Shown: positions 1 through 64,000 of the stretch, piece after piece
Layout: each line of letters begins with the position of its first letter
Numbering within the stretch: the first letter of the stretch is position 1
Assembly (NCBI GenBank): GCA_034926785.1
Contig: JAYFQU010000023.1
Location: 458 to 64,457, forward strand
Source: Christensenella sp.
GTDB lineage: Bacteria; Bacillota; Clostridia; Christensenellales; CAG-138
DNA length: 64,000 bases
Direction: 5' to 3'
Translations under genes and position numbers: made by a program
The notes under the pieces: generated by a model
What the model was told of the DNA's origin: nothing
Seen by the model: only the letters and a program-made list of their open reading frames with translations
Database searches by the model: none

Positions 1-170
1 CCGGGCAGTTCGGCTTCGAGCAGATAACTCTCGCCGTTGTCACGGATATCGGTCTTAAACTCGCGGACCGCGCCCTCTCCAAAGAAGCGACGCTGCATCT
101 CTTCGAGTTCATCAAAGGGATTGTAGAAGGTCAAGTTGCGCTTTCTGCTGTAAGGTACGAGTTCGAACAT
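1..170 (-). CDS. Small heat-shock protein, Hsp20/alpha-crystallin family (N-terminal part only; gene runs off the left edge)
   Basis: Reverse-strand ATG at 170 is preceded by GGAGGAG (181-187). Translation MFELVPYSRKRNLTFYNPFDELEEMQRRFFGEGAVREFKTDIRDNGESYLLEAELPG fits the sHSP pattern of a variable N-arm followed by an alpha-crystallin strand ending in LPG. It is truncated by the window edge, so it is not in the ORF track. Confidence 0.7.
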   Translation of the reverse strand, partial: MFELVPYSRKRNLTFYNPFDELEEMQRRFFGEGAVREFKTDIRDNGESYLLEAELP

Positions 171-329
171 ATACATTCTCCTCCTTTGGAAAATTTATGG
201 TTTTCTTCGGCGCCTCACCCCGGCGCCCGGGGTTTGTTGGTTTACAATTCCATTTCCTTATCGGAACACCTGTATCATACAAAAGAATTTTTACGGAAAA
301 ACAGACAGCTTGTAATGGAAATGTGAAAT

Positions 330-356
330 TTAGCACTCAACGATCTAGAGTGCTGA
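330..356 (-). promoter_or_regulatory. CIRCE (HrcA operator) inverted repeat upstream of hsp20
   Basis: TTAGCACTC-aacgatcta-GAGTGCTGA matches the consensus TTAGCACTC-N9-GAGTGCTAA at 17 of 18 positions. A reverse-strand TATAAT (356-361) abuts the repeat. The element lies about 160-185 nt upstream of the hsp20 ATG. Confidence 0.8.
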
Positions 357-398
357 TTATATGGTGTACAACTCTGTTTTTACGCGCAACCAGGCGGC

Positions 399-426
399 AA
401 AAAAACGGCGGCACGCAGCCGTCGTT
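399..426 (-). terminator. Rho-independent terminator after the PP2C phosphatase gene
   Basis: The reverse strand reads ACGACGGCTGCGTGCCGCCGT (imperfect GC stem) followed by seven T, starting at the TAA stop (426-428). Confidence 0.55.
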
Positions 427-1607
427 TAAAAATAACTGGTTTTAATTCGCTTCCCCATCTTGGCGAGGCAGTCGGAGAGTTGTTCGATCAGGCGCATTTT
501 GAGAGGAAAGCTAATCGGCAGTTCGGGGTTTTGATGCGCAGGATTAGCCGCGCAGCCAACGAAGAAGTTGATATCCGTCGCCTCCTCAAAGAGCAGCCGC
601 GCGATGCGGGAGGCGCCGTCCCGCCCGTTACTCCAGCGCTCAAACTGACTGTTGTCCGCTAAATAGTTCCGGGCATATTCCAGAACGCGGTTAATCGTGA
701 TCACACCCTCGGTCACCAGATCCACCCCTTCAATCGTCGCCGTCGGTGGAATTTCCGGGTCGGGAAAATCCAGTTCGGCAAACAAGGGCTTGTTGAGATA
801 GTCCGCGGCAATCGTTGAGGTGGTTCCGCCGCAGACGATATGCTTCCCCTCCTTGGTGAAAAAGAGAGACATCATCTTTCCATTGTCATCCCGGCTGGAA
901 GGCGGGCCGCAGAGCAGATTCATCGGCACACGGGAGCGAATGCGTACGGTGCAGACCGTTGCATCGTCTCCGGGCGCCCCTGCGTAGAGTCGGTTTGTCT
1001 CCTGCAGCAGAATCGTCGAGAGCGTTTTTGCGGTGAACCCAACGTGCCACATGGTCTCTAGGTAGCGGATGATATCCTCGCGCCGCCAGCCGAAATTATA
1101 GATTCCGCCGACCCCCGCGTGTTCCACGCCGTCGCTCATCGCGATAAAAACGTCGTTCTCCTGCAATTTCACATCGGAGCGATAGATGCGCTTGGCGCCG
1201 ATATTGAGCATCGTAGTCGGTATGTCCATGCTCTTTCCGTCGCGAAGCAGGATCACGGAGGGATTGTCGTATTGAATGATCTCTGCCTGCTCGTTGTTGA
1301 CGAGACGCAGAATGGTAAACGTGGAATACGCGATGCCGCGCGTCGCGCAGACAGGCAGCGTCGCCGCCATGGTCTCCACGCATTCTTCCAGCCGCAGGCC
1401 GGCCGCCAGCATGGTGGACAGAATTTTCGACGTCAGCGTGGAGAGAATATTCGCCTTTACTCCACTGCCAAGCCCGTCCGCCAGAACAATGATAGTGGAG
1501 TTTTCCTCCTGATTGGCAATCTCGACATGATCCCCGCAGAGTTGTTCTCCGACGTGGTTGAGGCACATATATCCGATATCCGCACAGAGATTATTCGTTT
1601 TCCGCAT
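426..1607 (-). CDS. SpoIIE/PP2C-family serine phosphatase with an extra C-terminal domain of about 160 aa
   Basis: 393-aa ORF. It carries PP2C-type acidic motifs (CGDHVEI, VLADGLGSGVKA, AMSDGVEHAG, GDDATV). It overlaps the upstream hydS-like gene by 17 nt, which suggests translational coupling. This is the gene order reported for sensory hydrogenase loci. Confidence 0.8.
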   Translation of the reverse strand: MRKTNNLCADIGYMCLNHVGEQLCGDHVEIANQEENSTIIVLADGLGSGVKANILSTLTSKILSTMLAAGLRLEECVETMAATLPVCATRGIAYSTFTILRLVNNEQAEIIQYDNPSVILLRDGKSMDIPTTMLNIGAKRIYRSDVKLQENDVFIAMSDGVEHAGVGGIYNFGWRREDIIRYLETMWHVGFTAKTLSTILLQETNRLYAGAPGDDATVCTVRIRSRVPMNLLCGPPSSRDDNGKMMSLFFTKEGKHIVCGGTTSTIAADYLNKPLFAELDFPDPEIPPTATIEGVDLVTEGVITINRVLEYARNYLADNSQFERWSNGRDGASRIARLLFEEATDINFFVGCAANPAHQNPELPISFPLKMRLIEQLSDCLAKMGKRIKTSYF

Positions 1608-3270
1608 TCGTGATCGATTCCTTCAGTTTGGTCAGCGCAATCTTGGTTTCAGCGGTCGTCTCCCCCAGCAGCGAGGCGATCTCCTGCACAACGCGCATCT
1701 GTTTTTCTACCACGCGGTCGGCAATCTCGACCGTCTGCCGACTGATGAGCTCCTTTTCACGGCGGCTCTCCTCCTCTGTGGTGACGTCGCGCAGAATCGC
1801 AATCAGGATATGCGTTGTTCTGTCGTGCACAATGGTGAGCTCCAGATACTTATTGTATTCCGCATAGTAATCCCGCTGTTCGCGGATGGACTTTCCGTTA
1901 TCCAGCGCGTTTAAAAACGGCTGCGGATCCATGATGCGAATCAACTGCTCGCCCAGCACATCGCCCTCCTGCCGGATATGCAGCATGCTCATCGCAGCCG
2001 CGTTAACCTGCTGCACCTCAAGGTCCTCGTTAACCACGAGGATGCCGTTGGGCGTATGCCTCAGAATATTGTTGGAGAACCGCTCCGTTTTCTCCATCAG
2101 GAACGGCAGGCACATGCTGATATCCGCCTTGCCGCGGTAAACGGCTATCGCCTTTTCACGGCAGGTGTTGTAGCCGCAGCTGCCGCAGTTCAGTTCATCC
2201 TCCGGCTTCAGCTTGCCGGTTTTGGCAAGGATTTCGCGAATCTCCGACTCGGAAGGAACCACGTTGGTCACGCCAATATAACCGTGGCGCCTTGTCAGAG
2301 CGCCTTCGGAGAGCGAATCGACAGCAAAATCCCGCTTCCCGGCATAGGTGGTCACCGCCTGATAATGGCGCACGGGCGAGTTATTATATTTTTCCATCAC
2401 CGGTCCGCCGATGCAGCTGCCCGCGCAGGCGCTCATCTCCAGAAAGCAGTTTTTGATGTTTCCGGCGGCGATGTCCTCCAGCGCGGCGCGGCAGTTTTCC
2501 GTGCCGTCCACGCTCAGGCAGGTGTAACCGGTCTCCGGGATGTCCATGGTCTTGAGGATCCCTCCCACGGTGGGGAAAAATCGCGCGCGGCTTTCCTCCG
2601 CATAATCCAGCCGTGCCTCCGGTTCAATGCCCGCCGCGGCAAACATGCGCGAGAGCTCGTCAAAGGTGAGCACCGCGTCTACGGGGCTGTTCTCCGCTTC
2701 GTCTTTTTTGGAGAGGCATGGGCCGATGAATACCGTCTTTGTGCCCGGCATGCGGCGCTTGATGTCCATACTGTGCGCAATCATCGGTGAAACAACCGGC
2801 GAAAGACAGCGAATCAGCTCAGGGTAGTATTTCCGAATCAGCAGATTAACCGAATGACAGCAGGAACTGATGATCACATCCTCCGTTCGGTCGCGCATCT
2901 GCTTTTCATACTCGCGCTTCACCAGCGTTGCGCCGATTGCGGTCTCCTCCGCCTCGGCAAAGCCGATCCGGAGCAGCGCCTCGCGCATCGCGGAAATGCC
3001 GACCCCTTCAAAATAGGCGGCAAACGACGGCGCAAGGCTCGCAACCACGGGCGCCTCCCCATACAGCATCGCCTGCACAATCTCGGTGCCATCCGCAATT
3101 TCCTTCGCATTTTGCGGGCAAACGACAAAACACTGGCCGCAGAGGATGCATTCCTCGCTCACAATATGCGCCTGATTCGCGGAAAACCGGATGGATTTCA
3201 CCGGGCAGTGGCGAATGCATTTATAGCAGTTTTTACAGTTTGATTTTTTTAGTCTGAGGACACTCGACAT
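1591..3270 (-). CDS. hydS: Putative sensory [FeFe]-hydrogenase (group C, HydS-like): ferredoxin domain, H-cluster domain, Cx2Cx4Cx16C motif, PAS domain
   Basis: N-terminal 2x[4Fe-4S] motifs (CKNCYKCIRHCP, CILCGQCFVVCP). H-cluster motifs are present but altered: SSCCHS, GPCLSKKDE, EMSACAGSC. The catalytic HydA in this window has TSCCPAW, MPCTAKKFE, EVMACPGGC. CGSCGYNTC-x16-C is followed by a PAS-like segment (ILRHTPNGILVVNEDL...ILRDVT). Start trimmed to ATG 3270 (MSSVLRLKKSNCKNC); ATG 3291 is an alternative. Confidence 0.85.
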   Translation of the reverse strand: MSSVLRLKKSNCKNCYKCIRHCPVKSIRFSANQAHIVSEECILCGQCFVVCPQNAKEIADGTEIVQAMLYGEAPVVASLAPSFAAYFEGVGISAMREALLRIGFAEAEETAIGATLVKREYEKQMRDRTEDVIISSCCHSVNLLIRKYYPELIRCLSPVVSPMIAHSMDIKRRMPGTKTVFIGPCLSKKDEAENSPVDAVLTFDELSRMFAAAGIEPEARLDYAEESRARFFPTVGGILKTMDIPETGYTCLSVDGTENCRAALEDIAAGNIKNCFLEMSACAGSCIGGPVMEKYNNSPVRHYQAVTTYAGKRDFAVDSLSEGALTRRHGYIGVTNVVPSESEIREILAKTGKLKPEDELNCGSCGYNTCREKAIAVYRGKADISMCLPFLMEKTERFSNNILRHTPNGILVVNEDLEVQQVNAAAMSMLHIRQEGDVLGEQLIRIMDPQPFLNALDNGKSIREQRDYYAEYNKYLELTIVHDRTTHILIAILRDVTTEEESRREKELISRQTVEIADRVVEKQMRVVQEIASLLGETTAETKIALTKLKESITNAENE

Positions 3271-3305
3271 TCTATTTCTTTCTTGCAGCATGCCGCCGCA
3301 TTGTT

Positions 3306-3575
3306 TTATTTCACTTCCGCCTGGCCTCGTTTGGAAGTGAGGCGCGGTGCAATCTTCTGAATGAAAAACAGCTCCGCCGTATCCGGGGAAAGCGAGTAAT
3401 ATTCGCCGTCCAGCTGCACGCTGACCCCGGTTTGGCAGTGGTTCATGCAAAACGAGCCGCCAAGATGAATCTGTCCCTCCGCCGCATAATCCTGTATCAT
3501 TCGTCTGAGACGTTCAACCACCTCGCGCGATCCTTTCAGGTGACAGGAACTCCCGATGCACACCGTGATGTTCAT
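3306..3575 (-). CDS. Small thioredoxin-like [2Fe-2S] ferredoxin-domain protein
   Basis: MNITVCIGSSCHLKG...FCMNHC has four Cys in the CX4C...CX3C spacing. It is a paralog of the 84-aa ORF at 32874-33128. GGAG lies 8 nt upstream of ATG 3575; the track ORF starts at an upstream GTG. It is the first gene of the hydS operon. Confidence 0.75.
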   Translation of the reverse strand: MNITVCIGSSCHLKGSREVVERLRRMIQDYAAEGQIHLGGSFCMNHCQTGVSVQLDGEYYSLSPDTAELFFIQKIAPRLTSKRGQAEVK

Positions 3576-3632
3576 ACGCCACACTCCAATCGGTCAACGA
3601 ATCCATGCGATCCGCATGTTTCGATTTTGTTT

Positions 3633-3669
3633 TATCGATATTATAATACCGATATAAGAAATCTGTCAA
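3633..3669 (-). promoter_or_regulatory. Sigma-70-type promoter of the hydS operon with an abutting ATCGATA box
   Basis: The reverse strand reads GGTTGACAGATTTCTTATATCGGTATTATAATATCGATAAAACAAAATCGAAAC. That gives TTGACA (3664-3669), an 18-nt spacer, TATAAT (3640-3645), then ATCGATA (3633-3639). It is nearly identical to the hydC promoter at 28588-28623. Confidence 0.7.
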
Positions 3670-3813
3670 CCCCACGCTCCGCGTGCCTCTTCTCCTGTTC
3701 ACGGGCCGCACGCAGGTTCGCCACGCGCTATCCTAACAAAAAAGGAGGCTCTTTGCAAATGCATTGAGCGCTCCATCGATGAACTGCTTTGTTGAAACCA
3801 GGGCAGCGCCGCG

Positions 3814-6126
3814 TTAGACGCATTTTTGTTTCAATACGCTCATGCGCTTCTTCTTCTTTTCTTCATAGAGATATCGATCCGCCTCGTTAACAATCTGGCT
3901 GATCTCCAGGTTGTGCTGGCAGGTAAAATATGCGATCCCCATGGATGCCTCCACATAATACGGGCGGGTCGAATTACGATTGTATTCGTCAAACGCCTGC
4001 CGTATCCGGCTGGTAAACACCTCTCCAAAATCCGGACTATCCACAATAAACATGCCGACGAACTCATCGCCTCCAAGGCGCGCAATCAAATCATTCCGTC
4101 GCACGGCCTGCTTGAGGATATCGCTCAGCGCGGAGAGTGCCATATCCCCCTCCGAATGGCCAAAGGTGTCGTTGATCTCCTTGAGGTGATCCAAATCCAT
4201 AAAGACACAGAGCCCCGGTTTGCCCGCGTTTTCGCGGTTGAGGCGTATCGCCTGCTCGATAAACCCGCGACGGTTGAGAATGTTGCAAAGCGGATCATAG
4301 TCCGAAAGAAAGTTTAAAATCTGGTTCCGCTCCCGAATATTCTCCAGCTCACTTCCGATGATCTGTTCCTTCCGCTTCAGATCTAAAAAGTTGATGAGAA
4401 TTCCGAGCTGCAGTCCAATCACATGCAGCAACGAGCTGCGCGCCATGTCCACTTCGCAAAGCAGAATGCCATATTGGATATTGCCGGAGAAAATGCTAAA
4501 GCTCATCAGATGCGTGTGCCGCTCCAGCCCAGGCAAGTCTCTGAGCGGGTGCGTTGTATCGATCACCGGCATCTGCGCCCGCGCAAAAGCGCGCACGTCG
4601 TCCTTTCGGCCATACGCGGCGAGCAAAAGCTTTTCCGGCGCATGCTGCACCTGAGAGGTTTGCAGCGGCTGCGCCTCCGGCAGCAGACAAATGTAGATAG
4701 AGTTGAGATTGATCCCGCGCAGCCGTTTCACAATATTATAAAAAATGCTTTCCTCTTCTAAATCACTGTCCACCAAATCCCGGATGAACTCCGGAATAAA
4801 CCAGGACTGCGCGCGGAAATCGTCCAGATTTTTCTCCACCATCCGAGCCTTGTAGGAAAGCAAAAATCCCTGCGTAAAGCCAAGAACATCATAGAGTTTC
4901 CTCACCTTTGGAACCCGCAGGTTCTCCGCCGGCATCTGCCCCAAATACTCGTTCAGCCGCAAGGCAACATGATAGGTCGCACTGGTAAACTCATCCGTAA
5001 ACGTCTGCATCCAGTCGGCGAACCCATATTGATCGATCTTCGCGTCGGTTTCAATCTCTCTCTCCAATCGGCCAATCAGCCGATCGATCATGGTCTCGCT
5101 GCGCTCCCGTTCGCTGCCGTCGTAGCAGGCCTTCAAATCGGCGGCGATTCGCTGCAGCACGCAATCCGCATACAGCGCGCAGTCGATCCCTTCCAGTGAA
5201 AACAAATTGAGTTTCGCGTCCGGCAAACAGCCGCAGGATCGACGGATCTGCAGTTTCGTCTCCAGCTTCGTCGAGGATACGGGTCTGCCGCAGACCAAAT
5301 CGACCGCCTTGAATACCGCCATCTCACCCATCTCGTAGATATTCTGCGAAACCGTAGTCAACGGCGGCATCAACGTCCTGCTCGTAGAAAAGTTATCGAA
5401 TCCCGTAAACGCGATATCCTTGCCAACTCTGATCCCACGTTTTGCGCATTCGCGATATCCGCCCCGCGCCATCTCGTCGTTGCAGAATGCAATCGCGTCT
5501 ATGTCCGGATTCTCGTCGAACAGCCGCGACACCAGCGGATCGGAAAATTCGGAAAAATCGCCATAGGCGATCATCGATTCCTCCACCGGCAAATCGTATT
5601 TTCTCATGGTGTCGAAATACGCGCGCATCCGCTCTTTGATGTCGGGATGATTTTTTACCCCCGCGAGCAGGCAGATCTTATGGCAATGATGCGCCACGAT
5701 CAAATGCTCGATACACTGGCAGAAACTCGAGTAGTTATCCACCGTAATACAGGATTTGTTTGACTGATCCATATCGATCTGTTCCTGCAAAATAACGGAC
5801 GGCGTCTCGTCGAACCGCTTCAGGAACTGCTGGTAGGTATTTTCGCCGTCAAACCCCGATAGGGAACCGCAGGATAGAATGTAGGCGTCCGCGCCGAACA
5901 TATAGGCATAGTCGTAGATGCTGTTGTGATGATACGCGGTTATTTGCTCACTGCCGGGCTCAATAAACCCCGCGTGCCTGGGCATCCCCATCATGTAAAG
6001 AACCTGCACGCCTTCCCGCTCAGCGGTATTCAAAATTCCCTGCATTAGTTCCATAGAAAAGTCATAGCTCACGTCGCCAATCATCACGCAAAGTGAAATT
6101 TGGTTTCTTGTTTGATGCGTCATCAT
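3814..6126 (-). CDS. Cytoplasmic diguanylate cyclase (GGDEF) with an N-terminal LacI/periplasmic-binding-protein-fold sensor domain
   Basis: The C-terminus reads ...FMDLDHLKEINDTFGHSEGD...RRNDLIARLGGDEFVG. This shows an intact GGDEF motif and an RxxD I-site five residues upstream. The N-terminal ~300 aa resemble sugar-binding folds without an HTH or TM segments. The start is uncertain: ATG 6126 (MMTHQTRNQ, with AGAGGGAG upstream) is preferred over 6207/6216. Confidence 0.8.
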   Translation of the reverse strand: MMTHQTRNQISLCVMIGDVSYDFSMELMQGILNTAEREGVQVLYMMGMPRHAGFIEPGSEQITAYHHNSIYDYAYMFGADAYILSCGSLSGFDGENTYQQFLKRFDETPSVILQEQIDMDQSNKSCITVDNYSSFCQCIEHLIVAHHCHKICLLAGVKNHPDIKERMRAYFDTMRKYDLPVEESMIAYGDFSEFSDPLVSRLFDENPDIDAIAFCNDEMARGGYRECAKRGIRVGKDIAFTGFDNFSTSRTLMPPLTTVSQNIYEMGEMAVFKAVDLVCGRPVSSTKLETKLQIRRSCGCLPDAKLNLFSLEGIDCALYADCVLQRIAADLKACYDGSERERSETMIDRLIGRLEREIETDAKIDQYGFADWMQTFTDEFTSATYHVALRLNEYLGQMPAENLRVPKVRKLYDVLGFTQGFLLSYKARMVEKNLDDFRAQSWFIPEFIRDLVDSDLEEESIFYNIVKRLRGINLNSIYICLLPEAQPLQTSQVQHAPEKLLLAAYGRKDDVRAFARAQMPVIDTTHPLRDLPGLERHTHLMSFSIFSGNIQYGILLCEVDMARSSLLHVIGLQLGILINFLDLKRKEQIIGSELENIRERNQILNFLSDYDPLCNILNRRGFIEQAIRLNRENAGKPGLCVFMDLDHLKEINDTFGHSEGDMALSALSDILKQAVRRNDLIARLGGDEFVGMFIVDSPDFGEVFTSRIRQAFDEYNRNSTRPYYVEASMGIAYFTCQHNLEISQIVNEADRYLYEEKKKKRMSVLKQKCV

Positions 6127-6494
6127 GGGTGTTACAAGCTCCCTCTTCGGCAGCCCGGTGTCGCGGGCACTGCGCTTTGCCGTCTGTTTGATCTTCGGTG
6201 AAAACATCGCGCGCAAGAATAGAAATTCATACTTGATCTACAAGTACATTTTTATGTGAAAAGAACGATGTGCAACACTTCGGTTTGCTGAAACAGTAGC
6301 TGCAATCAGCAGTAAACAATCCTCATTTTTATTGTATTCTCGATCTGTGCGCACGTCAATGCTTCAATCCGTGCATTTTTAAGCTGTTCTTAAGCGTATT
6401 CGATTCGTCTTTTGCCTCATTGTCCTCCACGTCTCTATTCTTATATGTACGTTCCTTTCTTGTATGTCCGATGGTAAGCGCAGAGAATGGCCAT

Positions 6495-6526
6495 AGAAAA
6501 ACTGGCACCGCGGAATACGGCGCCAG
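6495..6526 (-). terminator. Rho-independent terminator after oppF
   Basis: The reverse strand reads CTGGCGCCGTATTCCGCGGTGCCAG followed by TTTTTC, about 50 nt downstream of the oppF stop. Confidence 0.65.
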
Positions 6527-6577
6527 CTTTGTAATTGAGCCAGGGTTATTTTTTATAGAACACTTTACAGATTCATT

Positions 6578-7525
6578 CTATTTGACGTTCCCGGTTGTCC
6601 AGCGGGCAATCTCAGCATCAGTACCCAGCACAAAATGCGTACCGTCGATATGATGCTGCGTCCCGATATTGTAATCGATATTCTCCGCTTTAAAGTCATA
6701 CGCCTGTGCAACGCGTTTCTTCTCCGTGCGCGGGTTGGGATGCGGAATGGCCGAAAGTAGGCTGCGCGTATAGGGATGCACGGGGTTATTGAAAATCTCC
6801 TCCGTCGTGCCCGTCTCCACCATGTGGCCCAGATGCAGCACGCCGATGCGGTCGCTGATATATTTCACCATCGACAGATCGTGCGCAATAAAGAGATAGG
6901 CCGTGCCCGTCTCCTGCTGCAGATCGCGCATCAGGTTGACCACCTGCGCCTGGATGGAGACATCCAGCGCGCTGATGCACTCGTCGGCAATGATGAGCTT
7001 TGGGTTCATAATCAGCGCACGCGCAATGCCGACGCGCTGACGCTGCCCGCCGCTGAACTGGTGCGGATAACGGTTTGCGTGCTCGGGCGCGAGGCCGACC
7101 TTATCCAGAATCTCCCGCACCGCCTCGTGCCGTTCTTCCCGGTTTTTGCAGAGATGATGGATGTCAAGACCCAGCGCGATGATGTCCTCAACCTTTTTTC
7201 TCGGGTTAAGACAGGCCATCGGGTCCTGAAAAATCATCTGCATCTCCATGCGCAGGCGCGTTCTGCCGGCGCGGTTCATCCGCCCGGAGATGTCCATGCC
7301 GTCAAAGAGAATTTTGCCGTCGGTCGGTTCATAGAGACGAATCAGCGAACGCCCAATGGTGCTTTTCCCGCTGCCGCTCTCGCCTACCAGCCCGTAGGTC
7401 TCCCCGGGATAGATTACGAAATCCACCCCGTCCACGGCACGAACCGTGAAGTTGCGGTTGATTCGAAAATGCTGCTTCAGTCCCTTCACTTCCAGAAGAG
7501 GTGTTTTTGAACTTGCTTCAGCCAT
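6578..7525 (-). CDS. oppF: Oligopeptide/dipeptide ABC transporter ATP-binding protein
   Basis: Walker [10 protein letters not shown], signature FSGGQRQRV, Walker B LIIADE, and the C-terminal oligopeptide-type extension (NPVHPYTRSLLSA). It is the last gene of an A-B-C-D-F ordered operon. Confidence 0.88.
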   Translation of the reverse strand: MAEASSKTPLLEVKGLKQHFRINRNFTVRAVDGVDFVIYPGETYGLVGESGSGKSTIGRSLIRLYEPTDGKILFDGMDISGRMNRAGRTRLRMEMQMIFQDPMACLNPRKKVEDIIALGLDIHHLCKNREERHEAVREILDKVGLAPEHANRYPHQFSGGQRQRVGIARALIMNPKLIIADECISALDVSIQAQVVNLMRDLQQETGTAYLFIAHDLSMVKYISDRIGVLHLGHMVETGTTEEIFNNPVHPYTRSLLSAIPHPNPRTEKKRVAQAYDFKAENIDYNIGTQHHIDGTHFVLGTDAEIARWTTGNVK

Positions 7526-7527
7526 CG

Positions 7528-8607
7528 TTACAACCCCTCCTTTTTCATGCGTTCAATCCTTGCCTTGAGCTCCTGCGGCATCTCTACCTTTGGCGCGCGC
7601 GGATCCAACAGCCATGTTGAGGCATAGTGCGTATCCGAAATCTGAAACATCGGTGGTTCCGCGCGCTCGTCAATCTTCAGCGCATAGATGTTTCGCGGCG
7701 CGAACGCATCCCCCGGTACGGGGCGCAGCAGGTTCGGCGGGGATCCGGGAATCGTATAGAGCCGTTCGTCCCGCGTGTCCAAATCCGGCATGGCGGATAA
7801 TAGCCCCCAGGTATAGGGATGGCGCGGATCAAAAAAGATCTCGTCAATCTTGCCTTTTTCCACGATCTTTCCGGCGTACATGACGTTGACATAGTCCGCA
7901 ACTTTCGCGACCACGCCAAGGTCGTGCGTAATATAGATGATGCTGATGCCGCGCTCCTTCTGGATGCGCTGAATCAGTTCCAGGATCTTTGCCTGAATCG
8001 TGACATCCAGCGCGGTAGTGGGCTCGTCGCAAATCAGCAGTTCCGGGTTACAGGCCAACGCAATGGCGATGACCACCCGCTGGCGCATACCGCCGGAGAG
8101 CTGATGCGGATATTGCTTCATGCGCCGCTTCGGCTCGGGAATTCCAACCTCCTCCAGCAGCGCAAGCGCGCGCTCCTTTGCCTGCGCGGCCGGCGTGTGA
8201 TAATGCCAGATCATGCCTTCCATAATCTGCCTGCCGATGGGCATGGTCGGGTCGAGACTCGTCATGGGATCCTGAAAAACCATCGCGATGCGCTTGCCGT
8301 TGATGTGCTTGCGAAATTCCTTTTTCTCCAGCTGCGCCAGATCCGTCTCAATCTCCGTACCGTCTTCGCGATGATAGCGAAAGCGGATGGTTCCGCCGTT
8401 GACGATGCTGTTTTTATCCAGTATGCCCATGATCGCCTTGGCGGTGACGGATTTCCCGCTGCCGCTCTCGCCGACGATGGCCAGCGTCTCCCCTTGAAAC
8501 ACATCGATGTTGACACCGCGAATCGCGTTGACAAGCCCGGCGTTTGTGGTAAACGAGATCGAGAGATTGCGCATTTCAAGCACTTTGTTTCGTTTGATTG
8601 CTTCCAT
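7528..8607 (-). CDS. oppD: Oligopeptide/dipeptide ABC transporter ATP-binding protein
   Basis: [46 protein letters not shown] 8607 has GAGGAG 7 nt upstream; the track ORF begins at an upstream GTG. Confidence 0.88.
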
Positions 8608-8618
8608 TGCCGCGCTCC

Positions 8619-9689
8619 TCACATTTCCTTAAACTTCGGGTCAAACGCCTCGCGCAGGCCATCCGCCAGCATATTGAAGGAAAGCATCAACAGCGCCAGC
8701 ACAATGATTGGCGGGATGATCTGATACGGATGCGTGGTAAAGCTGTTAAACGCGTCGGAAATCAGGCTGCCAAGGCTGCACATCGGCACCGGAATACCAA
8801 GACCGACAAAACTCAAAAACGCTTCGGTGAAGATCGCCGTCGGAATGCTGAACATAATCTGCGTAATGATCGGGCCGACGATATTCGGCAGGATCTCACG
8901 GAAGATGATGTGCAGATCCCGAGCGCCGAGGGTACGGCTCGCGAGCACAAACTCGCTTTCCTTGAGCTTGAGCATCTCGGCGCGGGCAATTCTGCTCATG
9001 CCAATCCATTCCGTAATCATCAATGCAAACACGATGGTTAAAAATCCGCGCGGGAGAATGAGCATCAGCAGCGTCACAATGACCAAACGCGGGATACCGT
9101 TGATGATCTCCGCGATGCGCTGCATTACGCTATCCACGCGCCCGCCGTAGTACCCGCTGACGAGGCCGTAGGTCATGCCTATTAAGAAATCGATCAGCGC
9201 GGCGCAGAGCGCAATGCCGAGCGAGATCCGCGTGCCTTCCCAAACGCGCGTCCAGATATCGCGTCCCAGCGTATCCGAGCCGAACCAATAGTATACATCC
9301 GTCAGATTCCGTTCCTTATAGCCGTTGATCACCTTCGAGCCCGTCGTGGTGCTGAGGGTTTCATTGCCGTCGAAGATGCCGAGTTTTTCTACCCACGGCA
9401 CGCGCGGGGCAAAGTTCTTCTGCGTCAGTTTTTGGTCGGAATAGCTGTATCCGCTCATGTTCGGCCCAAATGCCGCAAAAAAGCCGATGATGAGCACCAC
9501 GATCAGCGAGATCACCGCGCCTTTGTTTTTAAAGAAACGCTTGCGAACCTCTTTCCAGAAGTTTTCGCTGGCAAAGTTGGTGTCGATGCGCGTGTCATCC
9601 GCATTTGCGCGAAAGCTGAAGTCATCCGGCTGAAACTGATACGCCGCTTCAGGCGCCGAAACGGGGTTAAGCTTTTTCTTTTGATCCAT
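8619..9689 (-). CDS. oppC: Oligopeptide ABC transporter permease
   Basis: Multi-TM BPD-transporter permease with the N-terminal OppC-type extension. ATG 9689 (MDQKKKLNP) has GGGAGA 5 nt upstream. Confidence 0.85.
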   Translation of the reverse strand: MDQKKKLNPVSAPEAAYQFQPDDFSFRANADDTRIDTNFASENFWKEVRKRFFKNKGAVISLIVVLIIGFFAAFGPNMSGYSYSDQKLTQKNFAPRVPWVEKLGIFDGNETLSTTTGSKVINGYKERNLTDVYYWFGSDTLGRDIWTRVWEGTRISLGIALCAALIDFLIGMTYGLVSGYYGGRVDSVMQRIAEIINGIPRLVIVTLLMLILPRGFLTIVFALMITEWIGMSRIARAEMLKLKESEFVLASRTLGARDLHIIFREILPNIVGPIITQIMFSIPTAIFTEAFLSFVGLGIPVPMCSLGSLISDAFNSFTTHPYQIIPPIIVLALLMLSFNMLADGLREAFDPKFKEM

Positions 9690-9690
9690 A

Positions 9691-10626
9691 TCAGTCTCCC
9701 TTCTTCGCAACGCGGATTCTCGGGTCGATCACGCCATACAGAATATCGACCAGCAGCATGATGCCGATATACATCGCGCTGTAGATAAAGCTCAGCGCGA
9801 TAACGACGTTGTAATCGTTGCTTTGAATCGCCGTGACGAGCAGGCTGCCAACGCCCGGTATTGAGAATATCTTTTCCACGACGAGACTGCCCGTCATGAG
9901 GTCAACAATCAGCGGCGCAAGCACCGTAACGATCGGAATCAGCGCGTTTCTAAGCGCATGCTGCAGGATCAGCGGCGAACCGCTGATGCCCTTGCTTTCA
10001 GCCAGCAGCATATAGTCGCTGCTAAGCACCTCCAGCATCTCGGTTCGCGTAAAGCGCGCAATCGAAGCCAGCGTAAAGAGGCTCAGCGCGATGCTCGGCA
10101 TCACGCTTGAGGCAAACGCCGCCTGATTGGAATACAGCATGGGAAACCAGCTGAGCTTAAAGCCCAGCGTATAGCTCAGCGCCAATGCAAACACATAGCT
10201 TGGGATCGAAACGCCGATGACCGAGATCACGGTGCAGACTGTATCCCAAATCGTGTTGTGTTTCAGCGCCGCAACAATGCCAAGCAGCAGCCCGAACACC
10301 GCGCCGAGCGAGACCGCAAACCCGCCAACGCGGATGCTGATGGGCAGCCTTGATTCGATGAGTTGGCTGATTGGCGTATTCTTGCTGATCTTGTAACTAA
10401 CGCCAAAATCTCCCTTGAACATATTGACGACATAGCGGAAAAACTGAACGATGAGCGGCTGATCAAGGCCGTATTTTGCATTCAGCGCCGCATGCTGCTC
10501 GGGCGTGAGTTTCTCGTCGTTAAACGGCGAACCCGGCATCAGCTGGAGCAGAATAAACAGCACCAGCGTAATGGCGAGCAAAGTAAAAATGGATATCAGT
10601 ATGCGCTTGAGAACGTATTTCCTCAC
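9691..10626 (-). CDS. oppB: Oligopeptide ABC transporter permease
   Basis: The N-terminus (V)RKYVLKRILISIFTLLAITLVLF and the motif SPFNDEKLTPEQ are typical of OppB/DppB. A GTG start at 10626 sits behind GGAGGGGGACGGAGA. Confidence 0.85.
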   Translation of the reverse strand: MRKYVLKRILISIFTLLAITLVLFILLQLMPGSPFNDEKLTPEQHAALNAKYGLDQPLIVQFFRYVVNMFKGDFGVSYKISKNTPISQLIESRLPISIRVGGFAVSLGAVFGLLLGIVAALKHNTIWDTVCTVISVIGVSIPSYVFALALSYTLGFKLSWFPMLYSNQAAFASSVMPSIALSLFTLASIARFTRTEMLEVLSSDYMLLAESKGISGSPLILQHALRNALIPIVTVLAPLIVDLMTGSLVVEKIFSIPGVGSLLVTAIQSNDYNVVIALSFIYSAMYIGIMLLVDILYGVIDPRIRVAKKGD

Positions 10627-10822
10627 GTCGTCTCCGTCCCCCTCCACAAAAACAAAATTGCGGCACGCGGCCGCCCGTTACAAAACAGCGGTTAACCCGA
10701 TTTAACATACCTGTTTCGGGGCAATACGAAACAAGTACGCGCCGTACAGCAATCTTGACTGTAGATCAAAACCACTGCACGGCGCGTTCGCTGATCCGGT
10801 TTTACGCGTCAGTCGTCAAAGA

Positions 10823-12529
10823 TCAGTTCTTGGCCGCGTCCTTGAATACGCGGTTCAGAGCGACGGGATGGAACTCAATCCCGGTAACGTTCGGGTTGAT
10901 CAAGGTCGCGTTGCACTGTGTGTACAGCGGGAAGATGACCGCCTGTTCCATCACGATCTTCTCCGCGCTCTTCAGCGCCGCCCAGCGGCCGGTCGCATCC
11001 TGCGCCAGATTGCCCGTGGTGCACTGCGCAATCAGCGCATCGTAGTCCGCGTTGGACCAGAGACCGTAGTTGTTGCTGTTGCCGGTTACCCACATGCCGA
11101 GGTAGGTCATCGGGTCGGCATAGTCCGGACCCCAACGGGTCAAACCGAGGCAATAGTTGCCATCCTGCAGGTCCTGGACACGCTGTTTTTTCGGTTCAAC
11201 CTTGAGGTTAATGGTCACGCCGGGGAGCGCGCTCTCCAGCATTTCCTTGATCACGGCGCCAACATTCTGCTGAATCTCGGTGTCGTCAAGCACCATTTCA
11301 AAGGTAAACGAATCCTTGCCAAGCTCCGCCTTCGCCGCTTCATAATACTGGGTCGCCTTTGCAAGATCGTATGCGCAGACATCCGCAAACTCTGCCTGAT
11401 CGGCGGAGAAGTCGTCGCCCGCGGGGCCGGTTGCAAACTGCGGCGGAACCGCCGTATAGGTCGCGGTAGAGCCATCTTTCACAACGCTGTCAACAATGGT
11501 CTGGCGATCCAGCGCAAAGGTCATCGCCATGCGCAGATTCAGGTTAGCAAGTTCCGGATAGGTGGTAACGTTGGGCGTAACATACCAGAGGTACCCCGCG
11601 CCAACGCTCTTAAACGCCGGATCATCCTTCACCTGGTCGACCTGGTCGCCGGAGACGAGGATGGTGTCAAGATCGCCGCTTTGATAGCTCAAAAGCGCCT
11701 GCTGGCTCTCCTTGATGACCTGATAGTTCAGGCCGTCAATCTGAATACGAGCCGCATCATAATAGGTTGGGTTCTTCGCCAGCGTAAAATTCGTCGCCGC
11801 CGGCTCATAGCTCGTGGCAATAAACGCACCGTTGCTCAGAAGGGTTTCCGGGCTTGTGGCATAGCTGTCGCCGCAAGCCTCAAAGAACTTCTGATTGACC
11901 GGATAGAAGGTCGGGAAATACAGAATCTGATTGAAATACGCAACCGGAACCTCCAACTGCACCTGGAGGGTCTTCTCGTCCAGCGCGGTTACGCCAAGAT
12001 CGGTGACCGGCAGCGTTCCCGCGATGATGGCCGCGGCGTTTTTCACCTGACCGATGTCGCTGAACATATAGGAATATTCGCTCGCAAGCGCCGGATCAAC
12101 CGCACGCTGCCAGCCAAACACGAAGTCTGCCGCCGTCACCGGGTCGCCGTTGCTCCAAACCGCGTCGTCGCGGATTTTGAAGGTGTAGGTCAGGCCGTCT
12201 TCGCTAACGGTTTCATCAGCGCAGAGCGCGTCGATCACGCCGCCATTGGCATCCATCTGTTTGAGACCGTCGGTGATGTCCGCAATCACTTCAAAGCTCG
12301 TGCCGTCGGTCGCAACCTGCGGGTCGAGGCTCTCAACCTCTACCTCGATCATGACATTGACGACTTTGGGTTCCGCAGTCGCCGGGGCTTCCGCTGCGGG
12401 GGCGGCGGTCGCTTCCGCTGCGGCTGCCGTGTCCGCGCTCGCGGGGGCGGCGGTCTGGCCGCATGCCGCAAAGCTGACTACCATGGCGAGACCCAGCAGG
12501 ATCGCGCCAAGACGTTTGAACAGACTCAT
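10823..12529 (-). CDS. oppA: Peptide ABC transporter substrate-binding lipoprotein (family 5 SBP)
   Basis: Signal peptide plus lipobox MSLFKRLGAILLGLAMVVSFAAC, then an Ala/Glu/Pro/Thr-rich linker and a family-5 SBP body. Start trimmed from 12610 to ATG 12529 (12535 is also possible) behind GGAGAA. Confidence 0.85.
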   Translation of the reverse strand: MSLFKRLGAILLGLAMVVSFAACGQTAAPASADTAAAAEATAAPAAEAPATAEPKVVNVMIEVEVESLDPQVATDGTSFEVIADITDGLKQMDANGGVIDALCADETVSEDGLTYTFKIRDDAVWSNGDPVTAADFVFGWQRAVDPALASEYSYMFSDIGQVKNAAAIIAGTLPVTDLGVTALDEKTLQVQLEVPVAYFNQILYFPTFYPVNQKFFEACGDSYATSPETLLSNGAFIATSYEPAATNFTLAKNPTYYDAARIQIDGLNYQVIKESQQALLSYQSGDLDTILVSGDQVDQVKDDPAFKSVGAGYLWYVTPNVTTYPELANLNLRMAMTFALDRQTIVDSVVKDGSTATYTAVPPQFATGPAGDDFSADQAEFADVCAYDLAKATQYYEAAKAELGKDSFTFEMVLDDTEIQQNVGAVIKEMLESALPGVTINLKVEPKKQRVQDLQDGNYCLGLTRWGPDYADPMTYLGMWVTGNSNNYGLWSNADYDALIAQCTTGNLAQDATGRWAALKSAEKIVMEQAVIFPLYTQCNATLINPNVTGIEFHPVALNRVFKDAAKN

Positions 12530-12948
12530 TACCATTTTCTCCTTCCATTTTGTATTGTATGCGTCCCAAAGATCGAACTTAGGGCCTTCGGTCCTATGAA
12601 CTATATACAATATATTTTATATAGAATAGCACCGCGCACAACCCAAGTCAATCATATATGTTAAATTGTTTCATCTGCCTTTTCGCGCAATGCTGCGGCG
12701 CTATTCGCCGACCCATCCGCGCCGCGAGACAAGGCGCAGGAACCTGCGGCCTGGCGAAAAAAAACCGGCGCAGACCTTTGATCTTTGTTTGGCCAATATT
12801 CGTCCGGATGCATTTTCTTTCGTTTTTAACGGCGTATTATTATTCACTAAAATCGCATATTAATACGCTCCGTTTTGGATTTCTTTTGATTTTCGGAGCT
12901 AATAGTGTATTTTCTACATAAATACCTTTCATAATTATAAATTTCTTA

Positions 12949-12977
12949 TTGACAACGTTGCATGACTATGCTATTTT
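12949..12977 (+). promoter_or_regulatory. Candidate sigma-70 promoter for the amino-acid ABC operon
   Basis: TTGACA (12949-12954), a 17-nt spacer, then TATTTT (12972-12977). It is followed by the 20-bp imperfect palindrome GGAGTTGAACGTTCAGCTCC (12990-13009). Confidence 0.35.
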
Positions 12978-13034
12978 AATGCAAACAACGGAGTTGAACG
13001 TTCAGCTCCTATTTACTTTAGGAGGTTCGGATAG

Positions 13035-13895
13035 ATGAAAAAATTACTCGCCCTAGTGCTGGCCGCTCTGATGATGATGTCCCTTGCGGCATGCGCCGCG
13101 CAGGATGCCGCCGCCGTTGCGGACGCGACCGCGGCGCCGGAAGCGACCGCCGCCACCGAAGAAGCGGCAGCCGGCGCAATCGACATGTCCGCCGTCAAGT
13201 TCATACAGGATGGCGTGCTAAGCGTCGGCATGGAGATCGGTTATCCCCCGTTTGAGGATCTGGCCGAAGACGGCACCACCCCCATCGGCTACGACGTTGA
13301 TTTCGCCAAAGCGCTCGGTGAGAAGCTCGGTGTGGCGGTTACCTTCGTCAACACCGCGTGGGACGGTATTTTCCAGGGCATCGGCGTGAACTATGACTGC
13401 GTCATCTCCGCCGTTACCATCACCGACGAACGCAAGGAGTCCATGCTCTTCTCCGAGCCGTATATCAGCAACTATCAGGCCGTCGTCGTGCGCAAGGACA
13501 GCCCGCTAAAGATCAATAGCTTTCTCGATCTAAACGGCCTCGCAATCGCCGTGCAGAAGGAAACGACTTCCGATATTCTGATGTCGGACTATGTCAGCAC
13601 CGGTTCGATCAACAGTACGATCTCCGCCAACGAGAAGGTTCCAACCTGCTTCACCCAGCTGGAAAACGGCGAAGTGGACGTTGTGGTCGTAGACTCCAGC
13701 GTTGCGGATGGTTACCTTGCCTCCAACCCGGATAAGTTCGTCAAGGCGTTCCAGGACGAGAGCGAGCCGCAGGAGTTCGGCGTCGCCGTGGCAAAGGACA
13801 ACACCGCTCTGCAGGCTGCCATCAATCAGGCAATTACGCAGCTCACCGCAGAGGGCTACTTTGAAGAGAGCGTTGCGTATTGGTTCGGCAAATAA
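13035..13895 (+). CDS. Polar amino-acid ABC transporter substrate-binding lipoprotein (family 3 SBP)
   Basis: Lipobox LAAC, an Ala-rich linker, then GMEIGYPPFE...GYDVDFAKALGEKLG...WDGIFQG, typical of the HisJ/GlnH family. GGAGG RBS. Confidence 0.85.
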   Translation: MKKLLALVLAALMMMSLAACAAQDAAAVADATAAPEATAATEEAAAGAIDMSAVKFIQDGVLSVGMEIGYPPFEDLAEDGTTPIGYDVDFAKALGEKLGVAVTFVNTAWDGIFQGIGVNYDCVISAVTITDERKESMLFSEPYISNYQAVVVRKDSPLKINSFLDLNGLAIAVQKETTSDILMSDYVSTGSINSTISANEKVPTCFTQLENGEVDVVVVDSSVADGYLASNPDKFVKAFQDESEPQEFGVAVAKDNTALQAAINQAITQLTAEGYFEESVAYWFGK

Positions 13896-13944
13896 GCAAT
13901 CGAACCACTACCCCCTACCCAACTGATAGGATAAGCGGGATAAG

Positions 13945-14985
13945 ATGAGTATTTTCAAAAAACTCGTTACCATTAAAAACTGGAAACAGTCGTCCAAAAC
14001 AGTCGCCATAATCATTATGGCGACTGTGGCGCTTGTTTTCGTATTCTCCTCCATCAACGTTTCGGAGCAGGACATGCTGAATCACGCCTCCGGCGAGGTT
14101 AAGCAGCTCATCGAGGAGGAGAAAACCAGCAGCAGAAAGTCCCTCACCATCACCTATAACGACCTCGGCGTCGTGAGTTATATCTCCTTCACCACCTCCG
14201 GCGCAAAATCGATCAAAGAAGCCTATGTCGGCTTTGCCGGCTCGATTTACAGCGCGGACGAGGGAGCGGGTAAGTTCGCAGGGCAGATGGTGAACTACAC
14301 CTACCGCATGCTGGGCTCCGGCGAAAACCTTCTCCACGGCGTCAAGCTTACGCTTCTGCTGACCACGCTTTCCATGGTCATCGGCGCCGCGATGAGCATT
14401 TTTCTCGCCCTGGGCAAGATTTCGGAGAATCCGTTCATCAGCAAGATCAGCAGCGCGTATATCTTCTTCTTCCGGGGAACGCCGCTGCTCATCCAGATGT
14501 TTGTGGTCTATTTTTCAGCCCCGGTCATCTTCAATTTCTCCTGGCGGGGCCTGTTCAACGCCGCAGATCCGGAGGCCGTTTACAAGGGTGCGTTCATCGC
14601 CGCTTTGATTGCGTTTTCGCTGAACGCGGCCGCCTACTGCGCGGAGATCGTCCGCGCGGCGATCCAGTCGATCGACAAGGGTCAGAACGAGGCTGCAAAG
14701 GCGCTCGGCATGAGCTATGGCCAGATGATGCGCACCATCATCATCCCCCAGTCCTTCCGCCGCATGATTCCCCCGCTGTGCAATGAGTTTGTGATGATGA
14801 TCAAGGACGTTTCGCTCGTCTTCGCCATCTCGCTGATGGACATCACAACGATTTCCAAAACCATCATGACGAGCGAGGGCAACTATCTTGTGTTTATTCC
14901 CGCACTGTTGATCTATCTTGTCATCACGGCGATCTTCACGTTTATCTTTGGCAGGATTGAAAAACGACTTTCGATATATGAGTAG
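13945..14985 (+). CDS. Amino-acid ABC transporter permease (His/Glu/Gln/Arg/opine family) with a ~130-aa N-terminal extension
   Basis: The core reads FFFRGTPLLIQMFVVYF...EAAKALGMSYGQMMRTIIIPQ. The extension contains one TM segment (TVAIIIMATVALVFVF). Confidence 0.8.
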   Translation: MSIFKKLVTIKNWKQSSKTVAIIIMATVALVFVFSSINVSEQDMLNHASGEVKQLIEEEKTSSRKSLTITYNDLGVVSYISFTTSGAKSIKEAYVGFAGSIYSADEGAGKFAGQMVNYTYRMLGSGENLLHGVKLTLLLTTLSMVIGAAMSIFLALGKISENPFISKISSAYIFFFRGTPLLIQMFVVYFSAPVIFNFSWRGLFNAADPEAVYKGAFIAALIAFSLNAAAYCAEIVRAAIQSIDKGQNEAAKALGMSYGQMMRTIIIPQSFRRMIPPLCNEFVMMIKDVSLVFAISLMDITTISKTIMTSEGNYLVFIPALLIYLVITAIFTFIFGRIEKRLSIYE

Positions 14986-14994
14986 GGCGCAGCA

Positions 14995-15765
14995 ATGAGT
15001 GAATATCAGTATATCCTTCAAACAGAGCACCTCTATAAGAGCTTTGGCTCGCTGGAGGTTCTCAAAGATGTCAACCTGGCCGTGAAAAAGGGAGAGGTGA
15101 TCTGCATCATCGGCCCGTCCGGCGCAGGAAAATCGACCTATCTCCGCTCGCTGAATCAACTGGAGAAAATCACGAGCGGGAAGATCTTTGTCAAGGACGA
15201 ACTGTTTTTGCATCGGGAGCATAACAGGACGATCCATCGCGCGGATCCGGAGGCGCAGAAGGCCATGCTTCTGGAGATGGGCATGGTGTTCCAGCGGTTC
15301 AACCTCTTTCCGCATAAAACCGTGCTTGAAAACGTCATGATCGCGCAGGTTCTCGTCCGCAAAAAGAGCAAGGAAGCCGCAAAGGCGCTCGCGGTGGATA
15401 TCATTGACCGCGTGGGTCTATCCGACAAGTTGGACGTCTATCCCAGCAAGCTCTCCGGCGGGCAGCAGCAGCGCGTTGCTATCGCGCGCGCGCTCGCAAT
15501 GGAGCCTGAAATCATGCTGTTTGACGAACCCACCAGCGCGCTCGATCCGGAGCTGGTCGGCGAGGTGCTCAACGTCATGAAAGCGCTCGCCAAGCAGGGC
15601 ATGACAATGCTCTGCGTCACCCACGAGATGGGGTTCGCACGCGAGGTTGCCGACCGCGTGGTCTTTATGGCGGACGGCATGATCCTCGAAGAGGGCAGCC
15701 CCAAAGATCTCTTCGATCACCCACAGAACGAGAAGGCGATCAGCTTCCTGAAGAGCGTTCTGTAG
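14995..15765 (+). CDS. Amino-acid ABC transporter ATP-binding protein
   Basis: [50 protein letters not shown] (GlnQ/HisP-like). Confidence 0.88.
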
Positions 15766-15810
15766 CAAGGCTGGCTCGGCTCCGCCAAAACTTCAAAACC
15801 AGATCAAGAA

Positions 15811-15853
15811 CCCGCCGGTTGTGTCTGTGCGACAGGACCGGCGGGCGTTTTTT
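15811..15853 (+). terminator. Rho-independent terminator between convergent operons
   Basis: CCCGCCGGT-n17-ACCGGCGGG followed by CGTTTTTTATT. It sits between the amino-acid ABC ATPase stop and the stop of the His-rich gene. Confidence 0.75.
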
Positions 15854-16280
15854 ATTGGTTCAGCAAGAAAAGGCACTCCGATACTTTGGCATTGGCCGAG
15901 GTGTAATCCAGAATAGCGGACTCCAGCGCATCCGCCGCGTCTTTATGATCCAGCCGGCGCAGCTGGTCCGCGCAGGCCGCAAGCTCCGCGCAGCTATGGC
16001 TGATTTGCCCCAGCGGACCGCGGATCGCGTCCATCGCCTCATCCAGATCCGATTCGGTCAGGAGTTCGTGCGTATGGGAATGGTCGCCAGCGTGCGCGTG
16101 GTCGTGGTCATGCACAACCGAATGCGTGTGTTCATGCGTATGCACGGTTGCAGGCGGCAGTCCCTCGTGGCTGTGCGCGTGCTCACCCGTATGCGTGTGC
16201 AGATGTGAGTGCGCGGCTTCATGCGCGTGTTCATGCGCGTGGTGCGCGCCTCCGCTTTGGTCAACGCCGTCGTGCATCAT
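15852..16280 (-). CDS. Histidine-rich small protein; putative Ni/Co-binding chaperone or buffer co-transcribed with cbiMQO
   Basis: 142 aa. By my count 24 of the first 73 residues are His, in HxH arrays (HHAHEHAHEAAHSHLHTHTGEHAHSH...HTHEHTH...HDHDHAHAGDHSHTHE). A non-repetitive helical C-terminal half follows. Strong RBS GGAAGAGGGGGAA. The gap after the cbiO stop is 17 nt. Confidence 0.65.
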   Translation of the reverse strand: MMHDGVDQSGGAHHAHEHAHEAAHSHLHTHTGEHAHSHEGLPPATVHTHEHTHSVVHDHDHAHAGDHSHTHELLTESDLDEAMDAIRGPLGQISHSCAELAACADQLRRLDHKDAADALESAILDYTSANAKVSECLFLLNQ

Positions 16281-16297
16281 TGATTCCCCCTCTTCCT

Positions 16298-16999
16298 TTA
16301 TAATCCCGCCTCTTCCAGCAATTTCTCGTTCGAAAACACATCTGCCGGCAGATCATCCGCGATCAGACTTCCGTTTTTGAGCACGAGCACCCGGTTGCAG
16401 GCGCGTGAGACCAGATCGATATCGTGCGTTGCGACGATGCGCGCCGCCGCCATCGTGCGCAGCAGATGGATAAAATTCCGTTTGCTGCGCGGGTCGAGAA
16501 AAGCGGTCGGTTCGTCAAACAGCATCAGGTGCGGATCCATGCTGAGCACGGTCGCGATGGCCGCGCTCCGCTTCTCCCCGCCGGAGAGCCGATAGGGCGG
16601 GCGCTCCGCGAGATGCTCAATGTTCAGATGCCGCAAGGTGTGGCGCACCTTTTGGTCGATTGTCTCCGGGGAATAGCCGCGATGCCGCAGGCCGAAGGCG
16701 ACATCCTCATAGATGGTCGGCATAAAGAGCTGATCGTCCGGGTTTTGAAACACCATGCCGATCATATTCCGAATCAAAGCAAGATTCTCCCGTTTCAACG
16801 CTACGCCGTCCACCGTCACCGTCCCTGTTTCCGGCGTCAGGAGGCCGCAGAGGATGGAGAGCAGCGTGGATTTCCCCGCTCCGTTGCCGCCAACGAGGCC
16901 GACACAGTCCGTCGTCTCCACACAAAACGAAACGCCGCCAAGCGCGCGGACGCCGTTCGGGTAGGTATAGGACAGGTTTTCTACAGACAATAGCGCCAT
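16298..16999 (-). CDS. cbiO: ECF transporter ATPase component (cobalt/nickel type)
   Basis: [36 protein letters not shown]. It is adjacent to cbiQ/cbiM homologs. Confidence 0.85.
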   Translation of the reverse strand: MALLSVENLSYTYPNGVRALGGVSFCVETTDCVGLVGGNGAGKSTLLSILCGLLTPETGTVTVDGVALKRENLALIRNMIGMVFQNPDDQLFMPTIYEDVAFGLRHRGYSPETIDQKVRHTLRHLNIEHLAERPPYRLSGGEKRSAAIATVLSMDPHLMLFDEPTAFLDPRSKRNFIHLLRTMAAARIVATHDIDLVSRACNRVLVLKNGSLIADDLPADVFSNEKLLEEAGL

Positions 17000-17016
17000 G
17001 TTTTACTCCAGATTCC

Positions 17017-17880
17017 CTATAAAAACAGCCTGCCGAGCGATTCCAGCAGGGTCGAAACGCCAACCGCGCGAATAAAAATCAGCAGTGCGGATATGCCAAT
17101 GGCAAATAGGCGGCTCTTTTTATCCGCCTTCTCCCTGCCCGTCTCTGGAAATGTCCCGTCAAACCCGCGACATTGCATCGCGCGGTAGACGCGCTCCGCG
17201 CGGTCGATACTGCGCAGCAGAAGCTGCCCGATAAACGCGCCGAGGTGCTCCATCTCCAGTCCGTTCTGCTTCACCGCGCGCAGATGATACGCACGCGTCA
17301 TGTTTCTCGCCTCCGACGCAAGCAGGGCCAGATAGCGAAAGCAGAGCATTACCGTTGTGGTGAAGATGCGCGGCAGCCGCAACCGCTGCATTTGACCAAG
17401 CAGCGCATTCGCCGGCGTCGTTGCGGCGAGGATCACCACTGCGCTCACGGTGAGCAGCGCTTTTTCGAGCAGCACGGCGCAGGAGAGCACCCCGTAGGAA
17501 ACGCCCGCCGGCGCAAGGGCCCGCTCGAAGAGGATATTGGATAACCCCGCAAACAGCACGAACGGTAGCGCCGGGAACGCTCGCTTTGCGATGGCGCCGA
17601 GCGGCAGTTCACCCAGTGCAATCAACAGCGCGGGATAAAAGAAATAGATTGTGAGTCCCGCGGCGTCATATCGGCCGGAGGAGATCACGCAGACGATGAA
17701 CACCAGCGTGACGACGAGTTTTGCCATCGGATGCAGCGCATGCACCGGTGAATGCCGGTTCGCCAGCTCATCCAGAGCAAAAAACGAATCTAAGGTGTTG
17801 GAGATCTTCTGCATTGCGCTCCTGTGGCGGAACAAAACTGTCCCCGGCGTTTCTGTTTTAAGGTCACTAGCAAGGCTCAC
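17017..17880 (-). CDS. cbiQ: ECF transporter transmembrane (T) component
   Basis: ...SPVHALHPMAKLVVTLVFIV... is typical of the CbiQ/EcfT N-terminal region, and the protein is multi-TM. A GTG start at 17880 lies 4 nt after GGGAG. An internal ATG 17811 is possible. Confidence 0.8.
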   Translation of the reverse strand: MSLASDLKTETPGTVLFRHRSAMQKISNTLDSFFALDELANRHSPVHALHPMAKLVVTLVFIVCVISSGRYDAAGLTIYFFYPALLIALGELPLGAIAKRAFPALPFVLFAGLSNILFERALAPAGVSYGVLSCAVLLEKALLTVSAVVILAATTPANALLGQMQRLRLPRIFTTTVMLCFRYLALLASEARNMTRAYHLRAVKQNGLEMEHLGAFIGQLLLRSIDRAERVYRAMQCRGFDGTFPETGREKADKKSRLFAIGISALLIFIRAVGVSTLLESLGRLFL

Positions 17881-17888
17881 TGCGCTCC

Positions 17889-18911
17889 CTATTTCAATGC
17901 GGTTTCGGAATCACGTCGCTTTTTCTTTGCTCGTGAGATGGCAAACGCCGTACCCGCCGCCAAAGCAAGCACAATCCCGCCGCCGATAAGCCCCGCGCCG
18001 GAGGTGGAAACGGCCTCGGAAGCCGCCCCTATAGAATAGTCCGGCATGATGGCGGTCTTGCTTTGAATCCACTCGGATATGGCGTAGACGGGGCCGCCTG
18101 CCCGCGGTTCCTCCGCGCCCGCCACCTTGCCGATGGACCACTCCAACCCGTCGGGGCTGGCAGAGGCGAAGAGCGAGAGCCCCCCCGCGATCAGAACGGT
18201 TGCAGCCAGCAATCCCAACACAACCTTTTTGAGCGACACACTGCGATCCAACCGCCGCTTGCTTTGCGCACATTCGAGCAGTTCAGGGCGTGCCTGATGC
18301 ACAAAGATCAGTATCGCGCCCGTCACAAGCCCCTCCACAAGGCCGATCGCCAGATGGATTGGCTGCATAAGCAGCACAAAGCTTTGGAACGGCAGCGCGG
18401 TGATGCCGGAGGCAAGGGTTTCCAGCACAACCGAAAATGCGCCGAGCTGCAGACCGGCCACCACGCCGAGCACCGAGGCGAGCATGATGCGCGGCTTCGT
18501 GATCCTCTTTTTCAAGATGGGTTTATAGATCAGGGGGTAGGCAACGAGGCAGGCGAGCACGCCCATGTTAAAGAGATTGCAGCCGAGCGCAAGCAGGCCC
18601 CCGTCCGCAAAGAACAAGCACTGAATCAGCAGCACCGCCGCGATGGAGATCATCCCCGGGTAGGCGCCAAGCAGCGCCGCAAGCAGAATACCCCCGCCGA
18701 TATGCCCGCTGCTGCCCGTGCCGGGAATCGTAAAATTAACCATTTGCGCGGCAAAGACAAATGCGCTCATCACGCCCATGACCGGAACGGTCTTATCCTC
18801 CAATACGTGGTCACGCTTGGTTTTGACGACGGAGTAAGCAAGCGCCGCGCCGCTGACGGCGAGCATGCCGATCCCCACCGCGGGAGAGACAAGCGCATCG
18901 GACATATGCAT
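17889..18911 (-). CDS. cbiM: CbiM/NikM-family substrate component fused to a C-terminal PDGLE (CbiN/NikN-like) domain
   Basis: The N-terminus MHMSDALVSP retains the metal-ligating Met-His start of CbiM/NikM. ASPDGLEWS lies in the C-terminal third, followed by a final TM. Start trimmed from 19118 to ATG 18911 (AAGGAAA RBS; extended -10 TGCTATAAT about 45 nt upstream). Confidence 0.8.
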   Translation of the reverse strand: MHMSDALVSPAVGIGMLAVSGAALAYSVVKTKRDHVLEDKTVPVMGVMSAFVFAAQMVNFTIPGTGSSGHIGGGILLAALLGAYPGMISIAAVLLIQCLFFADGGLLALGCNLFNMGVLACLVAYPLIYKPILKKRITKPRIMLASVLGVVAGLQLGAFSVVLETLASGITALPFQSFVLLMQPIHLAIGLVEGLVTGAILIFVHQARPELLECAQSKRRLDRSVSLKKVVLGLLAATVLIAGGLSLFASASPDGLEWSIGKVAGAEEPRAGGPVYAISEWIQSKTAIMPDYSIGAASEAVSTSGAGLIGGGIVLALAAGTAFAISRAKKKRRDSETALK

Positions 18912-19180
18912 GGCTAGGGTTTCCTTTCGAGCTGGCTGTAGAGTATTATAGCACACTTGTCCAATCAGAATCGTCTTGTTCCTCGCGGCGTAAAGCACAG
19001 CGCCCGAACAGCCGTTTCGGACAATGGCCTTATCCCCCATCTCGTCAACTCCAAAAAAACATCGCAACCCCGTTGTTGCTCTGCCCGCGCAGCTTTTGCG
19101 CTCAGATACAACTCTCATTGCGATGTTATGACCTGATTCCTATTGTGTTGAGTCCCGTGGCGGTGTTTTCTCGCCGCCAA

Positions 19181-20248
19181 CTACCGGCGTCGTTTGATGC
19201 CGCCATTTTCGCGAATGGCGAGCACAACGCTTTGCAGCAGGATGAAGAAGCACAGCATAAGCCCTGTCGTAATGCTCTGCCAATAGGGCTCCCTAAGGCC
19301 GGATGCGATGACGATATTGCTGATGGTCTTGAGCGAGAGAACCCCAAAGAGCGTGCCGAACACATTGCCAACGCCTCCGGTGAGCAGCGTACCGCCGATG
19401 ATAGAGGAGGCAATCGCCTGCATCTCCGCGGCGGTCGCGTTGGAGGCATTTCCCGCGCCCGTGTGCAGAAGGTAAACATATCCGCCGATGCCGGAGAGCA
19501 GCCCGCAGAGCAGGTAGGAGAAGAACTTCGTGCGCTTCACATTGATGCCAAGCATCAGCGCACTCTGGTTGTTTCCGCCGACCGCGTACAGGTTGCGCCC
19601 AAACCGCGTCCAGCGAAGCATGGCGAAGATCAAAAGAACGACGCACAGCGCAATAATGACGCCAAGCTCAATTCTCGCGGGGATAAAATTACCCGTCTTA
19701 CCGTAGGAGCCGATGCCCGGAATGACAATCCGAAACTCTTTTAAGGAAAGAAACGCCTCGTGCACCGCGGTACGCGGCGCGGCGCTGACGATCGTCGTCA
19801 TGCCCTTGGCAAAAAACATTCCCGCGAGGGACACAATAAACGGCTGAATCTCCAAATAGGAAACGAGAAATCCCTGCACCAAGCCGAATGAGAGCCCGAT
19901 TGTCAATGCCAGAGCAATGGAACCGGCGACGCTGCCGGAATGATCGTCCAGATAGACGACGCAGATCATGGTGATCAGCGCCGTAATTCCGCCAACGGAG
20001 ATATCGATCCCGCCCGCGATCATGACGACGGTCAATCCGCAGGACAGAACGATTAAAAACGCATTGTTGTTGAAGATATCCAGAAACTGCTGTGGGTTTA
20101 AGAATCCGCCGCCCCAAACCGCCATCGCCAGCGTATACATGCCCGCAAAGGTAAAAATTGTAATCGCAAGCAGCAGGTTGGTGTTGGAGATTGGCTCCCT
20201 TGACCGGTTTAATTGTGTTGTGGTTGATACGTCTCTATTGCTTGCCAT
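19181..20248 (-). CDS. Sugar ABC transporter permease (RbsC/YjfF-like)
   Basis: 355-aa multi-TM protein of the branched-chain/ribose-type permease family (GGIDISVGGITAL...). It is the last gene of an SBP-ATPase-permease-permease operon. Confidence 0.82.
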   Translation of the reverse strand: MASNRDVSTTTQLNRSREPISNTNLLLAITIFTFAGMYTLAMAVWGGGFLNPQQFLDIFNNNAFLIVLSCGLTVVMIAGGIDISVGGITALITMICVVYLDDHSGSVAGSIALALTIGLSFGLVQGFLVSYLEIQPFIVSLAGMFFAKGMTTIVSAAPRTAVHEAFLSLKEFRIVIPGIGSYGKTGNFIPARIELGVIIALCVVLLIFAMLRWTRFGRNLYAVGGNNQSALMLGINVKRTKFFSYLLCGLLSGIGGYVYLLHTGAGNASNATAAEMQAIASSIIGGTLLTGGVGNVFGTLFGVLSLKTISNIVIASGLREPYWQSITTGLMLCFFILLQSVVLAIRENGGIKRRR

Positions 20249-20252
20249 ATGA

Positions 20253-21311
20253 TTACATCTCCGTAACTTTCATCGGTTTGGTAAACAGCTTGTCACGCAG
20301 CATAAGAACATATCGTTTCACAACCGGCGAGCCAAGCACCACAATGGCGATGATAACAATCGCCTTGTAGGCCTTTACCGCCGTGGACGAAACCTTCATG
20401 GCGTAGAGCGTAATGGTCAGCGCCTGTATGATATATGCGCCAATGACCGATCCGGTCAGGCTGAATTTTCCGCCGCCGAGCGCATTGCCGCCAATGGCAA
20501 CCGCCAGAATCGCATCCATCTCAATATCCAGCAGCATGGTTTCATGGTTGATTAGGCCCATTCGGCTGACGCCGATGCAGCCCGCCATCGCCGTGCAGAC
20601 GCCGAGCATCATGAAGGACATGAGCTTGATCCAAACCGGATTGATGCCGTTGAGCCGGGCGGAACGCTCGTTGATTCCAACCGTCTGCGTATAGAGGCCA
20701 AGGTTGGTGAAACGCAGCAGCAGCGACACCAGTATGCCGAATACGATGACGATTAGAATTGGCGTTGGAATCGGAATGCCCGGAATAAAGCTTCCGATAT
20801 AGCCAAGAAGCGGGCTCTCTACCGTGGGCGTCGCGCCGCCGTTAATCCAGTAGGCAATCGGCCGCCCGGCTGTAAAGAGAATCAGAGTCGCGATCATCGG
20901 CTGAATTCGAAACACGGAAACCAACGTGCCGTTGAACATGCCAAACAGTATGGCGACGACGCAGCTCGCCAGAAACGCAACCAGAATCATCGGCATGGAG
21001 ATGTTGTGCTCGCGCAGAATTCGGACGAATACGCTTCCGGCAATCGCGGCCAGCGCGCCAACGCTGATATCCTGCCCGCCGCAGGCCGCGGTCACCAGCG
21101 TCATGCCAATTGCAAGAATCGCGAGTTCCGACGCGCCGTTTAAAATGCTGATGATGTTGCCCGAGAGAACCGCGTTTCCCGCGTTGTTGGTTGTGATGCT
21201 GAGGGAAAAGAACCCTACGTCCCGAATGAGATTGAACACCACCAGCAACAGCAGCGCAAACAAAGGGATCACCAGCTGCGACTTCATCAGTTTTTGAAAT
21301 CTGTTATCCAT
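20253..21311 (-). CDS. Sugar ABC transporter permease (RbsC/YtfT-like)
   Basis: 352-aa multi-TM protein (GGQDISVGALAAI...). It overlaps the ATPase stop by 8 nt. Confidence 0.82.
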   Translation of the reverse strand: MDNRFQKLMKSQLVIPLFALLLLVVFNLIRDVGFFSLSITTNNAGNAVLSGNIISILNGASELAILAIGMTLVTAACGGQDISVGALAAIAGSVFVRILREHNISMPMILVAFLASCVVAILFGMFNGTLVSVFRIQPMIATLILFTAGRPIAYWINGGATPTVESPLLGYIGSFIPGIPIPTPILIVIVFGILVSLLLRFTNLGLYTQTVGINERSARLNGINPVWIKLMSFMMLGVCTAMAGCIGVSRMGLINHETMLLDIEMDAILAVAIGGNALGGGKFSLTGSVIGAYIIQALTITLYAMKVSSTAVKAYKAIVIIAIVVLGSPVVKRYVLMLRDKLFTKPMKVTEM

Positions 21312-22836
21312 TTTCCGCCGTCTCCCCCGCGATCGTGCGCATAATTTTCGACTGCGTCATATCCTCGTTTCTCAGTTCGCCAACGATCTTACGATCCCGC
21401 AGCACGATCAGCCGCGAGCAGGTGCGCAGCATCTCTTCGATTTCGGACGAGATGAAGGTGACGCTAACGCCCTCCTCCGCCAGCTTGAGAACGAGTTTTT
21501 GTATCTCGACCTTGGTGCCGACGTCGATGCCGCGCGTCGGCTCGTCCAGAATCAGATATTGCGGCTTGGTCAGCAGCCAGCGCGCCAAGATCGCCTTTTG
21601 CTGGTTACCGCCGGAGAGGGACTTGATCGGCGTATCCGCCGAGGCGGTCTTGATGTCCAATAGCCGGATGTATTGGTCTGCAAATTCCTCTGCCTCCGCT
21701 TTGGAAAACGGGCGGAAGAACCCGCGTAACACCTGCAAGGCAAGGATGATATTATCCCGAACAGACAGATCCTCTACGATTCCATCCTGTTTCCGATCCT
21801 CCGGCAGGTAGCCGATGCCCTGCTTCATGGCGTCCTTCGGCTTGCCAATCTTGACGCAGTTGCCGTTGATCTTGATCTTGCCGCCCGTCACCTTGTCCGC
21901 GCCAAAGATAGCGCGCACGCATTCGCTGCGACCCGAGCCAAGCAGTCCGGTGAACCCGTTGACCTCCCCTTTGTCAATCCGGAAGTCAAACGGCTTCGTG
22001 CCCGCCGCGCTGGAGAGGCCGACCGCCTCCAGCACCGGCACGGTGTGCGCATCGTCCGGCTGCAGAACGCGGCTGTGCATGTCCGAGATATCGTCCAGCT
22101 CCTTGCCCATCATCTTAGAGATAAGCTGCACGCGCGGCAGATCCTTGATCGCATAGGCGCCGACCAGTTCGCCGTTGCGCAAAACGGTAATTCTGTCGCA
22201 AACCTCATACACCTGTTCTAGAAAATGCGTGATAAAGATAATTCCGACGCCCCTTGCCTTGAGATCGCGCATCAGCGAAAACAGCTTGCCGACCTCGCGC
22301 TCGTCCAGGGAAGATGTCGGCTCATCCAAAATGAGCACCTTGCATTCCATATCCACGGCGCGGGCTATGGCAACCATTTGCTGCACGGCCAGCGAGCAGG
22401 TAGAAAGCTGCTGCGTCGCCCTCGCCGGTATATTCAATTTTTGTAAGATTTCGTCCGTCCTGGCCTCCATCAAGCGCCAGTTGACAAAATGATCATTCCC
22501 GCGGCCGATAAACATATTCTCGGCGACGGTCAGATTTGGGCACAGCGTGATTTCCTGATAGACGGTGCTGATGCCGAGATCCTGGGCATCCTGCGGAGAT
22601 TTAATCGAGATCTCACGGCTTAAATCGGAAAGATAGATTTGCCCCGAGTCCTTGGGATATACGCCCGTTAAAACCTTCACCAGAGTGGATTTGCCGGCTC
22701 CGTTTTCACCCATCAGGGCGTGGATTTCGCCTGCGGAAAGGCTAAAATCGACATTATGCAGCGCACGGACGCCGGGAAAGGATTTACAGATGCTGCGCAT
22801 GGACAAAACGATGTCGTTTGGCATAGGGGTTACCAT
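21304..22836 (-). CDS. Sugar ABC transporter ATP-binding protein, duplicated ABC domains (YtfR/RbsA-like)
   Basis: The first domain has GENGAGKST and LILDEPTSSLD. The second has [15 protein letters not shown] and [13 protein letters not shown]. The start could be ATG 22836 or 22824. Confidence 0.85.
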   Translation of the reverse strand: MVTPMPNDIVLSMRSICKSFPGVRALHNVDFSLSAGEIHALMGENGAGKSTLVKVLTGVYPKDSGQIYLSDLSREISIKSPQDAQDLGISTVYQEITLCPNLTVAENMFIGRGNDHFVNWRLMEARTDEILQKLNIPARATQQLSTCSLAVQQMVAIARAVDMECKVLILDEPTSSLDEREVGKLFSLMRDLKARGVGIIFITHFLEQVYEVCDRITVLRNGELVGAYAIKDLPRVQLISKMMGKELDDISDMHSRVLQPDDAHTVPVLEAVGLSSAAGTKPFDFRIDKGEVNGFTGLLGSGRSECVRAIFGADKVTGGKIKINGNCVKIGKPKDAMKQGIGYLPEDRKQDGIVEDLSVRDNIILALQVLRGFFRPFSKAEAEEFADQYIRLLDIKTASADTPIKSLSGGNQQKAILARWLLTKPQYLILDEPTRGIDVGTKVEIQKLVLKLAEEGVSVTFISSEIEEMLRTCSRLIVLRDRKIVGELRNEDMTQSKIMRTIAGETAENG

Positions 22837-22867
22837 CCTTTATGCGATGCGGATTCCTGAAAATGGC

Positions 22868-22905
22868 GGTGCGAGTATGCAGACCGTGTCCGCATACTCC
22901 GCACC
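22868..22905 (-). terminator. Intra-operon hairpin (partial terminator or mRNA stabiliser) between the SBP and ATPase genes
   Basis: A 13-bp stem, GGTGCGAGTATGC...GCATACTC(C)GCACC. On the reverse strand it is followed by GCCATTTTC. Confidence 0.4.
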
Positions 22906-22954
22906 GACATCCTGATTGAAACTCCCTTAGATGGGAAGAGATCCTTTGGTTTGC

Positions 22955-23992
22955 CTACTCGCCGAGGCCGTAGGTGTCGATATCCGCCTGCGTAATCGTC
23001 GTGGCGTCAAAGCCGCGCTCCTCGGAGATAACCTTCTTCTGGGTCAGGGTTTCGCCAGCTTCGAGCTTTTTGATCATGTCGGAGATCACGGTCGCCTGGA
23101 AGGGGCTGCACTGGCCGTCATAGTTCCAGTTGCCGGCGAGCAGCTCGCGGAGCGCCCACTTGTTGCAGTCAAAGCCCATCACGATGACGGACTTGCCGAC
23201 GCCGTGGGTGATGCCCGCTTCGTCAAGAGCCGCAACGGCGCCCTTGGCCATACCGTCGTTCTCGGCGTAGATGACGTTGAACTCTTCTTTGGCGTTGATG
23301 ACGGATTCCACAATCTGCTTTGCGGTTGCTTCGTCCCAGGTGGCGGTCTGCTGCACAACCTTGGTCATGGTGCCGGCTGCGAACTCCGCATCCAGCGCCG
23401 CGGTGCGGCCGATCTGCGCGTCCGAACCCATCGCGCCCTGAATATGGATGACCTTGTAGGAGTCGAGGTTCTGCGCCTTGAGCCAGTTGACGGCGGTTAC
23501 GCCTTCCTGTGACATGTCGGAGACAACGGCGGCTTCATAGTTGCTCTCGTCCGTGTTGATCATACGGTCGAAGAGGAACACCTTGATGCCGGCTTCCTTC
23601 GCGCTTGAGAGGATGGCATCCCAGCCATCGGTTGCTGCCGCGGAGATGAGCAGGTAGTCTACGCCGTCGGTGATGAACTGAGCCGCCGCATTGAGCTGCT
23701 CGTCATTCTTCAGGCTGTAGAAGGTGGAAACCGCATAGCCGTTCGCTTCCGTAAAGACTTTCTCGAAGTCTGCGACGTTTGCCGCGCGGTATCCGGACTC
23801 CGCCGGCGGGTTGTTGATGATGCCGACTTTGATCAGTTGGGCTGCTGCCGGGGCTTCGGTCGCTGCCGCTGCCGGCGCTTCAGTCGCTGCCGCTGCCGGG
23901 GCTTCGGTGGCTGCCGGTGCCGGAGCCTGCGCGCAAGCTACGGTACCAAACGCCATAAGAGCAACGAGGAGGAGAACAATAATCTTTTTCAT
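22955..23992 (-). CDS. Sugar ABC transporter substrate-binding lipoprotein (type 1 PBP, YtfQ-related)
   Basis: Lipobox GTVAC, three ATEAPAAA linker repeats, then a type-1 PBP body (DGVDYLLISAAATDGW...GIKVFLFDR). Confidence 0.85.
   Translation of the reverse strand: MKKIIVLLLVALMAFGTVACAQAPAPAATEAPAAAATEAPAAAATEAPAAAQLIKVGIINNPPAESGYRAANVADFEKVFTEANGYAVSTFYSLKNDEQLNAAAQFITDGVDYLLISAAATDGWDAILSSAKEAGIKVFLFDRMINTDESNYEAAVVSDMSQEGVTAVNWLKAQNLDSYKVIHIQGAMGSDAQIGRTAALDAEFAAGTMTKVVQQTATWDEATAKQIVESVINAKEEFNVIYAENDGMAKGAVAALDEAGITHGVGKSVIVMGFDCNKWALRELLAGNWNYDGQCSPFQATVISDMIKKLEAGETLTQKKVISEERGFDATTITQADIDTYGLGE
23844..23915 (-). repeat. Three tandem 24-bp coding repeats (ATEAPAAA linker)
   Basis: gctgccggggcttcggtcgctgcc / gctgccggcgcttcagtcgctgcc / gctgccggggcttcggtggctgcc. 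The repeats are in frame inside the SBP gene, just after the lipobox. Confidence 0.9.
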
Positions 23993-24243
23993 GGTTCCGA
24001 TTTCCTTTCCATTTTTTCAGATGTGTTGTATAGATGTGCGCTCGCTTTTGCGATCCCGCATTCACCTTATAACACACAAAAAATCGGAATCCAACCACTT
24101 CCGGCCAATCGCATAAGAATGTCAACCAACTTGAATAGATAACACACCAAGCGAAACGGCGACCGCGAATTTACAGAAAATCCTCCGTAATTTTTTCAAC
24201 GCCGACCGTAAAAAACCGCTGACGAACGCTGAACACTTTATTC

Positions 24244-24280
24244 GAAAAAAACGGGGCTTTGCGTCGCACAATGCCCCGTT
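24244..24280 (-). terminator. Rho-independent terminator after the sensor-module genes
   Basis: The reverse strand reads AACGGGGC-n15-GCCCCGTT followed by TTTTTTC, immediately after the stop at 24287. Confidence 0.75.
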
Positions 24281-24286
24281 CCCCTC

Positions 24287-25297
24287 TCAATATTCCCTGC
24301 TGTCAATCATTTCCTGCGTAATGGTTTGGCTCTCAAAGTAGGTCTCGTCGACATATTTCTCCTGTTCTACCTTCTCGCCGCGCTCCATCCGCTGGATCAT
24401 GTCGGCAACATACGGCCCCTGCAGCGGATTGCACTCCACATTGAGAGCGATTTTTCCCTCCTTGCAATAGGTCAGCCCCAGCTTCGTCGCGTCAAAGGAA
24501 ATGACGATTACGCCGCCGTTCGTGCCGCAGCTTAAGCCCGCCTCCTCCATTGCGTCGATTGCGCCGAGCGCCTCCCCGTCGTTTTCGCAGTAGACGACGT
24601 CGATATCCTTGGTCTCTTTCAAAATCGCCCCCATCACCTCATATGCCTTGGCGCGCGTAAAATCGCCGCATTCCTGCGCCACGATCTGCCAATTCGTATT
24701 TCGCCCTAACGCTTGCTCCAGCGCGGCGGTCCGGCCAATCTGCGCGGAGGAACCGATGGTCCCCTGGATATGGACGATATTCACGGGATTTTGCGTTCGC
24801 CCCTGACGGGTGAGCAGGTTTTCCAGCCAGCGCATGGCCGTCTCACCCTCCTTGCGAAAATCCGAGCCGATATACGCGGTGTAGAGGTTTCTATCCTTCA
24901 CCTCAATATCACGGTCAATGACGATTACCGGTATGCCCGCGTCCCGTGCCTCCAGAAGAATGGAGTTCCAGCCCGTTTCCACGCGCGGCGAAAACACAAT
25001 ATAATCCACATCCTGCTGGATGAACGTTCGGATGGCGCGAATTTGGTTTTCCTGCTCGTTGCGCGCGTCGTCGAAAATCAATTCATAGCCGTTTTCCTCG
25101 CTCAGCGCGGCTTTCATGCTCTCGGAGTTGGCGACGCGCCACTCCGACTCCGCCCCCACCTGAGAAAACCCGACCAGAATGGTATCGCGCAGATTTTCAT
25201 CCGTGTCCCCTGTCTGCGGCTGCGCACCCGACACGCAGCCCGCCAACGCCCCTAGGCAGAATACTGCAAAGCAGATGATACCGAAAACCCTCTTCAT
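24287..25297 (-). CDS. YtfQ-like sugar-binding lipoprotein, probable ligand sensor for the adjacent kinase
   Basis: Lipobox LAGC. The motifs VGFSQVGAESEWRVAN, QENQIRAIRTFI, ETGWNSILLEARDAGIPVIVIDR and VKDRNLY closely follow the E. coli YtfQ pattern as I recall it. It overlaps the upstream kinase gene by 4 nt. Confidence 0.82.
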   Translation of the reverse strand: MKRVFGIICFAVFCLGALAGCVSGAQPQTGDTDENLRDTILVGFSQVGAESEWRVANSESMKAALSEENGYELIFDDARNEQENQIRAIRTFIQQDVDYIVFSPRVETGWNSILLEARDAGIPVIVIDRDIEVKDRNLYTAYIGSDFRKEGETAMRWLENLLTRQGRTQNPVNIVHIQGTIGSSAQIGRTAALEQALGRNTNWQIVAQECGDFTRAKAYEVMGAILKETKDIDVVYCENDGEALGAIDAMEEAGLSCGTNGGVIVISFDATKLGLTYCKEGKIALNVECNPLQGPYVADMIQRMERGEKVEQEKYVDETYFESQTITQEMIDSREY

Positions 25298-26697
25298 GCG
25301 CCCGTCTCCTTCTCGCTGGTCTTCATGGGAATCTTGACAAATATCTTGGTGCCGATATCCGACGTGCTCTCCAGGGAGAGCCCATATTCCGTGCCAAACA
25401 AAATCTGTATTCTCTGATGCACTGTGCGTAGCCCGAATCCTTCCGGTCTGCCGTCCGCAAGCGAATCACGCAGCTCCTGCAGCCGTTCTTCGCTCATGCC
25501 GCTCCCGTCGTCCGCCACTTCAAGGATGATATTCTCGTCCTCCGCGCGCCCGCTCACGCGGATGAGCCCCTTGCGCCGCCGGATCTTGATGCCATGATAA
25601 AGCGCGTTTTCCACGAGCGGCTGGAGGGTAAGCTTTGGCAGAATGTATCGATCCAGCTCTTCCGGTATATCGATTTCATACTCCATCAGGTCGCGATAGC
25701 GCATATGCTGAATTTCCAGATAGCTCTTGATATGCTGCTGCTCCTCCTTGAGCGTGATAACGTTTTGTCCGCGGCTGAGCGAAAATCGAAAAAAGTTGGA
25801 CAAACTGCCGACCATGTTGACCGATTCCGTTATCTCGCCGGACTCGATAAGCCAGACGATGGTATCCAGCGTGTTGTAGAGAAAATGCGGATTGATCTGT
25901 GCCTGTAGCAGGGCCAGTTCCGTTCGCCTGCGTTGTTTTTCCTGCTCCGTGTTGCGCTCGATCTGCCGTTTGAGATGTCCAACCATGTTTTCGATGCCGT
26001 CGGAGAGCAGCTGTACCTCCTCCACATCCGCCTGAATCGGTTCGCAGACCAGCAGCCCGCCGCGCCCGATGGTCACGAGACGGTCGCAGAGCATATCGAT
26101 CGGATCCACGATCCGGCGGCTCAGCTTGCGCGAATAGCTCAGCAGGATGAAAAGCAGCACGAGTGCAAGCACAACCACAACGCCCATAAGCACCACCATG
26201 TTTGTAATCATGGTGGACTGCAGGGCGTCCAGATGCACCGCCTCATAGTAGAGATAGGTATACATGTATTCCTGAATCAAATCCGCCATGACATAGATGT
26301 TGTCATTGAGCTGGCTCATGCGGGAGTCGTATCCTTCGGTCCCCGCAATCTCCTGCATCTTATCCTCGAGGTTGTGGCAGAGGTTCAATACGCTGTTGAT
26401 CGCGCGGAGGCTATCCCGTTCCGCAGTCGTCTCGATGAGCTTTCGCGCAATCGCCTCGGCGGATTTCACCTCTTCGGTCGGCATTCCGACGGAATACTGG
26501 CTGTCGATCACATAATAGTACATCTTGGTCTTGATGGTGTCCGTAAAGTCCCGGTTAAAGTCCGAGGCCGTGGTCACGTTGTTCAAGATCGAATTATACT
26601 GCAAGCCGTATCCGATGCTGATGCCAACCACCAGTATGATGATCAGCATGAGCGGTATGGTGACGATTAAAATCATCTTCCACAGCTTTTTCTGCAT
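25294..26697 (-). CDS. Sensor histidine kinase, YesM/LytS type
   Basis: TM-periplasmic-TM-HAMP architecture, the QINPHFLYNTL phospho-His box, and an HATPase_c domain (ADDGSGM...GFGLRTV). The start is uncertain: ATG 26697 (MQKKLWKMILIV) is preferred, whereas the GTG at 26778 would overlap the regulator gene. Confidence 0.82.
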   Translation of the reverse strand: MQKKLWKMILIVTIPLMLIIILVVGISIGYGLQYNSILNNVTTASDFNRDFTDTIKTKMYYYVIDSQYSVGMPTEEVKSAEAIARKLIETTAERDSLRAINSVLNLCHNLEDKMQEIAGTEGYDSRMSQLNDNIYVMADLIQEYMYTYLYYEAVHLDALQSTMITNMVVLMGVVVVLALVLLFILLSYSRKLSRRIVDPIDMLCDRLVTIGRGGLLVCEPIQADVEEVQLLSDGIENMVGHLKRQIERNTEQEKQRRRTELALLQAQINPHFLYNTLDTIVWLIESGEITESVNMVGSLSNFFRFSLSRGQNVITLKEEQQHIKSYLEIQHMRYRDLMEYEIDIPEELDRYILPKLTLQPLVENALYHGIKIRRRKGLIRVSGRAEDENIILEVADDGSGMSEERLQELRDSLADGRPEGFGLRTVHQRIQILFGTEYGLSLESTSDIGTKIFVKIPMKTSEKETGA

Positions 26698-26738
26698 GGT
26701 CGTCTTTTCGTTCTTTGCCGAAGCGTTGATTTGTTCGA

Positions 26739-28355
26739 TCACCGTTTGTCTCCTCTTCGGTATTCGCTCGGCGTACACCCGGCAACTTTTTTAAACACAA
26801 AACTGAAATAGTGGGAATCTCGAAATCCCACGGCAAACGCGATTTCGCTGGAGCGCATGTCCGTCTGCCGGAGCATGCGCTTTGCTTCGGCGATTCGCTT
26901 TCCGGTCAAATATTCGATAAACGTCTGCCCGATTTCCTGGCTGAACATGGCGGAGAAATAGTTGGGACTGATGTTCACCTTCTGCGCCACGCGGTCGAGC
27001 GACATGGTCTCTTCGGCGTAGTGTTGATCGATGAATCCGATCGCCTGCGCCAGCAGGTCGCGCTGCTGTTTTCGGCTTTCGAGGTCTCTTAGCCCGATGG
27101 CATGCAGCATGATCTGGCGCGCATACAGGCGCACCTCTTCCGGCGAGGAGATGTTGTCTCTGGGGCGCAGTTCCGGCGGCCAATAGCTCTCGCTCCGGCC
27201 GCCGATAGAATCCAAATATGCAACCGACGCAAAATAGACCGTCATGGTCAGATAGCGGCAGAACATAGGCAGCGGGGCGGTTCCGCTGCCCGCGCTCTCC
27301 AATAGTTGGTCGATAAATTGATCGATCTCCTCCGCCGTTCCCCCGCTTAAAAAGCAGCGGATGCGCTCCTGATCAATCTCCTGATTGCCGGATCGGGAAT
27401 TTGAGCCGCTTTTCCCGCGCAGGTTTTGTATGCTCGCTTCCGAGAGGATATGTTCCTCCGGGCAGAGATAGCGGTAGGATAGGATGCGGCTTGCTTCGGC
27501 AAAGCAGGCGGGCAGTGCGCTGAGGCGCGAAACCGCGGTGCCGCTGGCGATATGCCAGTTTACCTCATGGCCGGCCTCTGCGCAGAGATGTTCGAGGCTG
27601 TCCAGGCAGCCCTCTGTCCGCTGGCCGATCTCCTCCTTCGCACCTTTGATCAACACCGCATAGGTCGAGATGTTCCAGCGGAACAGGATCAGTTCGGAGT
27701 GGCTGACCAGCATCTTTGTCACCTGTTCCTGCAGGGCGGCCAGCGCCTCCGAATACCCTTCCGGCGCGCTGCCGTCGTACTCCGCGCTGCTCAGCGAAAA
27801 GAGCAGAATGTTATAGTATGGCGCATTGAGTTCTATCTCCAGGGCCTTCGCAGTTTCGGAAATCTCCGAAACGCTCAGCCCTCCGGTAACAATCTGCTCA
27901 AAAAAGCGCCTGCGGGAGAACACCTCATATTCCTGCGCCTCGCGCTGGAACATCGCGAGATACTCCCGCTGCTGCTGCTCGGCCTCCATCTTCTTCTGGA
28001 GAGAAATCAGCAGCTCTACGAGTTTTTCTTTGACGACGGGTTTGAGCAGATACTGCTCCACCCCCATACGAATCGCCTGCTGTGCATAGGCAAAATCGTC
28101 ATATCCGCTGATAATGACAATTTTGGTGCGGGGCAGTTCCTTTCGGATCAGCTCGCTCAGCGCGAGTCCGTCCATAAACGGCATCTTGATGTCGGTGATT
28201 AAAAGATCGGGCTGTATCTGCCGAATCAGCGGAAGCGCAAGCTCGCCGTCCGGCGCATCTCCGGCATATTCAAAGCCATACTGCTCCCATTGGATGTTTT
28301 TTCGTATTCCCTCTCGCATCACAATCTCATCTTCGACCAGAAAAACCTTAAACAT
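26739..28355 (-). CDS. Response regulator with AraC-type DNA-binding domain (YesN-like)
   Basis: A REC domain (MFKVFLVEDE...LLITDIKMPFMDG) plus a C-terminal AraC HTH (SPNYFSAMFSQEIGQTFIEYL...GFRDSHYFSFVFKK). Start trimmed from 28445 to ATG 28355. Confidence 0.85.
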   Translation of the reverse strand: MFKVFLVEDEIVMREGIRKNIQWEQYGFEYAGDAPDGELALPLIRQIQPDLLITDIKMPFMDGLALSELIRKELPRTKIVIISGYDDFAYAQQAIRMGVEQYLLKPVVKEKLVELLISLQKKMEAEQQQREYLAMFQREAQEYEVFSRRRFFEQIVTGGLSVSEISETAKALEIELNAPYYNILLFSLSSAEYDGSAPEGYSEALAALQEQVTKMLVSHSELILFRWNISTYAVLIKGAKEEIGQRTEGCLDSLEHLCAEAGHEVNWHIASGTAVSRLSALPACFAEASRILSYRYLCPEEHILSEASIQNLRGKSGSNSRSGNQEIDQERIRCFLSGGTAEEIDQFIDQLLESAGSGTAPLPMFCRYLTMTVYFASVAYLDSIGGRSESYWPPELRPRDNISSPEEVRLYARQIMLHAIGLRDLESRKQQRDLLAQAIGFIDQHYAEETMSLDRVAQKVNISPNYFSAMFSQEIGQTFIEYLTGKRIAEAKRMLRQTDMRSSEIAFAVGFRDSHYFSFVFKKVAGCTPSEYRRGDKR

Positions 28356-28587
28356 GGAATATTCCCTTCTGACAGGTAAATATCTCGAATTATATGATGT
28401 GCAGAATCCCCCATAAATTATGTTCTGTTTTAAAACAATCAACAATAGATTTTTTTATGATATTGGTCGGATTTTGTGGTTTCTCCTCTTCATTTGCGAA
28501 ATGCTGGCTCCTGAGCCGTACGGATCGGTATGCGCGCCGTGGCGAATCGGAATTCACAGATAAATTCTCCCCCCCCCCGTAAAGTGG

Positions 28588-28650
28588 TTGACAGAATTGC
28601 TATTCAGTATTATCATATCGATACATTATATCGATATCAATTAATCGATA
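28588..28650 (+). promoter_or_regulatory. hydCBA promoter with three ATCGATA boxes
   Basis: TTGACA (28588-28593), a 17-nt spacer, then TATCAT (28611-28616). ATCGATA occurs at 28617-28623, 28630-28636 and 28644-28650. The -35 and -10/box-1 segments are nearly identical to the hydS promoter. Confidence 0.7.
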
Positions 28651-28790
28651 TGGATACGACCCAAGTCTTTCCTTCTGGCGTCTGTTTGCGAAGAACGAGC
28701 GCCGCACGGGCGGAACCGCGACCAGCCGCAAAAGGAAAGCGATCCGAAAACACTTCATTCACGATACTACGCCGGAGGAACGAAACACCC

Positions 28791-29294
28791 ATGCAATCAA
28801 CATTCGATTATGGCGCGCTGGATGAAATTCTGCTGGCCAACGGCACAGAGGAATCCGCCGTCATCGCCATCCTGCAGGACATTCAGGAGCGCTATCGCTA
28901 TCTGCCCAGAGAGGTATTCCCCTATCTCGCGGAGAAGATGCGAATCAGCGAGGCGCGCATATTCTCTGTCGCAACCTTCTACGAGAACTTTTCCCTGGAG
29001 GCAAAAGGGCACTTCGTCATCCGCATCTGTGATGGAACGGCCTGCCATGTTCGAAAATCGATCCCAATTTTAGAGTTTTTACGCAAGGAACTGTGCTTAA
29101 GCGAGGATAAGCGAACCACCGACGACCTTGGCTTCACCGTGGAGACGGTGTCCTGCCTCGGCGCATGCGGCCTCGCGCCTGTTTTAACCGTGAACGACAA
29201 GGTCTATCCCGCCATGACGCCGGAGAAGGCCGGCGAACTGGTTCGCGCCCTGCGGGAGGAACTCGCGGCAAAGGCCGAGGAGGAAGCACGATGA
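28791..29294 (+). CDS. hydC: [FeFe]-hydrogenase NuoE-like [2Fe-2S] subunit
   Basis: LQDIQERYRYLPREVFPYLAEKMRISEARIFSVATFYENF...ICDGTACHVR...VSCLGACGLAPV. GGAGGAA RBS. Start trimmed from 28530 to ATG 28791. Confidence 0.88.
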   Translation: MQSTFDYGALDEILLANGTEESAVIAILQDIQERYRYLPREVFPYLAEKMRISEARIFSVATFYENFSLEAKGHFVIRICDGTACHVRKSIPILEFLRKELCLSEDKRTTDDLGFTVETVSCLGACGLAPVLTVNDKVYPAMTPEKAGELVRALREELAAKAEEEAR

Positions 29295-31168
29295 AACTCA
29301 GCAGTCAAGCCGATCTTGCCGCCCTGCGAAAAACCTGCGCCTACGCACGTTCCCTCGAAACCAAGCGGATCCTGGTCTGCGCCGGAACGGGCTGCGTTTC
29401 CAGCGGCTCGATGGAGATTTTTGCGCGTCTCCAATCGCTCATGGAGGATCGAAATATACCCGTGTCCGTTGAACTGGCGGAGGAGCCGCACGGCGAGCGC
29501 GTCGGCCTCAAGGAATGCGGCTGCCACGGTTTTTGCGAGATGGGACCGCTGGTGCGCATCGAACCGCAGGGCTGGCTCTACACGAAAACGCAGCCGAACG
29601 ACTGTGAGGAAATCATCGAGCGCACGATTCTGCGCGGCGAGCGCATAGAGCGGCTTGCGTTTGTCAAGGAAGGCGAACGCTATCCCCGCCAAGAGGAAAT
29701 CCCGTTTTATCAGAAACAAACGCGGCTCGTGCTGGAGCACTGCGGGCAGATTGACGCCACCAGCATCCGCGAATATCTCGCAATCGGTGGCTACAGCGCG
29801 CTGGAACAGGCGCTCTTTTCGCGCACGCAGGACGAAATCATCGACGAAATCATAAAATCGAACCTGCGCGGACGCGGGGGCGGCGGTTTCCCGGCCGGAC
29901 AAAAATGGTCCCAGGTACGCCGGCAGAACACGGAACAAAAATACATTGTCTGCAACGGCGACGAGGGCGATCCCGGCGCGTTTATGGATCGCAGCGTCAT
30001 GGAGGGCGATCCGCACCGTATGCTTGAAGGCATGATGATCGCAGGTCTTGCCTGCGGCGCGAGCAAGGGATATATCTATGTTCGCGCGGAGTATCCGCTC
30101 GCGGTCAAGCGTCTGCGACGCGCAATCCGGCAGGCGGAAGATCTCGGGCTTCTCGGCGGGCGAATTCTTGGCACCGGCTTTTCCTTTCGCCTGCGGGTGG
30201 CGCGCGGCGCAGGCGCGTTCGTCTGCGGCGAGGGCAGCGCGCTGACCGCCTCTATCGAAGGCAAGCGCGGCATGCCACGTGTGAAACCCCCGCGCACGGT
30301 GGAGCACGGCCTGTTTGACAAACCGACCGTACTCAACAATGTCGAAACCTATGCGAATGTGCCGCTGATCATCAACCGCGGCGCAGACTGGTATCTCTCC
30401 ATCGGGCCGCGGAACAGCCCCGGCACAAAGGCCTTTGCGCTGACGGGCAACATCGTCAACACGGGGCTTATCGAAGTGCCGATGGGCACCACCCTGCGCG
30501 AGGTGATCTTCGACGTCGGCGGCGGCGTTCGCGGCGGCAAGGCGTTTAAAGCGGTGCAGATCGGCGGGCCATCGGGCGGTTGCCTGACCGCGGAGGATCT
30601 CGACCTGCCGCTGGACTTTGACTCGCTCAAGAAGGCAGGCGCAATGATCGGCTCCGGCGGACTCGTCGTCATGGACGAGGACACCTGCATGGTGGAGGTC
30701 GCGCGGTTTTTCATGCACTTTACCCAGAACGAATCCTGCGGAAAGTGCGTGCCCTGCCGGGAGGGAACCAAGCGCATGCTTGCGATATTGGAGCGCATCG
30801 TTGAGGGCAAGGGCGAGGAGGGCGACATTGAATTGCTGCTGGAGCTGGCGGACACCATCTCGGCCACTGCGCTCTGCGGCCTCGGCAAATCCGCCGCTTC
30901 CCCCGTCGTGAGCACCATCCGCAGCTTCCGCGCGGAGTATGAGGCGCATATTCGGGACAAGCGCTGCCCAGCCGGCAGTTGTCAGAGGCTCAAGCGCATC
31001 CGGATCGACCCCACGCTATGCAAGGGCTGCTCCAAGTGCGCAAAAGCCTGCCCGGTCGGCGCAATCTCCGGGCAGATTAAGCATCCCTATTCGATCGATG
31101 AGACAGCATGTATCCGCTGCGGCGCATGCGCAGCGACCTGCGCATTCCACGCGGTTATGGAGGGTTAG
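29291..31168 (+). CDS. hydB: [FeFe]-hydrogenase NuoF-like FMN/NAD(H)-binding subunit
   Basis: An N-terminal Trx-like [2Fe-2S] (VCAGTGCVSSG), the NuoF core (GRGGGGFPAGQKW, NGDEGDPGAF, ESCGKCVPCREG), and a C-terminal 2x[4Fe-4S] (CKGCSKCAKACP, CIRCGACAATC). The ATGA overlaps the hydC stop. Start trimmed from 29165. Confidence 0.9.
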   Translation: MKLSSQADLAALRKTCAYARSLETKRILVCAGTGCVSSGSMEIFARLQSLMEDRNIPVSVELAEEPHGERVGLKECGCHGFCEMGPLVRIEPQGWLYTKTQPNDCEEIIERTILRGERIERLAFVKEGERYPRQEEIPFYQKQTRLVLEHCGQIDATSIREYLAIGGYSALEQALFSRTQDEIIDEIIKSNLRGRGGGGFPAGQKWSQVRRQNTEQKYIVCNGDEGDPGAFMDRSVMEGDPHRMLEGMMIAGLACGASKGYIYVRAEYPLAVKRLRRAIRQAEDLGLLGGRILGTGFSFRLRVARGAGAFVCGEGSALTASIEGKRGMPRVKPPRTVEHGLFDKPTVLNNVETYANVPLIINRGADWYLSIGPRNSPGTKAFALTGNIVNTGLIEVPMGTTLREVIFDVGGGVRGGKAFKAVQIGGPSGGCLTAEDLDLPLDFDSLKKAGAMIGSGGLVVMDEDTCMVEVARFFMHFTQNESCGKCVPCREGTKRMLAILERIVEGKGEEGDIELLLELADTISATALCGLGKSAASPVVSTIRSFRAEYEAHIRDKRCPAGSCQRLKRIRIDPTLCKGCSKCAKACPVGAISGQIKHPYSIDETACIRCGACAATCAFHAVMEG

Positions 31169-31173
31169 GCCAT

Positions 31174-32877
31174 ATGCAAGAGAAAGAATTCATGACCGTG
31201 GACGGCATCCCGGTAGAGATCAACGGCGAAAAAAACCTGCTGGAGCTAATTCGAAAAATCGGCATCAAACTCCCGACGTTTTGCTATCATTCGGAACTCT
31301 CGGTCTACGGCGCCTGCCGCATGTGCATGGTGGAGACCGCGCGCGGCGACCTTGAAGCCGCCTGTTCCACCCCGCCAAAGGCCGGCATGACGATTAAAAC
31401 CAACACCGAACGACTCCGCCGCTATCGCAAAAACATCCTTGAACTCCTGCTCGCCAACCATTGCCGGGACTGCACCACCTGCGGCAACAACGGAACCTGC
31501 AAACTGCAGGATCTTGCGATGCGATTCGATATCCGCGGGGTGCGTTTCCCCAATACGGCGCCCCGCCAAAAACGGGATGACTCCTCCCTCTGCATCACGC
31601 GGGACGCCAGCAAATGTATCCTCTGCGGAGACTGTGTGCGCATGTGCAGCGAGGTGCAGCATGTCGGCGCAATCGACTTTGCCTATCGCGGCTCACGGAT
31701 GGAGATCAGCACCGCGTTCGGCATCCCGATTGCCGCGTCGCCCTGCGTCGGCTGCGGGCAATGCGCGGCGGTCTGCCCGACAGGCGCAATCGTCGTCAAG
31801 GACGACTTAAACAAGGTTTGGCAGGCGCTGGAGGCGACGGACGTCAAGGTGACCGCGCAGATCGCCCCCGCGGTTCGCGTTGCGCTCGGCAAGTCGTTCA
31901 ACCTCCGCGACGGTGAAAACGCGATGGGTAGCATCATCGCCGCCCTGCACCGCATGGGATTTGACGAGGTATACGACACCTCGCTCGGCGCGGATCTGAC
32001 CGTGCTGGAGGAGAGCGAGGAGTTGCTGGGGCATCTGGAGCGGGAGAAAGCGCTCCCGCTGTTTACCTCCTGCTGCCCCGCTTGGGTGCAGTATTGCGAA
32101 AAAAACTATCCCGACCTCCTGCCGCATATTTCCTCCTGCCGCTCGCCGATGCAGATGTTTGCCTCGGTCATCAAGGAAGACGGCAAAACCTCCTCGCGCA
32201 GGCAGTTTCACGTTGCCGTCATGCCCTGTACGGCAAAGAAGTTTGAAGCCGTGCGGGACGAGTTTTGCGTGAACGGCGCGCCGAATGTGGACGCGGTCAT
32301 CACCACGCAGGAGCTCATCCGAATGATCAAGGAATCCGGCATCGTGTTTGAGGAGCTGGCGGCGGACGCAGTGGATCTTCCGTTTGGCACGGTCTCGGGC
32401 GCGGGCGTCATCTTTGGCGTCACCGGCGGCGTTACGGAGGCCGTATTGCGCCGCCTCGCCTCGGATAAATCACGCGGAGGGCTCTATTCCTCGGCCTATG
32501 CCGGCGTGCGCGGCATGGAGGGCGTCAAGGAGGCGCGGGTGCCCTATCAGGGAAGCGAACTCAGGATCGCCGTAGTCAGCGGGCTGGACCATGCCGACGC
32601 GCTGATCCAACGTATCCTCTCCGGCGAGGCGCACTATGATTTTGTCGAGGTCATGGCCTGCCCCGGCGGCTGTGTGAGCGGCGCAGGACAGCCCTACGGC
32701 TCCTCCTGCGCAAAGGCCGAGCGCGGAGACGGGCTCTACGCGGCCGACCGCCTCTCCAGCGTCAAGCGCTCCGAGGAAAACGCGCTGGTGCAGTCGCTGT
32801 ACGGCGATGTACTCAAGGGCAGAGTGCACGAACTGCTGCACGTGAACTATTCGAAAAAAGGAGGTCGCGACGCATGA
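31174..32877 (+). CDS. hydA: Catalytic [FeFe]-hydrogenase subunit (group A3-type, M3 architecture)
   Basis: An N-terminal [2Fe-2S] and the accessory clusters are present. Canonical H-cluster motifs are TSCCPAW, MPCTAKKFE and EVMACPGGCVSGAGQP. GGAGGG lies ~10 nt upstream of ATG 31174. Start trimmed from 31108. Confidence 0.92.
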   Translation: MQEKEFMTVDGIPVEINGEKNLLELIRKIGIKLPTFCYHSELSVYGACRMCMVETARGDLEAACSTPPKAGMTIKTNTERLRRYRKNILELLLANHCRDCTTCGNNGTCKLQDLAMRFDIRGVRFPNTAPRQKRDDSSLCITRDASKCILCGDCVRMCSEVQHVGAIDFAYRGSRMEISTAFGIPIAASPCVGCGQCAAVCPTGAIVVKDDLNKVWQALEATDVKVTAQIAPAVRVALGKSFNLRDGENAMGSIIAALHRMGFDEVYDTSLGADLTVLEESEELLGHLEREKALPLFTSCCPAWVQYCEKNYPDLLPHISSCRSPMQMFASVIKEDGKTSSRRQFHVAVMPCTAKKFEAVRDEFCVNGAPNVDAVITTQELIRMIKESGIVFEELAADAVDLPFGTVSGAGVIFGVTGGVTEAVLRRLASDKSRGGLYSSAYAGVRGMEGVKEARVPYQGSELRIAVVSGLDHADALIQRILSGEAHYDFVEVMACPGGCVSGAGQPYGSSCAKAERGDGLYAADRLSSVKRSEENALVQSLYGDVLKGRVHELLHVNYSKKGGRDA

Positions 32878-33128
32878 CCCAGCTTTCGGTCTGCATTGGC
32901 AGCGCCTGCCATCTCAAGGGAGCATACAACGTCATCTCCACCTTTCAGCATATGATTGAGGACTATCAGCTCCATGATCAGATTGTATTTGCGGCAACAT
33001 TCTGCACGAGGGAATGTCATAGGCCGGGCGTGAGCGTGACGCTAAACGGGACGAAGTCTGTCATCGCCGCGGAAGATGCGCGCCGCTTTTTCCGCGAAGA
33101 GGTTTTACCAGCCATCCCGCATCAGTAA
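32874..33128 (+). CDS. Small thioredoxin-like [2Fe-2S] protein, HydD-like fourth gene of the hydrogenase operon
   Basis: MTQLSVCIGSACHLKG...FCTRECHRPGVSV. It overlaps the hydA stop by 4 nt and is a paralog of 3306-3575. Confidence 0.75.
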   Translation: MTQLSVCIGSACHLKGAYNVISTFQHMIEDYQLHDQIVFAATFCTRECHRPGVSVTLNGTKSVIAAEDARRFFREEVLPAIPHQ

Positions 33129-33164
33129 TCAGTTTCGTTGCTATCCCGAACCGGGAGATAAACC

Positions 33165-33190
33165 ATGGGCGCCGGAAAGCCGGCGCCCAT
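33165..33190. terminator. GC-rich hairpin between convergent genes
   Basis: ATGGGCGCCGG-aaag-CCGGCGCCCAT (11-bp stem). The U-tract is weak on both strands. Confidence 0.45.
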
Positions 33191-33387
33191 TCAGCCCATC
33201 GACAAAGTCCTGCGGACTCTGCCGATGGGTTTTACTTTGGGTTAAAATGACGCGAATCGCGCCATTTTTTCACAAATTCGGCGAATGAATCGCCAAATTT
33301 GAAGGAACATGGGGGATTTTCGAATCGCCCCCGACGGGTTTTGTCGATCATCCGAGTTGTGATACCCGATTGTTTCCCCGCGCGGCC

Positions 33388-35439
33388 TTACTGGAAAAAC
33401 GCCGGCCTGCGGATATACCGGAATCCTGTGCTCCAACCGTCGGTCACGACCACGCCGTGCTGCCGGGAGGAGCAATGCGCAACCAGATAGCTTCCATCCG
33501 AATCAACAGAGACGATGATTCCAACGTGGTTGATCTGCCGCTCACCCGGCACATAGAAGAACGCGAGATCGCCTGGACGTCCCTCGTCCCAGCCGACAGA
33601 AACAGTCCGCTTCCACTGGTTGTTGGAACCGTTCCCAATTCCGCCCAGCGCTGCGGGGTCCCCCGCCGCGTTGATAAACACCCAGCTGACAAATCCGCTG
33701 CAATCCAGGCCCTTGACGGTAGACCGGCTCGTTACGGAGCCAATCCGCTCCGCCGCTTCGTCGCTGATGCCGCCCCAGGCGCTGCTCCATCCGAGGCAGT
33801 TATATTTCCCACCCCAGACATATTTCACCTTGCCGACCAACGAGAGAGCCTTCTCCACGACCTGTTTTCGCCCCAGATTGACATTCTCCGGCAGGGTCTG
33901 CAGAACCTGCTCCGGGTCGATCTCCGATGAGCCGTCGAACGCCGTATTCCCCGTCAGCGATGCAAACGTACGCTGAAACTCCGGCTGCATGAGCTCATAG
34001 AGGAAGCTCTTGCGCCGATCGCTCAGGTGATAGTCGCTTGCCATGTCCTCATAGGTCTTCGCGGTGAGCAGAACGTTGGCCTGTCCATCGATGCGATATA
34101 CCTCAATCCGGTTCATATCCCAGAACACGCTGTCCAGCCGGGAGAGCGAAATGGATTCCAGCATATCCGCGTTCAGCGGGTTTTCCTCGTCCGCTACATT
34201 TTGGGCAAGAAAGGTTGCCAGAATATCCGGCCAGTTGGTAACCGTTGCGCCGGCGACCTCCTGCACATCCCGTGCGGCTGTTGGCATCTCGTCCGTGTCG
34301 TTTTCCGCCGTCACCTCGGCGAGGATACGCGCGCCGGTATTTGCGGCGGTAGCCTCGGCAATCTTTCGCTGATAGTCGGCGGTCAACTCCGCAATCTTAT
34401 CGCTCATCTGCGCGTAGATCCCGTTTCGATAGGCCAGGAGGATTTCATACCGCTCTTTGCTGCTGCCGGCCGGCGCACCGGCTTCGCGCCCGCCCACCGT
34501 CTCCTCCGCTTCCCCCTCCACCGTAACGATGCGCGTCACGGTCGTCAGCATGCCGTTCTCCAGCGCGCCGTAAACAACGGTATACACACCAGCCTCATCG
34601 GCGAGAAAACCGCCGTCGTTCACAACCCAAACCGAAACGGTCTGGTCAAACTCCGTCTTTGCACTCACGCCGTCCTTCAGAGAAAACGACGAATCTCCCG
34701 CCTGAATTGTCACATCCGCGGCAGCGATGGTAACCTTGCCCTCCGGCGCGCCCGGCACCGGCAGCGGCGTCGGCGTCGCGCCGCTTTCCTCCTCGGCGGC
34801 GGATCTGGCGAGAATGATATCCGCGCGCTTATCCTGATTGAGCGAGGCGGCATAGCTCCCGTTGTCAATCTGCCGATAGCCCGCGAGTTCCGCAAGCGCA
34901 TAATACGACTGTCCGGTGGGCAGCATCCAGAAAACGCTGCCGTCATTACCGGATATCTCGGAATACAGCAGTCCGCCCGCCTGATAGAGCGCGACGCGCG
35001 CGCCGGAAAGCGCCGCGCCGGATTCATCCTTGACCAATATGGTATAGCGGCAGGTCGCTACCGGCGTTTGCTCCCCTGCGCCCGTTTCGCCAACGTCCGG
35101 CGTTGGCGTTGCGCCTGCCGCCGTTGGTTCAATGCCGGGGGAGTTCGCCGGATCCGGCGTCGCCTCAACCAACGCCGATTCGGTCGGAGCGGGAGGCGTT
35201 TCCTCCGCCGCTCCGGCTGCGCTCTCCGCCGGCGGTTGTTCGGTCTGCCCGCCTTGCTCTCCGGCGTAGAGCTCGTTTTCCAGCGTGTAGTCCAGCGCGC
35301 TCACCGTTTGATTGGTGCAACCGGTAAAAAAAGCAATCAGCAGCATGGCGACCATCAGAAATCCGATTCGGCCTTTGCAGCCTCTGTTCGGATTTCCGCT
35401 GTGCGTTTCTTTACCACGGCAGCCGTTGTATGGATTCAT
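33388..35439 (-). CDS. Large NlpC/P60-family cell-wall hydrolase lipoprotein
   Basis: Lipobox FFTGC. There are Pro/Ala/Glu-rich linkers, a carboxypeptidase-regulatory-like segment and an Ig-like segment. The C-terminal NlpC/P60 domain reads KYVWGG...GLDCSGFVSWVF...INHVGIIV...VAHCSS. Start trimmed from 35679 to ATG 35439. Confidence 0.85.
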   Translation of the reverse strand: MNPYNGCRGKETHSGNPNRGCKGRIGFLMVAMLLIAFFTGCTNQTVSALDYTLENELYAGEQGGQTEQPPAESAAGAAEETPPAPTESALVEATPDPANSPGIEPTAAGATPTPDVGETGAGEQTPVATCRYTILVKDESGAALSGARVALYQAGGLLYSEISGNDGSVFWMLPTGQSYYALAELAGYRQIDNGSYAASLNQDKRADIILARSAAEEESGATPTPLPVPGAPEGKVTIAAADVTIQAGDSSFSLKDGVSAKTEFDQTVSVWVVNDGGFLADEAGVYTVVYGALENGMLTTVTRIVTVEGEAEETVGGREAGAPAGSSKERYEILLAYRNGIYAQMSDKIAELTADYQRKIAEATAANTGARILAEVTAENDTDEMPTAARDVQEVAGATVTNWPDILATFLAQNVADEENPLNADMLESISLSRLDSVFWDMNRIEVYRIDGQANVLLTAKTYEDMASDYHLSDRRKSFLYELMQPEFQRTFASLTGNTAFDGSSEIDPEQVLQTLPENVNLGRKQVVEKALSLVGKVKYVWGGKYNCLGWSSAWGGISDEAAERIGSVTSRSTVKGLDCSGFVSWVFINAAGDPAALGGIGNGSNNQWKRTVSVGWDEGRPGDLAFFYVPGERQINHVGIIVSVDSDGSYLVAHCSSRQHGVVVTDGWSTGFRYIRRPAFFQ

Positions 35440-35473
35440 GTTTATGGGTTCCTTCCGCTGTTTCGGATGATGT

Positions 35474-36043
35474 TTATCCGCCGATTTCCCGGATGAAATT
35501 TGTAACGACACCCAGAATTGCATCCTGGCGGATGAGTCCGATCCTGCTGTCGCGGCTGTCAATCGATTCCGCGCGGTTGTCGCCAAGCACAAACACCGTT
35601 CCCGCCGCAACCGTGATTTCCTGCATGCCGCTGTTGCCCAGCTGGTCCGGCAGAATAAAGGGTTCCTCCTCGAGTACATGGTTTCGAATCAGGCGCCCAT
35701 CCGCGCTGATCGATATGGTGTCTCCGGGCAGGCCAGCCACGCGCTTAACCACGCGGCCGTAGAGAGATCCGGCGTCGAAAATCACCAGATCGTTGAAGCG
35801 TAGCTTCGTAAACCCCGTATAGTAAACGCGATCTCCCGTCCGCAGGGTCGGTTCCATCGATCCGCCAACCACGGTATACTGGCGGATGCCAAGCAGCAGC
35901 ACGACGACGCCGAGCAGCAGGAGCACCAGCAACGAAAGAACCACGCGCGCGGTTTTACGTTTTTTATGCGCGGGGATGCTCTGCTCGTCCGGCCGGCCTT
36001 CCGTCCAATCAATGTCCCCGTCGCTGTGTGATGAGTATGGCAT
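35474..36043 (-). CDS. lepB: Signal peptidase I
   Basis: One TM segment, then VVGGSMEPTLRTGDRV (catalytic Ser box), NDLVIFD, VKRVAGLPGD, and GDNRAESIDSR. Confidence 0.9.
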   Translation of the reverse strand: MPYSSHSDGDIDWTEGRPDEQSIPAHKKRKTARVVLSLLVLLLLGVVVLLLGIRQYTVVGGSMEPTLRTGDRVYYTGFTKLRFNDLVIFDAGSLYGRVVKRVAGLPGDTISISADGRLIRNHVLEEEPFILPDQLGNSGMQEITVAAGTVFVLGDNRAESIDSRDSRIGLIRQDAILGVVTNFIREIGG

Positions 36044-37500
36044 GAAAACTGCCTTTCGTTCCGCCGGAAGCCGTGTTCACAATGCTTCCGAGCAAGATGA
36101 TCGCGCCCTTCCCGCGCCGCGGCTTGCCTCGCCTGAGCGTAACCGGGTCAGCCGCAACCGTTAACACTGCGGCAAATGCGCTTATTTTCTGTGACATTGT
36201 ATGATTTAAGGCACATTTTCAACGCCAATTTGCACATTTTTTCGCAGGATTGTCGCCCGCAATCGTTCGTTTAACGCCCGAATAAACACATTTTAACAGT
36301 TTATACTTCCGTATCCTGTTTCGCGTACGATTCAATCCGGCCTGCGGTCTTTTTGCCGAGAGCCGAAAGGCACGCCTTGCTCTGTTATCCCCAATTGTTC
36401 CTATTATACAATCGATGGCAACCGAAGTCCATATCTTTGCCTTTATCGCGGCGCTCAACAGCTTGCCCGCGCAGGAAACCATCTACCTCCGTCAATGTTT
36501 CTATGCGTAAAGCCAACGAACCAGGCCAAACGCATCGCAGTTGGGCGGCAGGTCTGCTCGGCAGGGGCTAAAATCGCACGGCAGGCGGGCAGTTGAGCGC
36601 GCAATCAGCCGCCCGTACGCCGCCCATTGTTCGCCGGTGCGCTAAATAATAGAAAGCGTCTCAACCGCTCCGGCCGTTGCTTTATCCTCGGCCAAGTCGA
36701 ATTTCTGCCAGATATACCCCTCCAAAATCTCGCATTTCTTACTCAAATCGGCGCGCCACAGAACGATGCGCCTGAACCTCGCTGTTGCAGTGTGTATTCA
36801 TGCCGTAAGTTACATTGTAATATTACCGTATAGTATGGCTGTATAATCACTTGACAGTAGTCCGTTTATTTGATAAGTTATGCCCTGTAGATGTTTGTAG
36901 AGTGCCGGAGTTTTTTTCATCGACGCATGGCGAACTTCCCGGAAAACTGTTAATATTTCATGAATTTTATCGGTTTTTTATGCAATCGATCTGCGTTTCG
37001 GTTACTATTGTTACAAGGTGTTTATGCAGGCAACACAGGCAATTTGGCCCGAACAGACCTATGACACGGCAGCTTAATATCACGCATAATGTTAAGTAGC
37101 CTCAGCCGAACTCCAGGCGGATCCACGGAACAGCCCGATTGCGTTTAAAACCGTCAAATTAAGTAACAATACGATGCCATGCAACCGGTTCATTTATACA
37201 GAAATCGAATGTTTTTGCTCCCACGGGTGGTATCTATGCATCGCAGAATGCCACAAAATGTTGGTATGAGTCTGGCCCGATGATCGTTGGTTTTGCGGTT
37301 TGGCTGCTTGTCTCCGCTATCCTTCGGAAGGATCGTCCGCACAAGCCCAACGGGTTAACACGTTTTTGCAGTATTTCGTTCAAAAAGACGTTTCCCCGAG
37401 ATACTGTCCGGTGTCTGCCCGCAGGGGGCGTGCGCTGTCATTGCTTCCCGTGATCGGCGCACTTTGATATCCATATATTGATGCGTTTCTTCCCATGTAT

Positions 37501-37580
37501 ATGGCACACCCGGCGAAAGCCGGGGTCGCAAAGCTAAAGGGCCTACCGGCACGCAATTGCCCATGGTAGCCAGCCGCCGA
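37501..37580 (+). promoter_or_regulatory. c-di-GMP-I (GEMM-I) riboswitch aptamer, by-eye match
   Basis: The sequence is AUGGCACACC-CGGC-GAAA-GCCG-GGGUCGCAAAGCUAAAGGGCCUACCGGCACGCAAUUGCCCAUGGUAGCCAGCCGCCGA. A GAAA-capped P2 is flanked by GCAnACC / GGGnCGC. The CGCAAAGC junction is present. The P3 arms are CCUACC / GGUAGCC, followed by an AGCCAGnnGCCGA tail as in known class I aptamers. Confidence 0.75.
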
Positions 37581-37647
37581 ATGAAGAACGCGCGTTTTCA
37601 TGCGTCAGGCATGTTATTTGGTTTATCGTCTATCCATCTATAAACGC

Positions 37648-37686
37648 AGCGGTTCAAATTCGCGGGAATTTCGAACTGCTTTTTTT
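37648..37686 (+). terminator. Rho-independent terminator acting as the expression platform upstream of the tad operon
   Basis: AGCGGTTCAAATTC-gcgg-GAATTT(c)GAACTGCT followed by a further run of six T (37681-37686), about 50 nt before the RBS AGGAGA and ATG 37738. Confidence 0.75.
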
Positions 37687-37737
37687 GTTCCCAAAAAGTA
37701 AACCTCTGGTGTTATTTTGAATTGAACAGGAGAACCC

Positions 37738-38370
37738 ATGATGCAAGTTTTACTGCCGGTGCTGTCTGGCGCTGCATTGGGCGCCGCGCTGGCGGTGCCC
37801 GTCCGGCTGATCTCGGCATTTTTGCTCCGGCAGCGCGGATTAGCCCCTGAGATGGAGCAAAACCATTTCGTGATACTCCTCGCGAGCCTTGTGCTCACCG
37901 GCGGCGCCATCGGGTGGCGCGCGGGATTTTCGTTTCACGGACTGTATCTTGTGTTCGTGATGGTGATCTCCGCCTGCGCGTTTTATATTGACGCAAAGCA
38001 CCGGGTCATTCCAAACGAGCTGGTGCTGGCGATCCTGCTTCTCACCGCGCTGTTTGGCTTTACGGGCGCAATCCCCTTTCGGATCTGGTCCTCTCTGCTG
38101 GGCTTTGCAGCGTGTTTTGTCATCTTTTTTCTGCCGAGTCTGTTTGGGAAAAACATCGGCGCGGGAGATGTCAAACTTGCGGCGGCAATGGGGTTTGCGC
38201 TCGGCTTAACGGGCAGCCTCTACGCGGTTGTCTGCATGGGACTTCTGGTGCTGGCATACGTGCTTCTTGACAAGCGCATGCCGCTGCCGCAGAGATTGAA
38301 GGAAATGATCCCTATGGGGCCGTTTCTTGCGCTGGCGCTGGTCGTCGTGCTATTGGTGCCTCAGGCATAG
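37738..38370 (+). CDS. tadV: Prepilin peptidase, A24 family (TadV/CpaA-like)
   Basis: Multi-TM protein with YIDAKHRVIPNELV and the catalytic GAGDVKLAAAMG box. It is the first gene after the riboswitch/terminator. Confidence 0.85.
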   Translation: MMQVLLPVLSGAALGAALAVPVRLISAFLLRQRGLAPEMEQNHFVILLASLVLTGGAIGWRAGFSFHGLYLVFVMVISACAFYIDAKHRVIPNELVLAILLLTALFGFTGAIPFRIWSSLLGFAACFVIFFLPSLFGKNIGAGDVKLAAAMGFALGLTGSLYAVVCMGLLVLAYVLLDKRMPLPQRLKEMIPMGPFLALALVVVLLVPQA

Positions 38371-38620
38371 GGTTTGCAACAGCTGTGCTAGAAAGACATG
38401 ATACGAGGATCTCTTTTTCAGGGTGGCGAGGTGAAAGTTGGGACTTTTCTCCCGTCCCAAAAAGGGAGAATGGATAGGGCATCGGATCCGGCCGCGTCTC
38501 AAGCGTGGCATCGTCTTCCGTTTTGCACGATGAAGCAAAGCGGCGAACTTGCTCTTAACGACATCAACGATGCGTTGATGATCGTCATTTGAGAATAAAA
38601 TAATAAGGAGAAACGACACT

Positions 38621-38779
38621 ATGAAGAACTTTCTGAAGAATGAAGCAGGTCAGGGCATGGTAGAATACGGCCTCATCATCGCGCTCGTCGCGGTCGTCGT
38701 CATCGTCGCAATCAAAGCCCTCGGCGGCAATGTTGCGAGCACCTTCAACTCCGTCGCCGGCAACCTCACCAACCCCTGA
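38621..38779 (+). CDS. flp: Flp-family type IVb/c pilin (52 aa)
   Basis: MKNFLKNEAGQG|MVEYGLIIALVAVVVIVAIKALGGNVASTFNSVAGNLTNP shows the Flp motif G/xxEYxLI plus a hydrophobic helix. AAGGAG RBS at 38606-38611. It is too short for the ORF track. Confidence 0.88.
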   Translation: MKNFLKNEAGQGMVEYGLIIALVAVVVIVAIKALGGNVASTFNSVAGNLTNP

Positions 38780-38817
38780 TAACTCCTGATTCAAAAACAG
38801 GAAAGGCAATCCAGACC

Positions 38818-38973
38818 ATGAAATGCTTCTGGGTCAACGAAGTCGGTCAGGGAGTCGTGGAATACGGCCTGATCATTGCGCTTGTCGCAACCGTGGTCAT
38901 CGTCGGTCTCAAGCTGGTTGGCGGTAGCACGAATTCGTTTTTCTCCGGTGTCAGCGAAGACTGGCCCTCGTGA
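38818..38973 (+). CDS. flp: Second Flp-family pilin (51 aa)
   Basis: MKCFWVNEVGQG|VVEYGLIIALVATVVIVGLKLVGGSTNSFFSGVSEDWPS. AGGAAAGG is upstream. It is too short for the ORF track. Confidence 0.82.
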   Translation: MKCFWVNEVGQGVVEYGLIIALVATVVIVGLKLVGGSTNSFFSGVSEDWPS

Positions 38974-39205
38974 TCAAAACGGGTTCGATCAACGGAGGAC
39001 TCGATAATCCCATGCTCGCGAAAACAATACAGCCTTAACGCATATTTGCGTTGGGTAATTGTGTTGTTGTCTGATGTTACGCAAATGCAGGGCGAATTTC
39101 ATGATTTGCGCGACTTTGCGCCCCAAAGCGATCCGGTAATTCTTGCCTGCCGCGCGCGATCGTTTATCCGCGTACGGCAAGCGGCCCATACCACAACAAA
39201 TGTTT

Positions 39206-39248
39206 CGGAATGAGAGCGACCGCTTGATAGTCGGGCGCTCTCATTCCG
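39206..39248 (+). other. Perfect 13-bp stem-loop in the flp-tadE intergenic region
   Basis: CGGAATGAGAGCG-n17-CGCTCTCATTCCG with no U-tract. It may be an mRNA processing or stability element separating pilin genes from machinery genes. Confidence 0.6.
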
Positions 39249-39414
39249 GCACTTGTGAGAACGTATGCGGCATTTCCGCCTCCGTCCCGGTTCTGGCAAC
39301 TCTGGAGACGTGTTTTTCGTCGGTATCTCTTCCGCCGCGAGGGAGTTCTTATCGCGGCCAAAGAAATACGGATGATCGTTGGGCGGGGACGCTGCGAAAA
39401 AAGAGGTGATCACC

Positions 39415-39831
39415 ATGAAACAAATGCTGTTACGTAAGCGACGCGAGGGCGGGCAATCCGTCGTTGAGTTCGCTCTGGCGCTGCCTCTCGTGTTGCTGCT
39501 CATCTGCGGCATGGTGGAGTTGGGTTGGCTCGCCTCCTCCCGGCAAGTTTTGGATACCATGACGCGGGAAGGCACTCGCGCGGGGATTGTCGCCGCAACC
39601 ACAACGGCCAGCAGGACGGCCGTCACCAACCGCGTTAACGCAGTAAAACCGGGCTACATGAAAAATACGGTGACCATAACGGTTACATTTTCCAACGCGG
39701 CGAGCTTTAAAGACGGCGATATCACCGTCGCCACCGCCTATGATCTGCCGCCGCTGACGCCGCTCACCGAATTTTTAACCCCGGACGGAACGTTTCATCT
39801 GCATTCAACTTATACGATGAAGATGGGCTAG
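39415..39831 (+). CDS. tadE: TadE/TadF-like pseudopilin
   Basis: MKQMLLRKRREGGQSVVEFALALPLVLLLICGMVELGW is the TadE-type N-terminus. AAGAGGTGA RBS. Start trimmed from 39379. Confidence 0.8.
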   Translation: MKQMLLRKRREGGQSVVEFALALPLVLLLICGMVELGWLASSRQVLDTMTREGTRAGIVAATTTASRTAVTNRVNAVKPGYMKNTVTITVTFSNAASFKDGDITVATAYDLPPLTPLTEFLTPDGTFHLHSTYTMKMG

Positions 39832-39999
39832 CGTCCTGGTATCCCCGCTGCGAACAGCTGCCCCGATGGAGGGCGTGGCCACCCGCAGTGGTTTACGCGT
39901 TCGCCGGTTTTATCCCCGGTCTATCTGTTTCCCACAGAATATCTCTTCTCAGCCGGGATCCAACACCTCCCGGCAGATCCGTTTCGGAGGTCTGAAAGA

Positions 40000-40794
40000 A
40001 TGAAGAAAATCGTCGTGTTCGCCCTGATCGCCGCCCTGTGCGCCGGCGTTTTGCTGTATTATTATCTCGGCAATCTCGAAGCGCAAAAGCAGGTTAAGGT
40101 AGAGTATGAGCAGGTGGTCGTCGCCGCGACGAATATCCCGGCATATACGCCAATCACCAATGAAATGGTGACGTTCAAGCAAATTCCGCAGGGGTTTGCG
40201 CATCCGCTGGCGGCCCACTCCGTAGAAGAAGTAGTCGGCTTTGTCACCGAAAGCGCGCTGATCGAAGGGGAACAAATCCTCCCGACAAAGCTAAAGCAGC
40301 TCGGTCAGACCGAAAGCGGGCTTTCTTACATCGTCCCGGAGGGCATGCGCGCGGTTACCGTTGCAGTGGATGAGGTGTCCGGTGTTGCCGGCTTTATTCA
40401 GCGCGGCGATTATGTGGACGTAATTTCCTATACCAGCACTTCCTACGACATGACCGCCGCCAAGCCGCAGCAGGATGAAGCGGCGACAGGCGAGCAGACG
40501 GCGGCAGCAGGCTCCAGCGGCGGTCCGTCTCAAGGGACAACGCTGATCGCAGCGCAAAACGTCTGCGTTGCGGCCGTCGGGACTTCACTCTCAAGTTCCG
40601 GTGCCGTCACGGAGGACGGTGGACCGGCCAGCTATACGAGTGTAACGCTGTTTTTATCGCCGGAAGACGCAATGCGCGTCATTCAAGGCTCCAGAAGCGG
40701 TTCTATCGTGCTGGTGATGCGCGCTTCGGGTGATCACACAGGCAACCTGCAGAATCCGATCGTCAACGATTCACTGCTGGAAAAGGCGGAATAG
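40000..40794 (+). CDS. cpaB: Flp pilus assembly protein CpaB/RcpC
   Basis: An N-terminal TM anchor, a SAF-like segment (VVVAATNIPAYTPITNEMV), and an RcpC-like C-terminus (GMRAVTVAVDEVSGVAGFIQRGDYVDV). Confidence 0.82.
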   Translation: MKKIVVFALIAALCAGVLLYYYLGNLEAQKQVKVEYEQVVVAATNIPAYTPITNEMVTFKQIPQGFAHPLAAHSVEEVVGFVTESALIEGEQILPTKLKQLGQTESGLSYIVPEGMRAVTVAVDEVSGVAGFIQRGDYVDVISYTSTSYDMTAAKPQQDEAATGEQTAAAGSSGGPSQGTTLIAAQNVCVAAVGTSLSSSGAVTEDGGPASYTSVTLFLSPEDAMRVIQGSRSGSIVLVMRASGDHTGNLQNPIVNDSLLEKAE

Positions 40795-40801
40795 CGAAAT
40801 C

Positions 40802-41941
40802 ATGGAAAAGAACTCAACCGGTATTCGCATCATGCTCGCGGCGTTCTCCGCCGATGACAGAAAACTGATCTCCAGTCTGCTCACGGATGAAGCGCTTCGC
40901 GTCACCAGTATGTTTCGCCCGGATAACGACGGGTTAAAAAAGGCATCCTCCCAACCGGCGGATGTCCTTTTGATTGGTACACGCGGCAAGCCGGAGCAAG
41001 AGTTGGACTTTGCGGAGCGGATGTTTACCGCGCGCAGCGATATCACCATCCTTCTGCTCTCCCCTGTGCTGGACAGCCGTATGCTTGCCCGCGCGATGGA
41101 GTGCGGAATCGCCCGCGTGATCGACATCGGCAGCGGCGAACACAATATCCGGACGCAGATCCTTGCCGCCGCAAATCGGGACCAGAACCGACGCAGCAGT
41201 ACACAGAAAATCGCGAGTTATGATTCCAAGATTGTTGCCTGTTACTCCCCGAAGGGCGGCGTTGGTAAAACGACGCTGGCGGTCAATCTCGCGTATGCGC
41301 TCACATCCCTGAATAAGAAAGTTGCGCTGATCGATTTAAGCCTTCAGTTTGGCGAGGTCGGCGTATATTTGGATATCCCCAAGGGGGATACCATCGCGGA
41401 TATGGTGGAGGAGCACTCGTTTGAACTCTCCACGGTCAAGAGTTATCTCATTCGCCATCAGAGCGGCATACAGGTGATGCTCTCCAGCAGTTCGCCGGAG
41501 TATGCCGAGCTGATTCGCCCGGAGCATATCGACGCAATCCTCTCCTCGCTGCGAACGGAGTTTGACTATATTCTGGTCGATATGGGCGTTTCCATCGGGG
41601 ACTGCGCCATTGCCGCACTGGAAACGGCGGATACGATCATGCTCGTTGTCACCGAGGACATCGCCGCTCTGCACGACGCAAAACGAAGCATTAAGGTTTT
41701 GGAGGCGCTCAACCAGCAGGATAAAATTAAACTTGTGGTCAATAAAGATGGGATCTCCACCATCAAGGTTAAGAACATTACCTCTCTATTGGAGATGACG
41801 CCGGCGCTGGTCATACCGTATGATTTAAAATCTGCGATGCTCGCCGTAAACCGCGGGATTCCGCTGCTCAACTGCGCGCCCAATTCCAAGGCGTCCAAAG
41901 AGATCTTTGCCTTTGCGCGCAGCATGATTCGGAGGGTATAA
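40802..41941 (+). CDS. tadZ: TadZ/CpaE: atypical receiver domain plus ParA/MinD-type ATPase
   Basis: A REC-like N-terminus (IRIMLAAFSADDRKL...ADVLLIGTRG) where Gly sits at the expected phospho-acceptor Asp. Deviant Walker A YSPKGGVGKTTLAVNLA. Start trimmed from 40730. Confidence 0.85.
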   Translation: MEKNSTGIRIMLAAFSADDRKLISSLLTDEALRVTSMFRPDNDGLKKASSQPADVLLIGTRGKPEQELDFAERMFTARSDITILLLSPVLDSRMLARAMECGIARVIDIGSGEHNIRTQILAAANRDQNRRSSTQKIASYDSKIVACYSPKGGVGKTTLAVNLAYALTSLNKKVALIDLSLQFGEVGVYLDIPKGDTIADMVEEHSFELSTVKSYLIRHQSGIQVMLSSSSPEYAELIRPEHIDAILSSLRTEFDYILVDMGVSIGDCAIAALETADTIMLVVTEDIAALHDAKRSIKVLEALNQQDKIKLVVNKDGISTIKVKNITSLLEMTPALVIPYDLKSAMLAVNRGIPLLNCAPNSKASKEIFAFARSMIRRV

Positions 41942-41943
41942 CC

Positions 41944-43254
41944 ATGGGGTTATTAGAACGGCTGGATAAAAAAACGCCGCTCACGCCAAACGGCGCAACC
42001 GTGCCGGTGGAGGCGGACGAACCTGCGCTGTTGCGCGAGCGCGTGCATTATCAAGTTGTTGAGACGCTGAACAAGCGCGATGAAAAGCACAGCGGGGGCG
42101 CAAATGAAGCGGAGACACGCGCAATTATCGATTCCGCATTGGAGCAGCAGGCCTCCAGCATGGCGCGGCCGGAGCGCATACGCATCGCCTCCGAAATCTA
42201 TGATTCTATCCGTGGTCTTGGGCCGTTGGAAAAGCTGCTTGCCGACGACTCCATCAGCGAAATCATGGTGAACGGAGCCAAGCAGGTGTTCATCGAACGC
42301 CGGGGCAAACTGATTCAGAGCGACGTCTCCTTCTATGATAACGATCAGTTGCTGAACGTAATTGACCGCATCGTCTCCCCGCTGGGGCGTCATATTGACG
42401 AGGCAAACCCGATGGTGGACGCGCGTCTGTCAGACGGTTCGCGCGTCAATGCGGTGATCCCCCCGCTTTCGTTAAAAGGGCCTCTGCTCACGATTCGAAA
42501 GTTTTCCAAAACGCCTCTGACCGTGGATAACCTGATCAGCTACGGCAGCCTCACCATGAAAATGGCCGCCTTTTTGGAGGCCTGCGTCAAGGGCCGGCTC
42601 AATATCGTCGTCTCCGGCGGAACGGGCAGCGGAAAAACAACGCTGCTCAACGTGCTCTCCGCCTATATTCCATATGACGAGCGCATCGTAACCATCGAGG
42701 ATGCCGCGGAAATCCAGCTGCAGCAGCGCCATGTTCTGACATTAGAGGCACGCCCGGCAAATCTCGAAGGAACCGGGCAGATCACCATACGCGATCTTGT
42801 GCGAAACGCGCTGCGTATGCGGCCGGACCGCATCATCGTTGGCGAGGTGCGCGGCGGTGAGGCGCTGGATATGTTGCAGGCCATGAATACCGGTCACGAC
42901 GGCTCCCTCACCACCGGACATGCGAACTCTACCAGGGATATGCTCGCGCGATTGGAGACTATGGTGCTTATGGCGGGCATGAATTTGCCGCTATCCGCCA
43001 TCCGCCAGCAGATTGCGTCCTCTATCGATATTATCGTGCAGCAATCCCGCATGCGGGACGGGAGCCGCAAGATCATCAGCGTCAGCGAGGTCGTCGGTAT
43101 GGAAGGCGACGTGATTATTACGCAGGAGATCTTTACCTTTGACGCGGGCGATGGACGCTCTCCCGGGCGTTTTCGCGCAACGGGCATCAAGCCCCGCTGT
43201 GCGGAGAAGCTCTTGGCCGCAGGCGCGGGCCTCAAGGATGAATGGTTTAACTAA
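41944..43254 (+). CDS. tadA: Tad secretion ATPase (CpaF/TadA)
   Basis: [14 protein letters not shown] (Walker A), [33 protein letters not shown] (Asp/His boxes of VirB11/PilB-like ATPases). Confidence 0.9.
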
Positions 43255-43296
43255 GAGAATGAACATGAGATTTTCTATGGAAAGGAAGCGCATCCT

Positions 43297-44226
43297 ATGA
43301 CTCGGATTCTGGTTGTCATCGTCTGCATGATTGCTTCCTATTTCATTTTTTACATCATTGCGACGGTGCGCACCAAGGAAAAGCGCGCGATGGATCAGCG
43401 CGTTCGCGCTCTGTTTGACGTTGTCCCGGAAGAGGGCGCTTCCAAACGCTTAAAAAAAGAAAGGCATAAGATTCATCCGCGCCGACTCGATCAGATTGCG
43501 GACGAGCTTTACGTCGCCGGCGTTGCGCTCCGCGCGGAAGAGTTTATCACGATCTGGATTCTGACCGGCGCCGTTATCCCTGCCGCCGTTTTGTTCCTCG
43601 GCGCGTCAACGAGTCTCTGCATCGGGCTTGTCATCATCGGCGGAGCGGCGCCCATCTCTTGGGTTACCATCAAGCGCAATAAACGCCTTACGTTGTTTGG
43701 AACACAGCTTTCCGACGCGCTGACGATCATCTGCAATGCGCTTCGGGTTGGGCAATCCTTTCAAACCGCGATGAAGAGCGTCGCCGACGAAATGGAGGAG
43801 CCGATCTCCCGCGAGTTCATGCGCGTCTATCGTGAAACGCAGTATGGCATGCCGCTCGAGACCAGCCTCGCCCGACTGGTCGCCCGAACCCAGAATTCCG
43901 ATCTCGATTTGGTTTGCTCCGCAGTCGTGATCCAGCGTCAGATCGGCGGCAATCTCGCTGTCATCCTCGAGAACATCTCCGATACCATCAACCAGCGCAT
44001 CCGTCTGCGCGGCGAAGTGAAAACCATGACTTCTGCCGGAAGGCTGAGCGGATATATCGTCGGCGCGTTGCCGGTCTTTATCATCGTACTGCTGATGTTT
44101 CTCAATCCCGGATATGTGGACATGTTTTTCTCCACACAATCCGGGCGGATCATGTTGATGGTTTGTGTCGTGATGGAGGCGATTGGATTCGCCTTTGTCC
44201 GGAAAATTGTCAACATCAAGATGTAG
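43297..44226 (+). CDS. tadB: Type II secretion system F-domain membrane protein TadB
   Basis: 309 aa with T2SSF-type topology and the motif LSDALTIICNALRVGQSFQTAM. Confidence 0.82.
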   Translation: MTRILVVIVCMIASYFIFYIIATVRTKEKRAMDQRVRALFDVVPEEGASKRLKKERHKIHPRRLDQIADELYVAGVALRAEEFITIWILTGAVIPAAVLFLGASTSLCIGLVIIGGAAPISWVTIKRNKRLTLFGTQLSDALTIICNALRVGQSFQTAMKSVADEMEEPISREFMRVYRETQYGMPLETSLARLVARTQNSDLDLVCSAVVIQRQIGGNLAVILENISDTINQRIRLRGEVKTMTSAGRLSGYIVGALPVFIIVLLMFLNPGYVDMFFSTQSGRIMLMVCVVMEAIGFAFVRKIVNIKM

Positions 44227-44241
44227 AAAGGAGCGCGCTGC

Positions 44242-45171
44242 ATGAGGCTTGTCGTCTTGGTTTGCACCATTGCGGTATTTCTTTCTCTGCTTGCACTATT
44301 GAGCGGCGTTGGAAAGCGAATCGATCTCATGCGCCGCCGCTTTGCTCAGGTTCAGGAAACCGAGCGCATATATAGCGATGATGAACTGAGAAAATCCTTT
44401 TCCGAACGCGTCATCCGCCCGGCGATGAACCAAATTGCCAATTTGGTTCGCCGAACGGCCGGGAAAAGAAAGGTCGCCGGTCCAAGCAAAGCCAACCAGA
44501 AACTCGAAAAACAGATCAAAGCTTCCGGCCTTCCGGTGACGATGCAGGAGTTCAACTTCATCAAAAGCACGCTGATGCTTCTGTTTCTCGTTGGCGGCAT
44601 TGTGATCTTCCTGCTCGCGCCCATTGATATCATGTATCGTTTGCTGATTTTGCTCGTCATGGCAAATATTCCGATGTATGGATCCGGCATCTTCCTCCGC
44701 TCCTGCGTGAAGGCGCGTAAGGAATCCATCTCGCACGATCTGCCGGACGTCATGGATGTTCTGGTTGTCAGCCTGGAGGCCGGTCTTGGACTGGATTCGG
44801 CGATTGTTCGGCAGTACGCCAAGAATAAGTCAATCGTACTCACCGAATTAAACAATGCCATTCGCGAGGTGCAGATGGGCGTTCCGCGCCGGACAGCGCT
44901 CAAAGAGATGGCAGACCGTTGCGACGTTAAGGAGATGACGGTATTTGTCACCGCGCTTTTACAGGCGGATCAGTTGGGCACATCGGTGAAAAATGTGCTG
45001 CAGGTACAGTCCGAGCGTCTTCGCGTAGAGCGAAAACAAGCCATACAGGCAAAGGCGGCAAAAGCACCGATCAAAATCATGCTGCCGACAGTCCTGTTCA
45101 TCTTCCCCGTGATATTCATCATTCTGCTCGGCCCGGCCGTTGTCGATATGATGGCAACGTTTGGTAAATGA
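44242..45171 (+). CDS. tadC: Type II secretion system F-domain membrane protein TadC
   Basis: 309 aa with LPDVMDVLVVSLEAGLGLDSAI and a C-terminal pair of TM segments. AAAGGAG RBS. Confidence 0.82.
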   Translation: MRLVVLVCTIAVFLSLLALLSGVGKRIDLMRRRFAQVQETERIYSDDELRKSFSERVIRPAMNQIANLVRRTAGKRKVAGPSKANQKLEKQIKASGLPVTMQEFNFIKSTLMLLFLVGGIVIFLLAPIDIMYRLLILLVMANIPMYGSGIFLRSCVKARKESISHDLPDVMDVLVVSLEAGLGLDSAIVRQYAKNKSIVLTELNNAIREVQMGVPRRTALKEMADRCDVKEMTVFVTALLQADQLGTSVKNVLQVQSERLRVERKQAIQAKAAKAPIKIMLPTVLFIFPVIFIILLGPAVVDMMATFGK

Positions 45172-45181
45172 GGTAACAAAC

Positions 45182-45526
45182 ATGAAGATACTCCAAATCC
45201 GAAAGAACGGAACAACAATCGCCAATGTGTGGCACGCAAACGGATATTTCACGCGGCTTCGTGGACTATTGGGCCGCACGCTGGATCGGGACGGCGGGCT
45301 GATGCTCTCGCCCTGCTCCAGCATCCATACGATCGGCATGCGATATGCCATTGACGCCGTCTATCTGGATCGGGGGTTTCGCGTGTTGCGGGTGGATCAG
45401 GCGATCCAACCCGGCAAGGTATGCAAAGCCCAGCATGGCGCGCGGCATATTCTCGAACTGCCGGAAGGAATGGCGTCATTAAGCAATATTTCATCTGGAG
45501 ATATTCTGGAGGTAACCCATGGATGA
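45182..45526 (+). CDS. DUF192-family small protein
   Basis: ...ANGYFTRLRGLLGR...LSPCSSIHTIGMRYAIDAVYLD...ILELPEG resembles the DUF192 (COG1430) pattern. Start trimmed to ATG 45182. The stop overlaps the next gene (ATGGATGA). Confidence 0.6.
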   Translation: MKILQIRKNGTTIANVWHANGYFTRLRGLLGRTLDRDGGLMLSPCSSIHTIGMRYAIDAVYLDRGFRVLRVDQAIQPGKVCKAQHGARHILELPEGMASLSNISSGDILEVTHG

Positions 45527-46430
45527 ACGATTAGACCGAAGCGAACGCGGAATTGACTCGCTGCGCAGCCGGATGGATGCGGACGCGCGTTTTCGCCGCG
45601 TAATATCCGGCTACGATCCGCAGGATGTCCGCTCATACGTTGAGAATGTTAAGCGGATTTTTTCGCAGCAGGCGATGGCGGCAAAGCAGGAGCAGGAGAC
45701 CTTGATTGCGCAGTTGGACTCAGCTAAAAGTGAGCTTCAGGCAAGGAACTGCGGAATTAAAAAGCTAAAGGAGCTATTGCTCGAGCGCGAAACGCAACTG
45801 ACCAACTCAAATATGCGGATTAACGCGCTGCTCCAGACCGTGAAAGCGCACGGCGCGGAGCGGGAAGAGTTGGAGCGGTTGCGCCAGGAGATTGCATCCA
45901 GCGGCAGCGCGGAGCGCCTTCAGGCGTTGGAGCGCGAAGCGCAGCGGCAGCGCGCCGCCGTTGCACAGGCGACAAGCCTTGTAGAAACGTGGAAGGAGGA
46001 GCGCGAACGCCTGCTTGCGGAAAATGAGCGCCTGCATCAGGAAGTGAGTTATCTGCGCTCCATCGCCATGTTCCCCATGCCGGAGCAGGAAGCGCCCCAT
46101 ATCTTTGCGTTCCCTGCCGCGCCAGGCGTTACAGCGGTGCCCGGCCGGCAGCAATATGCGGATGTCATCGCCGCCGAGAACCGGTTCGCAGCGCAGGCGG
46201 CCACGTCCCAGCCCGCAGCGTCCCAATCCGCCGGTTCGCAGCAGAAGGATTTTGCGCAGATTGCGGATAAACTCGCAACTATGTTCGCAGAAGCGTATCA
46301 ATTGGTCAGCCAGTTCAGAACTGCGCAGGAACCGCAGCCCGAGCCGCAGCAGCAGCGCCCCACCCAGCCATATATGCAGATTTTGCGTCCCGATGGCGGG
46401 AATGTGGACAACGTCTACAACAGAAAATAG
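45519..46430 (+). CDS. DivIVA-domain coiled-coil protein with a Gln/Pro/Ala-rich tail
   Basis: FRRVISGYDPQDVRSYVENV is a DivIVA-type N-terminal motif. It is followed by long heptad-like Glu/Leu/Arg/Gln-rich segments and a low-complexity QPAASQSAGSQQ...EPQPEPQQQRP tail. Confidence 0.65.
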   Translation: MDERLDRSERGIDSLRSRMDADARFRRVISGYDPQDVRSYVENVKRIFSQQAMAAKQEQETLIAQLDSAKSELQARNCGIKKLKELLLERETQLTNSNMRINALLQTVKAHGAEREELERLRQEIASSGSAERLQALEREAQRQRAAVAQATSLVETWKEERERLLAENERLHQEVSYLRSIAMFPMPEQEAPHIFAFPAAPGVTAVPGRQQYADVIAAENRFAAQAATSQPAASQSAGSQQKDFAQIADKLATMFAEAYQLVSQFRTAQEPQPEPQQQRPTQPYMQILRPDGGNVDNVYNRK

Positions 46431-46598
46431 ATGTGCGCAAGAGATGATAAAGCGGTCCACCATGCGTAGTCGGTCGGGTCACAGGCGGCCTTACCCCTGC
46501 GCATTTTAATTGTTACAGCACGCGATTCCCACCCGCTGTAGGCGGCGCATCCCCCGCGCGTTTCAAAAGGGTTGGCAGCGTTGAATAGTGAGGTTGAT

Positions 46599-48128
46599 AT
46601 GAAGCAAAAGGCAAGCACAACGGTTATCATGCGTCAGGATTCCCTCGCGCCGTTATTGGCGAAGGATGGGGCTCGCCCGGGGTGGAAATCCCGCCTGCCT
46701 CTACTCCTGCTGCTTTTTTTGCCGTGCCTCTTTTTGCGTGCTTCCCTGGATAACGATCTATGGTTTCTGCTCAACAGCGGGCGCTATGTACTCGCGCATG
46801 GAATTCCCGTCGTCGAGCCGTTTACCCTGCATCATAACATGGCTTTTCTGATGCAACAGTGGCTTGCCGCCGTCGTATTCTGGCTAATCTATTCCAGTCT
46901 GGGGGCCTATGGCGTGCTCGCGTTCATCTGCCTGCTGTTTCTCTGCATTGTTTGGGTTACCTACCGTTTGACGATGCTCCTCTCCCGTCAGAATTTTTTC
47001 GCTTCGTTTGTAACAACTCTGTTGATCGCCGTGCTGCTGACGCAGTTTTTCATCACGCGCCCGATCATTTTCACCCTGCTGATTCTGATCCTGGAACTCT
47101 ATTTTCTGGAGTGCTTTATCGCCTCGCACAAGGTCTCCTTTCTTTTCCCGCTGCCCATACTTTCGGCGCTGCTGATCAACTTTCAAGCCGCTATGTGGCC
47201 CATGCAGTTTATCCTGCTCCTGCCCTATGCGATTGATTCCTTTCACTTTAAGGTCGGGCGGATTCAAGGCCAGGGATATCCCAAACGGTTCTTTTTCCCT
47301 GCGGTTTTGCTGATGCTTGCCGCGGGGTTCGCTAACCCGTATGGATTTCGCGCGATGACCTATCTGTTTCGTTCCTATGGATACTCGGAGTTTTCACTGA
47401 TCGACGAAATGAAGCCCGCCAACATCAACACGTTTCTTGGATTGGTCACCTTTGGCACCATCCTTGCCGTGCTTGCGGTATATCTATTTCATAAGGATGC
47501 GAAAACGCGGCTTCGCTATGCGCTATTAACGTTCGGAACGGCGATACTGTCGCTTTCCGCCATGCGAAACTATGTCGTTTTCCTCCTTTGCGGCGTCTTC
47601 CCGCTGACATATGTGCTTCGGGATATAAAGCCGCCTGCGCTCGAAGCGAACCCCTCCAAATCCGTCAAACGCTTAAGGGTGGTTCTTCTCGTGTGTTTCA
47701 CGCTGGCTATGATCTGTCTTGCGAAAATACAGGTAAGCAGTATTCGGAAAGCCAACCTGCCCCCGCCCATTGCGGCGCCGGTAAACTTTCTGCTCGAAAC
47801 GGAGGATCCCGAAAACGTTATACTCTATACCGGTTATAATGACGGCGCGTATGCCGAATATATGGGGTTTGCTCCCTATATCGATGCCAGAGCAGAGGTG
47901 TTTGTCCCTAAAAACAATGGCCAGAGCGATATCATGAAAGAATATTGCCAGATGCTGCTTGGGAAAAAATACTACAAAGAGGTGCTGGATCAGTATCATT
48001 TTACCCACCTTCTGGTTTCCAAGGCGGATATCTTGAGCACGTATCTCCCCTATGATACGGATTATCATCTGGTCTATCAGGATGAGCAGTATTCGGTTTA
48101 CCGGTTGATCAATCCTTTGGCTTCATAG
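46599..48128 (+). CDS. Large polytopic membrane protein (~11-12 TM plus a ~130-aa soluble C-terminus), possibly GT-C-like
   Basis: After TM1 there is an acidic loop, RASLDNDLWFLLNSGRY. Many hydrophobic segments run up to about residue 380, followed by a hydrophilic C-terminal domain. GTGAGG RBS before ATG 46599; the track ORF begins at TTG 46572. The function is not recognisable by eye. Confidence 0.55.
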   Translation: MKQKASTTVIMRQDSLAPLLAKDGARPGWKSRLPLLLLLFLPCLFLRASLDNDLWFLLNSGRYVLAHGIPVVEPFTLHHNMAFLMQQWLAAVVFWLIYSSLGAYGVLAFICLLFLCIVWVTYRLTMLLSRQNFFASFVTTLLIAVLLTQFFITRPIIFTLLILILELYFLECFIASHKVSFLFPLPILSALLINFQAAMWPMQFILLLPYAIDSFHFKVGRIQGQGYPKRFFFPAVLLMLAAGFANPYGFRAMTYLFRSYGYSEFSLIDEMKPANINTFLGLVTFGTILAVLAVYLFHKDAKTRLRYALLTFGTAILSLSAMRNYVVFLLCGVFPLTYVLRDIKPPALEANPSKSVKRLRVVLLVCFTLAMICLAKIQVSSIRKANLPPPIAAPVNFLLETEDPENVILYTGYNDGAYAEYMGFAPYIDARAEVFVPKNNGQSDIMKEYCQMLLGKKYYKEVLDQYHFTHLLVSKADILSTYLPYDTDYHLVYQDEQYSVYRLINPLAS

Positions 48129-48395
48129 CCGGGTACTGGCGTAAAGATGTTGGATCGTTTATCTGAACTTCCTGATTCGGCTGATAAAACGCTTTTCGTC
48201 CGTCTATTTGGCAGGCAAAGGCAGGTTCCGTCCGGTTTATTACATTGTAACCGGTTGACTTTTTCGGTTGAATTACTATACTCATTGTTATATACAAAAT
48301 GAGTTTAACCCTTAATAGCTGCCGAGTAAGGCCGCTAACGTTCGTAGAGGGAAGTCCATGATCCATGAATGCGACGATTCGTCAGGAGGATGTAT

Positions 48396-49535
48396 ATGCG
48401 ATCCGTTTGGAAGTGGTTGAAGGGTGAGGGCGGTCAATCCACCATCATCATTGCTGTGTCCATGGTTGTGCTGTGTGGGTTTGCCGCGCTTGCAATCGAT
48501 GTAAGCAGGCTATCCGTAGAGCAGAACCAGTTGCAGAACGCCGCAGATGCGGCCGCTCTTGCCGGGGCGCGATCTCTGCCATCCTCCACAACCGCGAAAA
48601 GCCAGGCCATTCACTATGCCGGGGTCAATGGCGTCCCAGCCGCCAATACAACCGTTAATACCCCTTACAACAGCAATTCTTCCAAGATCGAGGTAATCTG
48701 TAAAGGGACGGTTCGCTACACATTTGCGCGCGTACTCGGTCTGCAATCCAAGCAGGTTTCCGCACGCGCAGTCGCAGAGAAACGGGGCTTGAGCGGCGGC
48801 GCGTTCGGCTACGCGGTCTTCTCCGGCAGCACCACGGATTTGATGCAGTTCAACTCCAGTTCTCTGGATATCTCCGGCAGCACACATTCAAATGCCGATT
48901 TTCAGATGAGCGGCACACTGCAAAAGATATCGGGCAATGCGGAGGCCGTGAAAAACTTCGCCTCTTATGTCTCCTCCATCACCATCGGCGGTACCTGTCA
49001 GGGGTCCTCTATCACCATTTCCGGCAGCACCATCAACGTGCCAAACCGCGTAACCAGCCCGGCAACCGTCATTGCGATGCCGGATTTTTCCGCGGATGTC
49101 AAGAGCGAGGCCGCCGCGGCAGGCACCTATTACACCTCATCCAAGCTCTATAACGGCGGTACGATTAACGTGGATTCCTCCATCTATGTGGACGGCGGAT
49201 CGCTCACCATCGCCGGAAGCAGTTTTTCCGGTCAAGGATGCATGGTGGCAACAGGCAATATCCAACTCAACGGCAGTCTGATTCGCTCTTCGTCCAGCTC
49301 CTCGGTCTGCCTCTACTCCAAAAATGGAGATATCCAATTCAATACCTCCGGCCTGCAGGTGGATGGTATCGTGTACGCGCCGAATGGGTTTATCCAGATC
49401 AACGCTTCTGACATCACCATCAATGGCCGTATAATCGCAAAAAAGGTTCAGATCAACGGCAGCAATGTGAAGATCACTTCGTCCACGGGAGATTTAGCCT
49501 GTCTGCCAGGCACGTCCGTGGTCCTCGTAGAGTAG
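48396..49535 (+). CDS. TadG-like protein (Tad_N pseudopilin-type N-terminus plus Ser/Gly/Thr/Asn-rich beta-solenoid-like body), copy 1
   Basis: WLKGEGGQSTIIIAVSMVVLCGFAALAIDVSRLSVEQNQLQNAADAAALAGA is the TadE/G-like N-terminal signature. AGGAGGA RBS. Start trimmed from 48369. Confidence 0.75.
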   Translation: MRSVWKWLKGEGGQSTIIIAVSMVVLCGFAALAIDVSRLSVEQNQLQNAADAAALAGARSLPSSTTAKSQAIHYAGVNGVPAANTTVNTPYNSNSSKIEVICKGTVRYTFARVLGLQSKQVSARAVAEKRGLSGGAFGYAVFSGSTTDLMQFNSSSLDISGSTHSNADFQMSGTLQKISGNAEAVKNFASYVSSITIGGTCQGSSITISGSTINVPNRVTSPATVIAMPDFSADVKSEAAAAGTYYTSSKLYNGGTINVDSSIYVDGGSLTIAGSSFSGQGCMVATGNIQLNGSLIRSSSSSSVCLYSKNGDIQFNTSGLQVDGIVYAPNGFIQINASDITINGRIIAKKVQINGSNVKITSSTGDLACLPGTSVVLVE

Positions 49536-49625
49536 TTTCCCCTAAAAGAGCATTCATGCTTTGTCACATGACTTGGGCAGTCCCTCTCATGATTCGGGCT
49601 TGACGCGATTGAATTCTACACAAAA

Positions 49626-49651
49626 GGCGTGAAAAGATTCACGCCTTTTTT
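49626..49651 (+). terminator. Rho-independent terminator after the first TadG-like gene
   Basis: GGCGTGAA-aaga-TTCACGCC followed by TTTTTTG. Confidence 0.75.
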
Positions 49652-49767
49652 GTCTCTCCTCTGCTGTTCCGCGCCGCACCGCACAGATCTGCTGTCTTTC
49701 GAATTGCTTTTTATTACATATCCGTTTCTTTATTCTATAATTCCATTGGATTGTTTCGTCACATTTC

Positions 49768-49795
49768 TTGACTTTTACCGCTGAACTCATATACT
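49768..49795 (+). promoter_or_regulatory. Candidate promoter for the second TadG-like gene
   Basis: TTGACT (49768-49773), a 16-nt spacer, then TATACT (49790-49795), in an AT-rich stretch. Confidence 0.4.
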
Positions 49796-49914
49796 CATAT
49801 TTAGATGTCAGGTTGCAGCCCGTCATCATAGCGCAGATCTCTTCAAACAGATATAGAGTGTGCCTGCGAACAATTTACTTGAGATTGAGTGTTCATCCAC
49901 TCCGGAGGATTCGT

Positions 49915-51048
49915 ATGCGATCAATCAGAGCATGGCTAAAAGGGGAGTCGGGACAGTCTGCAATCATAGTCGCTATATCGATGGTTGTACTGTGTGGATT
50001 TGCCGCGCTTGCCATAGACATCGGTCGAATCTCGGTGACGAGGGGCCAACTGCAAAACGCGGCCGATGCTGCCGCGCTCGCAGGCGCGCAGGCGCTGCCA
50101 ACCGCCGCTGCCGCGCAATCCCAGGCGGTACTCTATGCGGGAATCAACGGCGTATCGGCCGCAAACACCACCGCCACAACCCCGTTCAGCGGAACCTCCT
50201 CAAAGATCGAGGTGGTTTGCCGGGGAACGGTGCCCTATACGTTCGCGCGGGTGTTTGGATTATCTGCCAAAGATATTTCCGCGCGCTCCGTTGCGCAGAA
50301 GCAAGGGATGAGCGGCGGCGCATTCGGATATGCCATTTTTTCCGGAAGTACGCTGGATCTCATGCAGATGAGTTCGCAGAATTTGACGATTGACGGCAGT
50401 GTACATTCCAATGCGGATATCCTGTTAACCGGTACCGTCAAGATCACCGGCAATGCGGAATCCGTCAAGAGTTTTTCCGCTTATGTTACCTCTATTATCG
50501 TCGGAGGAACTTGTCAGGGATCCTCCATCTCCGTGTCCGGAGGTTCCATCAATGTACCAACCCGCATCTCCAGCCCGGCGGTAACCATCGCGATGCCGGA
50601 TTTTTCTACCGAATTGAAAGAGGATGCTTCGGCAGGGGGCAGCTATTTTACCACTTCAAAAACATATAGCGCCGGAATCATCAGTTTGGATTCCCCGATC
50701 TATGTGGACGGCGGTTCGCTCACCTTAAACGGCAACAGCTTCACCGGTCAGGGGTGCATGGTCGCGACGGGTAATATTCAGGTGAACGGAAATTTGACCC
50801 GTTCAGGCTCCAGCTCCTCCATCTGCCTGTATTCGAAAACCGGGGATATCCAAATCAACACTTCGGTTTCACGAATCGATGGCAGCCTCTATGCGCCAAA
50901 CGGAATCATACAGATCAACGGAAATGTCACGATCAATGGAAGAATTATCGCCAAGAAGGTTCAAATCAACGGCAGCACGGTCAATATCATCTCCTCTTCA
51001 GGCGATCTGGCATGCCTCCCCGGAACCTCCGTCAGCCTGGTTGAATAG
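49915..51048 (+). CDS. TadG-like protein, copy 2 (tandem paralog)
   Basis: MRSIRAWLKGESGQSAIIVAISMVVLCGFAALAIDIGRISVTRGQLQNAADAAALAGA. It is colinear with copy 1 over its full length (roughly two-thirds identical by eye), including the shared C-terminus INGRIIAKKVQINGS...GDLACLPGTSV.LVE. CGGAGGA RBS. Start trimmed from 49768. Confidence 0.75.
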   Translation: MRSIRAWLKGESGQSAIIVAISMVVLCGFAALAIDIGRISVTRGQLQNAADAAALAGAQALPTAAAAQSQAVLYAGINGVSAANTTATTPFSGTSSKIEVVCRGTVPYTFARVFGLSAKDISARSVAQKQGMSGGAFGYAIFSGSTLDLMQMSSQNLTIDGSVHSNADILLTGTVKITGNAESVKSFSAYVTSIIVGGTCQGSSISVSGGSINVPTRISSPAVTIAMPDFSTELKEDASAGGSYFTTSKTYSAGIISLDSPIYVDGGSLTLNGNSFTGQGCMVATGNIQVNGNLTRSGSSSSICLYSKTGDIQINTSVSRIDGSLYAPNGIIQINGNVTINGRIIAKKVQINGSTVNIISSSGDLACLPGTSVSLVE

Positions 51049-51076
51049 CCGCGCCGGGTCATTAAAAAAGACAGAA

Positions 51077-51106
51077 CGCACGACCGATTTCTCGTGCGCT
51101 TTTTTC
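51077..51106. terminator. Bidirectional terminator between tadG-like copy 2 and prsW
   Basis: CGCACGA-n8-TCGTGCG is flanked by AAAAAAG upstream and CTTTTTTC downstream. Confidence 0.65.
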
Positions 51107-51242
51107 TTTATCAAACGGTTTGCCCATGCTTCCAGATACCCCGGCAGGGGTTGCCGCCAATGAAAGCAACCTCGTTCGCCCTCTATACTGAAAATGGCCA
51201 AGCAAAACGCGAGGTTCATTCCCGCAGCCGGTTCTATTTTTC

Positions 51243-51962
51243 TTAAACGGGTTGATCCGTCCTGGACTCCTTTTTGACGAGCCGGATGACTATGATATAC
51301 ATTGCGACGACAAACACCAGGAACAAAAGCGCGGCAAGAAGCGTGCCGAGCAGCGCGCAGGCGTCGTAAAATCCATGCAGCAGCACCGCCGACAGAAAGC
51401 CCGCCCAGAGATTCAGTCGCTTGCCGCGCGCGTTTCCCGCATCGGCGCAGAGCTTTGCCCGCGCGTAAAAATAGCCCATGAACACAGCAAACCCCATATG
51501 CGCCGGAATGGAAAGCACCGCGCGCAAAAACGCCGTCGTCAGGCCATATCCCATGACGTAGCTGATGTTCTCAAACGCGGCGAACCCAAGCGAGACGAAC
51601 ACCGCGTAGACGATGCCGTCAAAGCGGTAGTTAAAGTTTGGGTCGCGCCAGGTGCGCCAATAGAGAAAGACGAACTTTGCCCCCTCCTCTACCACGGCGA
51701 CCACGAGAAACGCCATGATGATGGTATGCGCGGGATCATCCTCTCCTAGAAAGCGCGAGAGAATGCTCTGACCGATGGACTCCAGCATGACGGCGAACAG
51801 CGCCGCCGTAACGCCGAGAAAGACGAGGCTGACGAGCATCCCTTTCGGTTCTTTCTCGATCGTGTCCTTGCGGTAGATATAACGCATTAAAAAGAGCGCG
51901 GGCAACAGCGCCGCGACGAGATAGATCACCACCGTTGCAATGCTTGGCAATACCATAAGCAT
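51243..51962 (-). CDS. prsW: PrsW-family intramembrane metalloprotease
   Basis: Polytopic protein with VVEEGAKFVFL and LLHGFYDA motifs characteristic of PrsW. Confidence 0.78.
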   Translation of the reverse strand: MLMVLPSIATVVIYLVAALLPALFLMRYIYRKDTIEKEPKGMLVSLVFLGVTAALFAVMLESIGQSILSRFLGEDDPAHTIIMAFLVVAVVEEGAKFVFLYWRTWRDPNFNYRFDGIVYAVFVSLGFAAFENISYVMGYGLTTAFLRAVLSIPAHMGFAVFMGYFYARAKLCADAGNARGKRLNLWAGFLSAVLLHGFYDACALLGTLLAALLFLVFVVAMYIIVIRLVKKESRTDQPV

Positions 51963-51998
51963 ATCCTTTTCGCCTCTCCGTGCTTCCTGTTCGACGTG

Positions 51999-52475
51999 TT
52001 ATGCGTTCGGGTTCTTGAGGTTTCTGCGCTTTCCCGTCACCTCGTCGAGTATGACGCGGTTGACCGCCGTGACGGCGATCACCTCCGCGCGGCAGACATA
52101 GCCCGGCCTGCCGCAGTGCTCCATCAAGAGGCCAAGTCCTTTCTCCGCCTCCGCGCCGCCGAGCAGTTCCACCGCCCCGTAACCGATCAGGCTTTCATAG
52201 TCGCAGGAGTATCCCCCGCCGGTCTCCCCGAATCCGTGACAGAGATCCGCTTCGATGCAGACGCGCGGGAGCGTTTTGAGCAGTTCCGCTCGCTTGCCGG
52301 CCTGCGCGCCGTGAAAATAGACCGCGATCCTGCCGCCAATCGTCTCATATCCGAACGAGACGGGGACGATATAGGGCGCGTCCGCGTCGCTGATACCAAT
52401 TCGTATGGTATCGCAGCGTGAGAGCAGATCCATCATCTCTTCCAGCGATTTGATTTCGCGCATTTCTTTCCGCAT
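51999..52475 (-). CDS. Pyridoxamine 5-prime-phosphate oxidase-like flavin-binding fold protein
   Basis: ...IRIGISDADAPYIVPVSFGYETIGGRIAVYFHGAQAGKRAELL... resembles the PNPOx-like split-barrel family. The start is uncertain (ATG 52475 preferred over 52589). Confidence 0.5.
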   Translation of the reverse strand: MRKEMREIKSLEEMMDLLSRCDTIRIGISDADAPYIVPVSFGYETIGGRIAVYFHGAQAGKRAELLKTLPRVCIEADLCHGFGETGGGYSCDYESLIGYGAVELLGGAEAEKGLGLLMEHCGRPGYVCRAEVIAVTAVNRVILDEVTGKRRNLKNPNA

Positions 52476-52763
52476 CCTGTTTTCTCCCGTTGTCATTCCA
52501 AGATGGTATCCCTCGATATGTCCTGCCGGAGCAGGGCGTATATACCAATTGAGAATACCATAAATCCTCTCACCAGAAAAGACGGACATGCTTTTGATTT
52601 TTTATACAGAGCCATCACGGAGCCTTGATACCGCTTCCTGTTTCCCCGTGTGGAAATCCGCGCGGGATTGTGCTATCATTTTCTAAACCGGCCCTATCCG
52701 CCGCCCCGGGCGCCGCGCTTCGCCCCTGAGCCGATTGCTCCCAACCATTCTAGCGATAACGGG

Positions 52764-53852
52764 ATGAATACGATGCGACCTAAACGCTCCAACGTATACA
52801 AGGCGAATCTCGCGATCCTCGCCGTCATCATTATGGCGATCGTCACGCTTCTAAGCGTGTTTGTTTACCGCGCGCTGATTGCGCGCACCTTTAAGCTGGA
52901 TGCAGGCGGAACCGAGTTTTATACCTACCATGTTGCCATGATCACGGAGTCGCACGATGACCCGTTCTGGAAAAAAGTATGGTTGGCGGCCAAGGAAGAG
53001 GGCGCACTCAAGGACGCCTGCGTCGAGTGGGTCGGGAGCACGCTCACGGAACAATATCCGCTCGCCTCTCTGATGGAGATGGCGATTGCCGCGAAGGTGG
53101 ATGGCATCCTGATTCAGCCCGACGGCTCGGAGGAGATTAAGTCGCTGATCGCACGCGCGATTGCCAACGGCATTCCCGTCATCACCATCATGACCGATGC
53201 GACGGACAGCGGTCGCCAGGGGTTCGTCGGTTACAATACCTACGACCTTGGACAGCTCTATGGCCAGCAGGTGCTTGCCGCCATGGCGCAAACGCCTAAC
53301 CCCTATCACGCCGTCATCCTCTTTGGCAACGATGTTTCCGAGAGCGTACAAAACATCGTCTATTCCAGCATCAAGGAGCGGCTTGAAAGCAAGGACTGCA
53401 CGCTGGACGTCGTCTCGATTGACAACAGCAATGTGTTCTCCGCCGAAGAAGCCATTCGCGATCTGGTTGTTACCACCCCGTCCGCGGTGGCCAGCGAAAG
53501 CACCCCGCCGCTGCTCGGCAAAACCTATGGACCGGATATGCTGATCTGCCTGAACGCAACCAACACCATCTGCGCCTATCAGGCGGTGGTCGATCATAAC
53601 AAGGTCGGCCAGATTCAGATTCTGGGGTACTATGATTCGGACGAAATCCTGACCGCTGTGGAAAAACGCATCATTCAGGCAACCGTCGCCGTGGACGCGC
53701 ATCGCGTCGGCGCCTCCAGCCTCGATGCCCTGCTGGAATACCTTGAGGTGAAGCGTACGAGCGACTTTACGCCGGTCGGCCTTTCGCTGGTCACCGCGTC
53801 CAATGTCGCATCCTATCGCGAGAAGAGCGCGGGAACGGAGGAAGAACCATGA
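52764..53852 (+). CDS. Membrane-anchored type 1 periplasmic-binding-fold protein, probable ligand sensor for the adjacent kinase
   Basis: An N-terminal TM anchor (ANLAILAVIIMAIVTLLSVFVY), then a PBP1 body (HVAMITESHDDPFWKKVW...VDGILIQP...GIPVITIMTD). The stop overlaps the kinase ATG (ATGA). Start trimmed from 52650. Confidence 0.75.
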   Translation: MNTMRPKRSNVYKANLAILAVIIMAIVTLLSVFVYRALIARTFKLDAGGTEFYTYHVAMITESHDDPFWKKVWLAAKEEGALKDACVEWVGSTLTEQYPLASLMEMAIAAKVDGILIQPDGSEEIKSLIARAIANGIPVITIMTDATDSGRQGFVGYNTYDLGQLYGQQVLAAMAQTPNPYHAVILFGNDVSESVQNIVYSSIKERLESKDCTLDVVSIDNSNVFSAEEAIRDLVVTTPSAVASESTPPLLGKTYGPDMLICLNATNTICAYQAVVDHNKVGQIQILGYYDSDEILTAVEKRIIQATVAVDAHRVGASSLDALLEYLEVKRTSDFTPVGLSLVTASNVASYREKSAGTEEEP

Positions 53853-55357
53853 AGCTCCTCTCCCGCGTCCACCGCTGGTTCATCGATTCCCCTATTCGCA
53901 CCAAGCTTGTCCTTGTTTTTGCGTTTACCATGTTCATGGTCGCGTTTGTCAATATCTACATGCATATCAGCGTCAACAGCGTCGTTGGCACCATCGATAA
54001 GGTCTATGCCAGCAACATCAGCCTCAATCAGCTCATGGGTGCGCTGGACGATGTTCAAAGCAATATGTTTCGATACTTGAACACCAAGAGCACGACCGCG
54101 CTTAACGACTATTATGTCAGCGAGCAGACCTATAGCGTGCAGATTGAAGCGCTCAACGGGCAGGCTACCGACAACGAACTGAAGCTCACGGAGAAAAACA
54201 TCCGCAATATCTCCGAAGCCTACCTCAAGCTCGCCGCCTCGGCGGTCGCCGCCAAGCGCGGACGGGATGTTGAGCAATATCGCTCCATTTATGAGGAGGC
54301 CAGCAAACTATACGGCTATCTTGACACCTATATCAACGAACTCAACAACGCCCGCTTTAAGACCAATGCGGAGAGCTACAATACCCTGCGCACATCGCTC
54401 GGCTATATGCAGACCTTTGGCACCGTAATCCTTCTGGTTGCCATCACCGGCAACACCATCGTGCTCCTCCTGCTCACCAGCACCATCACAAAGCCGCTGA
54501 CCAAGCTCGCGCGGCAGGCGGGTCAGGTTGGCAAAGGAGAGTTTGACATCGACTTCATCTCGGTGGAATCGCGCGATGAAGTTGGCGTCCTTGCCGATGC
54601 GTTCCGGCAGATGACGGCAAGTCTGCAGGAGCACGTCGAGGAATTTAAAACGCGCATGGCTGAGGAGAGCCGACTAAAGGAAACCCAGCTGCGCATGGAG
54701 AGCAGCCTGAAGGAAAGCCAACTGATCTTTCTGCAGTCGCAGATCAACCCGCATTTTCTCTACAACACGCTCAACGCGGGCGCGCAGCTCGCGATGATGG
54801 AGGGCGCGGAGAAAACAACGCTCTTCATCGAAAATCTTGCGGACTTCTTCCGCTACAGCGTAAAGCGCACGGGCCAGGTTTCCAGTCTGGCCGACGAGAT
54901 CAGTCAGGTTGAGACCTATCTGCACATCATCAACGTTCGTTTCTCGGACGAGATACAGTATATCAAGCGCATCGAAGGCTTGGTGGAACGCGTCACGCTG
55001 CCCGGCGTCATCCTGCAGCCCATCGTGGAAAACGCGATCAACCACGGTTTGCGCGATGTAAAATGGCAAAAGCAGATCGCGCTGATCGCGCGTAAGGAGG
55101 AAACGCGCATCCTTGTCACCATAACGGATAACGGCAAGGGCATGACGCAGGAGGAAATCGAGGCCGTTCTCGTCGGCCAGCCGATCGCAATCGAAATGGA
55201 TGGGCAGCAGCACCGCGGCACAGGCTTGAAGAACGTCATAGAGCGGCTGCGCATCTATTACGGCCTGCACGATGTCTTTGAAATCATGAGCGACGGCCCC
55301 GGCCGCGGAACCGCCGTCACCATCATCATCCCGAAAAACGGCAATCACGCCATATAA
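53849..55357 (+). CDS. Sensor histidine kinase, YesM/LytS type
   Basis: TM-sensor-TM-HAMP architecture, the QINPHFLYNTL box, and an HATPase_c domain (TDNGKGMT...GTGLKNV). Confidence 0.85.
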   Translation: MKLLSRVHRWFIDSPIRTKLVLVFAFTMFMVAFVNIYMHISVNSVVGTIDKVYASNISLNQLMGALDDVQSNMFRYLNTKSTTALNDYYVSEQTYSVQIEALNGQATDNELKLTEKNIRNISEAYLKLAASAVAAKRGRDVEQYRSIYEEASKLYGYLDTYINELNNARFKTNAESYNTLRTSLGYMQTFGTVILLVAITGNTIVLLLLTSTITKPLTKLARQAGQVGKGEFDIDFISVESRDEVGVLADAFRQMTASLQEHVEEFKTRMAEESRLKETQLRMESSLKESQLIFLQSQINPHFLYNTLNAGAQLAMMEGAEKTTLFIENLADFFRYSVKRTGQVSSLADEISQVETYLHIINVRFSDEIQYIKRIEGLVERVTLPGVILQPIVENAINHGLRDVKWQKQIALIARKEETRILVTITDNGKGMTQEEIEAVLVGQPIAIEMDGQQHRGTGLKNVIERLRIYYGLHDVFEIMSDGPGRGTAVTIIIPKNGNHAI

Positions 55358-55381
55358 CCCAGGATTTACCGGAGAAGAGAT

Positions 55382-56983
55382 ATGTATAAAATTCTGCTGG
55401 CGGACGACGAAGGCATCGAGCTCGACGCTCTCACGTTCATCCTCGAAAAAAACTTCCCAGGCCAATGCACCATCGAGACGGCGAAGACCGGCTATGACGC
55501 GGTGGAGCTCTCGGAGCGCTTTCGCCCGGATATCGCGGTGATGGATATCCGAATGCCCGGCATCAACGGCATGGAGGCCATTCAGGCGATTCAGGCGATC
55601 TCCCCCGGCATCCTCTTCATTGTTTTGACCGCCTATGACAAGTTTGAGTACGCTAAGGAGGCAATCCGCCTCTCGGTGTTCGACTTTTTAACAAAGCCCG
55701 TCAACCGTCTGGTCTTTGCGGACGTGATCCGCCGCGCGATGACCAAGGTGGACGCGGAGCGAAAGGCGCGCACCGTTGCTCTCAAGACGCGCGAGCGCAT
55801 GGAGAATATGTTACCCGTGCTGGAAAACAGCTTTATCTACATGCTGCTGATGCAAAGCGACGATCCGGCCGCGTATACGCGCCTCTTCGATATGCTGGGC
55901 ATCGATTCCAGTTCGGCTACCGTCATGGTTCTGGAACTCACGAAGATGATCGGCGGGGATATTCTGGATCTCGACATTAAGGCGAGCGAGGTATATTCCT
56001 CCATTCGCGGGCTCGTGAAAGAATCGTTTGTCTGTGTGGTCGGCCCCGCGATGGCAAACCGGGTAATCGTGGTTCGCCCCGCCGCGGAATCGGAGAACGA
56101 ATACTACGAACGCCTCCTGCTGATTGAGCAGGGACGCGCGCTGGCGCACCGCGTGGAGGATAAGATCGGCGTGGAGTGCAAGCTCGGCATCGGCTCCACC
56201 GTCCGCCTCAATAAGCTTTGCGAGAGCTACGCGCAGGCGGTTAAAGCCGTAAAGCACTGTAAGGGCATCGTGTCCCATTTTAACGATCTCCCCATCGTGT
56301 CCGATTATGAAACCGGCTATCCTGCCGAGCGGGAAAAGCACCTGGAGGAGATGATTGTAAAGGGCGACGCACAGGCGGCGTCCGCGGATGCCGAACAGTT
56401 TTTTCAATGGATGGTGGAACGCTATCCCGACCATGACATGGCGATTCGCCTGAAGGTGCTGGAGTTCGTCATGCGCGCGGAATACAGCGTGTTTCACGAA
56501 GGCGGCGGTATTAAATATCATTTTTTGGATCGCGAGGATTACCTGCAAACCGTACTCGCTGCCGAAAACTTTGAGGAGCTCAAGGGTTGGTTCATGCGAA
56601 AGATTGCAGAGTGCGCGCGCAATGTCAACACCAAGGCGGATGAAAAAGCAAACCGCGTCATCGCCAAGGCGCGCGCTTTTATCGACCGGAACTTTAACCG
56701 CGACCTCACGCTGGAGGAGGTTTCGCGCGAAGTGCATGTGAGCCCCTACTATTTCAGCAAGCTTTTTAAGGAGCAGACGGGCGACAATTTCATCAATTAC
56801 CTGACGCTCAAGCGCGTGGAGACGGCAAAGCAGCTGCTGGCGGACGGGCGGCTCAACATCAAGAACATCTGCACGGAAATCGGCTATAACGACCCGAACT
56901 ATTTTTCGCGCCTCTTCAAGCGATTTGAGGGTGTAACCCCTTCGGAGTACCGCGAACAGGTGCTCCAGATTCCGCAGGATTAA
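55382..56983 (+). CDS. Response regulator with AraC-type HTH (YesN-like)
   Basis: A REC domain (MYKILLADDEG...DIAVMDIRMPGING) plus an AraC HTH (SPYYFSKLFKEQTGDNFINYL...GYNDPNYFSRLFKR). Confidence 0.87.
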   Translation: MYKILLADDEGIELDALTFILEKNFPGQCTIETAKTGYDAVELSERFRPDIAVMDIRMPGINGMEAIQAIQAISPGILFIVLTAYDKFEYAKEAIRLSVFDFLTKPVNRLVFADVIRRAMTKVDAERKARTVALKTRERMENMLPVLENSFIYMLLMQSDDPAAYTRLFDMLGIDSSSATVMVLELTKMIGGDILDLDIKASEVYSSIRGLVKESFVCVVGPAMANRVIVVRPAAESENEYYERLLLIEQGRALAHRVEDKIGVECKLGIGSTVRLNKLCESYAQAVKAVKHCKGIVSHFNDLPIVSDYETGYPAEREKHLEEMIVKGDAQAASADAEQFFQWMVERYPDHDMAIRLKVLEFVMRAEYSVFHEGGGIKYHFLDREDYLQTVLAAENFEELKGWFMRKIAECARNVNTKADEKANRVIAKARAFIDRNFNRDLTLEEVSREVHVSPYYFSKLFKEQTGDNFINYLTLKRVETAKQLLADGRLNIKNICTEIGYNDPNYFSRLFKRFEGVTPSEYREQVLQIPQD

Positions 56984-57079
56984 TCCGCTTAAAGGCGCGT
57001 TGCTTACAGATCCCCAGCATCGGGATCCCTGCGCAAGCGAGTTGATACTTCATCCCTTCTAAAATGGACGGAGGCGAGC

Positions 57080-58132
57080 ATGATGAAAACTTCCCTTTCT
57101 TTCAGACGGGCGTTTGCGCTTCTCGCGTTGCTTGCGCTCATGCTGTCAATAGCGGTGGGCTGCGGCGGCGAGCATTCGGAGGCGGATAAAGCGCCTGCGG
57201 GCGCTGACGTGCCGCTCATCGGATTTTCGCTGGATTCGTTTCTCATCGAACGCTGGCAGCGGGACCGGGATGTATTCGTTTCAACCGCGAGCGAACTTGG
57301 CGCCGAAGTAAATGTGCAAATCGCAAACGGCAGTTCCAAGGAGCAGATCGCGCAGATCGAGTACTTTATTCAAAAGGGCGTGGATGCAATCGTCGTTGTT
57401 GCCGTTGATTGTTACGGGCTCTCGGATATCATCAAAAAGGCGCACGACGCCGGCATCTATATCATCGCATATGACCGTTTGGTCATGAATGCAAACGTGG
57501 ATCTGTATATCTCCTTTGACAACGAGATGGTCGGAACCATGATGGCGGAGGCGCTGGTCAGCAGCGTGCCGAGCGGCGGAAATATCCTGAGCATCGCGGG
57601 CTCGCCGTCGGATCAAAATGTCGCGCAGGCGCAGAAGGGATTTGACGCGGTCATCAACAAGAGCACGCTTCATGTCATCGTGCAGGAGTACGCGCCAAAC
57701 TGGCTGGCAGAGACGGCTTACAACGTGGTGAACAAGGCGATCTCCTCCGGCATGACCTTCAGCGGCGTCCGCTGCGGTAACGACGACCTTGCAAGCCAGG
57801 CGTTCCTCGCGCTTTCCGAGCATCGCCTCGCCAGCGCGGTCAAGCTGGTCGGGCAGGATGCGGATCTCGCGGCCTGCCAGCGCATTGTCGAAGGCACGCA
57901 GCTCATGACCGTCTATAAGCCCGTGGAGAAGCTCGCAAAGGAGGCGGCGGAGCGCACCGTCCGCATGATTCAGGGGGATAAGGAGGAAGCTTCCACCAGC
58001 ATCTTCGACGGTACCTACTATGTTCCGTATGAGAAACTTTCCCCAATCATGGTCACGCGCGATAATATTGACGAAGTGATCATCAACGGTGGGTTCCACC
58101 GGCGGGAACAGGTTTACCTGAATCTTGGCTGA
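57080..58132 (+). CDS. xylF: XylF-like D-xylose-binding lipoprotein
   Basis: Lipobox AVGC. The motifs LIERWQRDRDVFV, IAQIEYFIQKGVDAIVV, IIAYDRLVMNANVDLYISFDNEMVG closely track the E. coli XylF pattern (LERWQKDRDIF, YISFDNEKVG) as I recall it. Confidence 0.78.
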   Translation: MMKTSLSFRRAFALLALLALMLSIAVGCGGEHSEADKAPAGADVPLIGFSLDSFLIERWQRDRDVFVSTASELGAEVNVQIANGSSKEQIAQIEYFIQKGVDAIVVVAVDCYGLSDIIKKAHDAGIYIIAYDRLVMNANVDLYISFDNEMVGTMMAEALVSSVPSGGNILSIAGSPSDQNVAQAQKGFDAVINKSTLHVIVQEYAPNWLAETAYNVVNKAISSGMTFSGVRCGNDDLASQAFLALSEHRLASAVKLVGQDADLAACQRIVEGTQLMTVYKPVEKLAKEAAERTVRMIQGDKEEASTSIFDGTYYVPYEKLSPIMVTRDNIDEVIINGGFHRREQVYLNLG

Positions 58133-58421
58133 TTCTATTTGTCTGTAGCGTCGCAGATCCTCTGGAAAGCATCCGATTGATTTCGGGTGTTTTCTTTCAT
58201 TTCATAGCACATTATTGATAAGCAGGATATTTTTGCGCTTAGTTTTTCCATGCCGTGCAATAATTTGCTATAACTAAACAGATCAAATAAAAATAAGCCA
58301 ATTTTAATCAGATTTTTACAGAATTCTCCTCTTTCTGATTGCAAATCGCTGTGATAGCTTGTAGATACAGCCAAGTAGGCCATATCAAACACATCTTATC
58401 TTAAGGAGGAGAAACTATCAC

Positions 58422-59537
58422 ATGAAAAAGTTCTTTAGCGTTCTCTTGGTCGTCGCAATGCTGTTTGCGTTAGCAGCCTGCGCCGCGCCCGCCGCACCGG
58501 CAGCGACCGAAGCTCCCGCGGCAGCGACCGAAGCTCCCGCCGCAACCGAAGCCCCTGCGGCAGTACCGTTCGTTGGTATCTCGATGCCGACGCAGGATCT
58601 GCAGCGTTGGAATCAAGATGGCGCGAACATGAAGGAAAAGTTCGAAGCCGCTGGTTACAAAGTTGATCTGCAGTATGCCAACAACGAAGTTGCCACCCAG
58701 GTTAGCCAGATCGAAAACATGATCTCCGCCGGCGTGAATGCTCTCGTCATCGCGGCAATCGACGGCAAAACGCTGACCTCCGTTCTCGCAACCGCCAAGG
58801 ATGCGGGCATCTATGTCATCGCCTATGACCGTCTGATCATGGACACCGACGCTGTCAACTACTACTGCACATTTGATAACTACATGGTCGGCACGATTCA
58901 GGGCCAGTACATCAAGGATCAGCTCAAGCTTGACGCAGGCGGCGCGTACAACATGGAAATCACCGCCGGCGACCCGGCCGACAACAACGCCCTCTTCTTC
59001 TATCAGGGTGCAATCGATGTCCTCCAGCCCTACATTGACAGCGGCGTGCTGAAGGTTGTCTCCGGTCAGGTTGCGTTTGCCGATGTCGCCACCGCTGCGT
59101 GGAGCACGGAAACCTCCCAGGCTCGTATGGAAGCCATCCTCGCGTCCTACTATGCCGATGGCACGCAGCTGGATGCCTGCCTCTGCTCGAACGACTCCAC
59201 CGCCAAGGGCGTAACGAACGCTCTGGCCAGCTCCTACACCGGCAAGTACCCGATCGTTACCGGTCAGGATTGCGACATTGCCAACACCAAGGACATCATC
59301 GCCGGCAAACAGTCCATGTCCATCTTCAAGGACACCCGTACCCTTGCGGCGCAGACCGTCACGATGGTCAGCGACCTGCTCGCGGGCAAGACGCCGGAAG
59401 TCAACGACACCAAGACCTATAACAACGGCACGGGCATCATCCCGACCTTCCTCTGCGCGCCGGTATTCGCGGATATCAACAACTACAAAGAGCTGCTGAT
59501 CGACTCCGGTTACTACACCGCAGACCAGCTCAAATAA
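58422..59537 (+). CDS. ChvE-like multiple-sugar (xylose/arabinose/galactose-type) ABC substrate-binding lipoprotein
   Basis: Lipobox LAAC, three ATEAPAA linker repeats, then VGISMPTQDLQRWNQDG...DLQYANNEVATQVSQIENMI...VIAYDRLI...YYCTFDNYMVG, resembling Agrobacterium ChvE. Confidence 0.8.
   Translation: MKKFFSVLLVVAMLFALAACAAPAAPAATEAPAAATEAPAATEAPAAVPFVGISMPTQDLQRWNQDGANMKEKFEAAGYKVDLQYANNEVATQVSQIENMISAGVNALVIAAIDGKTLTSVLATAKDAGIYVIAYDRLIMDTDAVNYYCTFDNYMVGTIQGQYIKDQLKLDAGGAYNMEITAGDPADNNALFFYQGAIDVLQPYIDSGVLKVVSGQVAFADVATAAWSTETSQARMEAILASYYADGTQLDACLCSNDSTAKGVTNALASSYTGKYPIVTGQDCDIANTKDIIAGKQSMSIFKDTRTLAAQTVTMVSDLLAGKTPEVNDTKTYNNGTGIIPTFLCAPVFADINNYKELLIDSGYYTADQLK
58500..58559 (+). repeat. 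Tandem 21-bp coding repeats (A)ATEAPA linker
   Basis: gcagcgaccgaagctcccgcg / gcagcgaccgaagctcccgcc / gcaaccgaagcccctgcg. The repeats are in frame after the lipobox and give the same peptide motif as in the SBP at 22955-23992. Confidence 0.88.
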
Positions 59538-59563
59538 TTCAAGCGTAACTCTATCTTTACCGG

Positions 59564-59605
59564 TCGAAGGGCGGGCGGTTACCCGCCCGCCCTTCGAAAG
59601 TTTTT
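59564..59605 (+). terminator. Strong intra-operon hairpin/attenuator between the SBP and ATPase genes
   Basis: TCGAAGGGCGGGCGG-ttac-CCGCCCGCCCTTCGA (15-bp stem) followed by AAGTTTTT. Confidence 0.7.
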
Positions 59606-59747
59606 CCCTTGCCGGGTTTTCGGTGCGTCAGAGCAGGTTGATAAGGGCCGTGTGGCGCAGCGAAAACTTTGCAGGCAGTCACAATTCAGAGAAGACTCCG
59701 CATTCTATTAATCACCTATATTGGAATACGCATCTTGGAGGAGAAAC

Positions 59748-61286
59748 ATGTCGGACCACATTCTTGAAATGAGGCATATCACCAAAGAATTCCCGGGCGT
59801 AAAAGCGCTGGATGACGTCAGTCTGGAGGTTCGCCGCGGCGAAATCCACGCGTTGGTTGGCGAAAACGGCGCGGGAAAATCCACGCTGATGAACGTGCTC
59901 TCCGGTATCTATCCCTACGGCAGCTATAGCGGGGAAATTGCTTATAATGGCGCCCCTTGCCACTTCATGAAGATTCGCGACAGCGAAACCTGCGGTATCG
60001 TCATCATCCATCAGGAGCTGGCGCTGGTTCCCTACCTGTCTATCGCGGAAAATATCTTCCTCGGCAATGAACGCGGCAGTTCTGTCAATATTGACTGGAA
60101 CGAGACCTATGCTAAGGCGGATGAGCTCCTGAAGATCGTTGGCCTGAATGAATCGTCTCATACGCTGATTAAGGATATCAGCGTCGGCAAACAGCAGTTG
60201 GTTGAAATCGCCAAAGCGCTGTCGAAAAACGTGCAGCTGCTCATTCTCGATGAGCCGACCGCCTCTCTCAACGAGAGCGATTCCATGAAACTCTTGAATC
60301 TCCTCAAGGATTTTAAGAAAAAGGGCGTTACCTCCATCATCATCTCCCATAAACTCAATGAAATCGCCTATGTTGCGGATCAGATTACGATCATTCGCGA
60401 CGGCGCGGTCATCGAAACCCTCGATATGGCCGTCACCAAGGTGGATGAACCGCGCATCATCCGCGGCATGGTCGGCCGCGAGCTGACCAATCGGTTCCCG
60501 CCCCGCGAACATCATGTATCGGACGAAGTGGTGCTTGAGGTAGATCATTGGTCGGTGCAGCATGCGCTGTATTCGGATCGTACGGTTGTTGACGATGTCT
60601 CCTTCCATCTCAAGAAAGGCGAGGTCGTCGGCATTGCAGGGCTTATGGGCGCGGGCAGAACGGAACTCGCCATGAGCATCTTCGGCAAAAGCTACGGCAA
60701 CGATATTCGCGGAACGCTGAAGATCCACGGCAAAGAGGTCACGCTGCACAATGAACGGGATGCCATTCGGCACGGCCTTGCCTACGCAACCGAGGATCGC
60801 AAGGGAAACGGATTGATTCTATCCAATCCCATCCGCGTCAACACCACGCTTGCACGGCTGGATAAGGTGAGCCATCACCATGTGCTCGACCTCGATCTTG
60901 AGCACAAGATGGCCGTCAGCATGAAGGACAAGCTGGGAATCAAGAGCCCATCTGTTGAGCAGGATGTTGGAAATCTCTCGGGCGGAAATCAGCAAAAGGT
61001 GCTGCTCTCCAAGTGGATGTTCGCCGAACCGGATATCCTGATTCTGGACGAACCAACGCGCGGCATCGACGTCGGCGCTAAATACGAAATCTACTGCATC
61101 ATCAACGACCTGGTTGCAGCAGGCAAATCCGTCATCATGATCTCTTCGGAAATGCCGGAAGTGCTCGGCATGTGTGATCGAATCTATGTGATGAGCGAAG
61201 CGAAAATCGTCGGTGAGATGGATGCGCGAAACGCCACACAAGAGCTTATTATGTCCAGCATACTCAGCGTAAACAAAGGAGCTTAA
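59748..61286 (+). CDS. Sugar ABC transporter ATP-binding protein, duplicated ABC domains (GguA/XylG-like)
   Basis: [20 protein letters not shown]; [43 protein letters not shown]. Start trimmed from 59721. Confidence 0.87.
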
Positions 61287-61289
61287 ACC

Positions 61290-62483
61290 ATGAGCAGCAA
61301 AAATGCAGCAGTCTGGGAAAAAACCAAATCATTTCTTTTGAAGAACACGATGGTGATCGCGCTCGTCCTCGTGTACCTGTTCTTCATCGTCAAATCGGAA
61401 GGACGCATGTTCCTGCCGCAGAACGTCAACAACCTGATCATGCAGAACTCCTACGTGGTCATCCTCGCGGTCGGCATGCTCCTTTGCATTCTGACCGGCG
61501 GCAATATTGACCTCTCCGTCGGCGCTACGGTGTGCCTCGTCGGCGCAATCGCCGGCGTGCTGATGGTCAATATGGGATGGAATATCTATCTCGTCATGAT
61601 CATCTGTCTCCTGATCGGCACCGCAATCGGCGTTTGGCAAGGATTTTGGATCGCCTATGTACGCGTTCCCCCATTCATTGTTACCCTCGCCGGCATGCTT
61701 CTCTTCCGCGGACTTGCGCAGGCAATTCTAGGCGGTCTGACCATCTCCGGCTTCTCCGAAGATTATCTCTCCATTTTCAATAACTACGTTAATATCCCCG
61801 CATTGGACAGCGGCACAATGAAGTATTCCGCGATCATCTTTGGCATTCTCTGCTGTCTGGTCTTCATCGTCGCGTCCATCATGACCAACCTCAGCAAAAA
61901 ACGCAAAGGATATTCCGCAGAAAAGCCTTTCTCGCTGTACGCCAAGATTATCCTGATTTGCGCAATCGTCATGCTGCTCATGTACAAGCTCTCGCTCTAT
62001 AAGGGCATCCCGTACATTCTGCTCTGGCTGATCGTTATTGTCGCAATCTATACCTACATCACGGCGAAGACCACGTTTGGCCGCCATTTCTATGCCCTCG
62101 GCGGAAATGAGAAGGCGACCAAGCTCTCCGGTATCAACACCAATCGCATCTATTTTTCGGCCTACGTCAACGTCTCCTTCCTGAGCGCTCTTGCCGCTCT
62201 GGTCGTCGCAGCCCGCTTCACCTCCGCGAACCCCGCCGCAGGCACCAACTATGAGCTCGATGCCATCGGCTCCTGCTTCATCGGCGGCGCCTCCGCTTAC
62301 GGCGGCATCGGCAAAGTCAGCGGCGCAGTCGTCGGCGCGGTGCTCATGGGCGTGCTGAACCTCGGCATGAACATCATCGGCGTGGACTCGAACTTCCAGA
62401 AGGTTGTCAAAGGCGCCGTTCTTCTCGTCGCGGTTATCTTTGACGTCGTCTCCAAGCGCAGAGCCATCAAGTCTCTCGCATAA
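61290..62483 (+). CDS. Sugar ABC transporter permease (GguB/XylH-like)
   Basis: 397-aa polytopic protein with [15 protein letters not shown] and the longer GguB/XylH-type architecture. Confidence 0.85.
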
Positions 62484-62562
62484 CCCCCCCCACTCACCGA
62501 TGATATCCGGCGCAAACGCGCGCCGGCGGTCAACGGAATTTACCAAAGGAGCACATGCAATC

Positions 62563-63879
62563 ATGGCCTATTTTGAACAGATCGGGCAGATCCAATATGA
62601 AGGCCCCAAGAGCAAAAATCCGCTCTCGTTCAAATATTATAATCCCACAGAAGTCATCGCCGGCAAGGAAATGAAAGACCACCTGCGCTTTGCAATGAGT
62701 TGGTGGCATACCTTCACCTACCGGGGAACGGATCCCTTCGGCGGCGTCACCATCTTCCGTCCCTGGGATGAGGAGAGCAACGATGTGGAGCGCGCCAAGG
62801 CGCGCGTCCATGCGGCCTTCGAGTTCATGGAAAAGCTTCAGATCGGTTATTTCTGCTTCCATGACGCGGATATTGCGCCGAGACAGGCCAATCTCCTGGA
62901 GACCAACCGCATCCTGGATGAAATCGTCTCCGTCATCCGCCAGGAGATGGCGCGCACGGGAATCAAGTGTCTTTGGGGTACCTCAAACTGCTTTGGCGAC
63001 GATAAATTCGTCCACGGTGCGGGAACCTCTCCCAACGCGAGCGTGTTCGCCTATACCGCCGCACAGATTAAGAAGGCGATTGAAATTACCCAGACGCTCG
63101 GCGGCGAAAACTATGTCTTCTGGGGCGGACGCGAAGGTTATGAAACCCTGCTGAATACGGATACCTCGCTAGAGCTGGATAATTTCGCACGCCTGCTGCA
63201 GATGGCCGTAGATTATGCGAAAAAGATTGGTTTTACGGGACAGTTTTTGATTGAACCAAAGCCCAAGGAACCGACGAAACACCAATATGACTTTGACACC
63301 GCGACGGTATTGGCTTTCCTGCGCAAATACAAGCTGGAGCCATACTTCAAGATGAACATTGAGGCGAACCACGCGACGCTCGCGGCGCATACCTTCCAGC
63401 ACGAGCTCAACATGGCGCGGATCAATGGCGCGTTTGGAAGCGTAGATGCAAACACGGGCGATCCCATGCTCGGCTGGGATACCGATCAGTTCCCAACCAA
63501 TGTGTATGATACGACGCTTGCCATGTATGAAGTCCTGCTCGCGGGTGGTTTCACGAGCGGCGGATTGAATTTTGACGCGAAGGTCCGCCGCGGTTCGTTT
63601 CAGGAGGACGATCTCTTCCTCGCTTACATCGCTGGCATGGATACGTTTGCCAAGGGCCTGCGCGCCGCGGCGCGTCTGCTCGACGACGGCGTTTTCGAAA
63701 GCTTTAAAGCAAAGCGTTATGAAAGCTATAACGAAGGCATCGGCAAGGACATCGTCGGCGGTAGAGTCGGTTTCTCCGAGTTGGAGGCATTTGCCCTCAT
63801 TCACGGAGTCACCGGGAACGCCTCCGGTCGGCAGGAATATCTTGAAACCATTCTAAATCAATACATCCTCGAAGGCTGA
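62563..63879 (+). CDS. xylA: Xylose isomerase (class II)
   Basis: [28 protein letters not shown]...[10 protein letters not shown]...[18 protein letters not shown]...[14 protein letters not shown]-type motifs (here AAHTFQHEL). 438 aa. AAAGGAG RBS. Start trimmed from 62404. Confidence 0.93.
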
Positions 63880-63888
63880 CCCTATTCC

Positions 63889-63925
63889 GGCGGAGTCGTT
63901 TATGACTCCGCCGTGACGTTTTCTC
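63889..63925 (+). terminator. Probable terminator after xylA
   Basis: GGCGGAGTC-gtttat-GACTCCGCC followed by GTGACGTTTTC. Confidence 0.5.
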
Positions 63926-64000
63926 CCTCTTCGCGAGTATGCGTGGTTTGCATGCTGCATGCCGATTGTTCATTTTCCATTTGCCATGAATGGTTGGAAC

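Follow-up and report, generated by a model that had tools for sequence, protein, structure and literature searches.

Tandem inverted repeats at the hydC and hydS promoters are probably operators of a divergent Rex paralogue

The analyzed DNA, a stretch of 64,000 nucleotides (64 kb) to which we refer as the window, carries two hydrogenase operons on opposite strands (Table 1). On the forward strand, hydC, hydB, and hydA are followed by a small ferredoxin-like ORF, and on the reverse strand, the gene of a small 2Fe-2S protein (fdx) is followed by the genes of the sensory hydrogenase HydS and of a PP2C-type phosphatase. Neither a rex gene nor a homologue of LysR-type regulators was found within the 64 kb. 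The hydS cluster of the window does not include a kinase, rex, or adhE gene. The only Rfam match in the window was a c-di-GMP-I riboswitch, which is located elsewhere.

Table 1. Positions of the genes, promoters, and operators at the two hydrogenase operons of the window.
Feature	Position	Strand	Description and basis
fdx-hydS-PP2C operon	426..3575	-	Pfam, ORFs
PP2C/SpoIIE-type phosphatase	1607-426	-	Pfam
HydS, sensory [FeFe]-hydrogenase	3291 or 3270 to 1591	-	H-cluster domain, Fe-S motifs, PAS; Pfam
Small 2Fe-2S thioredoxin-like protein	3575-3306	-	Heads the hydS operon; Pfam
hydS O3 (weak, status uncertain)	3607..3624	-	TCGAAA-CATGCG-GATCGC; three mismatches; in 14-bp register with O1 and O2
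hydS O2	3621..3638	-	TCGATA-AAACAA-AATCGA; one mismatch
hydS O1	3635..3652	-	TCGGTA-TTATAA-TATCGA; one mismatch; encloses the -10 hexamer
hydS-operon promoter (sigma-A type)	3640..3669	-	-35 TTGACA 3669-3664, 18-nt spacer, -10 TATAAT 3645-3640
hydCBA promoter (sigma-A type)	28588..28616	+	-35 TTGACA 28588-28593, 17-nt spacer, -10 TATCAT 28611-28616
hydC O1	28604..28621	+	TCAGTA-TTATCA-TATCGA; two mismatches; -10 hexamer inside the central spacer
hydC O2	28618..28634	+	TCGATA-CATTA-TATCGA; perfect arms, spacer of 5 nt instead of 6 nt
hydC O3	28631..28648	+	TCGATA-TCAATT-AATCGA; one mismatch
hydCBA operon	28791..33128	+	Pfam, tblastn map, start codons
hydC	28791-29294	+	NuoE-like; Pfam
hydB	29291-31168	+	NuoF-like; Pfam
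hydA	about 31174-32877	+	Pfam
Small ferredoxin-like ORF	32874-33128	+	No Pfam match; only 35% tblastn similarity to the 2Fe-2S protein

A sequence-only reading of the same DNA had pointed out the likeness of the promoters of these two operons, and when we checked the coordinates, both promoter sequences were exact as quoted and in the right places. The two promoters have in common GGTTGACAGA, the -10 region, and boxes of the ATCGATA type at intervals of about 14 nt. In a consensus scan (TTGACA, 17-18 nt, TATAAT), the hydC promoter matched the sigma-A consensus at 11 of 12 positions and the hydS-operon promoter at all 12; the hydC transcript is predicted to start near 28623. The box positions were likewise confirmed: ATCGATA occurs at 28617, 28630, and 28644 on the forward strand, the first copy directly behind the -10 hexamer of hydC, and the boxes ATCGGTA, ATCGATA, and ATCGAAA lie on the reverse strand at hydS, their CG centers exactly 14 nt apart. 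An additional weak box, ATCGCAT, follows these three hydS boxes. Both leaders of the window also share the sequence ATGGATnCG, slightly 3' of the last box and out of register.

The best local alignment of the regions upstream of hydC and hydS covered 39 nt, from the -35 hexamer to the first box, and its score of 46 was far outside the range obtained with shuffled sequences (17.6 +/- 2.2, maximum 29). The match, which had been described as holding almost base for base, is thus significant but limited to these 39 nt of core promoter and boxes. No longer duplicated segment was found around the two promoters, as the similarity ended at 39 nt. The likeness is thus restricted to functional elements and is not that of a long duplicated segment.

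The unit that underlies the boxes is an 18-bp inverted repeat, TCGATA-N6-TATCGA, which is arranged in tandem in a 14-bp register. As the TATCGATA box is itself palindromic, a series of boxes at 14-nt intervals may be regarded as a chain of 18-bp repeats with a common box, and as neighboring operators share this box, three or four boxes correspond to two or three operators. The spacing of 13-14 nt that had been noted is therefore correct, but it is the register of tandem operators sharing TATCGATA rather than a helical-turn periodicity. All operators of the window have the 6-N6-6 geometry, with hydC O2 (N5) as the exception. In both promoters, the spacer of O1 holds the -10 hexamer, whereas O2 and O3 lie over the inferred start and the early transcribed region, the operators after O1 spanning roughly +1 to +30. 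The earlier view that the boxes overlap the transcription start thus holds for a conserved operator that covers the -10 hexamer and the inferred start.

Within the 64 kb, TCGATA-N6-TATCGA with at most one mismatch occurs three times, always at the hydC or hydS promoter, where 0.13 occurrences would be expected; none of 100 shuffles reached this number. At looser mismatch levels, the pattern was background (31 found, 26 expected), and ATCGATA alone was mildly enriched (23 versus 9.4 expected, 7 of them at the two promoters). The motif is not a repeat family, which the sequence-only reading had named as an example of what would speak against it.

For a search in other genomes, we used an exact pattern from the hyd promoters, TTGACA-N11/12-CRGTA-N-TA-NN-ATATCGATA, which contains 20 fixed bases and one R, and scanned 185,579 species genomes (596 Gb). 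This search returned 81 matches in other Clostridia genomes, compared with roughly 1-2 expected according to an estimate from the pattern and the database size. About 56 of the 81 are located 20-80 nt upstream of a gene encoding a Rex-family protein of about 217 amino acids (rex2), and 14 precede fdx-hydS. The remaining matches precede an L-lactate dehydrogenase gene (5), adhE (3), hydC (1, L156), or a trpB-like gene (1, L130); no Rfam match was found in the leaders of the ldh and trpB-like genes behind this promoter. Several genomes, on the contigs examined, had two matches each, usually at rex2-adh and hydS (for example, OY762962.1, OW818651.1, and the MAG with L156 and L120). The left arm of O1 (TCAGTA or TCGGTA) is conserved in the 81 promoters, and the rex2 promoters have a third box outside the search pattern that is conserved as ATACTGATA, resulting in a palindromic three-box array.

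The association with rex2 was also seen in a set of loci for which no DNA motif was used, namely 80 rex2 loci collected by protein similarity to Clo1313_1799 (Rex_1799). Among the 56 rex2 genes of this set that have a non-coding upstream region, 30 had the operator with at most one mismatch within 260 nt upstream (24 perfect TCGATA-N6-TATCGA, 6 with one mismatch), in comparison to 4 of 345 control windows that were equal in size and drawn from these loci. The spacing was N6 in all perfect operators of the set, and the starts of operators that co-occurred at rex2 loci were always exactly 14 bp apart. At the Acetivibrio loci, from which we read the C. thermocellum-type layout (relatives up to 92% identical to Rex_1799), the arrangement matches that of the window: a TTGACT/TACAAT promoter is directly followed by 3-4 boxes and then by rex2, adhE, and a kinase gene, and no LysR gene was found near these rex2-adhE loci.

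A scan guided by the HydS protein returned 80 loci, at most 82% identical. Of the 28 rex genes to which HydS synteny led, most had box arrays upstream. The box at the hydS O2 position is kept in the hydS promoters of relatives, and the three closest HydS loci (L001-L003) retain TTGACA...TATCAGTAnTAnnATATCGATA with a third box 14 nt further. The locus L156 has the split arrangement of the window, to which it is 84% identical at the nucleotide level along 7.4 kb that precede hydC. All three hydC boxes are retained there, but the spacers between them have diverged; in the same MAG (L120), rex2-adh lies behind the same promoter type. In the comparison with relatives that had been suggested, boxes upstream of hydC and hydS are thus kept.

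The comparison also sheds light on how the two promoters of the window came to be so similar. In three relatives (L001, L002, and L004), fdx, hydS, PP2C, hydC, hydB, and hydA form a contiguous cluster behind a single promoter of this type, and the gaps between PP2C and hydC of about 140, 80, and 25 nt, respectively, contain neither a box array nor an obvious promoter. By gene order, hydS-PP2C-hydCBA is also contiguous in L113 and L126. In relatives with the contiguous cluster, one promoter probably serves what is split into two operons in the window. The near-identity of the hydC and hydS promoters is hence partly a matter of history, as both halves of what is one operon in relatives keep the promoter here.

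The regulator had been considered unassignable in the sequence-only reading, but the gene most consistently found behind the operator belongs to the Rex family. Its product begins like MEKHTPVSISKQALQRMPYYLQALR, continues with LNEVQVRKDFA and GKPKTGF, and scores 275.6 bits (cut-off 130) with the NCBIfam model NF003994 ("redox-sensing transcriptional repressor Rex"). In the L036 and L004 clusters, rex likewise passes this model, and the L036 protein has the Pfam domains Put_DNA-bind_N and CoA_binding. The best match among solved structures was T. ethanolicus Rex (E = 6e-31), next to the Rex proteins of T. maritima, S. agalactiae, B. subtilis, and Thermus, at about 30-34% identity. In agreement with the family model, Rex2 consists of an N-terminal Rex winged-helix domain and a C-terminal Rossmann domain, and the GxGxxG motif is present in the alignment (A2).

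The T. maritima Rex-NAD+-DNA structure shows how the half-site is read, with the G at position 3 recognized by Arg48, positions 5 and 6 by Lys49, and the T's at positions 2 and 1 by Arg60 and Gly61 of the wing via the minor groove (PMC8836258). In alignment A2, Arg52 shows no variation and Lys53 is present throughout the Rex2 sequences, and the operator retains G3 and A6, the bases that the conserved Arg and Lys read in the structure. The glycine-rich wing GxxGxGY, which has been described as strictly conserved in characterized Rex proteins (PMC8836258), is replaced in Rex2 by G(K/R)PKxG(F/Y), and the residues aligned with Arg60 and Gly61 of T. maritima are Pro and Lys. As Rex2 and canonical Rex have closely similar recognition helices, a change in specificity would rest mainly on the wing, and it is suggestive that the altered wing appears to co-vary with the exchange of T for C at operator position 2. 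In the shared box TATC|GATA, two neighboring dimers would be expected to make their major-groove contacts in separate, adjoining 4-bp halves rather than at the same bases, and side-by-side loading of dimers is therefore conceivable. Asp191 of T. maritima Rex forms a hydrogen bond with Tyr100' in the NADH-bound form (PMC8836258); in our alignment, most Rex2 proteins have Asn at this position, so that discrimination between NADH and NAD+ is not assured in these proteins.

Taken together, the ATCGATA boxes at hydC and hydS are probably tandem operators of this divergent Rex subgroup, Rex2 (NF003994, Rex_1799 type), and the most likely binder of the operator would be a second Rex paralogue of the type of C. 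thermocellum Rex_1799. Judging from the relatives, this organism should possess Rex2, encoded outside the window. The proposal of a common repressor that unites both operons in one regulon has gained support, as in many genomes the same operator precedes hydS, hydC, adhE, adh, ldh, and the gene of the repressor itself.

The regulator that was first suspected as the binder was of the LysR type, since in about 45 Oscillospiraceae-type loci the array stands beside a LysR gene. In these loci, the gene of the LysR-type regulator is followed by rex, adhE, and the genes of a Ser/Thr kinase and of two 2Fe-2S proteins, and then by hydS, PP2C, and hydA2, and a box pair or array, such as TATATCGATAAATACAATACCGATAT, is placed between the LysR gene and the rex/adhE promoter, just upstream of the -35 hexamer. 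This is an activator-like position. The view that the syntenic LysR-type regulator (about 305 amino acids) binds the boxes, as an activator or a repressor, and that rex2 is just one of its targets, can draw on several facts: the LysR gene ends 20-150 nt upstream of these arrays, a location just upstream of -35 is the classic one for LysR-type regulators, in Lachnospiraceae-type loci the LysR gene forms an operon with rex2 and stands behind it, and the dyad CGAT-N7/8-ATCG is about as long as the recognition sites of such regulators, which are T-N11-A boxes. However, the LysR gene is absent from the window, from the roughly 30 Christensenellaceae-type rex2-adh loci that are nearest to it, and from the Acetivibrio rex2-adhE loci, and the operator is present in all of these; nor was a LysR gene found in the hydS loci of the nearest relatives; the gene occurs in only 19 of 80 motif-selected loci, always downstream of rex2; and the strict 6-N6-6 geometry in a 14-bp register resembles Rex operators and not the RBS/ABS layout of LysR-type regulators. 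We consequently downgraded this once-leading candidate, as the scan revealed rex2 as the universal neighbor and the LysR gene as missing from the clade of the window, and regard it as quite unlikely. The tight synteny of LysR genes with the motif in many genomes is nonetheless not accounted for by binding of Rex2. At the Oscillospiraceae-type loci, a clostridial-type canonical Rex box, TTGTTAAAATATTAACAA (TTGTTAA-N4-TTAACAA), often lies over the -10 hexamer, and the same layout, with the array upstream of -35 and a canonical Rex box at the -10 hexamer, occurs in some Lachnospiraceae hydCBA loci. Such arrays beside a canonical box suggest that both Rex paralogues exert control there or that the mode of action is different. 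The array and the canonical box of the Oscillospiraceae-type loci could belong to different proteins.

It is unlikely that the boxes belong to another, unlinked factor, for example, an output regulator of HydS, kinase, and PP2C that co-regulates the rex2, hydrogenase, and alcohol dehydrogenase genes. All operator targets are in or adjoin the HydS module, an operator before rex2 could mean that rex2 is regulated by something else, and the effector between HydS/Hfs and adhE was left unnamed in an earlier study (PMC5707799), but a consistent link to the motif was seen for no further DNA-binding gene, the geometry and the conserved bases of the operator fit the contacts of Rex, and autoregulation of Rex_2471 was found conserved in a C. 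thermocellum study (PMC8457756). Very improbable is the view that there is no operator at all and that the likeness only reflects what two strong sigma-A promoters share and their common origin from a single ancestral promoter at the splitting of the operon. Much of the shared sequence does consist of -35 and -10 consensus, the similarity is confined to 39 nt, and the two operons are one in relatives, yet the boxes 3' of -10 are kept across families while the spacers diverge, the exact 14-bp register recurs in dozens of genomes, other genomes have the arrays upstream of -35, and the operator matches in the window clearly exceed the expectation. An action of AUCGAUA repeats in the 5' leader of the RNA, as a protein-binding or structural element, appears extremely improbable: boxes 2 and 3 are part of the inferred hydC transcript, and the predicted fold allows them to pair, but the inferred start comes only after the first operator arm, in many genomes the entire array precedes -35 and is thus not transcribed, the fold of the hydC leader is no better than that of shuffled sequences (z = -1.49), and Rfam gave no match at the promoters. 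Spo0A (0A box), Fur/Zur boxes, a sigma-D -10 element, cre, and CsrA (GGA) were also considered and rejected, as neither their sequence nor their spacing fits and the comparative data point elsewhere.

Starting from Rex2 as the probable binder, the observed operator architecture and regulon content permit a model by analogy with characterized Rex proteins. While the NADH/NAD+ ratio is low, dimers of Rex2 would occupy the O1-O3 array and block sigma-A RNA polymerase, and Rex2 sitting on the -10 hexamer and the start site would keep both fdx-hydS-PP2C and hydCBA repressed. A rise in NADH would lead to its binding in the Rossmann domain and to release of the repressor, and the sensor module and the bifurcating hydrogenase, a consumer of NADH, could be made. 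In related genomes, the same operator would control rex2 (autoregulation), adh, adhE, and ldh. The HydS sensor and the hydrogen-producing enzyme would then probably be switched together by the NADH level. Bifurcating hydrogenases of the HydABC type dispose of NADH, and this logic matches the enzyme: hydCBA is an NADH sink, with adh, adhE, and ldh as alternative sinks. For hydC and hydS, we infer binding, repression, and the NADH response from the characterized relatives of Rex2. As rex2 is almost always encoded beside HydS, kinase, and phosphatase genes, Rex2 could also be a target of that signaling pathway. It is conceivable, if unlikely, that Rex2, in which the wing and the loop before it are unlike those of all characterized Rex proteins, is the DNA-binding output of the HydS pathway, modified by the Ser/Thr kinase and PP2C encoded beside HydS, and that the array integrates H2 pressure with or instead of NADH/NAD+, switching between H2 and ethanol or lactate.

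Control of fermentative hydrogenases and alcohol dehydrogenases by Rex is well established, and the regulation of hydrogenases by Rex is thus known already. In the searchable literature, outside which two subscription papers lie, we found no description of an operator or regulon of the second Rex (as ATATCGATAT, or as TATCGATA together with Rex). Nor did we find there the variant operator, the tandem arrays in a 14-bp register, or the assignment to the second Rex paralogue. A second, divergent Rex encoded near adhE and HydS genes occurs in many Clostridia, including cellulolytic Acetivibrio (relatives of C. thermocellum), and also in gut and rumen Oscillospiraceae, Lachnospiraceae, and Christensenellales. 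The tandem TCGATA-N6-TATCGA operator would give this regulator a concrete regulon of rex2, adh/adhE, ldh, the hydS module, and hydABC, and could thereby connect H2 sensing with the ethanol/H2 branch point, a connection that engineering studies of hfsB and hydS left open. The paralogous repressor pair, with related but distinct operators, a kept recognition helix, and a changed wing, is well suited for studies of Rex specificity.

In comparison to known systems, the operator is close to the canonical Rex operator (TTGTGAA-N4-TTCACAA, or TTGTTAA-N4-TTAACAA in clostridia), for which we considered C. acetobutylicum Rex, C. thermocellum Rex_2471, and T. maritima Rex. Both have the same 18-bp 6-N6-6 geometry with an AT-rich spacer, and both overlap core promoter elements. 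TCGATA keeps T1, G3, and A6 of the canonical half-site and shares T5 with the clostridial variant, whereas positions 2 and 4 differ from TTGTTA/TTGTGA. Position 4 is already variable in known operators, with TTGAGA in T. maritima versus the consensus TTGTGA (PMC8836258). A canonical Rex box with at most two mismatches was not found in the window, and matches with three mismatches were found only at 28428 and 45162, neither of which is at the promoters. The earlier statement that the motif does not resemble a Rex operator is therefore right for the canonical box, but not for the geometry. Unlike canonical operators, those of the Rex2 type form arrays of 2-4 with shared palindromic boxes in a strict 14-bp register. 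In this respect, they recall Fur arrays, in which overlapping or abutting inverted repeats place several dimers side by side on one promoter; the Fur box can be read as overlapping 7-1-7 repeats with dimers on different faces. Fur belongs to an unrelated protein family, however, and the repeat length and the register are different. The targets of the operator, i.e., hydCBA, the hydS module, adh, adhE, and ldh, are NADH-linked as those of Rex are, and in relatives the operator also lies upstream of rex itself, as seen with both search strategies. The genes adh, adhE, ldh, hydrogenase genes, and rex are the content of Rex regulons in other Firmicutes (PMC8457756).

C. thermocellum has two Rex proteins, of which Rex_2471 binds TTGTTAANNNNTTAACAA in DAP-seq (PMC8457756). 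Rex_1799 (Cthe_0422), a paralogue that is 34-36% identical to characterized Rex and shows stress-responsive expression, was also subjected to DAP-seq, but sites were reported for 11 transcription factors with Rex_2471 as the only Rex among them, so that Rex_1799 stands there without a motif or regulon (PMC8457756). According to its sequence, Rex_1799, which is encoded beside adhE, belongs to the Rex2 subgroup, with the wing SRPKLGY and the recognition helix LNDVQVRKDL. The hydS cluster of R. albus and hfsABCD of Thermoanaerobacterium represent the same module as that of the window, with small 2Fe-2S proteins, a HydS with PAS domain, and PP2C. Studies of HydS/HfsB proposed phosphorylation signaling and left the DNA-binding output unnamed (PMC5707799), whereas the present comparison yields a cis-element and a candidate for its regulator. 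In relatives, the HydS module is mostly joined to rex, adhE, a Ser/Thr kinase gene, and hydA2 or hydCBA, whereas the module of the window stands apart from kinase, rex, and adhE genes and shares with hydCBA the promoter and operator type described here.

A LysR-family regulator is conserved in related genomes, in tight synteny with rex2 (the divergent Rex subgroup proposed to bind the ATCGATA box array), adh or adhE, and the HydS cluster, in both Oscillospiraceae and Lachnospiraceae. Its gene is found in locus L036 and about 45 other loci, and it lies either immediately upstream of the box array or immediately downstream of rex2. The syntenic regulator has the HTH_1 domain, and a Pfam match to the LysR substrate domain is absent. 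Neither of the genes flanking the hydS and hydC promoters in the window, which encode a GGDEF cyclase and an AraC-type response regulator, was linked to the box motif in the relatives.

Some Lachnospiraceae (L088, L124, L157, L090, L170, L172, L229, and L241) possess two rex2-type genes, the first of which heads a rex2-LysR-adh arrangement, and the second is located directly upstream of hydCBA. In some of these loci, the second gene is preceded by another ORF, whose translation resembles GltD/NfnB-type oxidoreductases in its C-terminal sequence.

The hydS and hydC leaders in the window have the element ATGGATnCG in common (as CATGGATTCG / TATGGATACG). In both leaders, it is 10-11 nt from the last CG of the boxes and thus outside their 14-bp register. 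The hydC leader contains ~100 nt more than that of the 84%-identical relative L156, and the arms of an 8-bp inverted repeat, CTTTCCTT ... AAGGAAAG, flank this additional stretch. For the hydC leader, structure prediction gave a fold no better than that of shuffled sequences (z = -1.49). Slippage could be a source of length variation in the C homopolymer that precedes the hydC -35, and a comparable C run is absent from the hydS promoter.

Elsewhere in the window, a TTGATATCCATATATTGA palindrome near the c-di-GMP-I riboswitch looks like a component of the riboswitch promoter and not like a Rex2 site. In relatives, the promoter and operator seen at hydS and hydC also precede ldh genes (L104, L106, L131, L138, and L146). 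The leader of these genes is conserved, and in it a terminator-like hairpin, aggattgcggcgg ... ttgcccagtcctttttttacg, follows about 60-110 nt past the operator and the start codon is reached only after 190-300 nt. This leader, which had no Rfam match, may be an attenuator or an unknown riboswitch.

Coordinates of features in the window and in loci of related genomes
Feature	Position	Strand	Remarks
ATGGATnCG, hydS leader	3600-3612	-	directly past last box
GGDEF diguanylate cyclase with periplasmic-binding-protein-like domain	3814-6216	-	upstream of hydS operon
AraC-type response regulator, sugar-sensing two-component system	26739-28355	-	divergent from hydC
C homopolymer, ten C's	28569-28578	+	10 nt upstream of hydC -35
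ATGGATnCG, hydC leader	28648-28658	+	directly past last box
Part of hydC leader with the additional stretch	28655-28760	+	longer than in L156 by ~100 nt
TTGATATCCATATATTGA palindrome	37464-37481		
c-di-GMP-I riboswitch aptamer	37493-37581	+	Rfam RF01051, 70.4 bits
Terminator-like hairpin and T-run	near 37660-37690		
210-aa ORF	37738-38370		downstream of aptamer
LysR-family regulator gene	L036 4293-5216		
LysR-family regulator gene	L006 5222-6133		example
LysR-family regulator gene	L124 2170-3084		example
Dual-box promoters	L034 5510; L045 5259; L069 5311; L157 about 4900		others too

In many relatives, the ATCGATA box array and a canonical clostridial Rex box occur at one promoter, with the array upstream of the -35 and the canonical box, TTGTTAAAATATTAACAA, on the -10. 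This co-occurrence suggests that two Rex paralogues control the same promoter in these relatives.

Follow-up and report, generated by a model that had tools for sequence, protein, structure and literature searches.

How a Tad (type IVc) pilus is regulated in a Gram-positive bacterium has hardly been studied, and the locus considered here offers a concrete and testable cis-regulatory mechanism by which it might be done. The window, by which we mean the whole 64,000-nucleotide stretch of the Christensenella sp. contig that was analysed, had been described in a preliminary way as carrying a class I c-di-GMP riboswitch and an intrinsic terminator in front of a Tad/Flp pilus cluster. The question is whether the leader contains a genuine switch, how far downstream its control would reach and in which direction it would turn. 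On balance, the element is probably a functional class I c-di-GMP riboswitch that works by transcription attenuation in the Tad/Flp operon leader, as an OFF switch similar to Cd1 of C. difficile.

Identity of the aptamer is established by the covariance model. The whole 64 kb window was scanned against Rfam 15 at gathering thresholds, and the sole match at that level was to RF01051 (c-di-GMP-I/GEMM-I), located at 37493-37581 on the plus strand and spanning the full model (1-87) with 70.4 bits and E = 8.8e-12 (Infernal/Rfam), twice the gathering score of 35. This is the search that the preliminary description had proposed for its class I assignment, and the result bears the assignment out; the aptamer sequence quoted there is likewise present at the coordinates quoted with it. 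A permissive Rfam scan (E <= 1) of 35900-39500 returned the aptamer match alone. The element comprises the hairpins P2 and P3. In the MFE structure of the full leader, P1 is formed between UUCUUC (37487-37492) and GAAGAA (37583-37588), the 5' strand being identical in all orthologs and its 3' partner being fixed in them by the search pattern. The model alignment places a GAAA tetraloop, of the GNRA type expected for GEMM-I, on P2 at 37515-37518. P3 shows CCUACC...CAUGG, which is receptor-like by sequence resemblance only; relatives have CCUAAR...YAUGG or ACGG in its place, and the canonical 11-nt tetraloop receptor is CCUAAG...UAUGG. RNAalifold, applied to the alignment of 23 aptamers, recovered both hairpins (P2, P3) with compensatory double changes in 10 of the 16 pairs. 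Membership of 37493-37581 in the c-di-GMP-I class is thus regarded as confirmed, and the element, judged from its sequence, as a genuine aptamer that would be expected to bind its ligand.

Regarding the nature of that ligand, the covariance-model and aptamer alignments together equate G20 (Vc2 numbering) with G37503, an unpaired G preceding a GC pair, A47 with A37530, the first A of CGCAAAGC, and C92 with C37577, the first C of CCGAA. The two guanines of c-di-GMP are recognized by G20 and C92, and variants that bind cGAMP or both ligands are distinguished by an A at position 20 (PMC6140456; for the A20 marker also PMC9481103). With G37503 and C37577 both in place, the window aptamer therefore carries the c-di-GMP-selective combination. 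This combination speaks against a GEMM-Ib-like aptamer whose ligand would be 3',3'-cGAMP, with or without c-di-GMP, a reading suggested by the occurrence of A, the marker of such variants (PMC6140456; PMC9481103), in 12 of the 23 related aptamers, close orthologs included; for the window aptamer, we consider it highly improbable.

The aptamer is embedded in a leader of well-defined layout. Upstream of P1, the conserved block TTGATA (37464-69) ... TATATT (37474-79), at 37464-37479 on the plus strand, is a probable promoter region, which would place the transcription start just before P1; in the form CCTTGAWA..TRTATAT, the block is kept 8-25 nt 5' of P1 in most orthologous leaders. As -35 and -10 elements of a textbook sigma-70 promoter it does not fit, the spacing being only 4 nt. 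Downstream of the aptamer on the same strand, there follow a spacer hairpin at 37599-37613 (CAUGC/GCAUG, then U-rich UUAUUUGGUUU), enclosed by the antiterminator discussed below, and the intrinsic terminator at 37648-37686, which consists of a 14-bp stem (37648-61/37666-80) with one bulged C at C37672, the loop GCGG and U7 at 37680-86. The stem at 37648-37680 and its T run hence fold as first described. The simple terminator scanner used did not detect the hairpin at 37648-37680, probably because of the C bulge. Its only flag was the spacer hairpin, a candidate terminator that we rejected: orthologs have a spacer hairpin at the equivalent place, its sequence unrelated between clades and no U-tract kept behind it. 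A role of the spacer hairpin as a pause element is speculative. The aptamer ends 67 nt ahead of the terminator hairpin, with 58 nt between the P1 3' strand and the terminator start, and 52 nt separate the U-tract from the ATG at 37738 (RBS AGGAGA at 37728-37733), in agreement with the initial estimates of about 65 nt between aptamer and hairpin and about 50 nt to the start region. The folding energy of the whole leader is unexceptional (z = -1.34), and the case made here consequently rests on the covariance model and the relatives, not on thermodynamic stability. An ordinary folding energy would be in keeping with a decayed or non-functional aptamer beside a constitutive leader terminator. Against such decay stand a covariance-model score of twice the gathering threshold, contact bases that are all intact and the retention of the element, with compensatory changes, though the spacers have diverged completely; we rate it as extremely improbable.

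The genes that the leader precedes, all on the plus strand, constitute by their domain content a Tad/Flp (type IVc) pilus locus. The first gene (37738-38370) encodes a prepilin peptidase of the CpaA/TadV type, 210 aa in length, for which Peptidase_A24 (PF01478, E = 5.9e-15) is the only Pfam domain reported. It is followed by two Flp pilins, at 38621-38779 (Flp_Fap PF04964, E = 3.5e-11) and 38818-38973 (PF04964, E = 6.7e-8), and a G/xxxxEY-type processing motif is found in both translations; the ORF at 38398-38592, considered as a third Flp pilin, was dismissed, as it has no Pfam match and its sequence is not pilin-like. The block of Tad machinery extends over 39379-49535, from TadE to a TadG-like protein, and was assigned by Pfam: TadE (39379-39831), RcpC/CpaB (40000-40794), a TadZ-like ATPase (40730-41941; ParA/AAA_31), CpaF/TadA (41944-43254; T2SSE, E = 3.9e-67), TadB and TadC (two T2SSF proteins), a DUF192 protein, two ORFs with no significant Pfam match and the first TadG-like protein (Tad domain PF13400). 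A strong terminator-like hairpin at 49622-49649 comes after the 13th gene. Beyond it, a second TadG-like gene (49768-51048; Tad/DUF7305, PF13400) may be a separate transcription unit, and another terminator lies at 51077-51098. The Pfam assignments thus verify a Tad/Flp locus directly downstream of the leader, and the original count of 13 genes holds up to the terminator at 49622-49649, with a 14th gene beyond. The secretin RcpA/CpaC is required in diderm Tad systems. By Pfam, the scanned cluster ORFs contain no Secretin domain. This absence is expected in a monoderm host (PMC6916266) and is therefore no argument against membership in the Tad family of systems.

How much of the cluster the switch would gate is a separate matter. 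The peptidase-first layout on which the preliminary description had built its claim of whole-operon control stands; the full reach of that control is a matter of inference, given the internal terminator at 49622-49649 and the two non-coding gaps (38371-38620, 250 nt; 38974-39378, 405 nt) that border the flp genes. Should these gaps contain promoters, most of the operon could escape the switch. A scheme in which the switch directly controls mainly the peptidase gene, with the flp and tad genes served by promoter(s) of their own and the operon not gated as a whole, is accordingly given appreciable, if clearly minor, weight. The gaps could hold the promoters needed; the first contains a sigma-70-like match (38575-38604), the second a weak hairpin (39034-39055), and one related locus (L012) has its aptamers before flp-like genes instead of the peptidase gene. 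Promoter-like matches, however, number 16 versus 9.7 +/- 3.6 in shuffled sequence, only about two standard deviations above, and the genes all run in one direction, most of them with little space between them over 39379-49535. Moreover, prepilin processing is required in Tad systems, so that control of the peptidase alone would still limit, and in effect gate, pilus assembly. Gating of the whole cluster, and a transcript of that extent, are presumed.

Aptamer and terminator have no nucleotides in common, and the MFE structure of the full leader holds P1, P2, P3 and the terminator together. A competing structure is predicted in the form of an antiterminator of 20 bp. Its 5' strand (37574-37597, plus strand) is made up of CCGC (including C92), GAAU, GAAC (part of the P1 3' strand), GC and GCGUUU; its 3' strand (37642-37665, plus strand) overlaps the terminator 5' arm and loop, with the MFE pair list giving CCGC/GCGG, GAAU/AUUC, GAAC/GUUC, GC/GC and GCGUUU/AAACGC. 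The helix takes up C92, part of the P1 3' strand and 14 nt of the terminator 5' arm plus loop. The competition between the P1 3' strand and the terminator 5' arm, for which the preliminary description had suggested a folding check, is thus predicted to occur, with 37574-97 pairing to 37642-65. For direct antitermination, the tail has to be similar to the 3' arm of the terminator, and GAAUGAAGAAC of the aptamer tail is indeed similar to GAAUUUCGAAC of that arm.

When the transcript is folded step by step in MFE snapshots as it grows, the aptamer with P1 is the best structure to about 37655, the crossover lies between 37658 and 37662, and the antiterminator is the best structure for 3' ends at 37662-37672; at 37680, when the 3' arm has become available, aptamer plus terminator are best again. 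With the 3' arm unavailable, the antiterminator fold is at -60.7 kcal/mol versus -56.8 kcal/mol for the P1-closed fold, and its advantage in this situation amounts to 3.9-5.1 kcal/mol, a gap that ligand binding could plausibly overcome. The ensemble computed without the 3' arm has 13.4 expected pairs between tail and arm, and P1 is lost (0.0 of its 6 pairs). Shuffling of the arm in the window leader gave a mean of 2.3 tail-to-arm pairs, and none of 40 shuffles reached the observed 14. These counts are specific for the tail; counting the pairs of any aptamer nucleotide with the terminator arm was abandoned, as the shuffle background of 7-12 pairs affords no discrimination. The antiterminator would exclude both the ligand-competent aptamer and the terminator, by prediction for the window and partly so across its relatives. 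At full length, the fold comprising aptamer and terminator is the global minimum, which implies that read-through depends on kinetics. The switch logic as a whole is read from nearest-neighbour folding, by which the non-canonical core of GEMM-I is modelled poorly.

Conservation adds a comparative line of evidence. Eighty loci anchored on CpaF homologues from across bacteria were fetched, and an aptamer within 10 kb was found by Rfam and by our own covariance model in only five of them (L001-L004 and L012), all from Firmicutes and always with the aptamer 5' of the Tad genes on the same strand. L002 and L003 each have two aptamers and L012 has three, those of L012 directly before flp-like genes and not the peptidase gene. 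The nearest CpaF homologues are from uncultured Firmicutes MAGs (HGW-Firmicutes-9, 86% identity; Clostridiaceae CA_7, 74%). A metagenome scan with a pattern from the aptamer 3' edge returned 50 stretches, 18 of which, non-redundant, are true orthologous leaders, each followed after 115-210 nt by a peptidase homologue of 206-210 aa. Together with two from genomes, they make 20 orthologous leaders, or 21 with the window. A peptidase homologue of 206-210 aa lies 3' of every orthologous leader, and the layout of aptamer, spacer and terminator before the same gene is retained in 20 of 20. A matching terminator, which starts 50-100 nt past the aptamer and is made up of a stem (-14 to -26 kcal/mol) and a U tract, is likewise present in each of the 20; sharing of nucleotides between aptamer and terminator is seen in none of 26 instances.

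When the P1 5' strand is blocked, 14 of the 21 leaders form 6-16 tail-to-arm pairs, versus shuffle means of 1-5; in the other seven (L001, L082, L083, L101, L108, L122, L125; all but L101 and L108 of the L001 clade), MFE folding gave no such pairs. Five independent aptamers from four related Firmicute Tad loci (L002a, L003a, L003b, L004, L012b), with differing tails and with terminators each of their own, form 8-13 tail-to-arm pairs in unconstrained MFE structures, compared to shuffle means of 1.8-4.9. The ortholog search pattern had fixed GAAUGAAGAAC, so that covariation on the tail strand is not visible in these phylogenetically related sequences; for the antiterminator, there is neither a formal covariation statistic nor a single column-wise alignment, the latter because the linker helix shifts register between clades. 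In the terminator, the 5' arm segment CGGUUC is invariant in 20 of 20 orthologs, and the 3' partner occurs in four variants (GAACUG, GAGCCG, GGACCG, GAACCG) that differ solely by G.U wobbles; the U residues of CGGUUC are never replaced by C, though the change would strengthen the terminator in 15 leaders. An invariant 5' arm facing a 3' partner with wobble-only variation suggests a second constraint on the 5' arm, and a fitting one would be that this arm also pairs with A residues of the tail, those in GAAC or CCGAA.

The relatives show variation of their own at the specificity position. In the alignment of 23 aptamers, the column of G20 has G in 11 and A in 12, and the close orthologs of the window differ there. 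Mixed tandems occur, with L002a having G and L002b A, L003a having G and L003b A, and L012a and L012b having A next to L012c with G. The A20 copies may bind 3',3'-cGAMP or both ligands, or may still prefer c-di-GMP, as far as sequence permits a statement. Tandems of c-di-GMP-I elements are a common occurrence, 347 doublets and 12 triplets being on record (PMC9481103); the mixed c-di-GMP/cGAMP tandem combination is not in that 2022 tandem-riboswitch survey. As relatives have tandems, a second, degenerate aptamer was sought in the 1.4-kb stretch upstream of the window leader, and none was found at Rfam E <= 1 or, with our own model, at E <= 0.1. This stretch of about 1.4 kb has no recognisable genes; it comes after a divergent signal peptidase gene and a CHAP/NlpC gene. 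Elsewhere in the window, a GGDEF diguanylate cyclase with a periplasmic-binding-protein sensor domain is encoded at 3814-6237 on the minus strand (E = 5e-33), and we count it in favour of the OFF riboswitch model. Three other candidates were set aside: a GEMM-like core found by regular expression at 23350 (minus strand) has no Rfam support, an 'HD-GYP' motif at 10706-12664 is likewise unsupported by Pfam, and the protein with an 'EAL' motif at 1591-3513 (minus strand) is instead Fe-hydrogenase-like, with PAS.

The OFF switch that we propose proceeds from a precedent. In Cd1 (Cdi1_3, upstream of flgB in C. difficile), aptamer and terminator coexist, and a transient antiterminator, appearing about 47-60 nt after completion of the aptamer, later relaxes to the terminator, with c-di-GMP turning expression OFF (PMC9262584); OFF is also the logic ascribed to every class I c-di-GMP riboswitch of C. 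difficile (PMC11477304). A design of the Cd1 type means that c-di-GMP should cause termination. Applied to the window, transcription would probably start just before 37487. With c-di-GMP bound, P1 (37487-92/37583-88) and the junction including C92 (37577) would be locked into the aptamer; 37648-37665 would stay free, the 14-bp terminator would form and RNA polymerase would stop at U37680-86, before the prepilin peptidase gene. If no ligand is present, 37574-37597 would pair with 37642-37665 as soon as the latter is transcribed, and the 20-bp antiterminator would occupy the terminator 5' arm, with read-through into cpaA, flp and the tad genes as the result. Ligand binding and the direction of switching in vivo are predicted from this design.

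The reverse direction merits consideration. The same riboswitch could operate with ON logic, c-di-GMP preventing termination and inducing the Tad pilus, as the usual adhesion-promoting role of the messenger would lead one to expect. ON logic was proposed in 2007 for 78 of 322 GEMM instances, in which a terminator overlaps the 3' hairpin (PMC1950547), two switches on pilus genes, GEMM-Ib at pilM and class II at pilA1, have ON logic, and the seven of 21 leaders in which MFE folding finds no clear antiterminator are compatible with it. In the present leaders, however, the terminator lies 50-100 nt past the aptamer and shares no nucleotides with it in 26 of 26 instances, so that the bound aptamer cannot block the terminator directly. 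For an indirect relay through an anti-antiterminator, the spacer would have to contain a complement of the terminator 5' arm, and the spacers are unrelated between clades; further, the tail mimics the 3' arm of the terminator, not the 5' arm. ON logic is hence considered unlikely, and the Cd1-like OFF switch is retained as the preferred mechanism.

Regarded as annotation, the finding is ordinary, a well-known riboswitch class in a place where the 2007 survey had already put one. The modestly surprising part is the predicted direction: repression of an adhesion pilus by c-di-GMP would run against the usual expectation and would be the reverse of what the class II switch does for the type IVa pili of C. 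difficile, which it turns ON. If the OFF logic is true, c-di-GMP represses a pilus usually tied to adhesion, in parallel to the class I control of flagella in C. difficile, and this would suggest that these pili belong to an exploratory, low-c-di-GMP state. A broader generalization, held as speculative and on the whole rather doubtful, is that in uncultured Clostridia-like Firmicutes Tad pili are a low-c-di-GMP trait shut off by the messenger, and that tandem A20 copies, if cGAMP-binding, would afford serial OFF control with NOR-like dual logic. The roughly 25 related leaders, having G or A at the specificity position in single, double and triple arrangements, provide a natural series for the study of ligand specificity and of dose-response tuning.

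Lastly, the locus can be placed among known systems. The preliminary description had implied that a class I aptamer on a Tad machine in a Gram-positive anaerobe was new and deserved verification. The arrangement is supported by the current study; its newness is reduced, for cpaA (Flp prepilin peptidase) appears in the 2007 table of gene families with a GEMM element upstream in more than one instance (PMC1950547, Table 2). That entry of Weinberg et al. represents the same pairing as in the window, a GEMM element 5' of an Flp prepilin peptidase gene, but is a list entry only, given without organism, expression platform or logic, and we found no follow-up. Our search of full-text literature turned up no study, whether experimental or by detailed bioinformatics, that deals with a c-di-GMP riboswitch in front of a Tad/Flp locus; the 'CpaA' of a 2020 review is a cation antiporter and not relevant to the prepilin peptidase.

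Vc2 of V. cholerae (3IRW, 3MXH) has in common with the window aptamer a first hairpin capped by a GAAA tetraloop, the junction CGCAAAGC and G20/A47/C92. It differs in that its control is described as acting on translation, with the switch made by P1 (PMC9262584), and in belonging to a Gram-negative bacterium with another gene context. The class II riboswitch Cdi2_4, located before pilA1 of C. difficile, is similar to the window in that a c-di-GMP riboswitch is placed on a type IV pilus cluster in Clostridia (PMC11477304); its aptamer class is unrelated (RF01786), its logic is ON and the pilus is of type IVa, not Tad (type IVc). The Geobacter GEMM-Ib switch on pilM, which responds to 3',3'-cGAMP, likewise presents a GEMM-I-type aptamer before pilus assembly genes and acts on transcription. 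Its position 20 is an A, in contrast to the G of the window aptamer, and its ligand is cGAMP; the genes under its control are type IVa pilMNOPQ genes of a proteobacterium, and its terminator overlaps the aptamer, which leads to ON logic. Cd1 differs from the window in acting on flagella genes instead of a Tad/Flp type IVc pilus and in an expression platform of unrelated sequence, experimentally validated in Cd1 and predicted in the window. The two are alike in aptamer class and in their occurrence in Firmicutes, in a terminator separate from the aptamer and able to coexist with it, in an antiterminator composed of the aptamer 3' strand and the terminator 5' strand, in OFF logic, as predicted for the window, and in a delay of about 50-75 nt from completion of the aptamer to the decision point.

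The ligand-contacting position 20 of the aptamer (Vc2 numbering; 37503 in the window) varies among relatives: at column 20 of alignment A2, the 23 related aptamers divide into 11 with G and 12 with A. Tandem leaders in the alignment mix the two types, combining one G20 with one A20 copy. Entries for the column 20 comparison include the tandem aptamers of the Firmicute Tad loci L002 (5280-5373 and 5518-5604) and L003 (4253-4337 and 4452-4536), as well as the three aptamers of L012 (4723-4808, 4834-4919 and 5374-5461); the orthologs cited for the observation are L085, L101-L105, L108, L116 and L121. Since A at position 20 is the hallmark of those GEMM-Ib variants that bind cGAMP or are bispecific (PMC6140456, PMC9481103), the sequence variation suggests that a second dinucleotide signal may feed the same Tad leader in some sister lineages. 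The third aptamer of L012 (Syntrophomonadaceae) lies immediately ahead of a Flp pilin gene (5550-5696), with no terminator found within 200 nt, and may act on translation, in contrast to the terminator-based copies. Elsewhere in the window, the gene at 3814-6237 on the minus strand encodes a fusion of a GGDEF diguanylate cyclase with a periplasmic-binding-protein-like sensor; the product of the adjoining gene (1591-3513, minus strand) is [FeFe]-hydrogenase-like, carries Fe-S and PAS domains and resembles a sensory hydrogenase.

The second, upstream aptamer of L002 and L003 is absent from the window. The ~1.4 kb 5' of the riboswitch (36044-37460) contains short ORFs only, none of the five scanned having a Pfam match, and scans of this region with Rfam and our own model gave no match. 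A conserved block, CCTTGAWA-N4/5-TRTATAT, is found 8-25 nt 5' of P1, the helix closing the aptamer (37464-37479 in the window and the equivalent position in orthologs), and is probably the promoter; its TTGATA-TATATT spacing of only 4 nt does not match that of a standard sigma-70 promoter.

Within the Tad cluster, a strong terminator-like hairpin (49622-49649; 12 bp and a T run) separates two TadG-like paralogues, and another (51077-51098) lies 3' of the last gene. The second of these paralogues (49768-51048), with which the cluster ends, may form its own transcription unit. The cluster also carries a DUF192 gene (45161-45526) and two sizeable ORFs of 303 and 518 aa (45519-46430 and 46572-48128), both lacking a significant Pfam match. 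According to a review, the monoderm models lack RcpC, yet this secretin-less, apparently monoderm locus includes an RcpC/CpaB homologue (40000-40794).

Inside the loop of the predicted antiterminator, a spacer hairpin (37599-37613) is followed by U-rich UUAUUUGGUUUAU, a tail not kept in orthologs. Together, hairpin and tail could constitute a pause site extending the time window for ligand binding, the role proposed here by analogy with Cd1, the c-di-GMP-I riboswitch ahead of flgB in Clostridioides difficile, where pausing lengthens that window.
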